Below are positions 1 through 64,000 of a stretch of 64,000 nucleotides of DNA, in pieces. The stretch covers positions 6,634,001-6,698,000 of the forward strand of contig CM059452.1 in the NCBI GenBank assembly GCA_030390025.1, written 5' to 3'. This stretch comes from Squalus acanthias. Taxonomy: Eukaryota. Numbering within the stretch: the first letter of the stretch is position 1; each line of letters opens with the position of its first letter. The notes under the pieces were generated by a model that saw only the letters and a list, made by a program, of their open reading frames with translations, was not told where the DNA came from and did not search any database. The translations under genes were made by a program, and so were the position numbers.

Positions 1-121
1 GAAGGGAGACGAAATCTCAGGACAATATCTGGCAGCTGCTAATACGTCTAGAAAGTACGGTTACCTCAATATAAGCAGCATGAGTGTGGAGGACGGAGCG
101 GTCTATTACTGTGCAGTGAGG
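1..121 (+). CDS. TCR V alpha/delta segment V1, 3' part only (runs off window start)
   Basis: Frame 2 reads KGDEISGQYLAAANTSRKYGYLNISSMSVEDGAVYYCAVR. It is followed directly by CACAGCG (122-128), a 23-bp spacer and ACAAAAACC (152-160). Confidence 0.9.
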
Positions 122-274
122 CACAGCGTCAGATAAAAGCAAAGGCCCCGGACAAAAACCTCAGCGAGAATTTACAGCTCCATTAAGTGTTCTTTTGTGC
201 TGCTTTCTGTGGGGTTAATTTGATCCCAAACCCACGGAGACTAAAGACAGCCAGGTTTCTATTTCAACGAGTTG

Positions 275-642
275 TATTTGTGTCTGTGTCTTTGCCCAAA
301 TCAGCGGAGAACCGGTCTGGGAAATCTGGAGACTTCACTCCCTGCCCCGAGCTGTATCTCCTCATTAAATAACTCGGATCTTCCCCGGGGATACTGGTTG
401 TACCAGAAGAGGTAGGGAAATCTATCGGCTGTGGAGTAACTAGAGTTCAGTATTAAGATCTGTCCTTCCTGAACCGTTAATTCAGGTGGATCCTGGGAAA
501 ATGAGGCTTCACCATTGTAACAAAATACTGAATCTGTCAGAAGTCTGGGAGTAAATATAACCCATGAAATACATACGATATTTTAAACATAGACTCACCG
601 GGCAGCACGACCATTATTATCAGTAAGAAACATGGGGAGCAT
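275..642 (-). pseudogene. TCR V alpha/delta pseudogene V2
   Basis: Leader-like exon 642-599 ends at a GTGAGT donor but is frameshifted (44 nt). The V exon reads SQDPPELTVQEGQILILNSSYSTADRFPYLFWYNQYP, with the first Cys replaced by Ser, then a frameshift. No YYC motif or RSS. Confidence 0.75.
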
Positions 643-799
643 GGTGTCTGGTTTAGATGGGAGTCTCCGGCTCTGATACCAGAACAACATTAACTATTGG
701 TCACTGGCCCCATCTCACAGACTGACGCTGCTAAAGGGCGAACATTGGCTTTAATCCTCGTCCAGTTCTGAGGAGAACAATTTCGCTCCGTTCTCGCAT

Positions 800-960
800 C
801 CCCGCTCTGACGTCATGAATTGGCGAACAAAGTAGCTGTGAGCTGATTGGTTGAATTGGAAAACAAAGGAGCTGCAAACTGATTGGATAAATTGGAGAAC
901 AAAGGACCGAGAGCTGATTGAATGTGATCTGCTGACTCTGTCGGGAACGGACCAATCGGC
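800..960. promoter_or_regulatory. CRE plus clustered CCAAT boxes between divergent V2 and V3
   Basis: TGACGTCA at 808-815 followed by several ATTGG/CCAAT motifs. The CCAAT cluster is repeated at ~13,420-13,510 upstream of V8. Confidence 0.45.
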
Positions 961-1537
961 AGAGACCGGATATGACTCAACATCTTCCCAATTCTTGACG
1001 ACAAGACAATTTCAGCTTCAAACCGTTCTGTTCAAATCCACCACCAACTCTCTGCAAACATGTTGGCTGTTACTTTTTATTTATTCGTCACAGCTGCAGC
1101 TCTCTTAACTGATAAGTTCACAAGTTACACAGCATTGTGTTTCACATCTGTATCATACATTATATTTAATCGGTCAGTTCCCTGAACACATGAATATCAA
1201 TAGGTTGATCCGAAATGAAGAAAACCATCAGGATCCACCTTGACTCAACACTGAACACTGTTTGGGGAAACTCGACAAACTCCCTCAGTGAATGAAAGCG
1301 GATGAGTTGAGGTGAGATTACAGGCGAATGGCAGACAGACAAGCCCGTCGGCGTCAATGACGGACATTGACAGACACACGAGTCTTAAACCCACAGACAG
1401 TTTGGAGTTTTCCCTTCACATCACAAGAGGTGAAGGTGAGGAACTGATCCCGTTGGAAGGTGCTGAAGGTTAATTAAAGGGTGTTTATTCAGTCGATCCC
1501 AGCGCCATCCCGTGAGCAGCCCCTGAGCTGTGGGGAT

Positions 1538-1768
1538 ATATATTTATGTTCAACTGCCCTGATTTGCTTCACATGTAAGTGTTGGGGGTGACGGGCTGAA
1601 TCTGGGCGGTAAACACAGTGAAGTGACATTGTTTAATTTAATATCGCTCTGGGCTCTTGCACGAGATGGGCGAGGAGACTCCGGTTCACAGACACCGGCT
1701 GTAACCACAGTAAATGAAGGAGACGGTGTTCAGTTGTATTGTAATTATACAGCCACAAGCATCAATCA

Positions 1769-1770
<2 letters not shown>
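1538..1770 (+). pseudogene. Truncated TCR V pseudogene V3 (paralog of V8)
   Basis: The leader has lost its ATG and the acceptor CAG has become CAC. FR1 GDSGSQTPAVTTVNEGDGVQLYCNYTATS is cut off by a (TATC)n run. Confidence 0.85.
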
Positions 1771-1854
<84 letters not shown>

Positions 1855-1875
1855 CCTATATATATGTATATATAT
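1768..1875. repeat. (TATC)n / (TA)n microsatellite
   Basis: About 21 TATC units followed by TA repeats, read directly. Confidence 0.97.
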
Positions 1876-2783
1876 TATCCAGGTAGATGAGTGAAAGTCT
1901 TTCATAGAGGTAACCAGGCTGCTGACTGAGAGACAGATGGACAGCGGCCTGTCTGGGCCTCGGTCGCTTGTTCTCCCTGAGCAGGGGGACCAGTTTGTAT
2001 TCGGGTTCCCACAGTGCGGAGACACAGAGAAAGGAATCACTGGACACCGGGAAATACAGGAGGAAAAACATACTGACTGTCTGGAGCCTGTGCACAAAGG
2101 TCACGAGCATCTGGCGCCAGTAGAACTGAAAGGAAATGAAAGTCAGTTGTTGTGAATGTGGGTTGTGAGTTGTTGTTTATTTTTCAGATCAGAAAGGGTT
2201 AAATCTGCGAGCGCAAGCTGTCAATTTCCGAGCTCGAATTCATCTGATTAATGTTTCTGTCGCTGTAAGTGTTGATGTAAAAGGCTCTACATTCGCCATC
2301 AGCATCACCGCAACACATCTCGCTATAAATGAGCACTGGAAACTGCCCATAGATACACTGACTGTCTGTTTTCACCCAGGATCTCAAAAGTGTAAAAGTT
2401 CCCATTATATCCGCCAGAGGGCGCCGTGCTCATATGTTTCTCGCTGCTTCCTCCGCACTCAGTCCCATGTTATTCATGATATGTCGAAAACCATCAACAT
2501 TTCAAACCTGTTTATATTTGTGTTGTGTTCCTGGTGTTCAGTAAAATACCTCCCCTCCCGCTTGTTCTGTCTTGTTTTCACCGTCACAATCTCTCTCCAC
2601 CACGCTTATGAATGATTTCCTTATATTGCAAATCTTAAAGCAACTGCTAAGTGGCATTTTTGGTAGTTTTGTAAAGCTGCAGTTTGAAAAAAAATATCAT
2701 ATATTAAAATATGTAATGGGCGACACACTCAGAGAGACAGGATTGTAACCCGAGTGAGGAGTTTCTCCCGTGTCACTAACCAC

Positions 2784-3449
2784 TGTTGGACAGCCTGGAG
2801 AGATGTATGTTGGACATCTTGGGGAGTTACGGGTTAACAGTCGAACTTCTTTGTATCTTGGATTAACAAGCTTCCAGACTTTCAATATATAAACAGGATG
2901 ACTTTGAAGTGTCGTAAAAAGAATGCACTGCTTGTTTTCTGAGATGTAAAGTGCTTGTGTAAGGGAATACGTGATAGTAATGACGTCACCCATGAGTGGT
3001 TTAGTTTTAGGGTAATAAACATGGTTAGAAAGGAAACATTAGCTACAGAGAGCAGTTGGTACAGTATTTACTTCAAAGATGCTAGCAAATGTTCTGTCAG
3101 GAAGTCTTGTTTAAGGGACGTAGTTATGAATTAAACAAACAACAAACTGTTTAGATGAATATTCCGTTTTCAAAGGGTCTGGGAATAGATACGTCATACA
3201 GGCTTATCTATGACATTCTCCTTTGATGTAGTCAAATATGGTGTATAAAGGATCATGGTTTTCAACAGTATCTCAGCGTGTACTCGAAAGATACTGAAAC
3301 CGAAACAGTCACTCTCTGTATACAGTTAAAGACTGGTCACCTTTACTGTGCATCAATAAGGTCTGTTCCGTGTACTCCACTACGGAGTCTCGTGCTTACT
3401 CGAAACGTGTTGTTGTGAACCAGAGGAGAAAGGAGGTTGACTGCTAACA
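2784..3449. mobile_element. Solo LTR
   Basis: Termini TGTTGG...CTAACA, flanks ACCAC/GCCAC (5-bp TSD with one mismatch), internal TATAAA. Absent from the paralogous copy at ~16,500. Confidence 0.7.
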
Positions 3450-4297
3450 GCCACCATTTCCCTCCCCGTGTGATTAATTTCCGCGCCTCCTGTTAGTTTC
3501 AGGCAGACATTAATCTAACGGGTTCAGCAGATATTTAGGGAAGGGGCTCATATTCCCCTCCGAGCTATTGCCAACACAGTCGGATGATGGCGGTTAGATA
3601 TTATCTCGAAGTGACAATATATCGGTTTGAATGTAGATGAAGATGTTCAGTTTATTTCACTCACTGTCAGTAATCAGACTGAGGTGGTTGACGGGGGTCG
3701 GGTTTGATTAACCTTCTGATGGGGACACACAAGGGGAAGATTTCCTCTGGTCTCTCTGTGGAATTCTCCTCTGAAATTGTTTTAACGAAATCGCAATCTC
3801 ATTCTTTTAGAATGCGTTCATTATTTCGTTAGAAATAGCGACCAGAGGAAATCTCAACCACAGTGTGGACACCTCGGTGTAAACACGAATGTTACAGGAG
3901 AATGAAGTTAATGCTCTCGATGAGTCGTCACACACCAGCATAAAATAAACACTCAGTGTGACAGATTCGGCCCCGGTGAATATAATCCCACAATTAAGCA
4001 ATGCTGAAGTTTTCCTCAGACCAAGGAATGCACTCACTGAGTGACGGCTCCACAGGCCGATACTTTATGCTGTGACTGTCAGTATCTCTGATCAAACCCG
4101 CTATCAACTGGAAATTATAGAGACAAACCTTGCGGTCACACTGCCTGCGGCAGCCCCGCCCACAGCTTCCGTTCGCTGCTCTCGCTCTGACGCGCCTTGC
4201 CAGCCCTGTGTTTTTGGAGAGATTGCTGCAGCTGTTACGGGACTGTAAACAGGAGGGAGGTTTTTGTACAGTGACTGCCGCGTTTCCTCTCAGTGTG

Positions 4298-4728
4298 CGG
4301 CTCTATCGCACAGTAATACACCGCGGTATCCGCGCTCTCCGTGCTCTCAATGACCAATTGGCCGCGTTTGTCCGCAGTGGAAAGATCCAAATCAAATCGG
4401 TCCCTTCTCTCTTTGCCAGCCGATATTCGCTTTATTACCCACTCCAGTCCCTGACTGGGTCTCTGTTTGTACCAGTGCATGGCGTCAATGCTGGACATGT
4501 CATAGCTGCAGTTTATCTGCACCGAATCCCCGCTCCGGACTGTTATCGCAGCGGGAGACTGCAGCACTCGGTCCGAGAAACATCGACCTGTAAAAACATT
4601 CAGATAATAAAACACTGGAGCAACGTGAATAAAACAAACACTGCGGGTTATTGAGCACAGCTCCTGTACCTACATGGTAGCAGCACCAGAATAACGAGTG
4701 ATACATTCACTTGTACCGAGTAATACAT
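4298..4728 (-). CDS. TCR V alpha/delta segment V4 (intact)
   Basis: Leader exon 4728-4674 (MYYSVQVNVSLVILVLLP, donor GTAGGT). V exon 4587-4298 reads DRVLQSPAAI...INC...HWYKQ...YYCAIE. RSS is CACACTG (4297-4291), 23-bp spacer, ACAAAAACC (4267-4259). Confidence 0.92.
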
Positions 4729-5229
4729 CCTTGTAATTAAAATGTCAAGAGGAAAGCGGCAGACAGCTCGCATCAGAAGACCCCGAACCGAGTGACGACA
4801 TTGAACAGGCGGCTGATTAAAGTCAGCGCCGCCCAGTTAAAGTCTCAGTCACGTGGGTTTGCTGCTCTTGGATTGGCGGGAAATAGACATTGTTCACCCG
4901 CGGTTCACATCCGGACATGTCAGTGGTCCAATGACCAGCAAGTTCCTCTCCTCCTTGTGGAGGGAAGTGAGGTGAACCCCATCCCGTTGTGATAGTGACT
5001 CTCTAAAGGGACATTCCTGGCGCTGGGAGTTTGGAACCAAGTCAAACTCTATATAACCCTTTCCATACAGAATAGAAGGAGCCCCTGGATCTGTTCCCCA
5101 CAAAGGAGTCAACACATCGAGGACAGTCTGATAAACTCTTTCCTTACAGAATGTATGGAGGCTCTGACACTGTGCCCACAGCAGCAACAGCTGATATCTA
5201 GCCTTTCTCTCACAGAGCGGACAGCAGAA

Positions 5230-5275
5230 ATGCAGCTACTCAGCATCTGGATTGTGTGTGAGGCATTTCTAACAG
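5230..5275 (+). pseudogene. Orphan V leader exon remnant
   Basis: MQLLSIWIVCEAFLT closely resembles the V13 leader MRLLSIWAVWGAFLT, including upstream CAGAGCGGACAGC. It has no GT donor and no V exon follows. Confidence 0.65.
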
Positions 5276-5400
5276 CCGAGCTGGTCTGCAGTCTGTGTCC
5301 TTATAGGTGAATGGTCCCACATTTAGAGTCCAGTCTGGGAATGAAACCCATGCCTAGGTCTTGTAACCGGGAAGCGCAGGATTATTAATGGGTTTGGTTA

Positions 5401-5822
5401 ACATAAGAACATAAGAATTAGGAGCAGGAGTCGGCCATACGGCCCCTCGAGCCTGCTCCACCATTCAATAAGATCATGGCTGATCTTCGACCTCAACTCC
5501 ACTTTCCCGCCCGATCCCCATAACCCGTGATTCCCCTAGAGTCCAAAAATCTATCTGTCTCAACCTTGAATATACTCAAAGACTCAGCATTCACAGCCCT
5601 CTGGGGCAGAGAATTCCAAAGATTCACAACCCTCTGAGTGAAGAAATTCCTCCTCATCTCAGTCTTAAATGGCCGACCCCTTATCCTGAGACTATACCCC
5701 CCAGTTCTAGACACTCCAGCCGAGGGAAACAACCTCTCAGCATCTACCCTGTCAATCCCCTTTGCAATCTTATATGTTTCAATCAGATCACCTCTCGTTC
5801 TTCTAAACTTCAGAGAGTATAG
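5401..5822 (-). mobile_element. CR1 LINE 3' fragment
   Basis: ORF 5493-5732 has the CR1 ORF2 C-terminal motif RRNFFTQRVVNLWNSLP and an ACATAAGA tandem tail. Confidence 0.9.
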
Positions 5823-7286
5823 ATTTATTCCAGGGTCAATTCATTCTCTATAATTCCGTTAGTTTTACCGTCAGGACACTGTTAACCGTGACTCCAGTGA
5901 CCTTTCCCCTCCCGGGTCAGTTCACTGGTGAAATAACAATGTTGTCGGAATGATTTATAGATCCCTGATATTAGAATGATGACGTCTGCTGTTACTGAAC
6001 AAACAACTGAACAGATTAAAGAATAAACTCTCCCTGTAATTTAAACAGAGTTTCAAGAACTGTCCCCTTCTGTGGTTTGTATTAAAATGCTGTTTAAATT
6101 CTATCTGTTAAGTTCTGACCTTCTTTCTGTCTGTAATGATTTATTTAAAGATCCATAATCTTCAGATGCTTGATTACCAATGAGAGAGAATGGAGGGAAC
6201 AGCCTAGCGGTGCTTTTCAGGAATTTACCGCTCATCTGTATAAAGTGCCCGGGAGCAGAGCGCGGGGAGCGGGTTCTAAGCCCCCAGGGTGAGGTGCATG
6301 CTCTCGTTACCAAGAGCTCAACATCAGCAGGGCATGAAAAACTGTCCTTACAACTATCTCGCATATTAACAAATGATGAGGAGCAGAAAAAGAAACACAA
6401 TACAGGCAGTTTCGATTTGTTTTTCGCCCCTTTAACATCGATTTCCAGCATCAGTACAGTTAATGTCTTCAGAAATCAGATCTCAGGGTGTGTCTTTCAT
6501 TCACATTTTACTATTGCTTTCCCCATCTTCCACATCCTTCCACTCTCTTGTCCTGCCCACTGGTTAGTATCAAAATTCAATCCTTCGATATGATGGATGT
6601 CTTTTTGTGATGATTATTGCCCGATGTACCGTCCCAGCCCATTGTGGATTTCAAACATTAATCTTCAGTTCATTCCAAAATATACACAACTGTTGGAGAA
6701 ACAGCATTTAACTCACTGCCCGGGGTCTGAGCCAAACAAAGGATATTGTGAGCTGACGCCCTCTGGTGGATATTCTGAGAACTGTTCAGATGTCGGTGGA
6801 CAGGGTGTGAGGAATCCTGTGTGTATTCACTGAACTGTCTGCAATTCCTGTTTATGGGAAGCTGGGTTGGAGCGGTTCTGAATTAATATGCCGAGCAGCA
6901 GCAAACGTTTTACATCGTTCAACTACAGATTGGAAGAAGAAAGTTCATACGATTATAGGTAAAGAGTGGAGACAGGGGATGAGAAAGGACAGGCAGGCAC
7001 GGAAAGGGCATCGAAAGACAAAAGGTGTGTTCAGGCACTACAGATGGATTTGTGAATTTCATTTTTAGCATTTTGAAATCACCAACTAATGTAATTCCGC
7101 CAGTGGACTTCACCTTTTCATGTGGAGTGTTGTGTTTTGTCGACATTTAGAAGGTCCCTGTGACTCTCACTGTGGAGGCTGAATTATCGCGTGTTTATCG
7201 GTGTGAGAGCGCCCTCTGGTGAGCACTAACTGGAACTCTCAGTGTGGGTTTTTGTACGGGCTCCGCTATATCTCTGCAGCAGTGTG

Positions 7287-7761
7287 GGGCTCATGGCACA
7301 GAAATACACGGCGGTGTCGGAGATCAGGGCATTGCTGATCGTTAGCTCGGTAATCTTGCTGCTTTTATTAAACGTAGAAGAGAATCGGTCAGTGAATTCA
7401 GGGTTCCTGGTTACTATTCCTGCATAGAGATACAACACGTACTGTGGAGGCTGCCCGGGGTGCTGACTGTACCAGTACACAGAAGGGGTAGTAGCGGTTG
7501 TTTTCAAGGTGCAGTTTAGTGTGACGTTACTTTCCTCTTCAACCGTTATTTCAGAAACCGGCTGTTCCACTGCGTCTTGTTGGCTCCATTCTAATATAAA
7601 ATAATAGTAATAGTCATCACCATCACCATCATCATTAGGATCATTTAACCAATTATCATAGCTGAGTTACAGCCGTCAGGGGGAGAATGGATTTTAACTG
7701 GGAGGAAATACTTACTGAGAAGTGATATAATGATGAGGAGCGGTGCGAGGCGGTTGTACAT
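7287..7761 (-). CDS. TCR V alpha/delta segment V5 (intact)
   Basis: Leader 7761-7716 MYNRLAPLLIIISLL with GTAAG donor. V exon 7590-7287 reads DAVEQPVSE...LNC...YWYSQ...YFCAMS. RSS is CACACTG (7286-7280), 24-bp spacer, ACAAAAACC (7255-7247). Confidence 0.92.
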
Positions 7762-8560
7762 GACGCTCCCTGAGTCTGTAACTCTGCAGTCCTGGAAATC
7801 CTCTGTGGGAGCAGAAATACAGATCCCCGCCGCACTGTACCAAATAAGTAAGCTCTCCGATAACAGTAGGCGGGTTAAAGCGAGAGCAGCAAACGGAAGC
7901 TGTGGGCGGGGCTGCCGCGGGCGGTGTCACTGCAAGCTTTGTCTCCATCATTTCCAGTTGGTAACGGCCAGAAACATGTGACCACGGCGCCCTCTGGCGG
8001 TCACTCTGAGAACTTTACACTGTTAGGATAATAGATTGAGTAAAGTGTGAGTTTATCTATGGCGAACTTTCCAGCGTCCGGGTTTTGGGAGAGGCGGTTC
8101 AGACAATTTAACTGTGAAATAGGTGGAAGGATAATGTGAGTGAGCTTAAAGGAAGGGAAATTTTACTTTATTTCTGAATCTCTTTCTTTATGGCTTTCTC
8201 TTAACTTTAAGATTTATGTTTCTCACTCGTTATTTCTCACTTTCTTTCATTTCTTTTTCCCTCCTTTCCTAATTTGCTGTCCACTACACGTACTATTACA
8301 TTGATTTTTCTCTTTCTCTCATTCTTTCTTTAGTGCCTTCGCTTTGTTTTCCTCTGTCTGTGTTTCAAAATCTCTTCATTTCAGAATTTCTTTAACTCTC
8401 TCTCTTCTATATTTCCTATTATTTTTCTGTGCTCATTCCCTCTGCCCTCCGATTATTATAACCGGGCCCCTCCCAATCCCGTTACTCCAAACACAGCAGA
8501 GCGGCGCTCCCCCTCGGTGCAGGTTTCTGTGCGGACTCTCCGCCTGTTTGTTACACTGTG

Positions 8561-8894
8561 GGCTCACGGCGCAGAGATAGGTGGCGCTGTCTGTCACTCG
8601 CGCGTCTCTCACAGTCAGGGCACTGAGTTTATTGCCTCCCCCGATTGAAGCAGTGATCCTCCCGTGTTGATCGGCCCCGCTTGTGGCCATCACCAGATGC
8701 TGGAGGGTCTGATCCGGGTGCTGTCTGTACCAGTGCAGGAAGCTAAACGCAGCGGTAGCGGAGCAGTTGATGGACACGATTCCCTCTTCACTAACAACCA
8801 CCCGCCGAGGGAGCTGCTCCACCTCATCTTCACCGCTCACATCCGTGCAGATCAGAGCGTAAATCAGCAGGGAAACTCTGTAAATCCGGAGCAT
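8561..8894 (-). CDS. TCR V alpha/delta segment V6 with intronless leader
   Basis: A single ORF from ATG: MLRIYRVSLLIYALICTDVSG-EDEVEQ...INC...HWYRQ...YLCAVS. RSS is CACAGTG (8560-8554), 23-bp spacer, ACAGAAACC (8530-8522). Confidence 0.88.
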
Positions 8895-9074
8895 TATCCG
8901 ATCAGATGAAGAGGAGGCTGAAAGAATTGTTCACAGAGGTCGGGTTAGAACCAGAACACGGATATTATATTCAGGGTAATTAACAAAGAGACAGACTCTC
9001 GCTTCTTGTCCAACGCAGAGGTTTCTTCCTGTCGAACTAACGAAACAAGCTATATCTCTGGGTTTACCCACCCC

Positions 9075-9410
9075 GGGCTGCCCACACTCAGTGTTTCTCA
9101 CTGACACCAGCTCACACTGTCTCTGAGCTCACACCGGGCCGCCCACACTCAGTGTTTCTCACTGACACCAGCTCACGCTGTCTCTGAGCTCACTCCGGGC
9201 CACTAACTCTCAATGTTTCTCATTGACACCAGCTCACACTGTCTCTGAGCTCACACCGGGCCGCTCACACTCAGTGTTTGTAATTGACACCAGCTCACAC
9301 TGTCTCTGAGCTCACACCGGGCCGCCCACACTCAGTGTTTCTCACTGACACCAGCTCACACTGTCTCTGAGCTCACACCGGGCCGCCCACACTCAGTATT
9401 TCTCGCTGTT
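9075..9410. repeat. ~61-bp tandem minisatellite, ~5.5 copies
   Basis: Unit CCACACTCAGTGTTTCTCACTGACACCAGCTCACACTGTCTCTGAGCTCACACCGGGCCGC. Confidence 0.92.
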
Positions 9411-10708
9411 TCACCCTGTCCTCTGGTGGCGAGTACTGCTAATTGCGAGGTGCAATTATTAACGCCAATTCCCGATAATTTGCAGTACCGCAGATAATTA
9501 TAAGAGAGAACGGCTACTCGCTCCTGCTGGGGATTGCTGTGTCATTCAGAGAGATCCCAGCTCTCGACTTCCATTGCAGCATCCAACGATTCCAGTGTAT
9601 TTTCCTCCCCCATGCTAACTGAAAGTTTATTCCACACATTGATCACTGTCTGTGTGTGAAGCGGGATTTCCTGTTACCAGTTCTAGAATTTTAACCCGTG
9701 TTCTTTCCCAGAAGGATGGAGTGGGAATTTTTTATGCTAATATTTACAACATATCAATAGTAATAATAACATTGATAAATCACAATGAAAATTGATAATA
9801 AGCCATATAAACACTGATATTAATTTCAAAGTAATGCCTCTATTTCCGAATCTGCTTCTTTAATCCCTTTTCTTCAATAAAGTTACTGAACAATGTTCTC
9901 AGGCTGTAACTCGCCTCGATACTGAAACCAACACAGTGAACACATCCTCGCACTGCCCTCTGGTGGCGACTGCCTGTAACTACAAGGTACACGTCCTGTC
10001 CTGTTCCAGTTCAAAAGTTCATTCTGAATGAGGGAAGCCATTCGGCCCGTATTATCCGATCCATCCAGAGAGATACTATCTCCTGTCCCCACTGTGGCCT
10101 CAAACTTTTCCTTAAAAGTTTCCAGGATATGTTCCTCCACCACTGTATTCGGAAACTTATTCCATACATTCACCACTTCCTGAGTGTGAAGAAGATATTG
10201 TTCTATAATTACATTTTATACTTTGAACCCGTGCTTCCCTCTTCTACTTCAAACAGTTCAATTTAAAGTAATATTGCGGGATATGTTTTTAATACATCAA
10301 CTGTGTGATACTTCTCAAGACGTCATCGCAGTCAGGCACTGGGATACGGTGCTGATTAAAACTCTCGCACATCCGCGAGCAGCAGGTCACAAGCGCTGGG
10401 TTTGTCACCTTGGAATTGATTAATCCAAAGAAAGACGGCCGGGATCATTGTGAGAAAATGTGTGGACAGCGCGACAATTCCTCACAGGTGGATCCGAGGT
10501 GGGACATCACTTCCCGCGGCAGCCACGCGCACAGCTTCCGTTTGCTGCTCTCGCTCTGACCCGCCTTGCCTGCCCTGTGTTATTGGAGAGATTGCTGCCT
10601 CTGTTCCCTGTTTGACATTGGTTGGATCAGCAGTGCAGTGGGGCGCGGTCTGTATTTCTGCTCCGACAGAGGATTTCCCAGACTGCAGAGTTACAGACTC
10701 GGAGCATC

Positions 10709-11256
10709 ATGCGGATCCCTCTCGAACCGCTCCTCATCATTATATCACTTCTCAGTAAGTATTTCCTCCCCAGTAAACATCCATTCTCCCCCTGACTGCT
10801 GTAACCCAGGTGTTATTATTGGTGAAATGGTGACAATGATGGTGAATTAGGCACATTTCATCTCTACTCTCATTTCCATTATGTTTTAAATCTGAATTTG
10901 AAACACCCGCCGGTCTGATATTTTCCTGTTTGAACATGTTTTTCAGATCTGAGTCTTGGAGATTCTGTCACTCAGCCGCTGTCCTCAGGAGTTAAGGCAG
11001 AAGGAGAAGCGGTGACTTTAAACTGTACCTATGATACTACACAGGGCGGCAGCTATAATTTGTACTGGTACCGGCAACACCCAGACACTCCGCCCGAGTT
11101 TATTCTGACGAAATACGCGAGCGGTACTGAAGATAAAGCACATTTTGCCCAAACCCGTTTTTCAGCACAACTCGACAGCTCCACTAAATTCACCAGTTTA
11201 ACCATCTCGGGGCTGCAGCTGACCGACACTGCAGTTTATTACTGTGCCCTGAGACT
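10709..11256 (+). CDS. TCR V alpha/delta segment V7 (intact)
   Basis: Leader 10709-10754 MRIPLEPLLIIISLL. V exon 10947-11256 reads GDSVTQPLSSGVKAEGEAVTLNC...YWYRQ...YYCALR. RSS is CACAGTG (11257-11263), 23-bp spacer, ACAGAAACT. Confidence 0.93.
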
Positions 11257-11975
11257 CACAGTGATGGAAACCAGTTAAACCCTCGTACAGAAACTCCCTC
11301 CGCTTTGTAGATCAGAGGCTCCGCCTGCTGAACCCGGATATAACAGCGGGCACATGTGAAGAGTGACACAAAATAATTATTCAGCAAATCTGCCATTTCC
11401 TTATTTTCTATGACAGTATCACCCGAGCGTGTCTTTAAGCGGCCCGCATTACCCTGAGTCCCGCTTTCTCTTCTTACTTTGAAAACGTTTCCCTATAATC
11501 GCCATCAGAGCGAAGTTCGTTGTTGGGTTGAGTGTCGGGACGAGTTACAGACTAAGAACATTGTTCATTTTATTTAACTAAAGAATTAAAGAAACACATT
11601 TTTAAATGCAGGCATTAAGTTCAAAAGGAAGTCTGTGTTCCAAATGGTTAACTATTAAGTTATTATGAATGTGGTTATTGTTAACGTGAATACGTTGTAA
11701 ATATTTGTAATGAGCAGCTCACCCCAGAATCAGTAAAACTATCTGTTGCCTGCACCCTCCCATTCTGCTCAAACCTGTCAGTCACTCCCCATTTCATTCA
11801 TATAAAAGGTCGCGTTTGTCTAATTTACCGCATCGTTGTTTTCAAATCCTCAGGATCTACTGGCCGTCTCTACCTCCCTTTATATCATGATGTGGAGATG
11901 CCGGCGTTGGACTGGGGTGGACAAAAATGAGAAGTCGCACAACACCAGGTTATAGTCCAACAGATTTATTTAATT

Positions 11976-12013
11976 TTACAAGCTTTCGGAGCTATCGCTC
12001 CTTCGTCAGGTAA
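11976..12013 (-). ncRNA. Minimal hammerhead ribozyme (inverted copy)
   Basis: Reverse complement of 13137-13174. Confidence 0.75.
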
Positions 12014-13136
12014 GTTAGCAATGAGAGAATCTCCCAGAATTCACAATTTAAACCCAGACAAAATCTATTCACATTATTCGCTACAACAAAGAGCACAGCC
12101 AAGACAATGAGATGTGTCCCAGGGGGTCCAGCGTGTCAAACCACCTGCTGGCTGCATATCCTGTCAATTTGTGTTCTTGTGTTTTTTAAAAAAAAAAACC
12201 AAAAAAAAAAAAAAACCCCTGGAAGACCGGCCATGATGTCAAGTCACGTTCTGTATCGTGACATGAACCCGATATCGCGATTGAGGCCATCCTCATGAGT
12301 GCGGAACTTGGCTATCAGTTTCTGCTCTATGATTTTGCGCTGTCGTGTATCTCGAAGGCCGCCTTGGAGAACGCTTACCCGCAGATCCGAGGCTGAATGC
12401 CCCTGGCTGCTGAAGTGTTCCCCGACTGGGAGGCAACCCTCCTGCCTGGCGATTGTTGCGCGGTGTCCGTTCATACGTTGTCTCAGTGTCTGCATGGTCT
12501 CGCCGATGTACCATGCTCTGGAGCATCCTTTACTGCAACGTATCAGGTAGACAACGTTGGCCGAGTCACATGAGTATGTACCGTGTACCTGGTGGGTAGT
12601 GTCCTCACGTGTAATGATGGTATCTGTGTCCATGATTTGGCATGTCTTGCAGAGGTTGCCGTGGCAGGGTTGTGTGGTGTCTTGGTTGCTGTTCTCCTGA
12701 AAGATGGGTAATCTGCTGCGAACGATGGTACTTTTGAGGTTAGGCGGCTGCTTGAAGGCGAGTAGTGGAGGCGTGGGGATGGCCTTAGCAAGGTGTTCGT
12801 CGTCATCGATGACATGTTGAAGGCTGCGAAGAACATGGCGTAGTTTTTCCGCTCCGGGGAAGTACTGGACGACGTAGGGTACTCTGTTGGTTGTGTCCCG
12901 TGTTCGTCTTCTGAGGAGGTCTATGCGGTTTTTCGCTGTGGCCCGTCGGAACTGTCGATCGACGAGAACACAAGAACACAAATTGACAGGATATGCAGCC
13001 AGCAGGTGGTTTGACACGCTGGACCCCCTGGGACACATCTCATTGTCTTGGCTGTGCTCTTTGTTGTAGCGAATAATGTGAATAGATTTTGTCTGGGTTT
13101 AAATTGTGAATTCTGGGAGATTCTCTCATTGCTAAC

Positions 13137-13174
13137 TTACCTGACGAAGGAGCGATAGCTCCGAAAGCTTGTAA
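13137..13174 (+). ncRNA. Minimal type I hammerhead ribozyme in Penelope pLTR
   Basis: TTAC-CTGACGA-A-GGAGC-GATA-GCTCC-GAA-AGCT-T-GTAA: catalytic core, stem II hairpin, palindromic stem III and stem I TTAC/GTAA. Confidence 0.75.
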
Positions 13175-14083
13175 AATTAAATAAATCTGTTGGACTATAA
13201 CCTGGTGTTGTGCGACTTCTCATTTTTGTCCCTTTATATCGGTTGTGGTTAGTTCTAATGGTCAGTGAGCAGCTCTTTTAACGGGAGCCTCCGGCACTGC
13301 TGCCAGAACAATATTAATAAATTAATTTCACTGCCTCCACCTCACAGACTGAAACTGTTAAAGGGCCAACATTGGGTTTAATCCCCGTCCAGTTCTCTGT
13401 TGTGAGGAGAACACGTGAGCTGTGAGCTGATTGGATAAATTGGAGAACAAAGGACCCGTGAGCTGATTGGATATCTCCTGCTGACTCTGTCAGGAATGAA
13501 CCAATCGGCAGAGAGGCCGGATATTAGTCAACATCTTCCCAGCTCTTGACTAAAACAAATTCAGGTTCAACCCGTTCTGTTCAAATCCGCATCGACTCTC
13601 TGCAAATATGTTGGCTGTTACTTTTTATTTGTTCGTCACAGCTGCAGCTGTCTTAACTGGTAAGTTCGCAAATTACACGACATTGTGTTTCACATCTGCA
13701 TCATACATTATATTTAATCCATCAGTTCCGGGAACACAAGAATATCAATAGATTGACCCGAAGTGAAGAAAACCATCCGGATTCACCCTTATTCAACACT
13801 GAACACTGTTTACGGACAATCAACAAAATCCTCCAGTGAATGATAGCGGAAGAGTTGAGGTGAGATTACAGGTGAATGGCAGACAGACCCGCTTCGCCCC
13901 GCTGGGGTCAATGACGGACTTTGACAGACAGACGAGTCTTAAACCGTTTGAAGTTTCCCTTCACATCACAAGAGGTGAAGGTGAGGTAATGATCCCGTTG
14001 GAAGGTGCTGAAGGTTCATTGAAGGAAGTTTTATTCAGTCGATCTCAGCACCATCCCGTGAGCAGCCCCTGAGCTGTGGGGAA

Positions 14084-14515
14084 ATGTATTTCTGTTTAAC
14101 TGCCCTGATTTATTTCTCAGGTAAGTGTTGGGGGTGACGGGCTGATTCTGGGGGATAGACACAGTGAAGTGACATTGTTTAATTTAATATCGCTCTGGGC
14201 TCTTGCAGGACATTGTCGAGGAGACTCCGTTTCACAGACACCGGCTGCAACCACAGTCAGTGAAGGAGACGATGTTCATTTGCAATGTAATTATACAGCT
14301 ACAAGCACCAGCAATCCTGAACTATTCTGGTACCGTCAGTATCCCAGCGGATCCATAGAGTATCTGCTGCAGAGAAGAAGACACAGCGAGAACGGAGGGA
14401 GATTTCCAGGGGACCGTTTTTCAGCGAAGCTCAATGATTCGAGTCGAACCGTCCCGCTGAAAGTGTCTGAAACACAACTGACAGACTCCGCGGTGTATTA
14501 CTGCGCACTGAGCCC
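14084..14515 (+). CDS. TCR V alpha/delta segment V8 (intact)
   Basis: Leader 14084-14120 MYFCLTALIYFS. V exon 14209-14515 reads GDSVSQTP...LQC...FWYRQ...YYCALS. RSS is CACAGAG (14516-14522), 23-bp spacer, ACAAAAACT. Confidence 0.92.
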
Positions 14516-15075
14516 CACAGAGACACGGAGCTGGGCTGGACCTGTACAAAAACTGTCAGAGCGTCGCTCAACATATCAGCGCGTCAGGGGAACATTGTGA
14601 TCAGGGGCGAGTCTCAGCTGGTCCCTGTATTTGTGATTAGACATTGTGCTGTTAATTCTACTATATAGGTATCTTTATTCCTGAAATATGTCTCTTTTTA
14701 AGTATTTATCCAATTCCCCTTTGAATGTTATTATTGAATCTGCTTCCACCGCCCTTTCAGGAGGTGAATTCCGGATCACAACAACTCACTGAGTAAAAAA
14801 TCAAATCTCCTCATCTCCTCTCTGGCTCTTTTGCCCAGTATCTTCAATGTGTTTGTCCTTTGGGTACCGACCCTCCTGCCATTGGAAACAGTTTCTCCTT
14901 ATTTATTTTATCAAAACTCTTCATATATTTCTGCTTGCATACAGTCACTCTGAGAACTCCTATTCTGAAATGCTATCCCGCTTTTGTTGTGTGAGCGACA
15001 ATCTCACCGCCTGTTGGGATTTGTTACTCACAGTTATTAGAACTTTATCTAAACGTTTAACTCTCTGTCCATTAG

Positions 15076-15382
15076 ACAGCGTCCTTGGATGGATCGCTCA
15101 TTAGCCAATGGAAGAGGTGACCGCTCAGGAGGGAGAGATCGCGACAATAACCTGCTCCTATACAGAGGTGACCAGAGTTTGCCTGTCCTGGTACCGGGAG
15201 GGTCGGTCCGTGGGCCCGGAGAATATCCTCATCCGCTGCACCGACCGGTTCAGTGACGATGCGAACTTTGCAAGACGGCGCTTCACCTCATCTTTGGCCA
15301 AAACTTACAGAGCCGTCAGTTTAAGGGTTTCACAGCTGACAGCTGCGGATTCCAGGAAATACTTCTGGGTCATAACACCGCA
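15076..15382 (+). pseudogene. TCR V pseudogene V9
   Basis: V-like frame ITCSY...SWYRE has an in-frame TAG in FR1 and YFW instead of YYC. Degenerate RSS CACGGTG-23-AGATAAACT. Confidence 0.8.
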
Positions 15383-17340
15383 CACGGTGCTGTATTTAGA
15401 GCAAGAGCCGACAGATAAACTACAGGTGCTCCGGCACGGCAGACTGTGACAGTGAATTCTCTGGTTTATTGTATTTCATGGTCCAATGTCACTGTGTAGT
15501 CTGACGGAGAAGGACAACAATTCTTCCATCCAAAATGTTTCCTCAACTTGTCATAAACAGACAGACCGTTGTGTGGGCGGATGATTTACAAATATCGATA
15601 TACAAATGTAGCTAGATAAGCGAAATGCCTTTATTGAGGTAACCAGGCTGATGACTGACAGACAGATGGACAGCGGCCTCTCTGGGCCTCGCTCACTTGT
15701 TCTCCCTCAGCAGGGGCGGGGCAGCTTGTATCAGGGTTTCCCCAGTGCAGACACAGAGAAAGGAATCACTGGACACCAGGAAAAGCGGGAGGGAAATCAT
15801 ACTGACTGGAGCCCGTGCACACACAATGATCACGGGCATCCGGCACCAGTTGAACTGAAAGGAAATGAAAGTCAGTTGTTGTGAATGCGGATTGCGGGTT
15901 GTTGTTGTGTATTGTGCGGATCAGAAAGGGTCAAATCTCCCAGCGGAAACTGTGAATTTCCAAGCTCCACTTCATCTTACTAATGTTTTTGTCCCTGTAA
16001 GTGTTGATGTACAAGGTTCGACATTCGCCATCAGCACACCCGCAACACACCTCCCCATAAATGGACACTGGCAACTGCCGCATACACACACTTATTGTCT
16101 GTTTTCTTCCAATATCCGAACAATGTAAAAGGTCTCATCGTATCCGCCAGAGGGCGCCGTGGTCCCAAGGTTCTCGCTGCTCCCTCGGACCTCGAACTAT
16201 TGTTCTTCCTGATTTGTGGAAACGCATCATAATTTCAAAGCCTACTTGTATCTGAGTTTGTGTTCGTGGGATTCAGCAAAGCTTTCCCCCCTCTCTTTTA
16301 CTTTGTCAGCTATTCATCGTCACAATCTCTACCACGCTTATGAATTATTTCCTTATACTGCATATCTTAAAGCGACTGCGAGTGACATCTTTGGTATCTG
16401 CCGTTTGAAAAAAAACCCTTATATATTAAAATCTGCAATGAATGACACACTCAGAGAGACGGGACTGTAACCCGGGTGAGGAGTATCTCCCGTGTCAATA
16501 AGCACCATTTCCCTTCCCATGTGATTAATTTCAGCACAGTGGAATGGCGCCTCCTGTGAGTTTCAGGCAGACATTAATCTAACGGGTTCAGCAGATATTT
16601 AGGGGAAGGGGCTCATGTTCCCCTCCGAGCAATTACCAACACAGTCGGGTGATGGCGGTCAGATATTATCTCGAAGTGACAATATATCGGTTTGAAAGTA
16701 GATGAAGTTGTTGTTTATTTCAATCACTGCCACTAATCAGACTGAGGTGGTTGACGGGAGTCGGGTTTGATTAACCTGCTGGGGACCCATAGTGGGAAGA
16801 TTTCCTCTGGTCTCTCTCTGGAAATCTCATCCACAAGTTGTTTTAACGAAATCGCAAGCTGATTATTGTAGAATGTGTTCACTATTTCTTTAGAAGTAGC
16901 GACCAGAGTAATTCTACCGCACAGAGCGGATAGTTCAGTGTAAACAAAATTGTTACAGGAGAAGGAAATTAATGCTCTCGGTGAGCCGTCACACACCGAC
17001 ATAAAATAAACAAACACTCAGTGTGACCAATTCGGGCCCATTAAATACATCCCCAAACGTCAGCAAAACTGAAAATTTCTTCACACCATAGGCAGCGCTC
17101 ACTGAGTGATTGGCTTCATCTTCTGATACTTTATGCTGTGGTTCAAAGGGTTTAATCTGAGCCATGAGCCTCACTTGAATCTCATTTCAATATATGGCGG
17201 GTGTATTGGATAAGGTGTCATTGGAGGGGAACAATGAGAGCAGGAAGTGACGTTGGACCAACAGGCACCTCTGACGAGGTCGATTCTGGTCCGCAATTTG
17301 GCTTTTAAACAGACCGACAGGTTCGGGCTCGGCAGCGGCC

Positions 17341-17795
17341 ATGCGGATATTCAGCGCCTGGGTTCTGTTTGGGGTGTTTATTGTCGGTAAGGATCAATCC
17401 AATTGTGTCGTGTTCAAACTAAAGTGTTAATATTATTTCAGCTTTTAATACTCGGTCTTATCTTGTTACTGAACACATGTTACAGATCAGAGTGATGGAG
17501 ATTCTGTTACTCAGTCCCAGACTTCAGTCAGCAGGAGAGAAGGTGAAGCGGTGACTATGAGATGTACCTACAGTAACACAGCCAACGACTATTATTTATA
17601 TTGGTACCGGGAACAACCAGAGAAGGAGCCCCAGTTTGTAATAAGGAGACGTTCTTGGGACACACAGGAACGGAGAGGAGAAGGTTTCGGAATCCGTTTT
17701 TCTGCTCAGCTCCAGACCTCGACTAAATTCACCAGTTTAACCATCTCCGGGCTGCAGCTGACTGACGCTGCCGTCTATTACTGCACCCTGGGTCT
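17341..17795 (+). CDS. TCR V alpha/delta segment V10 (intact)
   Basis: Leader 17341-17386 MRIFSAWVLFGVFIV. V exon 17486-17795 reads GDSVTQSQ...MRC...YWYREQ...YYCTLG. RSS is CACAGTG (17796-17802), 23-bp spacer, ACAAAAATT. Confidence 0.92.
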
Positions 17796-18011
17796 CACAG
17801 TGATGGAAAGCAGTCTCACTCCCGTACAAAAATTGCCATTGGACGGTAGGGCGGAGCTCCTGTCTGTTGGGGTTGTGTAGAATCGCGGGCAGATGCAGCC
17901 ACAATGTGCAGCGCGCTGTCAGGCGCTCAAACACACACCGAGAGGAAACCAAATTAACCTCAGATCAAACTGTCACCCAACTGTTTCCAGGAGCGGCCGG
18001 GAAAACAAACT

Positions 18012-18620
18012 GGTGATGGTGAGCCGCATACTTGAACCGCTGCAGTCTGTGTGGTGAAGGTACTCCCACAGTGCTGTTAGGGAGGGAGTTCCAGGATTTT
18101 GACCCAGCGACGATGAAGGATCTCGATACTTCGAAGTCAGGGTCCTGTGTGATTTGGAGGGGAACTTGGAGGTGGTGGTGTTCCCCTGCACCTGCTGCCG
18201 TTGTCATTCTAGGTGGAAGAGGCCGCGGGTTTGGGAGGTGCTGTCGAAGAAGCCTTGGCGAGTTGCTGCAGTGCATCTTGTAGATAGTACACACTGCAGC
18301 CACGGTACGCCGGTGGTGGAGGGAGTGAATGTTTTAGGTGGTGGATGGGGTGCCAATCAAGCGGGATGCTTTGTCCTGAATGGTGTCGAGCTTCTTGACT
18401 GTTGTTGGAGCTGCACTCATCCAGGCAAGTGGAGAGTATTCCATCACACTCCTTACTTGTGCCTTGTAGATGGTGAAAAGGCTTTGGGGAGTCAGGAGGC
18501 GAGACACTCGCCGCAGAAAACCTAGACTCTGACCTGCTCTTGTTTGCACACTATGGTCCAGTTAAGTTTCTGGTCAATGGTGACCCCCAGGATGTTGATG
18601 GTGGGGGATTCGGCGATGGT
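18012..18620 (-). mobile_element. Non-LTR retrotransposon (CR1/L2-group) 3' fragment, same family as 61,735-62,920
   Basis: ORFs ...TIYKAQVRSVMEYSPLAWMSAAPTT..KLDTIQDKA and AAVCTIYKMHCSNSPRLLRQHLP. Confidence 0.85.
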
Positions 18621-19532
18621 GTGGACATTAGTGAACTAAATCGTTTTTTTACAACAATACGATAATTTCATGGTTACCATTACTGATACTAGCTTTTTAT
18701 TTCAGATTTATTTTAATTAACTGAATTTAAACTGATAGTTCAGGGAAGTGGCGTTGAGGTAGAAGATCAGCCATGATCTTATTGAATGGCGGAGCAAGCT
18801 CGAAGGGCCAAATGGCCTACTCCTACTGCTATTTCTTATGCTCTTATGTTCTGAGTCTTTTGTATTCAGTCGGTCCTCTGACTATCTGGCACGGAGCTAA
18901 GAACACACCATGTGTGTCCTTAGAGATTATTATTCGATTCATGTTTGTTCATCAGCTTCTTCTCTTGTCCTGAATTTGACCTTCTGGAACCTGCTTTTAC
19001 TGCAGATTCTTACTTTATATATGGGCAAGTCTCTATAATTTTGATAAAATGTTCAATAAAGTTATTAGAATTATACGGGTCTTCCGTACCCGAACTATCT
19101 CTGTCTACACTGTAGACTGATATTTTAAACCAATCATTATTTGTCCGTTTGCCGTGCGTTATATCCGAAGCAGCCGTGCACCAGTTACAGGCCACCCGCA
19201 GGTGTGTTTATTCTCAATGGGACTGGCGCTTCCTAAAGATACAGAAATACACATCAACCATTTTTGATCTCATGCAGTTAATACAATAATCAGACGGAAT
19301 CAGTATGCGATGTGAACAGTTTTATATGAGTTTTATGCGGATTCTGCTCGGGGTCTGCGCACGCAGGAATGTAGTCACGTGTCAGTGTCTGACCCGCTGT
19401 GATAAACAGCCCACAACAGGCAGCAGCTGTGACATAGAAACATAGAAACATAGAAGATAGGAGCAGGAGTAGGCCATTCGGCCCCTCGAGCCTGCTCCGC
19501 AATTCGATGAGATCATGGCTGATCATCCAAAC

Positions 19533-22382
19533 TCAGTACACTGTACCTGCCTTCTCCCCATATCCCTTGATACCTTTAGTTTTAAGAAATATATCTAAGT
19601 CATTTTTGAATATATTTAATGACTTGGCCTCAACTATCTTCTGTGGTAGAGAATTCCACAGGTTCACCACTCTCTGGGTGAAGAAATTCCTCCTCATTTC
19701 TGTCCTAAATGGCTTACCCCTAATCCTTCGATTATGACCCCTGGTTCTGGAATCTCCGACCATCGGGAACATTCTTCCTGCATTTAGTTTGTCCAGACCT
19801 GTCAGAATTGTATATGTTTCGATGAGATCCCCTCTCATTCTTCTATACTCCAGCGAGTATAAGTCCAATCGACCCAATCTCTCCTCATATGTCATTCCTG
19901 CCATCCCAGGTATCAGCCTCGTGAATCTTCGCCGAACTCCCTCCATGGCAAGAACATCCTTCCTCAGATAAGGCGACCAAAACTGCACACAATACTCAAG
20001 GTGTGGTCTCACCAAGGCCCTGTACAACTGCAGCAGGACATCCCTGTTCCTATACTCAAACCCTTTCGCTATGAAGGCCAACATACCATTTGCCTTCTTC
20101 ACCTGCATGCTTACCTTCAGCGACTGGTGCACAAGGACACCCAGGTCTCGTTGCACTTCCCCTTCTCCCAATCTATTGCCTTTCAGATAATAGTCTGCCT
20201 TTCTGTTTTTGACACCAAAGTGGATAACCTCGCATTTATCCACGTTATATTGCATCTGCCACGCTTCTGCCCACTCACCCAACCTGTCCAAATCATCCTG
20301 GAGTTTCTCGGTATCCTCCTCGCAGCACACACTCCCACACAGCTTTGTGTCATCTGCAAACTTGGAGATATTACATTTACTTCCCTTATCTAGATCATTA
20401 ATGTATATTGTGAATAGCTGGGGTCCAAGGACCGTTCCCTGCGGTACCCCACAAGTCACTGCTTGCCAGTCGGAAAAAGACCCATTAATTCCTACTCTTT
20501 GCTTTCTGTCCGCCAACCAGTTCTCTGTCCAAGTCAATACCTTGCCCCCAATCCCATGTGCCTTAACTTTACACGCTAATCTCTTATGCGGGACCTTATC
20601 GAAAGCCTTTTGAAAGTCCAAATACACCACATCTACTGGTTCTCCCTTATCTATTTTCCCAGTTACAGCCTCAAAAAGTTCCAGTAGATTAGTCAAGCAC
20701 GATTTACCTTTTGCAAATCCATGTTGACGTTTTCCGATCCTGCCACTGTTTTTCAAGTGCTCAGCTATTACATCCTTTATAATGGACTCTGGCATTTTCC
20801 CCACTACCGATGACAGGCTTACTGGTCTGTAATTCCCTGCTTTCTCTCTACCACCCGTTTTGAATAGTTGGGTAACATTAGCTACCCTCCAATCCATGGG
20901 TACAGTTCCAGATTCCATCGAATGTTGGAAGATGATCAGCAATGCATCTACTATTTCTAGGGCCACTTCCTTAAGTACCCTAGGATGTAGAATATCAGGC
21001 CCTGGGGATTTATCGGCCTTCAATCCCGTCAATTTCCCTAACACCATTTCCCTGCACATACTGATTTCTTTCAGTTCCTCCCTTTCATCAGACCGTATGT
21101 TCTCCAACATTTCTGGAAGGTTATTTGTGTCCTCCTTTGTGAAGACAGAACCAAAATATGCATTTAATTGGTCCGCCATTTCTTTGTTCCCCATTATAAC
21201 TTCCTCCGCTTCTGACTGCAAGGGACCTACACTTGATTTCACTAACCTTTTTCTCTTCACATATCTATAAAAACTCTTACAGTCAGTTTTTATGTTCCCA
21301 GCAAGCTTACTTTCATATTCTATTTTCCCCTTCTTAATTAATCCCTTTGTCCTCCTTTGTTGTATCCTAAACTGCTCCCAATCCTCAGGGTTACCGCTTT
21401 TTCTGGGCAATTTATATGCCCTCTCCTTGGATCTTATGCTATCCCTAATTTCCCTTGTTAGCCACGGTTGAGTCACCCTTTTTGTTTTATTCTTATGCCA
21501 CACTGGGATGAACAAATTCTGTAGTTCATCCATGCAGTCTTTGAATGTTTGCCATTGCCTTTCCACCGTCAACCCTTTGAGTGACATTCCCCAATCAATC
21601 CTACCCAATTCGCGCCTCATACCATCGTAGTTTCCTTTATTTAAATTCAGGACTCCATTCTCTGATTCAACTACTTCACTCTCCATCCTAATGAAGAATT
21701 CTATCATATTATGATCACTCTGACCCAAGGGGCCTCGTACAACAAGATTGCTAATTAATCCTTTCTCGTTACATAATACCCAGTCTAAGATGGCCTGATC
21801 TCTGGTTGGTTCCTCGACATATTGTTCCAAAAAATCATCCCGTAAACATTCTAGGAATTCCTCCACCACAGTATTTTTACTAATTTGGTTAGCCCAATTT
21901 ATATGTAAATTAAAGTCACCCATGATGACTGCTGTTCCCTTACTGCATGCTTCTCTAATTTCCCTTTTAATGCCATCCCCAACCTCCGTATTACTGTTTG
22001 GAGGTCTATATACCACTCCCACTAACGTTTTCTGCCCCATGTTATTTCTCAGTTCTACCCATACAGATTCCGCATCATCAGATCTAATATCCTTCCTTTC
22101 AATTGTGTTACTCCCCTCTTTAACCAGCAATGCTACCCCACCTCCCTTTCTTTTTTGCCTATCTTTCCTAAATATTGAATACCCCTGGATGTTGAGTTCC
22201 CAGCCTTGGCCACCCTGGAGCCATGTTTCTGTAATCCCAATCAAATCGTATTCATTTACCTCTATTTGCACAGCTAATTCATCCACCTTGTTCCGAATGC
22301 TCCTTGCATTAAGACACAAAGCCTTCAGGCTTGTTTTTTTAGCGCTCTCATACCTATATGAATTATTATTTACTGTGACCAT
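19533..22382 (-). CDS. CR1 ORF2 (APE endonuclease + reverse transcriptase), 949 aa open
   Basis: Motifs CLNARS, GITETWL, GDFN, SDH (endonuclease); YRPVSL, LDFQKAFD, GVPQG, FADD (RT). Confidence 0.95.
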   Translation of the reverse strand: MVTVNNNSYRYESAKKTSLKALCLNARSIRNKVDELAVQIEVNEYDLIGITETWLQGGQGWELNIQGYSIFRKDRQKRKGGGVALLVKEGSNTIERKDIRSDDAESVWVELRNNMGQKTLVGVVYRPPNSNTEVGDGIKREIREACSKGTAVIMGDFNLHINWANQISKNTVVEEFLECLRDDFLEQYVEEPTRDQAILDWVLCNEKGLISNLVVRGPLGQSDHNMIEFFIRMESEVVESENGVLNLNKGNYDGMRRELGRIDWGMSLKGLTVERQWQTFKDCMDELQNLFIPVWHKNKTKRVTQPWLTREIRDSIRSKERAYKLPRKSGNPEDWEQFRIQQRRTKGLIKKGKIEYESKLAGNIKTDCKSFYRYVKRKRLVKSSVGPLQSEAEEVIMGNKEMADQLNAYFGSVFTKEDTNNLPEMLENIRSDEREELKEISMCREMVLGKLTGLKADKSPGPDILHPRVLKEVALEIVDALLIIFQHSMESGTVPMDWRVANVTQLFKTGGREKAGNYRPVSLSSVVGKMPESIIKDVIAEHLKNSGRIGKRQHGFAKGKSCLTNLLELFEAVTGKIDKGEPVDVVYLDFQKAFDKVPHKRLACKVKAHGIGGKVLTWTENWLADRKQRVGINGSFSDWQAVTCGVPQGTVLGPQLFTIYINDLDKGSKCNISKFADDTKLCGSVCCEEDTEKLQDDLDRLGEWAEAWQMQYNVDKCEVIHFGVKNRKADYYLKGNRLGEGEVQRDLGVLVHQSLKVSMQVKKANGMLAFIAKGFEYRNRDVLLQLYRALVRPHLEYCVQFWSPYLRKDVLAMEGVRRRFTRLIPGMAGMTYEERLGRLDLYSLEYRRMRGDLIETYTILTGLDKLNAGRMFPMVGDSRTRGHNRRIRGKPFRTEMRRNFFTQRVVNLWNSLPQKIVEAKSLNIFKNDLDIFLKTKGIKGYGEKAGTVY

Positions 22383-22504
22383 GTTTGATTTAAACCGTTG
22401 AGTTCTTTGCCTTCTACTTTTGTTTTTCTCCTTCCTGTCTTTTGCTTTTATCCTTGTTTCCCTTTCCTCTGTCTCCCTGCTCAGGTTCCCAACCCCCTGC
22501 CACT

Positions 22505-23455
22505 TTAGTTTAAACCCTCCCCAACAGCACTAGCAAACACTCCCCCTAGGACATCGGTCCCGGCCCTGCCCAGGTGCAGACCGTCCCGTTTGTACTGGCC
22601 CCACCTCCCCCAGAACCGCTTCCAATGTCCAAGGAATTTGAATCCCTCCCCCTTGTACCATTCCTCTAGCCACGTATTCATTTGAAATATCCTCCTATTT
22701 CTACTCTGACTAGCACGTGGCACTGGTAACAATCCTCAGATTACTACCTTTCAGGTCCTATTTTTTAATTGACCTCCTAACTCCCTATATTCTGCTTTTA
22801 GGACCTCATCCCCTTTTTTACCTATATCGTTGATGCCTATGTGCACCATGACAACTGGCTGTTCGCCCTCCCCCTCCAGAATGTTCTGTAGCTGCTCCGA
22901 GACGTCCTTGACCCTTGCACCAGGGAGGCAACACACCATCCTGGAGTCTCGTTTACGGCCGCAGAAAAGCCTATCTATTCCCCTTACAATTGAATCCCCT
23001 ATCACTATAGCTCTTCCACACTTTTTCCTCCCAGCCTGTGCAGCAGAGCCACCCATGGTGCCAGGAAGTTGGCTGCTGCTGCCTTCCCCTGATAAGTCAT
23101 CCCCCCCAACAGCATCCAAAGTGGTATATCTGTTTGAGAGGGGGATGGCCACAGGGGACCCCTGCACTACCTGCCTGCACCTCTTACTCTGCCTGGTGGT
23201 CACCCATTCACTTCCTGCCTGTACACCCTTTACCTGCGGTGTGACCAACTCTCTAAACGTGCTATCCACGACGTCCTCAGCGTCGCGAATGCTCCAATAT
23301 GCATCCATCCGCAGCGCCAGCGCCGCAATGCGGTCCATCAGTAGCTGCAGCTGGATACACTTCCCACACACATGGTCGTCAGGGACACAGGAAGCGTCCC
23401 TGATTTCCCACATATAGCAGGAGGAGCATATCACAGGGCGGAGCTCTCCTGCCAT
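22505..23455 (-). pseudogene. CR1 ORF1 (zinc-finger + SGNH/GDSL esterase), broken by stops
   Basis: CSSC...CGKC, VIGDSIVR, LPGA, VHIGINDI, DGLHL motifs. Split into two ORFs by stop codons near 22,750. Confidence 0.85.
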
Positions 23456-24056
23456 GACTTACCCTTTAATTAATTAATTAAAATTAAATTAAATGAATCC
23501 CACCAATTTCACTTCAATTCAATGGTATACTCAAGGGCCCTTGTTTAACAGCAGTCCCCGCTACACCACAGAGACTCTAGAAACTATAAACCACAGAATT
23601 TAAGTATGGAAAAAGAAGAGAGAAATACTCACCAACCAATCACATACCTGCTTTCTGATGACGTCACACTTCGATTAGTTTTTACTTCTGTCTCCCGCTC
23701 TGAGATTGGTAAACTTATCTGCTCCCAGGGCTCGCTTTTATCCTCTGCCGCCGCCGCTCCTCCTAGGTCCGCACCGCCGCTGCTGTGGGCCTACCTGCTC
23801 CTCGGGCTCGCCTTTATACTCTGCCGCCGCCGATCCTCCTAGGTCCGCACCGCCGCTGCTGTGGGCCTACCTGCTCCTCGGGCTCGCCTTTATACTCTGC
23901 CGCCGCCGCCGCTCCTCCTAGATCCGCAGCGCCGCTGCTGTGGGCCTACCTGCTCTTCGGGCTCGCCTTTATACTCTGCCGCCGCCGCTCCTCCTAGGTC
24001 CGCACCGCCGCTGCGGCAGTTATTGGACGAGGCTTTAGCTCGTTCCCATCACTGTG

Positions 24057-24360
24057 AGCCTCAGTGCACAGTAATACACCGCGGTGTCAGTCAGCCGCAG
24101 CCCCGAGATGGTCAATCGGTACAACTTCTCTGACTGCTGGACTGTATCAGAAAACCGGCCTTGAGCGGAATCCGCCTGATATTCAGAACCGCCGCTCGTG
24201 TGCCTCTGGACTGCAAACTCGGGCTGTCTGCCTGGGTATTGGCGGTACCAGAACAAGTAATAACCATCGCCGGAATAGGTGCAGGTTAATGTGGCCTCTT
24301 CTCCCTCTGTCTGTGTGAGCGAGGACTCCCGCTGAGTAACAGAATCTGCATCGCTCAGAT
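24057..24360 (-). CDS. TCR V alpha/delta exon V11 (open, no leader found)
   Basis: Acceptor TTCCAG, then ADSVTQRESS...LTC...FWYRQ...YYCALR. RSS is CACAGTG (24056-24050), 23-bp spacer, degenerate nonamer CCAATAACT. Upstream of the intron is a repeat remnant, not a leader exon. Confidence 0.8.
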
Positions 24361-25444
24361 CTGGAACACACGGTTACAGAAAGCGGAAATCATCGGTTAA
24401 AGGTTCAAACTGAACCAACTGACGGTGAAAATGCGCAGTGATTTTCACATAAAATTAAATGGAATTTACTGCACAGAAAAAGGTCATTCGTCCCAACCAG
24501 TCTATGCCGTGTTTATGCTCCACACAAGCCTCCACCCAGCCTTCTTCATCTCTCCCTATCAACATATCCTTCTATTCCTTTCTCCCTCGTGTACTTATCT
24601 AACTTCCCCTTCAATGAATCTATGCTGTTCTCCTCAACTATTGCTTCTGGCAGCGGATTCTACATTCTAACCTTGGTAAAGACGTTTGTCCAGAATTCAC
24701 CATTGGATCTTTTGTGATTATGTAGATGAAGATGTTCAGCGTGTTTCTCTCACTGTCAGTAATCAGGCTGAGGTTGTTGACGGGGCTCGGGTTTGATTAA
24801 CCTTCTGCTGGGGACAAACAAGGGGAAGATTTCCTCTGGTCTTCCAAACACAGCGGGAAATCTCGTCCGATCGCTAGTTTAGTAGAATCGTCATTCATTA
24901 TTTTAGAACGCGTTCAATATGTCACTAGAGGTGGCGACCAGAGGAAATCTCCCGCACAGAGCGGACACCTCGGCGTAGACACGAATATCACAGGAGAATG
25001 AGATTATTGCTCTCGGTGAGCCGTCACACACCGTCAGAAATTAAACCAACACGCAGAAAAGGGAAGGTTTAGAGCCCTTTGAATATAATCCCAAATCTAA
25101 GCAAAGCTGCACACTTCTGTGCTGGTGTAAGGGGTGTGGAAATGAAATAAACACAGCGGCAGTGAGGAGGGAAACTTGAAATTGAACAGACATTACACGG
25201 TACATTGGGCTATTAAACCTGCGCGTATTTTCTCCTGTTCATCCCTCATTATAGAGTGAATGAAATCTAAAATCATACTCCTCTATTCAGAGCTGTTGGG
25301 AGCTGCCCTGTGGGAATATTCTGACATGACAGTAACTGTCCTAATCAGACCATCACAGGCGGGTATTCCGGCCACACACTGTTCTATTTACACGCGGTGT
25401 GCTGCAGTTTTTGTACAGGACGGGCACAGAGCTGTGCAGCTGTG

Positions 25445-25888
25445 TGTCTCAGAGCGCAGTAATACACGGCGCCGTCTGACAGCTCCGCCCCAGAAACTCT
25501 CAGCCGAACCGCGCTCTCCTCTGCGCTTAGCTCTGCTGTAAAACGGTCCTTGGCGAAGTCGGCTGGGAAGGTGTTGTATTTGATGATAAACAACAGTATT
25601 ACTGGGGCTCGACCGAGAATCTGCCGGTACCAGAAAAGCTCAGGGTTTGTATCTGTTGTTGTAAAACTACAATTCAACCTCACCGTTTCTCCTTCCCGCA
25701 CCATCCTGGTCGAATAGTCTTGGTGCACGGAATCGCCGCCAACGTTATTGGCTGGAAGAGAAATTGAACATTTATAAATATCTGCGCCATTAACCGGACC
25801 TATTGGTGTCTTTTCTGCTCGGATTCCACATGTACTTACACAGCACAGAGAGCGCCAACACTACACTGAAATAAACAGGGAAACACAT
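25445..25888 (-). CDS. TCR V alpha/delta segment V12 (intact)
   Basis: Leader 25888-25840 MCFPVYFSVVLALSVL. V exon 25751-25445 reads GDSVHQDY...LNC...FWYRQ...YYCALR. RSS is CACAGCT, 23-bp spacer, ACAAAAACT (25414-25406). Confidence 0.9.
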
Positions 25889-27072
25889 CGCTGTCAGGGG
25901 GTCACAATATGAGCATCGACCCTTTCTCTGCTGTAGCAAAAACTGCCACCAGTACCGGACCAGGCTGAGCTATTGAACCCTGTGACAGGCATAGAAAGGG
26001 AAGTGACCCTGCAACTATGTCACATCCGTTTGGGATAATTTCACACCATCAGGGAGCGGGGGGAAGAATTGCTCTCGTCACTGTGGGGGCAGCAACATCG
26101 GAAATGTTTCAATTGAGATTCCTCTGGTCGGCATTTCTAGGGAAATCATAAACGATTCCTTTTTTAACTACTGAATTGCAAAAAGAACGTATTTAACATC
26201 AAATAGAGAGAGACGAGAGGAAATCTTCGTGGAACGATTTAAGATTCGCTGCACTCAGTGAACAGAGACACTATCCCCCTCCCTTGATTCATTGCATGTA
26301 GCAGTGGCACTTTTCATAGGCAGTGTTGAGCTGCCCTTAGCTTTACCCAGGGACAATAAATTATTTTTGATATAGCAAATACCGACCGAGAGACTATGGA
26401 AATTCGCTCCACGGCGCCACCAATTGGATGGAGCCAGAAAGTACATGCTGACTGCTCTCCTTGATCACTGTTACCGCCTAGTGTCTCTTTAACTCTCCTT
26501 CTGAGCTCATTTAATAGACACATAGAGTCTTACAGCACGGAAGGTGACCTTTGCCCCGTTGTGCCTGTGCTGTTAGAACCACTGCCCTGCTCTTTCTCCA
26601 TAGCCCTGAAAATGTTTCCTTTTCAAGTATATATCAAATTCCATTTTACAAATTTCTTTTTATATGGAAGGCAGCATCCTACACAAGAGTTGTACCAATG
26701 TATAGAGAGAAAATGTAGACCTTTGGTCCTCGGAAATTGCTCGGAGCGCCTCTGTGTGGGTGTGTCTCCCTCAATCGCTACATAAAGATGAGAGATAATT
26801 ATATAAAAAATGAATAAAAGGAAGACAGAAGGAGGATGTAAAGTTTGGTTTGTAATATTGGAAAATAATGACAGGTTCAAGCTGTTCCCGGTAACCTCGC
26901 CAGAAGCAGACTGTTTAAAATCGATTCAATATACCCATTTGAGTTTGTTGTAAAGTGTTTGTGCTACAGAGCAGCAGCAGGTTACTGGTAAAGAGACGGA
27001 CACAAGTTCCTCGCAGGTCTCTGTCTCTCTCTCACTGTGGAAGCTGAATTGTCGCTTCTGTTTATCGGTGTG

Positions 27073-27375
27073 TCTCTGTTTATATTATACTAGGCCCTGT
27101 TTCAGTTATCACTGACCTGGAGATTTTTGCTGTTTGTATTAAACTAGGCCCTCTCTCTCTGTTAATATTACACTAGGCCCTGTCTCAATTATACTGAACT
27201 AGACTCTATCTCTTTTTATATTATACTAGGCCCTGTTTCAGTTATTGCTGCCCTAGACATTGTCACTGTTTATATTAAACCAGGTCGTGTCTCTGTTTAT
27301 ATTACACTCGGCCCTGTCTCAGTTATACTGCACTAGGCCCTATCTCTGTTTATATTACACTAGGCCCTGACTCAA
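27073..27375. repeat. ~30-bp satellite (TATATTACACTAGGCCCTGTCTC family)
   Basis: Direct tandem units. The reverse complement of this family occurs at 31,690-32,090 and 32,605-32,910. Confidence 0.8.
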
Positions 27376-27439
27376 ATGGCCCAACAAATTACCAGTGTAA
27401 TTAAAACATTTTGAAAAACTGAAAGGTGATGTGCGGTCT

Positions 27440-27900
27440 CAGCTGTACAGCATAACATCAGTTATTAAAAGAGGCAATAATCTAAATGACCTGTTGGTCG
27501 GCAGCAGAGTACAGGCAATGCAAAACTGGCGTGTCAAGCATAGTGGGACATGTAAATACATAAAAATCCAAAAAATGATACAAAACAGGAGCACGGGAAA
27601 GACAGCCTTAATAAACCAAAATATTGCATGTGAACAGCCCAATGTAATCTATGGCAATCCGATGCAAACATCTTATATAAAGAGGAACAGGAAACAATCA
27701 AAGAACCAGGCTTACAGGGCACCTCAGTGCCACTAGAACAGCACATGAAAAGAAAGCTATCACCAGACATTTGATGGAACGTGAAGTTCAGTCCCTGGAA
27801 ATTATGGGGCTTGAAACCAATATGAGCTGGACAATCCCACAAAGGAAGAAGAGAGAGACGCTGGAATGCAAAATTAGAAACCCAGTTACCAAATGGCCTC
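27440..27900 (+). mobile_element. Degenerate Penelope-like GIY-YIG fragment
   Basis: GTCKYI...INQNIACEQPNVIY resembles the CKTC...CDSANVVY region of the 12-13 kb element. Frameshifted. Confidence 0.5.
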
Positions 27901-27957
27901 AATCAAATATAAAGCACGAAAACGCTGATCCAGAGTCAAACCTAAAGTATCCCCCAA

Positions 27958-28380
27958 AAACTAACCCAACTACCATGGAAATCCTACTCTAACCCTCACC
28001 ATAACCCTATCTCATAAACCGTTACCCTAACCCGAAACCGAACCCGAACTCCAACACCAACACTAACCCGAACCCTAACCCCTACCCTAACACTAACCCT
28101 ATCTCACAAACCCTAACCCTAACCCAACGCCAACACCAACACTATTCCCAAACACGATCCCTAACCCGAACCCTAACCCGAACCCTAACCCCTACCCTAA
28201 CACTAACCCTATCTCACAAACCCTAACACTAACCCAACACCAACACCAACACTATTCCCAAACACGATCCCTAACCCGAACCCTAACCCGAACCCTAACC
28301 CCTACCTGAACCGTAATTACACTAACCCTAATGACTCCAACACCAAAGACGCTAACGCTAACCGAAAACCCGCACCCTAA
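27958..28380. repeat. Degenerate interstitial telomere-like repeats (CCCTAA and variants)
   Basis: Runs of CCCTAA/CCCGAA/CACTAA/CACCAA with a ~120-bp higher-order duplication. Confidence 0.85.
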
Positions 28381-28594
28381 AATACCTCCAACCATGATCT
28401 TTATCTCGATCTTAAGCAAGACTACTCTTTCAACTAGATATTACCACGTTGAAGAGTGTAACATATGCCTTGAAACCCAAATATAACCCGAGCTTGGGCT
28501 AGATAATGGCAAGTAGAAATGGACAAACTGCAATAAAAGGCGTGAGACTCTTTTCTCATTATTAAATCTAATGAGAGGGCAAAAAAGGCGAGGG

Positions 28595-29310
28595 AATGCA
28601 TAATAAATGGTAAGATACCTAGAAGTGTAGAGGAACAGAGGGACCTTGGAGTGCATGTCCACAGATCCCTGAAGGTAGCTGGACAGGTAGATAAGGTGGT
28701 TAAGAAGGCAAACAGATACTTTCCTTTAGTAGCCGAGGCATGGAATATATGACCAGTGTGGTTTTGCTAGAACTGTATTAAACACTATTTACGTCACAGC
28801 TAGAGTACTGCGTACAGTTCTTGTCACCACATTTCAGGAAAGATGTGATTGCACTAGAGAGGGTACAGAGGAGATTTACGAGGATGCTGCCAGGACTGGA
28901 GAATTTTAGATCTGAGGAAAGATTGGATAGGCTGGGGTTGTTTTCTTTGGAACAGATGAGGTTGTGGGCAGATTTAATTGAGGTGTATAAAATTATGAGA
29001 GGCCGCGATAGAATGGATAGGAAGGACCTATTTCCCTTAGCACAGACGTCAATAACCAGAGGGCATAGATTTAAAGTAATTGGTAGAAGGATTAGAGGGC
29101 AGTTGAGGAGAATTATTTTCACCCAGAGGGTGGTAGGGGTTTTGAACTCACTGCCTGAAAGGGTGGTAGAGGCAGAAACCCTCAGGACATTTAAAAAGTA
29201 CTTGGATATGCATTTGAAGTGCCGTAACCTACAGGGCTACGGACCAAGAGCTGGAAAGGGGGATTAGGCTGGAGAGCTCTTTTTCGGCCGGCACAGACAC
29301 GATGGGCGCA
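28595..29310 (+). mobile_element. CR1 LINE 3' fragment
   Basis: LERVQRRFTRMLPGL...FTQRVVGVLNSLP. Confidence 0.9.
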
Positions 29311-29551
29311 ATAGTACTTGGATATGCACTGCTGATGATAAACATCTACTGCAGGCGCCAGAGTTTTCTTTTAAACATGATTCATAATTCCACAGACAAC
29401 AACTTGCACTGACCCAGTGACGCTCACACAGAGGAGTTTCTGAGAACAAACCACAAGAGGGCCAAGAGATCAGGAGGAATTAAGGGAGGAAGGAACACAA
29501 TTACTGCTATATATTCTGAGGAGGTTTTTATGGGAAGTTATGAAGTTATAT

Positions 29552-31440
29552 AAGAACATAAGAATTAGGAGCAGGAGTGGGCCACACGGCCGCTAGAGCC
29601 TTCTCCGCCATTCAATAAGATCATGGCTGATGTTCGACCTCAATGCCACTTTCCCGCCCGATCCCCGTAGCCCTTGAATCCGCTAGAGTCCAAAAATCTA
29701 TCTCCCTCAACCTTGAATATATTAAGGACTCAGCATTTACAGCTCTTTGGGTAGAGAATTCCAATGATTCACAACCCTCTGAGTGAAGAAATTCCTCCTC
29801 ATCTCAGTCTTAAATGGCCTACCCCTTATCCTGAGACTATGCCCCCTAGTTCTAGACACTCCAGCCAGGGGAAACAACCTCTCAGCATCTACCCTGTCAA
29901 TCCCCTTCAGAATCTTGTATGTTTCAATGAGATCACCTCTCATTCTTCTAAACTCCGGAGAGTATCGGCACATTCTACACAATCTCTCATCATAGGACAG
30001 CCCTCTCATCCCAGGGATCAATCTGGTTAACATTCGTTGCACAGCCTGCAAGGCAAGTATGTCCTTCCTCAGATAAGGAGACCAAAACTGTGCACAGTAC
30101 TCCAGGTGTGTTCTCACAAAAACCGTGTAAAATTGTAGTAAGACTTCCTTACTCTTGTACTCCAACCCCCTTGCAATAACGGCCAACAATTCATTTGCCT
30201 TCCTAATTGCTTGCTGTACCTGCATGCTAACTTTTTGTGTTTCCTGTAGGAGGACACCCAGATCTCTCTGAACACCAACATTTAGTAGTTGCTCACAATT
30301 TAAAAATATTCAGCTTTTCTATTCTTCCTACCAAAGTGAATAACCTCACATTTCCCCACATTATACTCCATCTGCCATCTCATTGCCCACTCACTTATTC
30401 TGTCTATATCCCTTTGCAGGCAATTTGTGTCCTCCTCACAGCTTACTTTCCGACCTAGCTTTGTATCATCAGAAAACTTGATACATTGCACTCGGTCCCT
30501 TCAGCTAAGTCATTAAAATGGATTCTAATCAGCTGAGGCCCCAGCACTGATCCTTGCCGTACCCATTTGTTACAGCCTGCCAATCCGAAAATGACATGTT
30601 TATCACTACTCTCTGTTTTCTGTCCGTTAGACAATCCTCTATCCATGCTAATACATTACCCTCAACCTTATGAGCCTTTACGTTGCGAAGCAAACGTTTA
30701 TGTGGCAGCTTATCGAATGCCTTTTGGAAATCCAAATATACTACATCCACTGGTTCCCCTTTATCTACCCTGTTAGTTGCTTCCTCAAAAACTCTAATAC
30801 ATTTGTTAAACATGATTTCGCTTTCATACAACCATGTTGACTCTGCCTAATCATATTAAGATAGTATAAGTGCCCTGTTACCACTTCCTTTATAATGGAT
30901 TCCAACAGTTTCCCGACGATTGGTGTCAGGCGAACTGGCCTGAAGCTCCCTGTTTTCTTTCTCCCTCCTTTCCTGAATATCAGGGTCACATTTGCTACTT
31001 TGCAATCTACTGGGAACCTTTTAGAATCCAGGAAATTTGGAAAATCACAACCAATCCATCCACCTGTTTTAGGACCCTCGGATGTAGGCCATCAGGTCCA
31101 GGGTATTTTTCGGTTTTTAGTCCTATTAGTTTCTCAAGTACCTTTTATCTACTGATATTAATTACATTAGGTACCTCACTCTTATTAGTCCCTTGATCCC
31201 CCATTATTTTGGTATGCTTTTTGTGTCTTCTACTGTGAAGACAGATACAAACTATTTGTTTGAAGTCTCTGCCATTTCCTTATCCCCATTATAATATCAC
31301 CTGTCTCAGCCTCTAAGGGACCAACGCTTACTTTTGCTTCTCTCTTCTTTTTTGCATACTTTGCTCTTACAATCTGTTTTTATATTTGTTGCTAGTTTAC
31401 TCTCAGATTCTATTTTCTCCCTTTTTATCAAATTTTTGGA
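29552..31440 (-). mobile_element. Degraded CR1 LINE (RT region and tail)
   Basis: Fragmented ORFs VVYLDFQKAFDK, KCEVIHFG, LEYCAQFWSP, RRNFFTQRVV, and the ATAAGAAC tail. Confidence 0.9.
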
Positions 31441-32087
31441 AGAAGCTGGCAATGAAGAAGGGAAACGCAACTGCAAAACCCACACATCTCCTCTAATGGT
31501 GGAGGAGGAGGAACCGATGCCTTTGAGTGTCTTGTGGGCAACTGCGCATGTGTGTCACTCTTACGCCGGGTTGAAACTTGCTGCAATGAAGAGCGCACGG
31601 AAACTGCTCACATTTCAAAAGCATTTGAAATGTAGAACTGCAAGTCCGAGATCTACTTTCCACTATTACATATGTTTATATTACACCAGACAAGATCTAG
31701 TGCAGTAATAAATGAGACAGGGTCTAGTGTAATATAAACAGATGCATGGTCCACTATAGTAATAAGTAAGATAGGGACATGTGTCGTATAAACAGGGACA
31801 TGGTCTAGTGCAGTAATAACTGAGACAGGGTCTAGTGTAATATAAACAGAGGCACGGTCTAGTGCAGTAATATCTGAGACAGGGTCGAGTATATTATGAA
31901 CAGAGACATTGTCCAGTGTAATCTAAACAGAGAACAGGGTCTAGTGTAATATAAACTGAGACATGGTCTAGTGCGGTAATAACTGAGACAGAGTGCTGTG
32001 GAATATAAAGAGAGACAGGGTCTAGTGTAATATAAACAGAGACAGGGTCTATGTATGTAATAAATGAGAAAGAGCCTAGTCTAGTAT

Positions 32088-32604
32088 TCTGCACCCATGA
32101 GGACGGCCTCAACCGGGATCTTGGGTTCATGTCACGCTACATGTAACCCCACCTGACGTAGAGTCATCCAGACTCGAGTCGTCATTGGCTTGTTCTCTCT
32201 ACACAGATGCGGCCGGACCTGCTGTGATTTCCAGCAAAAAAAGTTTTTTAGTTTTCCATACAGACCCCAGCATCTGCCACATTTGACCCCTTGTGACCCC
32301 ACCTCATTGTCTTTGATGTAATGTTTTCCTGACTGACCTGTTTGGACACCATCCACACCTATGATTGCCGTGATTATCTCTCTGCCGAGGTGTGATAAAT
32401 GGCAGTTAGAAAGATTAACTGTAATCATCTGGCAGTGTTCTCTGACTATATATGCTGTGCCTATATGCATCTCTTCACTTCACCTGACGAAGGAGCAGCG
32501 CTCCGAAAGCTTGTGATTTCAAATAAAGCTGTTGGACTATAACCTGGTGTTGTGCGACTTCTCACATTTGTCCACCCCAATCCAACACCGGCATCTCCAC
32601 ATCA
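32088..32604 (+). mobile_element. Penelope-like 3' fragment
   Basis: Encodes ...THEDGLNRDLGFMSRY* and ends GGCATCTCCACATCAT, the same 3' end as the 11.9-kb element. Confidence 0.85.
32480..32516 (+). ncRNA. Minimal hammerhead ribozyme
   Basis: TCAC-CTGACGA-A-GGAGC-AGC-GCTCC-GAA-AGCT-T-GTGA. Stem I TCAC/GTGA covaries relative to the 13-kb copy. Confidence 0.75.
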
Positions 32605-32929
32605 TAGTGTTATTAGAACAGAGGCAGGGTCTAGTGCAGTAATAAATGAGACAAGGTCTTGTGTAATATCAACACATTCCGGGTCTAGTGTAATATAATC
32701 AGCGACGTGTTCGACTGCAGTATAACTGAGACAGGGCCTAATGCAATAACAACAGAGATATCGTGTAGAGTAATATAAAGGGCGAAATTGTTTTTTGCCG
32801 TAATAACTGAGACAGGGTCGAGTGTAATAAGCTGAGACTCCGTCTAATATAAAAGAAACAGAGGGAATGGTTTAGTGCAGTGATAACTGAGAGAGGGCCG
32901 AGTGTATTCGAACAGAACAGATGAAAATG

Positions 32930-33460
32930 CTGTGTGCCAGATAGGTCCAAAGCTCTCAGAATATTTTCCAGGGTTTGTGCTCTCTGTCAGATATTCTCCT
33001 GTTTCAGGGAATAATTTCCAGGGTTTGTATACGCTGGTGTGTCAGATCGGCCCCAGGCTCGGGGAATCATTCCCAGGGTTTGTGTTCTCTGGTGTATCAG
33101 ATAGGCCCCAGGCTCGGGGAATCATTCCCAGGGTTTGTGCTCTCTGGTGTGTCAGATAGGCCCCAGGCTCTGGGAATCATTCCCAGGGTTTGTGCATTCT
33201 GGTGTGTCAGATAGATCCCAGGATCTGGAATCATTCCCAGGGTTTGTAATTCCTGGTGTGTCAGATAGGTCCCAGGCTCTGGGAACCATTCCCAGGGTAT
33301 GTGTTTTCCGTGTGTCAGATAGGTCCCAGGCTCTGGGAACCATTCCCAGGGTATGTGTTTTCCGTGTGTCAGATAGGTCCCAGGCTCTGAGGATCTTTCC
33401 ATGGGTTTTTCACTCTGGTGTGTCAGATAGGTCCCAGTCTCTGAGAATCATTCCCAATTT
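32930..33460. repeat. ~49-bp tandem minisatellite
   Basis: Unit GTGTCAGATAGGCCCCAGGCTCGGGGAATCATTCCCAGGGTTTGTG..., about 10 copies. Confidence 0.9.
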
Positions 33461-34824
33461 TATCAAATCATTTGAAATGAACCTCCATATAACCAATGGG
33501 GTTGTGTTTTACCAGTATGAGTATATTGTTGCTGGGCAGATTTGTGTACAAATAGGTTCCATTCGTAAGAGGAGGGCTGTAGTTGGCTTGCTATCTCTGA
33601 TCAGCGGGCTGGAAACAGCTCGTTGATTTTTTTGCACAGAACCAACAGATGTTTCCTGTAAGTTACATTGTGAGTTCTCGCCCCTCCCTGACGGGGAAAT
33701 GATGAGTTTCTCGCACAAACTGTGTGGGAGAGATATGGACTGAGTGTGGGTGGGAGCGAAGTGGAATTTACCTCTTCAACTACTGAATCAATAGGCAACG
33801 TCCATAGAAAATGTATTTCTTATGGCATGACCTTAAAAAATATGACGTTTCGTGTGTGACATGTGCATAACTGAATAAAATACGATTAGTGCAATGCAAA
33901 GAGTTTGAGACATTCATCAATAAAAGGCAATACTCCTCTGATTGAATGCGATATTCTATTACAATCCTGCAGAAGACAATGGAAGCTGTGCTGGAATCAC
34001 ATAAACAGACAGAGGCACAGTTATAAAGAAGGCAATAACCGATATAACAGTTCTGGGTTCCGCTGGTAACTTTCTCCTTGACCCCATGACCTGCAGTCTG
34101 CCGATTTATTGTCCCAGTGATGGAGCCTCTGACCGGGAACTGTAGTTACTCACTGAGGTTTTGGTCTAATTGTCATTGACAGCCTTTATATTTTAAAATG
34201 AAACACGCTCCGGTCCAGCTGTGAGAGACGTGCACTTGGCATCAGAGCAGCTGGCAACAGCTGGGTTAAGGTCAGCACTGAATCAAACTGCACGATGGTG
34301 ACACTCAATTAAAGCATTTAACTTAATGAGTTCCCTTTCCTGGTGCAAATTAAAAATGTTACCTCAAACTAGTAATATCCCAAATCTACGACTGTAATTG
34401 CTCCTTTAATCGGTTCACTTTGATCGATACTGTTTAATCTGCAGTGTTGAGGACATTTCCATGGTCGGCGGGACAGTAATGTAACTGCGATTAGAAAGGC
34501 AGGCAGCGTGATTGAATTCTCACCCCGACAGCTTGGGGCGGACCGTGCGGTCTCCTCACACCCACACCGATCGATGTAGATCTTAACTTTTACAACTTAG
34601 AATTGTTCAGAGTGAAATAAAGTGACAGTCTTCACACAGGTGAACGGAGATCCAGTGCCCGATTGAGTCAGGGATGATTGTATTAGGTGCGGAGCTGCGC
34701 AGGCGCGATGGATGCGATCTGACAATATGTGACGTTATTCCCAAACTTCGCTTTCCCTCCTGTAAAACTGGGAAAAATATCAACTCTTGTGTCCTTTTCC
34801 CTTCCATCCCACAAGCAGTTGCAG

Positions 34825-35112
34825 ATCGGAAAAAGAAAGACTTGCATTTATGCAGCGCCTGCTCGACATCAGGATGCCCCAAAGCGCTTTAAAGCCAATG
34901 AAGCATTTTTTGAAGAGTGATCAGTGTTGTAATGTAGGGAAACGCGGCAGGCAATTTGTACACAGCACGATCCAACTGACAGCAATGTGATAAATGACCA
35001 AATAATCTGTTTTAGTCATGTTGCTTGAGGGATAAACATTGGCCAAACACCGGGGAGAATTCCCCCGCTCTTGGAAATAATGCCATGGGATCTTTTACGT
35101 CCACCTGAGAGG
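34825..35112 (-). mobile_element. Shark SINE-like fragment (same family as 46,740-47,175)
   Basis: Shared CTTGCATTTAT..AGCGCC, AATGTAGG..ACGCGGCAG.CAATTTG and GAGGGATAA..ATTGGCCA blocks. Confidence 0.6.
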
Positions 35113-35517
35113 AATTGGACACTGAGTAAATGTGGGCTGTTTGTGGGGAATGTAAATCCTCACACTGATTCAATTTTAAACTAAATATGTTTTGGTTCGA
35201 CCGTATATAATCCCCAACAGTAAATCGGCGATCAAAGTCAAGGTAATTTTGGGGAATGGACACAGAACACGGATTATTAATGGTTAATTATATTTTACAC
35301 AGATGGACTCAGACAGGAAACAAAGGAGGAGTCAGGCTGCTGCTGGGGGAGGCGTGTAACTCCCAGTCCCCAGCTCCCCCTCTCTCTCTCACACACACAC
35401 ACACAGGGCTCCAGCCAGTTTAAATAGCGGGACGGTTCAGCTCCAAGTTCACAATCAGGAGGCGTTGTTGCGGCGCCGAGACACGTTCCCGAGTCAGTTC
35501 CACCGAGAGACCGAACG

Positions 35518-35563
35518 ATGGGACTTGCCCCGTGCCTCTGTTTGTTACTGGCTTGCTTCGCCT
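35518..35563 (+). CDS. IgH leader exon (IgW-like)
   Basis: MGLAPCLCLLLACFA with a phase-1 GTGAGT donor. TATA-like TTTAAATA at ~35,419. Confidence 0.9.
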
Positions 35564-35683
35564 GTGAGTATTCCTCACTGCTTTAGTGACACAATAGAAG
35601 ACAGCTTCAGATATTGTGTTTTACTTCTATTCATTGATGTGAATGTTCTTCAATGTAATTGCATTTGTTTCATTTACTTACAG

Positions 35684-36011
35684 ATGTCCGGTCCGATATC
35701 GTGCTGACCCAGTCGGCTTCTGTGTCGAAGAAGCCCGGAGAATCTCACAAACTGTCCTGTTCAGTGAGCGGGTTCAGTCTGGACAGCGACTACATGCACT
35801 GGGTTAAACAAATTCCCGGGAAGGGGTTGGAGTGGCTGCTTGCTTCCAGAAAGCCGTCGGAAACCAAATATTGCGCTCCTGGAGTCGAAGGTCGGATCAT
35901 CCCTTCAAAAGACTCTTCCACAACCTATATCGAGATCATTAATCTAAGAATCGAAGACACCGCCATGTATTACTGTGCAAGAGACCGTGCTACAGGGGGA
36001 AACTGGGGTAG
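35684..36011 (+). CDS. Pre-joined VH-D-D segment (IgW-type VH)
   Basis: VRS-DIVLTQSASVSKKPGESHKLSCSVSGFSL..MHWVKQIPGKGLEWL...EDTAMYYCAR-DRATGGNWG. There is no RSS after CAR. D-like cores CTACAG and ACTGGG are embedded in the junction. Confidence 0.92.
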
Positions 36012-36039
36012 CACAGCAGTTACTGTCAATACAAAAACC
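36012..36039 (+). other. 12-RSS (3' of the last D)
   Basis: CACAGCA-GTTACTGTCAAT (12 bp)-ACAAAAACC. Confidence 0.95.
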
Positions 36040-36363
36040 CTCAGCACTAATTGAGTGAGTCTGGGTCAGTGCTCGCTTTCACAATCCAACTGTGGATGCA
36101 GTGAAGTCCTATTTGTGTCCAGCACTGTCTACTAGCACAGTTTAACATGGATAAACTGTGATAATTAATCATTGATCAGTTGGTGATTTCATTAACTGTT
36201 CATGGGTTACTCTGTGAAATATAAAACATCAGGGTATTTTATAAAGAGTGAAAAGTTTCCATTGACAGATTTATAATTTTACGAAGATGCATCGTGACTT
36301 TACTGTCTCTGGGATGTGAATATTTAAACTAAGGTTGGATTTCTGTCTGTTTTACGCAGAGCC

Positions 36364-36450
36364 AGTTATTGTGTGACCCAGCCCGGGGAATGTAACACTG
36401 TGACTACCTCGACTACTGGGGACAAGGCACCATGGTGACGGTAACTGCAG
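36364..36450 (+). CDS. JH segment with 5' 23-RSS
   Basis: AGTTATTGT (36364-36372), 23-bp spacer, CACTGTG (36396-36402), then YLDYWGQGTMVTVTA (36403-36450) and a GTAAGA donor. Confidence 0.95.
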
Positions 36451-36489
36451 GTAAGAAACATTCACTCTTTCAGTAACTGTTGTATTTGT

Positions 36490-37772
36490 GACTTCATTTT
36501 GTATTTCTGTTTATTTCAATAATTCATTCATTCATTCACTGAAACTTGGGTTTGGTGGATTCTGTATTGAGATTTTTTGCAATGTTTCATTTGATTCTGC
36601 TGCAAAGGGATAATAGATTTAAACAGTTACTTCAGAAAAAATTGTTTTTGAGGGATTGAGCCCCTGATTGATGTCATTTGGTGTTTATCTGCTGATGAGA
36701 TTGTGCACCTGGGTTACTTTAAATACCTAACGGTCATTGAACTGTTTGGAGTTTCTACAATGTTTAATCTCGGTGGCATCAAATGGTTGCAGGTTTTCTG
36801 ACCAAATGTAAACATTGTGTTTAAATGTGTTTGAAATAAGATTGTAAGAAGAAAACAGAAAGCTTTAGTGCTCAAAAAAAATCTTAAGATATTTAATGTA
36901 TTTTTGTTTCTGATATTTACATTGTCAGCTATTAATCTAATGTTCACCAATGGTCATATTCAATACATGAAATGTTATTGTAATTAATAACTAAATAATT
37001 AACAATTTTGAGCCTGAATCAGATTTAAATGAATATAAATTAAATCATTATAATGTAGTAATATCACCCAATATTACAACAATATGCTATATTAATATTA
37101 ATTTATTAAACCTGATCCGTCTAATCACAATTCTGCTGTCATTATTTTATATTTTTGTTTATTTCAATAATTAATTCGCTCAGTGATAGATGGGTTCCCT
37201 GGATTCTGTATTGAGATCTTTTTGCAATGTTACATTTGATTCTGCTGAAAGGGTTTATAGAATGAAGCTGCTTCTCTACAAAACGTTCTGTTGCGGGATT
37301 CAGCCCCTCAGTGATGTGATTTGCTGTTTATCTGCTGAGGAGAGTGTGTGCCTGGGTTACTTTGAATAACTAAAGTTTGTGAAACTGTTTGGAGTTTCTG
37401 CAATGTTTAATCTCGGTGACATCGAACTACTGCAGGTTTTCTGATCTGTTTAAACTGTTTGAAAGATGATTGTAGGCAGGCAACATGTAGGTTTTATGAA
37501 TCAAAAATCGTTTAAAATAATTTAGTGCATCCTTTTATTTAAGTGAGAATTACAGATTCAACTATTAATCTATGGTTTACGGTGCTCACATTTAGTAGGT
37601 GAAATGTTACTGTAATTACGAATTATATAATTAACAATTTGCAGGTTGAAGGAGAGTTAAATTAATATAACTCAAACGATTAGAATGCGGTAATATCGCC
37701 CAATATTACTAAATATGTTGCAGTATTAATATTAATGTATTAAACATTATTCGGCTTCCACAATTCTGCTGT
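36490..37772 (+). repeat. ~650-bp AT-rich tandem duplication in the JH-C intron
   Basis: 36,500-37,137 aligns with 37,150-37,772, for example TTTATTTCAATAATT, GGATTCTGTATTGAGAT and CACAATTCTGCTGT. Confidence 0.8.
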
Positions 37773-39984
37773 GCACTGGTCACAATTAACCTGAGCGGAA
37801 CATTTTAGAGGCTGGAAACAATTTCTGATTATGTCTGAAATTATTTTAATAACAGCAGACTGATTTCACCGCAGTGTTCAGTTTAATGAGGGGTTTGAAA
37901 TTAATTGTGATCTCCCTGTTTTAGACAGATAAATGACAGATTGTATTTAATGTATTTAATTATGCATTAAATGCGAGTTGTAAATTGCAGTTTGTAAATG
38001 TAATAAATCTGCCGGGTTATTAAATTCTTACTGTGCAGCGGTATTTGTTATTTGTTGTTTGATAGCGAGACAATTATCACTAAACTGATCTTAATCAGTT
38101 TGTAAGATCATAGGCTGAGAAGTCGCTGGCAGTCAAAGAATTGTTCATATAATTCTATTTAAATTCAAGGAAGGTGCAGACTGCGTAAGGCTGGAGACAG
38201 ACAAATAACCCATTGACATTCAAGCAGATTAATTTAATTACTAAAGTTTAATATTAGTTTTGAATTTAATAACAACATCCTGTCTCCCATAGCTGTGCTG
38301 TATACGGGATAGAATTATAGACAGTGAGCAGATTTCATCTGAGAGTTATGTTTAATTCTCATTAATACCAAATTAATCAACAAAATCTCTCCTCCATTTG
38401 CTCATTAAATTTCAGTGTCGGAGATGGTCTGATTGATTTGTTCCCTGCCAGTTTTACACTGATCATTCTGGAACTGATTTTCAATAAATAGCAGAATATA
38501 ATTAATAATTAATTTACGGGCATTGTGTGAATTACTGGAGTAAAATACAACATGTTTGTCCGTGTTATTAAATAGCGGAGTCTCTGTTACTGACTGCAAA
38601 CTGGCCGGTTGTCTTTTATTTCATTAAAATATTTTTTTATATTTAAGATTGAGGACAATGTTCAAACTCGAGAGCCCTGCTTTAGTAAACATACGGTGTT
38701 ACAGTCCATCGGTAGTTAGTGAGATGTGACCACGGCCAGACTTTGAACTATTTAAAATAGTCCACTCCCAAATCCATCATGTGAAATCCACTGTGAGTAA
38801 AGATGGAGTTTATGTTGTATCAGAGAGTTCAGAAACATGCAGAGTTGACAAGTGTGTAGATAGAGAGCGGGAAAGTATTAGAAGTTAGTGACCATTTTAA
38901 ACTATTCAAATGTGATTTGGTTTAAGTAAAAATAATATATTTGTCTGAATGTCTTTATCTATTAATATTATTCTTAATATTTTAATATTGATAATTGCCA
39001 TTTTAATGTAAGTGAAACCCTATTAGTTCCCAAGTTACCAGGTAGAAACAGGATTAAAATTTGTATCAGCTAATTTTATTATAATGCAGCATAACACCAG
39101 CTAACATCAATATTAACTTAGAGTTTAATATCAGTGCGAATTTATTAAACACACCTGATCTCCCACAATTGCGTTGTATACTGGACAGGATTACAGTTAC
39201 TGCAAAATCTCAAGAGTTGGAGAGAATTTTAAATTATGTCTAAAATTAATTTAGAAACAATACATGTCTTACTCAGCTGTGCTCAGCTCGAGAAGGTGTA
39301 GCCGCAGATTTTAATGAATTAACTTTGTGTTTGGCCTCAATGATTTTTCAGGTTATATTTAATGATGAAATTACATTAACCCAGTGGGTAATCGGTCTTC
39401 AATGTAAATGTTTCCTGGTTTGTTAAATTCTTGCTCTGTCACGGAGTCCCTGTTATATGCAGCAAATTACCCTGGAATGTGAATTATTTCAGTAAACTGG
39501 TTTTTAGGGAAACTAAATCTTACTCGGTTTGTAAGATTGTAGACAGGGAGGGAGAAATGGTTGGAAGTCGAAGAACGCTTTTCAAATTAATATCAGTTTC
39601 ATTTCAAAAAACGTTCAGACTTGAGGTGGTCAGAAATTGACAAGGGGTCAATTGGAAATCAGCTTCATTGAAATTGACAGATTGAACAGATCTATCTGCT
39701 GAGAGCACGATTGTTGCACCGTTTGTGTCTGCTCTGTTTCTGTGCGCCTGCTCACTGTGTGAGAATCAGGAGTCCTCCTGACTGGTTGTAAACCTGCTGG
39801 TTTGTTCTCTTGTGTTTCATGGAGTACAATTCGACTCAGTTATTTCAGAAGCTTGTATCTTTGAGAAATGCGATAGTTTGACTTTATGTTTGAGGAGGCG
39901 CCTCAGAAATGGGCTCAGAAACCCAGTTTGTGACATTCAGAAGGAGCAGTTCAGAAACACTTCTGACAGACAATAGAAGGAGCT

Positions 39985-40960
39985 TTAATCAGTTTCTAAC
40001 CCGGGCCGTACTTGCCCTGCGTGTGTTTGATTATGCAATGTAGAGGGAACTTTACTCTGTATCTAATCCGTGCTGGCCCTGCCCTGGGAGTGTTTGATGG
40101 GACATTGTAGACGGAGCTTTACTCTGTATCTAACCAATGCTCTACCAGCCCTGGGAGTGTTTGATGGGACAGTGTAGAGGGAGATTTACTCTGTATTTAA
40201 CCCGTTTTGTCCCTGCCCTGGGAGTGTTTGATGGGACAGTGCAGAGGGAGCTTTACACTGTATCTAACCCGTGCTGTACCTGCCCTGGGAGTGTTTGATC
40301 GGACAGTGCAGAGGGAGCTTTAAACTGTATCTAACCCGTGCTGTACCTGCCCTGGGAGTGTTTGATTGGACAGTGTAGAGGGAGCTTTACTCTGTATCTA
40401 ACCTGTGCTGGACCTGCCCTGTGAGTGTTTGATGGGACAGTGTGGAGGGAGCTTTACTCTGTATCTAACCCGTGCTGTACCTGCCCTGGGAGTGTTTGAT
40501 GGGACAGTGTAGAGAAAGCTTTACTCTGTATCTAACCCATGCTGTACCTGCCCTGGGAGTGTTTTGTGGGGCAGTGTACAAGGAGAATGTACACTCTATT
40601 TAACCAGTGTAGACTTGGCTTACCTCGGAATCAATTCCTTGCTATACCTGACCATACTGCATGGCAGGGCAGTGCAGAGTGAGCTTTACTCTGTATCTGT
40701 CCTGTAACAGACCTGTGAGTGCTGTACCTGCCATGGGAGTGTTTGATGGGATAGTGTAGAGGGAGCATATTTCTATTTCTAACCCGTGCTGTACCTGCCC
40801 TGGTTGTGTTTTATGGGGCAGTGTACAGGGAGAATTTACTCTGTATTTAACCAGTGCGGTATCTTACCGGGTGTGTTTGACAGTACCGTGCAGACTTGGC
40901 TTTGCTCGGAATCAATCCCTTGCTACACCTGACAGTGCAGAGGGAGCTTTACTCTATGTC
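39985..40960. repeat. ~60-bp tandem satellite in the JH-Cmu intron
   Basis: Unit CTGTATCTAACCCGTGCTGTACCTGCCCTGGGAGTGTTTGATGGGACAGTGTAGAGGGAGCTTTACT. Confidence 0.92.
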
Positions 40961-41719
40961 TTCTGTACAGTAACAGAGCTGAGAGTGCTTTGTCCCGTGT
41001 TGCTCAAGGAACCTCAATCTGCATTCAACTAATAAAGTGTGAGTTCTCGAGCCAGATATATAAAAACAAAACTTTCCATTGCTCCAGTGAAAGAACCGCG
41101 CATTAATGAGTTTAACTTTATTGCCAAATATAACTGCCCAATTTTTAATGAATTGATAAACTTTAAACATTTTGAGTATCAGATAATGATTGAATGAGAT
41201 TGGCCTGTTCCTGAGCTCACTTTCAGAACAAACAGTTTCAGGAAGTGACTGTAACGCTCCAGAAAGCAGCGCCTGTTCTGATCTGATGGGAGGCTGGAAG
41301 TTATTTTGACAATTTAAATGGAGAATGTCGAGACTCCAGCTCCAAATAACCATCCTGGGAACCTTATATTTGAAAGCATTATTTCGTTCAATTGTTTTTA
41401 AAAAGGTACCAGGCAGGGACAAACTCGGGTGAGGTTCAGCTATTGGACTGGGTCACAGCACAAGGCTCACAGTCACTGAGCCGCACCTCTGTGAAGCATT
41501 TAAAGAGACACAGTCAGTCTGCGATGAGTCGTCATTGACAATAAGCTTTAAGACTCCGTGAAGGGGTCCAATTCAATCATTTGAGTCAAATTCCTCCGTT
41601 CCCTTTATTTTAAATATCCTCTTGCATTATAACCAACAATAAAAATAGATCTGATGGAGGTGTTGAACATTATGAAGCGTTTCCTTCCATTAAATCGGGA
41701 AGAACTAATTCCGCTGAGC

Positions 41720-42845
41720 CGTGTAGAATCACAGAATCTCAGAGAACAGAAGGGGCCATTCGGCCCGTCTTGCCTGTGCTGGCTCTGAAAGAGCTGTTCA
41801 ATCAAATCACAGCTTTTTCCTCTTAACTCTGCAAATGAGTCCTCTTGAAGAACATGTCCAGTTGCCTTGTGCATTCCAGAACTTAACAACCCTCTGTTTG
41901 AAAAACAATTATGCTCATTTCCCCTCTAGTTAATTTGCCAATTATTTTAAATCTGTGACCTTTGATTACTGACCTACTCGCCAGAGGAAACCGTTTCCCC
42001 CTATGTGCTCTGACAAAACCTCTCACAATTTTGAACAACTCTATTAGATCTCCCCGTAACTTTCACTGCTCCAAGGAACAATCCCAGTTTCTCCAATCTC
42101 TCCGCATAATTAAAGTCTCTCATACCTGGTATCATCCTGGTCAACCTCCTCTGTACCCTCTCCAAGGCCTTGTCATCCTTCCTAAATTGTGGTGTCAGAA
42201 TTGAATACACTGCTCCAGCTGATGCCTAACCAGTGATTTGTAAAGGTTTAACAGGACTTCCTTGTTTCTGTATTTAATTACCCTTTTACAATGGCAAGTA
42301 CCCCACAATCTTCCGAAACCGCCTAATCAACTTGCCCTGCCACCTTCCAAGATTTGTGAAGATGCACCCCAGGTCCCACTGCTCTTGCACCCCCTCAAAG
42401 TGCATCACTTCACACTTATCTGCATTAAATTGCATCAGCCACATGTCTGCCCATTTCACCAGTCTGTCTATATCCCCCTGAATTTCGCTGCTATCCTGCT
42501 CAAGAGTTACTACGTTGCCAAGTTTTGCATCTTCCATGAACGTGGATACTGTACTCCCTATAAACAACTCCAGGTAATTTATATATAAAACAGGAAAAGC
42601 AGTGGTCCTAAAAGGGGACCCCATTGTATACTTCTCTCCAGTAAGAAAAACATCCGTTCACCACTACTCTCTGCCTCCTCTCCCTCAGCCAATTACGTTC
42701 CTCAAGTTACCTGCATTCCTTTAATCCCATGTGCTTCTATTTTACGAATAAGTCTTCATGAGATACATTATAAAATGCCGTTTGAAAGTCTATGTGTACA
42801 ACACCTATTGCAACACCATCATCAACCCTCTCTGTTACTTCACAC
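41720..42845 (-). mobile_element. Degraded CR1 LINE fragment
   Basis: LERVQRRLTRMIPG and MQFNADKCEVMHF fragments. Confidence 0.85.
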
Positions 42846-44611
42846 TGTAGACCGAGCTTTCAGTATCTGACCAACAAGCCGCAGGTGTTTGAGTTATCCG
42901 CACAAACTAGAAGCCAGACTTGCCCATATCAGCAGTCAGCACATTAGTTACATTTGTCCTTCCTTGCATAGAACCCGCTGATAACCAATCGATTTATAAT
43001 GTTTAAGGATTGCTGATATTAGATATTTAGAGAAGAAACATGTCCCGACATTTAGATTATTTTCGGTACAAACAGCAACAAGAAGTGACTGTAACGACCC
43101 AGAAAGCAGCGCCTGTTCTCACTGGTGGGAGGGTGGAAAGTAATTTGGAAAATAAAATGGAGCATTTAAAGAGCATCGTTCCATATAACCGGCTTTGGGA
43201 ATCGTATTTAATTCGGATTATTTAATTGAGTGAGTGGGAGGAGGAAATTCAGGAGACGTCCATTCAGTAGAATGGGATAGAGCTCAAGTCACACTGCATC
43301 GCTCTCCCTCCAATTCTGAGAAGGAAAGAGAGAGACTCGAATCAATCCCGATTCATCGAAAGCTTGAATCTTAGAAACCAGGCTGTGCAAAAGTTCCCTA
43401 TTCAAATCTGTGCGCTGAATTATTCAGTTCACATTTTAAACGAGACTTCATCCATTTATTGTAAACGTCCTTTATTGTCATGGGAACAAAGAAGATTTAG
43501 AGGGGTTTTGGAATTTTGAAGGGTTTTTTGAAGGGATTCGGGAAACATATTTCCCCGGGTCGGTGAGTTGGTGAGTAAATGGCACTGATTGAACATCAGC
43601 AGCAACAGAATGAAGGGAGAGGGTATTATTCTACTTTTCTACACAGAGGACTGTTGGATATGGGATGTCCTATCAGAATTGGACGGCATGCAGACTCCAT
43701 AATAGCTCGATAAAATTGAATATTTGAGAAGATTGGGAATTGGAAGGTGCACGGGATTGGTGGAGAGATCTTTCAGAAGCGTGATTGGCCGAATAACCTC
43801 CTTCTGTGCTGTAAAGATGTATTATTTTATAATTCTGGATCATGCTTTATAAACATGCTGGGATTTGTTTTAAAGGTAATACAACTGGTAGATCTAGCTG
43901 TAGGAGTTGTGTGATTAGGAGAACTAATCCCACCGCTATTCAAACAAGTCTATCCCCTGAAAACTACATCTTGCATTTATATAGCGCCTTTAACGTAGTA
44001 AAACGTCTCAAGATGATTCACAGGAGCGTCAGCAGATACAATCTGACACCGAGCCACATAAGGAGATATCATTTTATTCTTTAGTATGGTTGGTAGTTAC
44101 TCTGACAGTTGAACAAAAGCTTGGTCAAAGAGGTAGGTTTTAAGGCAGCATCTTACAATGGAGAGATGACGACACTTTGATATCAAGGAATGGCCTGATT
44201 CTGTGCTGATAATAAGAGGCTGACAGCAAAAGGCTGTAGGGAGGAGCTCAGTGGACAGAATGTGAAAGAATCTAATGTGAAAGTGGTTGGGGAATGAGGG
44301 GTGTGTTCCATAACAGGTGATCAAGAGCTGGAGGAAGTCCCGATACAATATTCCAGCATTCACTCGGTATAAAGGGGCCTCATGGACAGAATGCCCCTTT
44401 CAGACTCCTGACTTCTCTTATGTACAAGACTGGAGTCACATGAAGGCGTTTCACGTCGGGTCTCACAACTCACAGAAACTCAAATACTGATCTAGGTTTT
44501 GATCGGCAAATGATGGAATTGTTCATCCTGTAGTCACATTTCGAGTTGTTTGGTTATGTTATAAGCACGGATTACAGAGTCTAACTTGTTCAATTGGCCA
44601 TTCTTTCCCAG

Positions 44612-44911
44612 CGACACAGTCTCCTCCCACCCTCTACGCCCTGCTCTCCTCCTGTGAACAACCCAACACCGGCGGCCCCGTCACGTACGGCTGTTTGGCG
44701 ATGGACTACTTGCCGGAAATCACCAGCCTTTCCTGGAGTAAAGATAAAGAGCCGATCACCATTGGATTGAAGACCTACCCGTCAGTGTTCAACAAGAAGG
44801 GAACCTACACCCTGAGCAGCCAGTTAACCATCACCGAGTCAGAGGTGGGGAGCAGCACAATCTACTGCCAGGTTCGACGAAGTGAGACGGACTGGAGCGT
44901 CCAAATGCCAG
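44612..44911 (+). CDS. IGHM: IgM constant exon Cmu1
   Basis: [33 protein letters not shown]...TYPSV...[24 protein letters not shown] boundaries, phase 1, 300 nt. Recognisably shark mu chain. Confidence 0.95.
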
Positions 44912-44934
44912 GTTAGTGTTGTGGGATACAGGGG

Positions 44935-46065
44935 GAAACTGTGAAAAGCAGAGAAGTTATGTTCAACTTCTATACAACTTTGTTTAGACCAGACTTAGAG
45001 CACTGTGTACAGGTCTGGTCTCCATATCACACTAAGAGCACTGTGCACAGGTCTGGTCTCCATATCACACTTAGAGTGCTTTGTACAGGTCTGGTCTCCA
45101 TATCACACTTAGAGTACTGTGTACAGGTCTGATCTCCATATCACACTGAGAGTACTGTGTATAGGTCTGGTCTCCATATCACACTTAGAGTGCTTTGTAC
45201 AGGTCTGGTCTCCATATCACACTTAGAGTACTGTGTATAGGTCTGGTCTCCATATCACACTTAGAGTGCTGTGTACAGGTCTGGTCTCCATATCACACTT
45301 AGAGTACTGTGTACAGGTCTGGTCTCCATATCACACTTAGAGTGCTGTGTACTGGTCTGGTCTCCATATCACACTTAGAGTGCTGTGTACAGGTTTGGTC
45401 TCCATATCACACTTAGCGTACTGTGTACAGGATGGTCTCCATATCACACTTAGAGTGCTGTGTACAGCTCTGGTCTCCATATCACACTTAGAGTACTGTG
45501 TACAGGTCTGGTCTTCATAATCACACTTACTGTACTGTCCATAGTTCTGGTTTCCATTTTATAAGAATGATACAGAATGATGGAGAAGTTCAAAAGAAGA
45601 TTTACAAGATTTACCAGAACTGAAAAATTGTAACTGTCAGGAATGATTGAACGGGTTTGGGATCTTTAATCTAGAAAAGAGAAGGCTGAGGGGGGACCGA
45701 ATAGAGGTCTTTAAAATTATGAAGGGGTTTGAAACGTTAGATGTAGAGACAATATTTCTGCTTGAGGAGGAGCCCGATACTAGGGGCCATAAATATAAGA
45801 TAATCGCTAATAAATCCAATAGGGAATTCAGGAGAAACTTCTTTACCCAGAGAGTGGGTAGAATGTGGAACTCGCTACCACATGGAGTAGTTGAGGCGAA
45901 TAGAATAGATGCGTTTCAGGGGAATCTAGATAAGTACAGGAGGGAGAAAGGAATAGAAGGTTATGTTGATGGGGAGATGAAGTAGGGAGAGAGGAGGCTC
46001 ATGTGGAGCATAAACACCGACCTGATGGGCCGATTGACCTGTTTCTGTGTTGTAGATTCTATGTA
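44935..46065 (+). mobile_element. CR1 3' fragment containing an amplified 39-bp minisatellite (~44,990-45,540)
   Basis: LFRPDLEHCVQVWSP, then a tandem array of the same codons, then RRNFFTQRVGRMWNSLP. Confidence 0.88.
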
Positions 46066-46125
46066 AAAAACTGCTTTACAGTTCTTAATTGCAGCATAAT
46101 CCCAATAAAATGTATTTTCTTACAG

Positions 46126-46437
46126 ATCGTGTGGTACATCATCCAACTGTGATCCTCACCCTGAGTTCCAGTGAAGAAATCATCAGCAGCAGGTCTGCAA
46201 ACGCCGTCTGTTCAATCATCGATTTCCGTCCAATGTCACTGACCGTGAATTGGCTGAAGAATGGACAGCCCATGGATTCGGGCTTCGTCACCTCTCCCGT
46301 CTTTGAAGTGAACGGGAACTTCGCGGCGACCAGTCGGCTGACATTCCCCGCCGGGCAGTGGTTCGCCGGCTCGGTCTATACCTGCCAGGTCTCTCATCAA
46401 GGGGTCACCCAAAGCCGAAACATCTCCAGATCTAAGG
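46126..46437 (+). CDS. IGHM: IgM constant exon Cmu2
   Basis: [18 protein letters not shown]...CSIIDF...[16 protein letters not shown]...[17 protein letters not shown]. 312 nt with intact splice sites. Confidence 0.95.
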
Positions 46438-46739
46438 GTAAGAGACACAATCCCGAGCAGGTCAAGATCATTCTGAGCGCTGATCTCAGTCAGGACTTTT
46501 ATTGGAATTAGTAAAAAGCACAGATCTATTTCTAATTTCCAATCATACAGTTTATGTTTCCTTCCGATGTCAGTGCTGACTCAGGGTTCCTCACGGTTCA
46601 GGATTCCATCACTTCGACAAAGGTTTCCCTCAGCTGTGATGTCAGACAGTGAGTGAGGTGTCCTCAGTCTCAGGTTTACCCTGAGAAAGCTCTATTTCTA
46701 ATTTACAATCATGCTGTTTGCGTTTTCTTCCAATATAAA

Positions 46740-47175
46740 ATAGAAGAAAGAACTGCCTTTACATAGCGCCTTTCCCGACCTCCGGGTGTCCCAAGGCGCT
46801 TTTCCGCCAAGGAAGTACTTCCTGAAATGTGGTCACTGCTGTAATCTGGAAATCGCAGCGGCCAATTTGCAGACAGTAAGGTCCCACAAACAGCAACGTG
46901 ATAATGATCAGATCATCTTATTATTTGCTGATGTTTGTTGAGGGATAAGTATTGGCCAGGACACCTGGGGGAACTCCCCCGCTCTTCCTCGAAATAGTTC
47001 CATGGGATCGTTTTCGTTCAACTGAGAGGGCAGACGGGGCCTCGGTTTAACGTCTCCTTCGAAAGATGGCACCTCCGACAGTGCAGCGCTCCCTCAGTAC
47101 TGCACTGGAAGTATCAGCTCACATTTTGTGTTCAAGTATCTGGAGTGCGGCTTGAACCCACGATCCTCTGAATCA
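46740..47175 (-). mobile_element. Shark SINE (tRNA-derived head on the minus strand)
   Basis: Box-B-like GGTTCAAG on the minus strand near 47,150-47,160. The body is shared with 34,825-35,112. Confidence 0.6.
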
Positions 47176-47364
47176 GGATTCCTCATGGTTCAGGATTCCA
47201 CAACCTCGCCAAAGAAGATTTCCCTCTGCTCTGATGCCAGTCAGTGAGTGAGGTGTCCTTGGTCTCAGGTTAATCCTGAGTTGGCTGATCATATTCGGAG
47301 CGACAGTAGGTGTCTGGAACTCTTTGCTGGTAACTGTCTCGGGACCCACTGCTAGAAAGGGCAT

Positions 47365-47920
47365 CTTCCCTATTTAGAGAACTGCGTTCAATTCTGGTCA
47401 CCACACATCAGGATGGATATATTGGTTTTAGAGGGGATGCAACGCAAATTTACCTGAATCATACCGGGGCTGAAAGGGTTAAATTATGAGGACAGGTTGC
47501 ACAGAATAGGCTTGTATTCCTTTGATTATAGAAGATTAAGAGGTGATCTAATTGAGGTGTTTAAGTTGATAAATGGAATTGATAGGGGAGATAGAGAGAA
47601 ACTATTTCCTCTGGTGCGGGAGTCCAGAACCAGGGGCATAACCTTAAAATTAGAACTGAGCCGTTCAGCGGTGATGTCAGGAAGCACTTCTTCACACAAA
47701 GGACAGTGGAAATCTGGAACTCTCTCCCCGAAAAAGCTGTTGAGGCTGGGGGTCAACGGAAAATTTCAAAACTGAGATTGATAGATGTTTGTTAGGCAAG
47801 GGTATCAAGGGTTACAGAAACAAGGCAGGTAGATGGTGTTGAGGTGCAGATCAACCATGATCTCATTGAATGGCGGAACAGGCTGGATGGGCTGAATGGC
47901 CTACTCCTGTTCCCATGTTG
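47365..47920 (+). mobile_element. CR1 3' fragment
   Basis: RRLRGDLIEVFK...REKLFPLV..SRTRG. Confidence 0.85.
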
Positions 47921-48613
47921 TTATTACTGCCCTGCGGTCATATTTCCTTCTGACTGTCTCTCACCAGAGATGAGAAATGCTCACTAATGACAGAAATGAA
48001 CAAATTACTTCACATCGGCATTACAAATTATTCTCCACCACAAAAGACCCCTTGGAATTCCAACTCCCGACCTTTCACTTCTCCTCTGACAGGGGCTGCA
48101 ACTGATTCCTGCACATTTTCATCGCCCCAAAAATCGCAACAAGACAACAGAAAATTAACAATGTTTCCAGTTGCACCTAAAATCCTGGATTTCATTTGAC
48201 ACTCGTTTTGAAGCAGTGTAATTTTCGTGTAGAGCTCTTGACGCTGGAGGCGGGAAAATTATAATGAGTGGGAATGCGTTCGGGAACAAGGATCTATAGA
48301 CGGGCGTAAAGGAGCAAGCGATTTCGGATAGAGCGCTATTTAGTGCCAAATAAATTGCGCCCGAATTTATTCACTTTTTACGCCGGGTATTGGCTTCACA
48401 GGAGGAGGCTCTGAGAGCAAATACACAGGAAATGTTAAAGAGTCTCCCGTAATCGTTGCCAATTCCTTGTCTTTCCAATAACGATGGTGTTTAAGCAACA
48501 ACGAGAGGTTAATCTCTCAAAGTTGATTTATTCTCCCTGAGAGAGTGAAGGCTGAATACTGGTGTCCTGATTCTCAAGATGAAGCTTTGCTTGACTTTCA
48601 TTTCTGTTCACAG

Positions 48614-48922
48614 TTGATTCCTCATGCAGCAAACCAGAAATCACTCTTCCGCAACCGTCACTAGAACAGGTTTTACTGGAGGCGACGGTGACCTTAACCT
48701 GCGTCGTATCTAATGCTCCTTATGGAGTCAACGTGTCCTGGACCCGAGAAAAGAAGACTTTGAAATCAGAGATTGCCGTCCAACGCGGAGAGGCTCCCAA
48801 CAGCGTGATCAGCAACTTAAACATCTCGACACAAGCCTGGCTGAGTGGGGATGAGTTCTACTGCGTGGTGAGCCATCAGGATATGCCGACTCCTATAAGA
48901 GATTCCATCCACAAGGAAAAAG
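48614..48922 (+). CDS. IGHM: IgM constant exon Cmu3
   Basis: [10 protein letters not shown]...[26 protein letters not shown]...[19 protein letters not shown]. 309 nt. Confidence 0.95.
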
Positions 48923-49439
48923 GTGAGCGGTGAGATTGTAGCAGTAAGTGAGACTCTGTGGCTATTTCCAGTGCTTGTGCACGGCCCGTTTCGTTATATT
49001 AAGTGTTTTAATGGACTGCTCTGATAATTCAATGGATAATTCCACGAACTAAACCCTCTGGGACCCGATATGTTGCATTTAAAGGGAAGCTGTATAAGTC
49101 AATGAGGGAAAAAGGAATAGAAGGATATGTTATTGGGGTTAGATGAAGTAAGGTGGGAGGAGTCTCGAGTGGAGCATAAACAGCGGCATTGACCAGTTGG
49201 CCGAATGGTCTGTTTCTATGATGTGAATTCTATATAATTTTCCAGTCCAACTCTTCAAGCTCCCAGAGAGAAGGATTGTATCTCCCACTGCTCCGGCCTG
49301 GAAAACCGGACAGGACACAGAGGTGAAAAGGGAATCCTTTAAAATTCAGCGCAAAGCACATTTCTCTCACATTTAACAGTCGGTATCATTGTCCCTGGAA
49401 TTCTCCAGTTTATTGACCTTTATTGTAATTGTTCTGCAG

Positions 49440-49831
49440 TTGAAGATCCGCGGGAACCGTCCGTGTCTGTCCTCCTGCCCCCGGCAGAAGAAGTCTCCGC
49501 TCAGTGGTTCGTCACCCTCACCTGCTTAGTGAAAGGTTTCTCCCCGCGAGAGATCTTCGTCAAGTGGACCGTCAATGACAAGCCGGTGAATTCCGGCAAC
49601 TACAAGAACACCGAGGTGATGGCGGAGAACGGCAGCAGTTCCTTCTTCATGTACAGCCTGTTATCCATTGCAGCGGAGGAGTGGGCCAGCGGCGCTTCTT
49701 ACTCCTGTGTGGTGGGACATGAAGCGATCCCCTTGAAGATCATCAACAGAACCGCTAATAAATCCAGCGGTAAACCCAGTTTTGTGAACATTTCCCTTGT
49801 TCTGATGGACACCGTCAATTCTTGTCAATGA
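49440..49831 (+). CDS. IGHM: IgM Cmu4 plus secretory tailpiece
   Basis: [13 protein letters not shown]...[17 protein letters not shown]...YSCVVGHEA...[23 protein letters not shown]. Internal donor G|GTAAAC at 49769/49770 for the membrane form. Confidence 0.96.
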
Positions 49832-49859
49832 GAATTTCTCGATTGCATTTCAGTTCTTA

Positions 49860-49865
49860 AATAAA
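49860..49865 (+). terminator. Secretory-form polyadenylation signal
   Basis: AATAAA about 30 bp after the secretory stop codon. Confidence 0.75.
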
Positions 49866-50264
49866 AACAAAAAAAGGCCTTTTCTTCCAATCGTCAGTTA
49901 CACACACAGCCGCTCAATTAATTTTGTTTTCCATTTTTGCCAAGGGGAGGGCTGTTTATCTGAAGCAGGATATTTGCCGGTCTCGAGCCCAAGGCTTGTA
50001 CAGCCAGCGCTCCCAGCTCAGATACAACACGGGTTAGAGACAGACTGAAGTTCTTTCATGAAAGGATTCCTCAAAGTCACGTCAGCAACTTTCCTCCCGC
50101 TGGGGGGAATCTGTAAAGTTCCCACTTCCGACAAACAAACGCGGTACATTTAGATCTCGGTGTCCCTGTTTCTCGTGTTGTCCATCCCTTCAGAATTGGG
50201 GCCAATTTTATTTTACAGCATCGCACCCTCTGGGATCTGAAATAAGGCCACACACGAACACAAA

Positions 50265-52515
50265 CTGTACCCCCACTCCTCCACCAGAGAAAGGGGAAAG
50301 GGCAATTGTTAACCCACTGTACCCCCACTCCCCCAGCCGAGAGATGGGAAAGGGCAATTGTTAACCCACTGTATCTCCCTCTCCTCCACCAGAGAGAGGG
50401 GAATGGACAATTGTTAACCCACTGTACCCCCCACTCCCCCACCAGAGAGAGGGTAAAGGGCAATTGTTAACCCACTGTACCTCCCACTCCCCCAACAGAG
50501 AGAGAGGAAAGGGCAATTATTAACCCACTGTACACCCCACTCCCCCAACAGAGAGAGAGGAAAGGGCAATTATTAACCCACTGTACCTCCCACTCCCCCA
50601 CCAGAGAGAGGGGAAAGGGCAATTGTTAACCCACTGTACCCCCACTCCCCCACCAGAGAGAGGGGAATGGGCAATTGTTAACCCACTGCATCTCCCACTC
50701 CCCCACCAGAGAGAGGGCAAAGGGCAATCGTTAACCCGCTGTACCTCCCACTCCCCCACCAGGGAGAGGGGAAAGGGTTATTGTTAACCCACTGTACCGC
50801 CCACTCCCCCACCAGAGAGAGGGGAAAGGGCAATTGTTCACCAACTGTACCTCACACACCCCCACCAGAGAGAGTGGAAAGGACAATTGTTAACCCACTG
50901 TACCTCCCTCTCCCCCAGCAGAGAGAGGGGAAAGGGCAATTGTTCACCAACTGTACACCCCATTCCCGCACCAGAGAGAGTGGAAATGGCCATTGTTATC
51001 CCACTGTGCCTCACACTCCCCCAACAGAGAGAGGGGAAAGGGCAATTGTCAGCCCACTGTACCTCCCATTCCCCCACCAGAGAGAGGGGAAAGGGCAATT
51101 GTTAACCCACTGTACCTCACACTCCCCCACCAGAGAGAGGGGAAAGGGCAATTGTTAACCCACTGTACCTCCCACTCCCCCACCAGCGAGAGGGTAAAGG
51201 GCAATTGTTAATCCATTGTACCTCCCACTCCCTCACCAGAGAGAGGGGAAAGGGCAATTGTTAACCCACTGTACCCCCACTGCCTCACCAGAGAGAGGGG
51301 AAAGGGCAATTGTTAACCCACTGTACCTCACACACCCCCACCAGAGAGAGGGGAAGGGGCAATTGTTAACCAACTGTACCCCCACTCCCACACCCGAGAG
51401 ACGGAAAGGGCAATTGTGAACCCACTGTACCTCCCACTCCCGCACAAGAGAGAGGGGTAAGGGCAATTGTTAACCGAATGTACCCCCACTCCCCCACCAG
51501 GGAGAGTGGAAAGGGCAATTGTTAACCCACTGTACCTCACACACCCCCACCAGAGAGAGTGGAAAGGGCAATTGTTAACCCACTGTACCCCCCACTCCCC
51601 CACCAGAGAGAGGGGAAAGGGCAATTGTTAACCCACTGTACCTCTCACTCCCCCACCAGAGAGAGTGGAAAGGGCAATTGTTAACCCACTGTACCTCACA
51701 CTCTCCCACCAGAGAGAGATGAAAGGGCAATTGTTAACCGACTGTTACCCCACTCCCTCACCAGAGAGAGGGGAAAGGGCAATTGTTAACCCACTATACC
51801 TCACACACCCCCACCAGAGAGAGGGGAAAGGGCAATTGTCAACCAACTGTACCCCCACTCCCCCACCCGAGAGACGGAAAGGGCAATTGTGAACCCACTG
51901 TACCTCCCACTCCCGCACAAGAGACAGGGGTAAGGGCAATTGTTAACCGAATGTACCCCCACTCCCCCACCAGGGAGAGGGGAAAGGGTAATTGTTAACC
52001 CACTGTACCTCTCACTCCCTTACCAGAGAGAGGCGAAAGGGTAATTGTTAACCCACTGTACTCCCACTCCCCCAGCAGAGAGAGGGGAAAGGGTAATTGT
52101 TAACCCACTGTACCTCTCACTCCCGCAACAGAGAGAGGGGAAAGGACAATTGGTAATCCACTCTACCCCCACTCTGCCACCAGAGTGAGGGGAAAGGGCA
52201 ATTGTTAACCCGCTGTACCTCCCACTCCCCCACCAGAGAGAGGGGAAAGGGCAATTATTAACCCAGTGTACCCGCACTCCCCCACCAGAGAGAGAGAGGA
52301 AAGGGCCATTGTTAACCCGCTGTACCTCACGCTCCCTAACCAGAGAGAGGGGGAAGGTCAATTTTTAACCCACTGTACCTCCCAGTCCTCCACCAGAGAG
52401 AGGGTAAAGGGTAATTGTGATCCCACTGCACCTCCCACTCGCTCACCAGAGAGAGGGGGAAGTGCAATTGTGAACCCACTGTCCCTCCCAATCTCCCATC
52501 ATAGAGAGGGGTGGT
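50265..52515. repeat. ~53-bp tandem satellite, ~40 copies, between Cmu4 and TM1
   Basis: Unit CCCACTGTACCTCCCACTCCCCCACCAGAGAGAGGGGAAAGGGCAATTGTTAA. Confidence 0.95.
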
Positions 52516-52637
52516 GAACCAATCTCAATTATATGAACTCAGTTGCCATCAGTAGTAAGTCAGCTTCTAACTCAATGTCCGAAAACATTAATCTTGCCGC
52601 ATGGGAATCATTTTGTGTTATAAATATTTAGTCAACA

Positions 52638-53410
52638 TATTGGCCCAGAAATTAGGCTCCCTGGCTTTCCGCGGGTACAAGGATCCCGCGCGCACCTACC
52701 TACCGTGCCTGCCGTTGACCTCTCGGCCCATGGGGACTTCAGCTCCTGGGCCTCCCCCAACTGCCTGCGCGCAGTGCTTGTGTATCCCAGGGGCGTAGTT
52801 AGTATGATGCGTCCCCTGGGATCACGTGGGCCATGGAGAGCCAATGGCAGCAGACCATCTTTCATTCAATGATTTTACAGGAAGACCTGTCAAATCTTTG
52901 AATTGAAATCGGCCCCAGAACAAAACCTAAATTTCAAATACATCTTTAAAAAACATCACATTTTTAAAATAACTATAAGTTAAATAAATTAACTACTTTA
53001 AACAAAAATTTAAATTTTTGAAAAAATTAAAATTCTTTTTAACAGTGCTAAAAATACACTTACGTTTCTTTAAAGTATCTAAAAAAGATAAACCTGTTGG
53101 AAAAAAATTTAAATTGTAATTAATTAACCACTTACCTTGTTGAAAACGGGTCTCGCGCCTCCTTTTTAAAAGCGCAGCTTCTTCAATACTTACCCTCCCG
53201 GAGAAACCTACAAAAAACCTAAGTTCGTTGCGTGCGCGGAGCCTCTGCCGCGCACGCGGTTCACCTCTGAACCGGTCCCTTCACGTAACCGGTAGTTCCG
53301 TTTTCCCGCGCATGCGTAGTGCATGCAGGAAACCGGCACTTCAGGAGCCTCTCCCGGGTGAGCACACAGCGCGTACTCACCCGGCAAGTGCCGAATTTTT
53401 GGCCCATTAT
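52638..53410. mobile_element. Possible MITE / non-autonomous DNA element
   Basis: Imperfect terminal inverted repeats TTGGCCCAGAAATT ... AATTTTTGGCCCAT, with GC-rich arms around an AT-rich core. Confidence 0.4.
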
Positions 53411-53629
53411 CTTTAACAAGTGCTGGGAGTAAACCTGTCCCTGTTATTTGTAAACTAACAGATTGTATTTTAATAGTCCAAATCTAACTGGTGATTGAAT
53501 CCTCTGCGGGTTTCTCACGGTTGTGTCTCTGATGGTTCTGCGGCCCATCGGTTGAATTATTGCATTCCATCGGTTGACGTCACATTGCGTCTCACACAGA
53601 ACACATTTACACAGAGCGGGGAAGAATGC

Positions 53630-54130
53630 GTGTAAAGTGAGTGTGTCTGTGGTTTATGTGTTTGCGATTTTGTGTAAGTATGTGTGTTTATTGTAAGTGC
53701 ACACTTACACACAAGCACACACAGATTTACACACAAACACACACATTAACACACTGACACCGTATATTACACATACCCAGAATATAATACACAGCGTCAT
53801 TATCAGACCCAGTTATTGGTACTCTCTGAAACTTTGAACAATAGCAAAAATACACACACACAATTACACAAAACACACACAAACACACGCATTCGCACAC
53901 ACACGCTTGCATAAACACATACACAATTACACACAAACACACACACATACAGGCAAACACACACAGTTGCACCTAAATACGCACGTGCTGACACGTAAAT
54001 ATAGACAAACACTTATACAAAACACGCACACACTTAAACATAAATACACACACACTTACACATCAGCACACACATTAACACAGAAACTCAGACTAAACCA
54101 AAACAAAAGTTCGTCGTACACACAAACACA
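53630..54130. repeat. CA/TG-rich low-complexity region
   Basis: Degenerate (CA)n, read directly. Confidence 0.85.
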
Positions 54131-54779
54131 ATCACTAAAGCGCCCAAAAAACGTCAGGCTATCGACGAATGTAGAATTAAAATGCAGTTTTTACGGACAC
54201 AGTCTTCAACGATTGTACTGAATAAATAATTCCTGATAACGTAACATCTCACATTTCTCTATTCTGGTCCTACACATACACTGAATCAATGTTCTTGTTG
54301 GAAACTGATACAAGTTAATTATGTTCAGAGCATTGCCATAAGAAACAAATAAGCAAGATTATAACTCACATCTGATCTCTTTCCCAGCTCCCTTGACAGT
54401 ATCCAAATAACTATCTATAAAAACCTGTCGTTAAAATAATCGATTTTAGTCAGTAAACATCCCTCGATATTTTATCATATTATTCCCGACTGATAAATCG
54501 TACGAAATTAATGCAAAATCAATTTGCGTATGTCATTGAAGAAAAAATGTCATATTGTCCAACACGGACTTTAGGAGGATCATAAAGGAAGATCGGCTGT
54601 GGAGTTAGGAACAGAGATAGATTGCTGAGAGTGATTAAATTAACACAAGAGACACATTAAAAATTAAATTAGAGAACAAACTAATAACTTAAGGAAAAGA
54701 AAGGAGAATATATAATAATAATATGATATCTTGGATTAATAAACGATCTGAATATATTTCCGCCTCTACATCCCCGTAG

Positions 54780-54906
54780 ATTCCTCAGACCACATCTCGA
54801 TTGAAGACTATGAGGAAGAGAACGGCAACATCTGGACAACCGCTTCCACATTCATCATCCTGTTCGTCCTGAGCATTTCTACAGCACTGCCGTCACTCTC
54901 GTGAAG
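54780..54906 (+). CDS. IGHM: IgM transmembrane exon TM1 with -1 frameshift
   Basis: DSSDHISIEDYEEENGNIWTTASTFIILFVLSI, then ATTTCTAC where ATTTTCTAC is needed for IFYSTAVTLVK. As written it reads STALPSLS*. The exon is 127 nt. Confidence 0.9.
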
Positions 54907-54919
54907 GTGAGAAGTGGAA

Positions 54920-55335
54920 GGAGCCGCACCGCGGGATACACTCACTGGAAGGAGACGCACCGTGGGACACACTCACTAGAAGGAGACGCACCGCGGGACA
55001 CACTCACTGGAAGGAGACACACTAAAAGGAGGACGGGATCCAGGAGCGAGAACGAGGCCCAGGAGCGAGTTCGGGACCCAGGAGCGAGGTCGAGGCCCAG
55101 GAGCGAGGTCGGGACCCAGGAGCGAGGACAAGACCCAGGGGCGAGGTCGAGGCCCAGGAGCGAGGACGAGGCCCAGGGACGAGTACGGAGCCCAGGAGCG
55201 AGATCTAGGCCCAGGAGCGAGGTCGGGACCCAGGAGCGAGAACGGGGCCCAGGAGCGAGGTCGGGACCCAGGAGCGAGGACGAGGCCCAGGAGCGAGGAC
55301 GAGCCCAGCAGCGAGGTCGAGGCCCAGGAGTGGCG
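54920..55335. repeat. Short tandem repeats (29-bp and ~19-bp GC-rich units)
   Basis: GCACCGCGGGACACACTCACTGGAAGGAGAC x3, then CCCAGGAGCGAGG... about 15 times. Confidence 0.9.
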
Positions 55336-55459
55336 CAGCGTGGACCAGCAGCGGGGTCGGGGGGACCACACTGCAGCGTGTGAAACCCAGGCAGAGAGGA
55401 CCTGCGGGAGGAGGGAGGAGGGCAGTTGGAGTATGTTTGTGTGTGTGTGCTCGGCCGAT

Positions 55460-58400
55460 GTAGCAGAGCCTGGTCTCCAATCGTCTTGGATCCCCTTTCC
55501 ATTGGACCAAGACCTTGCTTTGTCAAGCCCGTGTGGTAGCTGGTGTGCAATGGCCACCCCACGTTAAAAGAATTCACGCACAGGCATTTTCCACCCTTTA
55601 AAATGAAGTTCGGGTCCTGGAACGTCAGGACTCTCATGGACAACCCCAACAGTGACAGACTGGAAGGCCGTACTGCTATTGTTGCCCGGGAGCTCAGACG
55701 TTTCGACATGGACATCGCCGCCCTAAGCGAGACCCGGTGGGCAGGGGAAGGCCAGCTCAAGGAGCAAGGTGGTGGTTACACCTTCTTCTGGAAAGGCAAA
55801 CCTGAAGAAGAACGCCGTCTCCATGGGATAGGCTTCGCCATAAAAAATGAGCTAGTTGAATGTCTCAGAGACTCCCCTTGTGGAATAAACAAACGCCTCA
55901 TGACTCTACGGCTCACCCTAGCCCAGAATCAGTGCGCTACGGTCATCAGTGCATACGCCCCAACACTGGAAGCCACAGAGGAGACCAAAGAGGAAGTGTA
56001 CTTCAGTCTCCAACAATCCCTGTCCCGAGTCCCAAAGGGCGACAAGCTGATCCTCCTCGGCGACTTCAACATCAGAGTTGGAAAGGACACAGACCTCTGG
56101 GGAGGTGTGATCGGCAGAGAAGGGGTAGGGAAAGCCAACTCCAACGGTACCCTCCTGACGAAATGCTTAGAACCTGGCCTTGTCAAAACCAACACTTTGT
56201 TCCGTCAGAGAGACAGGTACAAGGCTTCAAGGCAACACCCTCGGTCCAAGCACTGGCATCTGCTGGACTACGTCATCGTCCGAGCAAGGATGTCCACATC
56301 ACCCGCGCCATGACAGGAGCTGACGACTGCTGGACAGACCACCGCCTAATCTGCTCTGTCATCTCCATCAATGTAGCCCCAAAACAGCGTCAGCAACAGA
56401 AATAATGGCGCAGGAAAATCAACGCTGGAGCACTCAAACACCCTGCTGAGAAAGCCCTATTCAGGCTGCGCCTCAAAAACAACGTGACGGCTCCCAGTAA
56501 TGCAGAGACAAAAGTGTCCACAGCGCTTGGTCTGCACTCAAGGCCTCCATAATCAGCACATGTGAACAGACACTCGGTCACTCGACCAGGAAACACCAAG
56601 ACTGGTTCGACGAGAACGACCAGGAGATCCAGGAGCTAATAAGCCGCAAGCGCAAGGCATTCCTGATCTGGAAGCAGAAACAGAACAAGAGAGCAAGAAA
56701 GCAGCTCTACAGACGCCTGAAGGCCGAGGTCCAACAAAAACTCGCGACCTAAAGAACAGATAGTGGGTGGATAAAGCGCAGGAGATCCAGCAGCTAGCCG
56801 ACAATCACGACGTGCGTAGATTCTTTAGCACAGTCAAGACCATCTACGGCCCAAGCACCCAAGGCCCTACCCCACTGCGGGCCAAGAACGGAGAGGTACT
56901 CATCAAGGACAGAGAGGCAGTCAGTGCCCACTGGAAGGAGCACTTCGAAGATTTCCTTAACCGAGACTCTGTCTTCGAAGCGAGTGTCCTCAACTCCATC
57001 CAGCAGCACGCTACCCGCAACCACCTCAGCACAACCCCAGCCTGGCATGAGGTTGAAAAGGCCATCCGACAACTGAAGGACAACAAGGCCTCAGGAGCAG
57101 ATGGAATCCCCACCGAGGCGCTGAAGCATGGCGGAGAAACACTATTGGCGCGAATACATGAACTCATTTCTCTTATTTGGAAGAAGGAGAGCATGCCTGG
57201 GGATCTCAGAGATGCCGTAATGGTGACCATCCTCAAGAAAGGTGACAAGTCCGATTGCGGTAATTACAGAGGAGTCTCCCTGCTGACTGCCACAAGGAAA
57301 GTCATCGCAAGAATCCTCCTCAATCGCCTTCTCCCAGTGGCTGAAGAGCTCCTCCCAGAGTCGCAATGAGGATTCCGCCCACTAAGGGGCACAATGGACA
57401 TGATCTTCACCACACGTCAATTACAAGAGAAATGCAGGGAACAGCACCAACCGCTGTACATCGCCTTCTTTGACCTCACAAAGGCCTTCGACACTGTCAA
57501 CCGTGAGGGATTATGGAGTATCCTCCGCAAATTCGGCTGCCCTCAAAAGTTTGTCACCATCCTCCGCCTGCTTCACGATGACATGCAAGCCAGGATCCTG
57601 ACCAACGGATCTACCACAGACCTAATTCACGTACGAAGCGTATCAAGCAAGGCTGTGTCATCGTACCAACGCGCTTCTCGATCTTCCTGGCTGCAATGCT
57701 CCATCTCACCCTCAGTAAGCTCCCCGCTAGAGTGGAGCTAATCTACAGAACAAACAGAAAACTGTTCAACCTCCGTCGCCTCCAGTCCAGATCCAAGGTC
57801 GTCCCATCCTCTGTCATCGAATTTACAGTATGCAGACGACGCTTGCGTCTGCGCTCACTCTGAGGCCGAACTCCAAACTATCGTCAACACCTTCACCGAA
57901 GCATACGAGAGCATGGGCCTTTCACTAAACATCCGGAAGACAAAGGTCCTCTACCAATCTGCCCTCGCCACACAATACTGCCCCCTGATTATCAAAATCC
58001 ATGACGAGGCCTTGGACAACGTGGACCACTTTCCATACCTCGACAGCCTACTGTCAACAATGGCAGACGTCGATGACGAAGACCAACACCGCCTTCAGTG
58101 TGCCAGTGCAGCCTTCGGTCGCCTGAGGAAGAGAGTGTTTGAAGACCAGGGCCACAAACCCAGCACCAAGCTCATGGTCTACAGAGCAGCAGTGATACCC
58201 GCCCTGCTGTATGCCTCAGAGACATGGACCATGTACAGCAGGCACCTCAAAGCACTGGAGAGGTACCACCAACGCACCTCCGCAAGATCCTGCAAATCCA
58301 TTGGCAGGATAGGCGCACCAACGTCAGTGTGCTTGCTCAGGCCAACATCCCCAGCATCGAAGCTTTGACCACACTTGATCAGCTCCGATGGACGGGTCAC

Positions 58401-58832
58401 ATCGTCCGCATGCCCGATACGAGACTCCTAAAACAAGCGCTCTACTCGGAGCTCCGGCACGGCAAGAGAGCCCCAGGTGGGCAGAAGAAACGCTTCCAGG
58501 ACACCCTCAAAGCCTCCTTGAAAAAGTGCAACATCCCCACCGATACCTGGGAATCCCTGGTCCAAGATCACACAAAGTGGAGAAGAAGCATCCGTGAAGG
58601 CGCCGAACACCTCGAGTCTCTTCGCCGGGAGCAAGCGGAAGCCAAGCGCAAAGAGCAGAAGGAGCGCACGTCAACCCAAGCACCCCACCCACCCGCCCCT
58701 TCAACCACCGTCTGCCCCACCTGTGACAGAGACTGTAGGTCCCGCATTGGGCTCATCAGTCACCTGAGAACCCATTGTTAGTGTGGAAACAAGTCATCCT
58801 CGGTTCCCAGGGACTGCCTAAGATGAGAAGAA
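55460..58832 (+). mobile_element. Near full-length RTE-clade LINE (disrupted) in the TM1-TM2 intron
   Basis: GSWNVRTL...ALSETR, SAYAPT, GDFN (endonuclease); NYRGVSLL, FFDLTKAFD, YADD (RT); C-terminal CPTC...HLRTH. Several stops and frameshifts. Confidence 0.92.
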
Positions 58833-58963
58833 GTTGAAAAGACTCAATCCATTCACACTTCAATCTGACTGAAGCGGTTTGACAAAGTTTCATTGATAAA
58901 TCCCTGAGATAAATGCCACAAACCACTAAATCTCTGCTTCATTCTTTTATCTCTCTGTCACAG

Positions 58964-58972
58964 GTGAAGTGA
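58964..58972 (+). CDS. IGHM: IgM TM2 exon (VK-stop)
   Basis: Polypyrimidine tract and CAG|GTGAAGTGA. Confidence 0.88.
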   Translation: MK

Positions 58973-60499
58973 ACGGTTGAATTTGGACGCCGTGGATTTT
59001 CCTCCTTTGTTTATTAACATCTCTGTGTCATGAAAATAAAATATGTCCTCTTGGTGATTCTCAGAGTCAAATGCCTTCAGTTAATAGATCCGAATCTGTA
59101 GCTGAGAAAATCATAACCGGGATTTCCGTCTCTGTGTTTGAAATGTGTGAGATCATCGTGACCATAATGTAAATGCATCTTACAGTTGTTTGAATGTTTC
59201 ATGTGTAAATAATAACTTTTCTCGTTCCTAATCCACGATTGTTCCCTTCCCTTTATGTAGAGCCCCTGTTTTCTCTCTGGTGTCTGTTACAGTTGTACAG
59301 ATAACTGGCAGCTCAGACCGCCTGTGATCTGGTCTCAATGTGACGCTCAGTTGTTATATTCACTTTGATGTTAACTTTTTAAAAACTTCTCTGTAAATTG
59401 TTCTCTGTGAAATTATTAATAAATCTGGAATGACAAATTAACTAACTTGGACTTTGCTGAATTCCTTTCTCCAAGGCTCCTCCACACCGCTCCCTTTTGC
59501 CTATCACACTTTGTTTTATTTCCCTGACAGGTATTTTTCACCCGTCCTGTCTGGGTTGTATTTGAACCCAAGTCTCTCCCGTTAAGGAGCCACTGCGCCA
59601 CCCAGTGTCCCATCAGAGTAACGACACCTTTACCCCTGCCTTTTCATGTCAAGGCCCAGAGGCGGAATGACTGCACAGCGACCTCGCAGTCCCCTCTAAT
59701 ATTATGGTCTGTCACAGTCACATGACAGGTTCTATTACAGAGCAGGGCTCTGCTCCATCACAGCCCTTCAGTACAGTACATGGCAGAGTAAATCTCCCTC
59801 TACACTGTCCCTACATTACAACAGTGATTACACTTCAAAAAGTACTTAATTGGCTGTGAAACGCTTTGCGACGTCCGGTGGTCGTGAAAGGCGCTAAATA
59901 AATGCAAGGCTTTCTGTCTTCTTTCTTTCTTTCCCATCAAACACGCCCAGGGAAGGTACAGCATGGGTTAGATATCTGACACAGGCACACCAGGAAGCAC
60001 AAACACTGGGAATGATTCCCAGAGACTGGGCCGAACTGACACAAAGACTCTATCGCCATTTTTTTTGTTTACACACACTCAGACACCCAAGGCAGAGAGG
60101 AAAGAAGGAGAGACTGTATTTGATAGAGAGCAGGTGGGGGATCACGCGGTGTCCACAGGTACATTTGCAGCTTTCTGTGGCCGGTGGTCACCGCTGAATA
60201 CAGGTTGTGTGATAAACGAGCAAAATTCAATTATTATGGAATATTATTTTAGTTTTGTTCAGCCAAGTGTGAGAGTGGAGCTCACCTCTCGGGCTGGGCA
60301 CCATAGAATGTATTTTTGTTTTGGATTCGCCCCTTTAAAGGAGACCCGAGTCCAAATGGTTCACACGGACCGATGAATAAAGTAGGCCGAGCTCTGTGGT
60401 AACCAGTTCCAACCCTTCTCCAATCTGAGCCAGACACATTAACCCTGACCCTCTGTCTCCTGTATCCCTGACGACCTGTCTACTTGCACTGCTCAATTC

Positions 60500-60690
60500 C
60501 CTCTCATACCATCGACCCGAACTCACTGAACATCACCCCAGGGATCCTATCTTCCTGCTCTCCTCCATTCCCTCTGACACCATCTACCTGAACTCACCTA
60601 ACTTCACCCCAGGGATCATTTCTTGCTGCTCTGCTCAATGCCCTCTGATACCATCTACCCGAACTCACTGAACATCACTCCAGGGATCCG
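60500..60690. repeat. Short tandem repeat (~70-bp unit, 3 copies)
   Basis: CCATCTACCCGAACTCACTGAACATCACCCCAGGGATC repeated. Confidence 0.75.
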
Positions 60691-61734
60691 TCAATGACCT
60701 TCAGACCTTCTCTCCCTGTTTCACTGAAGTTTCGCTCCTCCTCCTTCACCGTCTTATCGGATTCTTTCGGAGCCTCCCGGCCACCTGAACATCTCCAGAT
60801 GTTTCTGGCCAGGCCCGAGTATCTTCCAGAATGTTCCTTCTGCTGGGGCGCTGCTTTTCCTCGAAACTCCCGGAGCTCAAGCGTGATATCTCTTGTGGTT
60901 GAATAGCACATCAGGGTAAGGGAGGGAAGAATTAGCGGCCCTTCTGCAGGGCTCGGAAGGAAGTTTGGGAATGGATGGAGTTGGTGTTTAAACTGTCTCT
61001 GCCGCAGTTTCTCTCCCTCCCCTCTAAGCTACAATTACTTTTAGCAACCATCACTTTGTCCCCCCGTCCCTGTCCTGACCCGAGGCTCGGTGACTCTCTG
61101 GCGGTGCAGGGCCCCTTTAAGACGCCCCGGGATGACACATCCCCCCGGTGTCGCAGCCCCGAGTCAGGGGTCACAGACTGCACAAACAGGGGGTCTTTAG
61201 CTCTGACTGGACGCTGTAGACTGCCCCTGACTCTGACCGTGACTGAATGTGAAAAGCATTCAATTACGGTACTGTGACGTTTAGAATGGATTGTGGCGTC
61301 ATCCACTGCAGGGCAAAGCGGCGGCGGCCATGTTTGTGCGATGTGACGTGTGACTTCAATTCCCACGAAAGAAACAGTCTCCCTTTCTTAATAAAAAGGA
61401 GAAAATATGCGACAGAGTTACAAATACAGATAACGACTTTTAACAGGGTTGGCGAGTGGCGCATGTGTGAACAGTTCTCCCATAGTGCAGCGCGGCCCGT
61501 GGTCCACAAAGGACCTTTCCTGGCCCGCTGTGCATTGTGGGAAGCTCTGTCCTTCATGGCCGCTTTAATCATTGACAGGGTGTGATCTAACTGAACCACT
61601 GAATGGCAATTTATTCCAGCCTCCAGAGGGAAAACTGAAGCACGGACAGAGCTCATTAAATATCCGGGTTCGAAGGAATACACGGAATGAAATAACACAC
61701 ACAGGCAGAATATGGGAACCAGATCCTGTCCTAT

Positions 61735-62920
61735 AGGTGAGGTGAGAGTGACTGCCCTTGACATCAAGGCAGCATTTGACCGAGTCTGGCACCAAGGAGC
61801 CCTAGTAAAACTAAGGTCAATGGGAATTGGGGGGAAACTCGCCACTGGCTGGAATCATACCTAGCACAAAGGAAGATGGTTGTGGTGGTTGGAGGTCAAT
61901 CATCACAGCCCCAGGACATCGCTGCAGGAGTTCCTCAGGGCAGTGTCCGAGGCCCAACCATCTTCAACTGCTTCATCAATGACCTTCCCTCCAACATAAG
62001 GTCAGAAATGGGGATGTTCGCTGATGACGGCACTGTGTTCAGTGCCATTCACAAGTCCTCAGATAATGAAAGAGTCCATGGCCGCATGCAACAAGACCTG
62101 TACGACTTTCAGGCTTGGGCTGATAAGTGGCAGGTAATATTCACGCCACTGAAGTGCCAGGCAATGGCTATCTCCAGCAAGCGAGAGTCTAACCACCGCC
62201 GTTTGACATTCAACGGTATTACCATCGCCGAATCCTCCACCATCAACATCCTGGGATTCACCATTAACCAGAAACTTAACTGGACCAGCCACATAAATAC
62301 TGTGGCAACAAGAGCAGGTAAGAGGCTGGGTATTCTGCAGCGAGTGTCTCACCTCCTGACTCCCCAAAGCCTTTCCACCATCTACATGGTACAAGTAAGG
62401 AGTGTGATGGAATACTCTCCAATTGCCTGGATGAGTGCAGCTCCAACAACACTCTGGAAATTCGACACTATCCAGGACAAGCAGCCCACTTGATTGGCAC
62501 CCCATCCACCACCTTAAACATTCACTCCCTCCACCACCGGCAGTACCGTGGCTGCAGTGTGTACCATCTACAAGATGCACTGCAGCAACTCGCCAAGGCT
62601 TCTTCGGCAGCACCTCCCAAACCCACGACCTCTTCCACCTAGAAGGACAAGGGCTGCAGGCGCATGGGAAGACCACCACCTCCAAGTTCCCCTCCAAGTC
62701 ACATACCATCTTGAATTAGAAGTATATCGCCGACCCTTCATCGTCGCTGGGTCAAAATCCTGGAACTCGCTCCCTAACAGCACTGTGGGAGTACCTTTAC
62801 CACACGGACTGCAGCGGTTCAAGAAGGCGGCTCAGCAGCGCCTTCTCAAGGGCAATTAGGGATGGGCAATAAATGATGGCCTTGCCAGTGACGCCCACAT
62901 CCCATAAACGAATAAAAAAA
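61735..62920 (+). mobile_element. Non-LTR retrotransposon (CR1/L2-group), RT to 3' end
   Basis: ALDIKAAFDRVWH, GVPQGSV.GP, MFADD, and an AATAAAAAAA tail. Confidence 0.9.
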
Positions 62921-63305
62921 TCGGAGCGACCAGCAGGAAGTTCCTGGCGTTGTCAGCAACCTCTTTCTCGGAGCTGATCTGAACATCGATCCATGACTTT
63001 AATGGGAAAACAGCTGATCAGAAGCAGAAAGGACAGTTTAACCGGTCGGTTCATCCTGTGATCGAAATTTTGGGCCGACTGGATTCTGCAGTTTCATTTC
63101 TCGGCCGCTCCTGGAAACAGTTGGGTGACAGTTTGATCCGAGGTTAATTTGGTTTCCTCTCGGTGTGTGTTTGAGCGCCTGACAGCGCGCTGCTCATTGT
63201 GGCTGCATCTGCCCGCGATTCCACACAACCCCAACAGACAGGAGCTCCGCCCTACAGTCCAATGGCAGTTTTTGTACGGGGCTGAGACTGCTTTCCATCA
63301 CTGTG

Positions 63306-63768
63306 AGTCTCAGGGCGCAGTAATACACGGCAGCGTCAGTCAGCTGCAGCCCGAGATGGTTAAACTGCTGAATTTAGTCGAGGTCTGGAGCTCAGCAGAG
63401 AAACGGGTTTTAGCAAAATCTGCTTTATCTTCAGCACCGCTCGAGTATTTGCTCAGTATAAACTCGGGCTGTGTGTCTGGGTGTTGCCGGTACCAGTATA
63501 AAGAATAGCTGCTCTGTGTAGTATCATAGGTACAGCTTAAAGTCACCGCTTCTCCTTCTGTCTCAACTCCTGAGGACAGCGGCTGAGTGACAGAATCTCC
63601 AAGACTCAGATCTGAAAAACATGTTCAAACAGGAAAAGATCAGACCGACGGGTCTTTAAAACTCAGATTCAAAACATGTTAGAAATGAGAGAAAAGATGA
63701 AATGTGTTTGGTCCACAATTACCTGTCAGAAATGCCCCCCACACAGCCCAGATGCTGAGTAGCCGCAT
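63306..63768 (-). pseudogene. TCR V alpha/delta segment V13 with a -1 frameshift in FR3
   Basis: Leader 63768-63723 MRLLSIWAVWGAFLT. The V exon from 63611 is close to V7, but ATCTCGGGCTG is one base short of V7 ATCTCGGGGCTG. Intact RSS CACAGTG-23-ACAAAAACT (63305-63267). Confidence 0.85.
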
Positions 63769-64000
63769 TGTCGCTGTCCGCTCTGTAAAAGGGGGGTTGG
63801 ATATTTGAAGACACCCGTTCTAATCCCCGCCCTCAATAATCTGCTGTCGTGTCTCAGGATGCTCTCACCTCACTTCCTTGTGTCCCCAGTGGTGCTGTGA
63901 GACCGGTAGGTGGTGAGCTGGCTGCCAGTGAATGGAAACACCCCGAGCTGGGCTACAGTCAGTGTCCTTATAGGGGAATGGTTCCGCTTTTAGAGACCGG

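Follow-up and report, generated by a model that had tools for sequence, protein, structure and literature searches.

The junction at position 27,072 of the Squalus acanthias window (the whole 64,000-nucleotide stretch of DNA that was analyzed) is likely a real local breakpoint in an already described kind of mixed Ig/TCR locus, and is probably best explained as an ordinary break in repeat-rich DNA where the upstream side of an IgM cluster begins within that locus, rather than as a fused chromosome end. The original prediction had held that a ~35-kb subtelomere-like segment carrying the IgH cluster was inserted into, or fused with, the TCR array; the breakpoint at 27,072, the IgH genes between TCR V genes, and the change of compartment all stood, whereas the subtelomeric origin, the clean insertion, and the end fusion were not supported.

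The window contains no N, and a search for tRNA genes found none. An RSS scan together with a six-frame motif scan revealed that TCR-type V genes form an array in which both orientations occur; their heptamers lie at 122, 4,297, 7,286, 8,560, 11,257, 14,516, 17,796, 24,056, 25,444, and 63,305, and V relics at 285–519, 1,674–1,778, and 15,105–15,377. Nine V-linked RSSs have spacers of 23–24 nt, and the tenth, at 24,056, has a decayed nonamer. Four of the window V genes formed a clade apart from the VH rows in a 13-row tree (support 100/99), and the array is likely of the shark TCR alpha/delta type, the alpha/delta label coming from motif likeness and not from a named hit; the best named relatives of the window VH and of one window Penelope ORF are shark proteins. 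The last TCR-type V exon left of the junction, located by RSS scan and tblastn, lies on the minus strand at 25,444–25,750 and has a 23-spacer RSS. The right-hand TCR V, a pseudogene, lies with its flank and a repeat common to the V at 17.5 kb in 62,221–63,648 (minus strand); this V at 63.3 kb is, together with its flank, paralogous to the V at 17.5 kb in inverted orientation (83–89% identity), and TCR V DNA has therefore been duplicated here. Between 25,749 and 63,305, tblastn with nine window V exons found no TCR-type V, in agreement with the earlier reading that none occurs until 63.3 kb, and the only V in that interval is the VH at 35.7 kb.

This VH belongs to a V-J-C-TM cluster that occupies 35.5–59.0 kb on the plus strand, between the TCR-type V genes at 25.4 and 63.3 kb. 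The cluster opens at 35,518–36,039 with a leader (35,518), an IgW-type VH exon, ~26 nt of D-like sequence, and a 12-RSS (36,012–36,039); the VH is joined in frame to two D-like pieces, which is the VDD-J form, and the remaining 12-RSS lies ~350 bp from the 23-spacer RSS of the JH (36,364–36,450). At 44,612–49,831 there follow four constant exons, all open, the last of them succeeded by a secretory tail, which is the architecture of IgM; tblastn with these exons found only those four, the TM exons being separate, and CH1 matches Ig heavy chains in the PDB. The membrane exons TM1 (54,780) and TM2 (58,964) are contained in 54,780–58,972, and TM1 is frameshifted in this sequence at a short T run, where residual indel errors may exist.

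Such neighborhoods are known from other elasmobranchs, in which IgM, IgW, and IgNAR miniclusters are linked to and interleaved with TCR alpha/delta V genes in an antigen-receptor complex (Flajnik et al., 2025, PMC12227049). Table S1 of that paper has nine IgM constant-region rows between TCR V rows on white shark chr27 (8.9–15.8 Mb), four IgM constant-region rows in the V region of a stingray, and, for the catshark, IgM rows that neighbor those of TCR V or TAILV; in its epaulette shark sheet, IgM is absent among the TCR V rows. The window resembles this complex in that one IgH minicluster is flanked by TCR-type V genes, with mixed orientation and many relics; the TCR constant genes and PSMB5 lie outside the 64 kb. 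Elasmobranch TCR V arrays thus contain IgM clusters repeatedly, and no special event is needed to explain this one. The published account presents gene models only, whereas the window gives a base-level junction; the main text of PMC12227049 has no hits to “telomer”, and a base-level description of a junction was not found in it.

The breakpoint itself is marked by a 58-bp island (27,015–27,072, minus strand) that is homologous to the 3′ flank of V5, the fifth V-like locus when two relics are counted. The reference flank (7,152–7,286, minus strand) was annotated with motifs that we take to be the RSS and CTCF consensus: the V5 RSS has its heptamer at 7,286–7,280, a 24-nt spacer, and its nonamer at 7,255–7,247, and a CTCF-like motif at 7,222–7,209 lies between the nonamer end at 7,247 and the matched stretch of 54 nt at 7,205–7,152. 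The proposed match of 27,015–27,072 to 7,152–7,205 was borne out, with 48 of 58 columns identical (83%) and a score of 64, whereas 200 dinucleotide shuffles, searched on both strands, had a median score of 26 and never exceeded 36, and the distance from the V5 nonamer, put earlier at ~40 bp, is 41 nt. The next-best real match to the island sequence in the window scores 32, and only two copies are present in 64 kb. Similarity does stop abruptly at 27,072, as had been noticed, the next 100 and 600 nt being similar to V5 only at shuffle level; an equally sharp stop on the left had gone unreported, where the score was attained by 85 and 99 of 100 shuffles for the adjoining 150 nt and by 5 and 46 of 100 for 600 nt. 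An extension of the homology beyond the island, on either side, was rejected as chance level under two permissive scoring schemes, and because both flanks are at shuffle level the V5 match is an island, bounded on both sides.

Derivation of the island from the adjacent 27-bp satellite was also rejected, 81–248 of 300 shuffles attaining the score. The identity of 83% is within the range of other paralogous V-array stretches in the window (80–88%), the island sequence is absent from the other nine V flanks compared, and its position and orientation fit the spacing of the neighboring minus-strand V genes. Since the island is unrelated to the satellite, has only two copies, and shows an identity that fits the V array, its likeliest source would be a V5-like gene, presumably lost, of which it is a relic. 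RAG cutting at the junction was considered and discarded: the island contains a perfect heptamer (27,033–27,039) with no RSS-spaced nonamer, and the break is 33 nt away.

The missing half of this putative V5-like gene, comprising the CTCF-like motif, RSS, and V, was not found in 27,073–64,000. Over that interval a CTCF-plus-RSS query scores 17–26 (null maximum 30), and the two best matches to the V5 exon right of the junction, with scores of 37 and 33 against a null maximum of 35, fall at the 3′ end of VH and within an 800-bp segment that includes the right-hand V. The V at 63.3 kb carries a flank of its own, as the paralog of the V at 17.5 kb, and not the missing half. No target duplication was seen in the window either. 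With the other half of the V flank not reappearing up to 64,000, the two halves of a clean insertion are not shown in the window, and a clean 35-kb insertion is not supported. A clean insertion or segmental duplication longer than the window, with the V at 63.3 kb as well as the IgM cluster inside it and the other V5-like half beyond 64,000, is rather unlikely; the inverted paralogy of the V genes at 63.3 and 17.5 kb would suit it, as would the repeated TCR V and IgM neighborhoods of the white shark (PMC12227049, table S1), but the window has no direct evidence of such a block and no target duplication, and the left end of the island is truncated too.

The same truncation bears on a different reading, in which the island comes from some regulatory element or small dispersed repeat that happens to be next to V5, and no V was lost at 27,072. 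Homology closed on both sides, in a sequence not seen in the other nine V flanks, is what such a fragment would show; the count of only two copies in 64 kb, the lack of relationship to the adjacent satellite, and a position and orientation suited to the spacing of the neighboring minus-strand V genes argue against it and leave it distinctly unlikely.

Right of the island, the 27-bp satellite forms a left arm at 27,071–27,373 (plus strand; 11.2 copies, 11 monomers, with A/B alternation), whose start coincides with a monomer boundary and shares 2 nt with the end of the island. Because the satellite recurs inverted on the right, in an inner arm at 31,675–32,087 (minus strand; 15 monomers, with an 18-nt fold-back stub at 31,675–31,692) and an outer arm at 32,605–32,916 (minus strand; 12 decayed monomers), 27,071–32,916 is a 5.8-kb repeat pile bounded by opposed arms, with the same satellite in opposite orientations on both sides of Penelope, telomere-like, and LINE-like sequences. 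The first monomer of the left arm continues the inner right arm in register and in A/B phase; the best-hit identity is higher with the inner arm (0.83) than with the outer (0.77), and more private k-mers are shared with the outer. A 4.6-kb inversion of 27,071–31,692 may have taken place, although fold-back at the monomer’s own short inverted motif explains the stub equally well. The collection of prokaryotic genome DNA that was scanned had no match to the monomer, as expected. Within the pile are two pieces of dispersed repeats, presumably CR1-type LINEs, neither of which had a Pfam hit: a 3′ piece at 28,595–29,265 (plus strand), with related copies on both sides of the junction, and a piece at 29,550–31,427 (minus strand), 91% identical to 5,403–5,820 and 69% identical to 19,442–21,336 in the TCR part. 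A 55-bp satellite (32,932–33,456, plus strand) lies just beyond the pile, and related units recur inverted at 59,941–60,043.

The predicted succession of satellite, Penelope remnant, and degenerate (CCCTAA)n is correct. The Penelope-like remnant (27,404–27,912, plus strand) is 5′-truncated and frameshifted, retains the linker and the GIY-YIG endonuclease end, abuts the satellite at its truncated 5′ end, and terminates in a stop codon at 27,910–27,912. Pfam did not detect it, nor did a 90%-clustered search or a profile of the sister Penelope family; phmmer against 1.84 billion representatives returned one hit, P0152 (E 8e-8), which carries a GIY-YIG domain (Pfam E 1.8e-9), is 27% identical to the RT-bearing P0121, and maps back by tblastn to 27,404–27,903 (E 5.6e-25). 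The C-terminal GIY-YIG is thus present in the 27.4-kb copy, and the RT is gone. A second Penelope family is represented at 32,087–32,605 (plus strand) by a 3′ end inserted in the satellite, with a minimal hammerhead core at 32,484, and also at 11,887–13,231, among TCR V genes; it was found in gene models of four shark genera. The three hammerhead cores in the window (12,009, 13,141, and 32,484) all belong to this second family, and Rfam gave no match at gathering scores window-wide, with four chance-level matches within 26.5–35.5 kb. As no intact hammerhead core was found near 28.4 kb, after the telomere-like tract, the place of that tract inside a Penelope terminal repeat is unproven.

The 27.4-kb copy shares with endonuclease-bearing Penelope-like elements of the Neptune-type linker its linker and GIY-YIG C-terminus, its 5′ truncation, and its insertion in an AT-rich tandem repeat, and the second family has their minimal hammerhead core and inverted end; the 27.4-kb copy differs in having neither RT nor intact hammerhead, and in the telomere-like tract after its stop. 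Neptune-type elements are reported to favor simple repeats (PMC8557442) and AT-rich targets are reported for Penelope elements (PMC3846280), and a targeted literature search returned no vertebrate endonuclease-bearing family with a telomere-like tract. Penelope transport of host genes has been reported in a rotifer (PMC3846280); transport of the Ig cluster in this way was rejected, the DNA right of the IgM gene having no matching terminal repeat or hammerhead core. The Penelope and LINE-like elements of the pile are dispersed, and are no marker of a subtelomere.

The telomere-like tract (27,959–28,380, plus strand) is a degenerate series of C-rich hexamers in one orientation that starts 47–75 nt past the Penelope stop, on the same strand. 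When the CCCTAA dimer was sought with ≤2 mismatches, 32 of the 35 window matches fell within 27,987–28,380 (5.0 expected window-wide). There are 15 CCCTAA in 425 bp and the longest perfect run is two units, so that a span of ~70 hexamer lengths holds only 15 canonical units; hexamer periodicity is clear, and a 110-bp unit inside the tract is duplicated at 97%. The sequence CCCTAACCC occurs 10 times in the window, always within the tract, and GGGTTAGGG does not occur in the window at all; the tract has no head-to-head partner and there is no second tract. It may be part of the Penelope element or an old short interstitial telomeric repeat. Mobile elements and satellites often flank interstitial telomeric sequences, among which short, subtelomeric, and fusion types are distinguished (PMC6410037), and the tract is similarly an internal, hexamer-periodic stretch between mobile elements and satellite, although it is not head-to-head, has 15 canonical units only, and bears the 110-bp higher-order duplication. 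Fusion scars are described as head-to-head blocks (PMC6410037), and an array left by a fusion would be expected at the join; the tract shows neither feature, being separated from 27,072 by ~900 bp of satellite and Penelope.

The change of compartment near 27 kb is sharp. Tandem-repeat cover is 3.3% in 1–27,070 vs ~18% in 27,071–59,430, the stretch between the junction and VH having 18.3% and the Ig gene 17.9%; all four copies of one V-array repeat and seven of nine CTCF-like motifs lie left of the junction. From these three distributions, the compartment boundary is real. The introns of the IgM gene account for much of this excess and contain most minisatellites of the block, and tandem repeats are generally more abundant on the small chromosomes of sharks and at their chromosome ends (bioRxiv 2022.10.17.512540); the tandem-repeat contrast neither proves nor excludes a terminal origin.

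These features together bear on the proposal that a subtelomeric segment with the IgH cluster was fused with or inserted into the TCR array, the tract being the old end, perhaps Penelope-capped. The C-rich strand of the tract is the plus strand, as it would be at a left chromosome end that had the Ig block on its proximal side; tandem repeats abound in the block, and degenerate TTAGGG-like blocks do occur in subtelomeres (PMC6410037). The order of Penelope and then CCCTAA also recalls the telomere-priming clades Athena and Coprina, in which elements attached to telomeres show the sense strand and then C-rich repeats (PMC8557442); membership of the tract in the element is a candidate feature here, and those clades lack the endonuclease of which the 27.4-kb copy retains a GIY-YIG remnant. 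The anatomy runs against such an origin: the tract is in one orientation, ~900 bp from the junction, and nested between inverted satellite arms, with one and the same satellite on its distal and its proximal side; neither a head-to-head array nor a second tract is present, and perfect runs do not exceed two units. IgM among TCR V genes is, moreover, recurrent in sharks and a ray, and FISH in three carpet sharks showed no interstitial telomeric site (PMC7648076), though FISH is blind to 400 bp. The subtelomeric origin is accordingly very unlikely.

An assembly join at 27,072 is highly improbable, since the junction’s position at a satellite edge and the TM1 frameshift in a short T run, which hints at possible residual indel errors, are outweighed by a window without N, a join in monomer register, and a satellite arm that, at only 300 bp and with monomers ~85% alike at best, should be within the reach of long reads.

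The probable explanation is thus a local breakpoint of a deletion or duplication type, associated with repeats and situated where the IgM cluster has its upstream edge. A V5 paralog would once have lain right of 27,072, some 1.2 kb upstream of the 25.4-kb V, and a non-homologous join, with few-base microhomology at a satellite monomer boundary, would have exchanged this V5-like gene for DNA derived from upstream of an Ig cluster, perhaps as part of the duplication and inversion that shuffle TCR V genes and IgM clusters. The AT-rich satellite may then have attracted Penelope insertions, and the tract may have come with, or arisen in, the 3′ end of the first Penelope, or may derive from an old short interstitial telomeric repeat; it would since have decayed and been duplicated in minisatellite-like fashion. 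Some points weigh against this account: an imported segment would also produce the sharp compartment change, the Penelope-then-C-rich geometry is that of telomere-priming elements, the island has a length of no more than 58 bp and ends abruptly at either side, and no IgM is listed among the TCR V rows of the epaulette shark. Nothing indicates a function for the junction itself.

A lead apart from the junction is the VH of the cluster. It matches the horn shark IgW V W26 at 64 of 95 positions and the horn shark IgM V HV01 at 50 of 95, and it groups with W26 at 94/92, just under the strong-support mark, in the 13-row tree, in a class assignment that compares only three shark VH references. Its closest relative found is catshark scyTo_0014239 (79 of 96), which is unjoined and, as read from its translation, appears to end in an RSS. 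The JH differs from the W26 J and, by its motif, is one that we take to be IgM-like. IgW clusters have six to eight constant exons (PMC5192425), whereas the window cluster, though its V is of IgW type, has four, and four C domains are typical of shark IgM (PMC4279169). Partially germline-joined shark IgM clusters (VD-J, VD-DJ, and VDD-J; PMC5192425, PMC4279169, PMC2435157) share with the window cluster the in-frame V-D join, the 12-RSS that is left, and the four constant exons, but the window V is nearer to IgW W26 than to IgM HV01. Since VDD-J is also a common somatic intermediate (PMC2435157), we infer the germline state of the window VDD-J rather than observe it; an inter-locus VDD-J was one among 58 thymic clones (PMC2435157), and IgW V with IgM C has been described as a somatic switch product (PMC4279169). 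No report of a germline IgW-V/IgM-C chimera was found in a literature search whose coverage lacked key papers.

One possible, though doubtful, origin of this combination is RAG capture, in which a germline joining event linked D segments of an IgM cluster to an IgW/TAILV-like V that already belonged to the TCR array; alternatively, the V may belong to an old IgW-like VH family of IgM clusters. If RAG capture were true, the window would contain a heritable IgW-V/IgM-C antibody gene inside a TCR V array, the capture joint would be the V-D join at ~35,990 and not the telomere-like tract, and removal of the V’s 23-RSS would have made this V unusable for Ig-TCR delta chimeras. The IgW-type V on an IgM cluster is a likelier subject of specialist follow-up than the junction.

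The route by which IgH miniclusters reached their places among TCR V genes matters for understanding how Ig-TCR chimeric receptors and the tetrapod IgH locus arose. A telomere-based origin, if true, would provide a dispersal mechanism for shark Ig clusters, but the anatomy is against it; the junction at 27,072 offers one base-level look at an Ig/TCR boundary, and it points to ordinary repeat-associated rearrangement, not to capture of a chromosome end.

The 58-bp island at the junction (27,015–27,072), which is homologous to the flank of the V5 gene at 7,152–7,205, abuts an array of 27-bp satellite (left arm, 27,071–27,373) that recurs in inverted orientation at 31,675–32,087. A perfect RSS heptamer was retained in both copies of the island (27,033–27,039 and 7,168–7,174), and no nonamer was found at RSS spacing from either heptamer. 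The inverted satellite arm terminates in a fold-back stub (31,675–31,692), and this end shares its monomer register with the start of the left arm (27,071–27,075); the shared register is compatible with a 4.6-kb inversion.

On the far side of the IgM cluster, the right-hand TCR V (62,221–63,706, minus strand) is frameshifted. Its exon was 88% similar to that of the V at 11.0 kb, but in the RSS, the flank, and the repeat next to it the gene matched the V at 17.5 kb, a pattern suggestive of either gene conversion or duplication with recombination. Elsewhere in the TCR array, a GC-rich minisatellite with a 76-bp period (23,719–24,014) immediately follows the decayed nonamer of the V whose heptamer lies at 24,056. 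CTCF-like motifs (2,411; 6,769; 7,222; 8,000; 9,429; 9,966; and 16,144) formed a cluster restricted to the TCR V part, with two other matches falling inside a LINE ORF at 56–57 kb. Mobile elements in the TCR part included a young Penelope copy (11,887–13,231), which shares 90% identity with a 54-member cluster of shark proteins and contains two hammerhead cores and an inverted duplication of 265 bp without mismatches, as well as a stop-free frame of 998 codons (19,536–22,529, minus strand), which we take to be a LINE-type ORF2, and an ORF remnant upstream of it (22,754–23,458).

Immediately 3′ of the IgM gene lies a composite repeat (59,769–60,043, minus strand) built of 55-bp and 67-bp satellite units and a piece of dispersed repeat, mirroring repeats at 33, 35, 40, and 47 kb. 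Between the 3′ end of the gene and the right-hand V, a GC-rich stretch (61,290–61,350, plus strand) resembles a YY1-type promoter motif.

The IgM cluster itself, on the plus strand throughout, opens with an IgW-type V joined in frame to D-like sequence, a 12-RSS still being present (35,518–36,450, up to and including the JH); the same cluster carries a four-exon IgM constant region (44,612–49,831). An AT-rich tandem duplication of 640 bp (76%; 36,496–37,772) occupies the start of the 8.2-kb intron between JH and the first constant exon. The exons for the secreted form of IgM retain intact open reading frames. In TM1, the first membrane exon (54,780–54,906), the frame changes within a short T run, by mutation or sequencing error, and the membrane form of IgM is disrupted in the present sequence.
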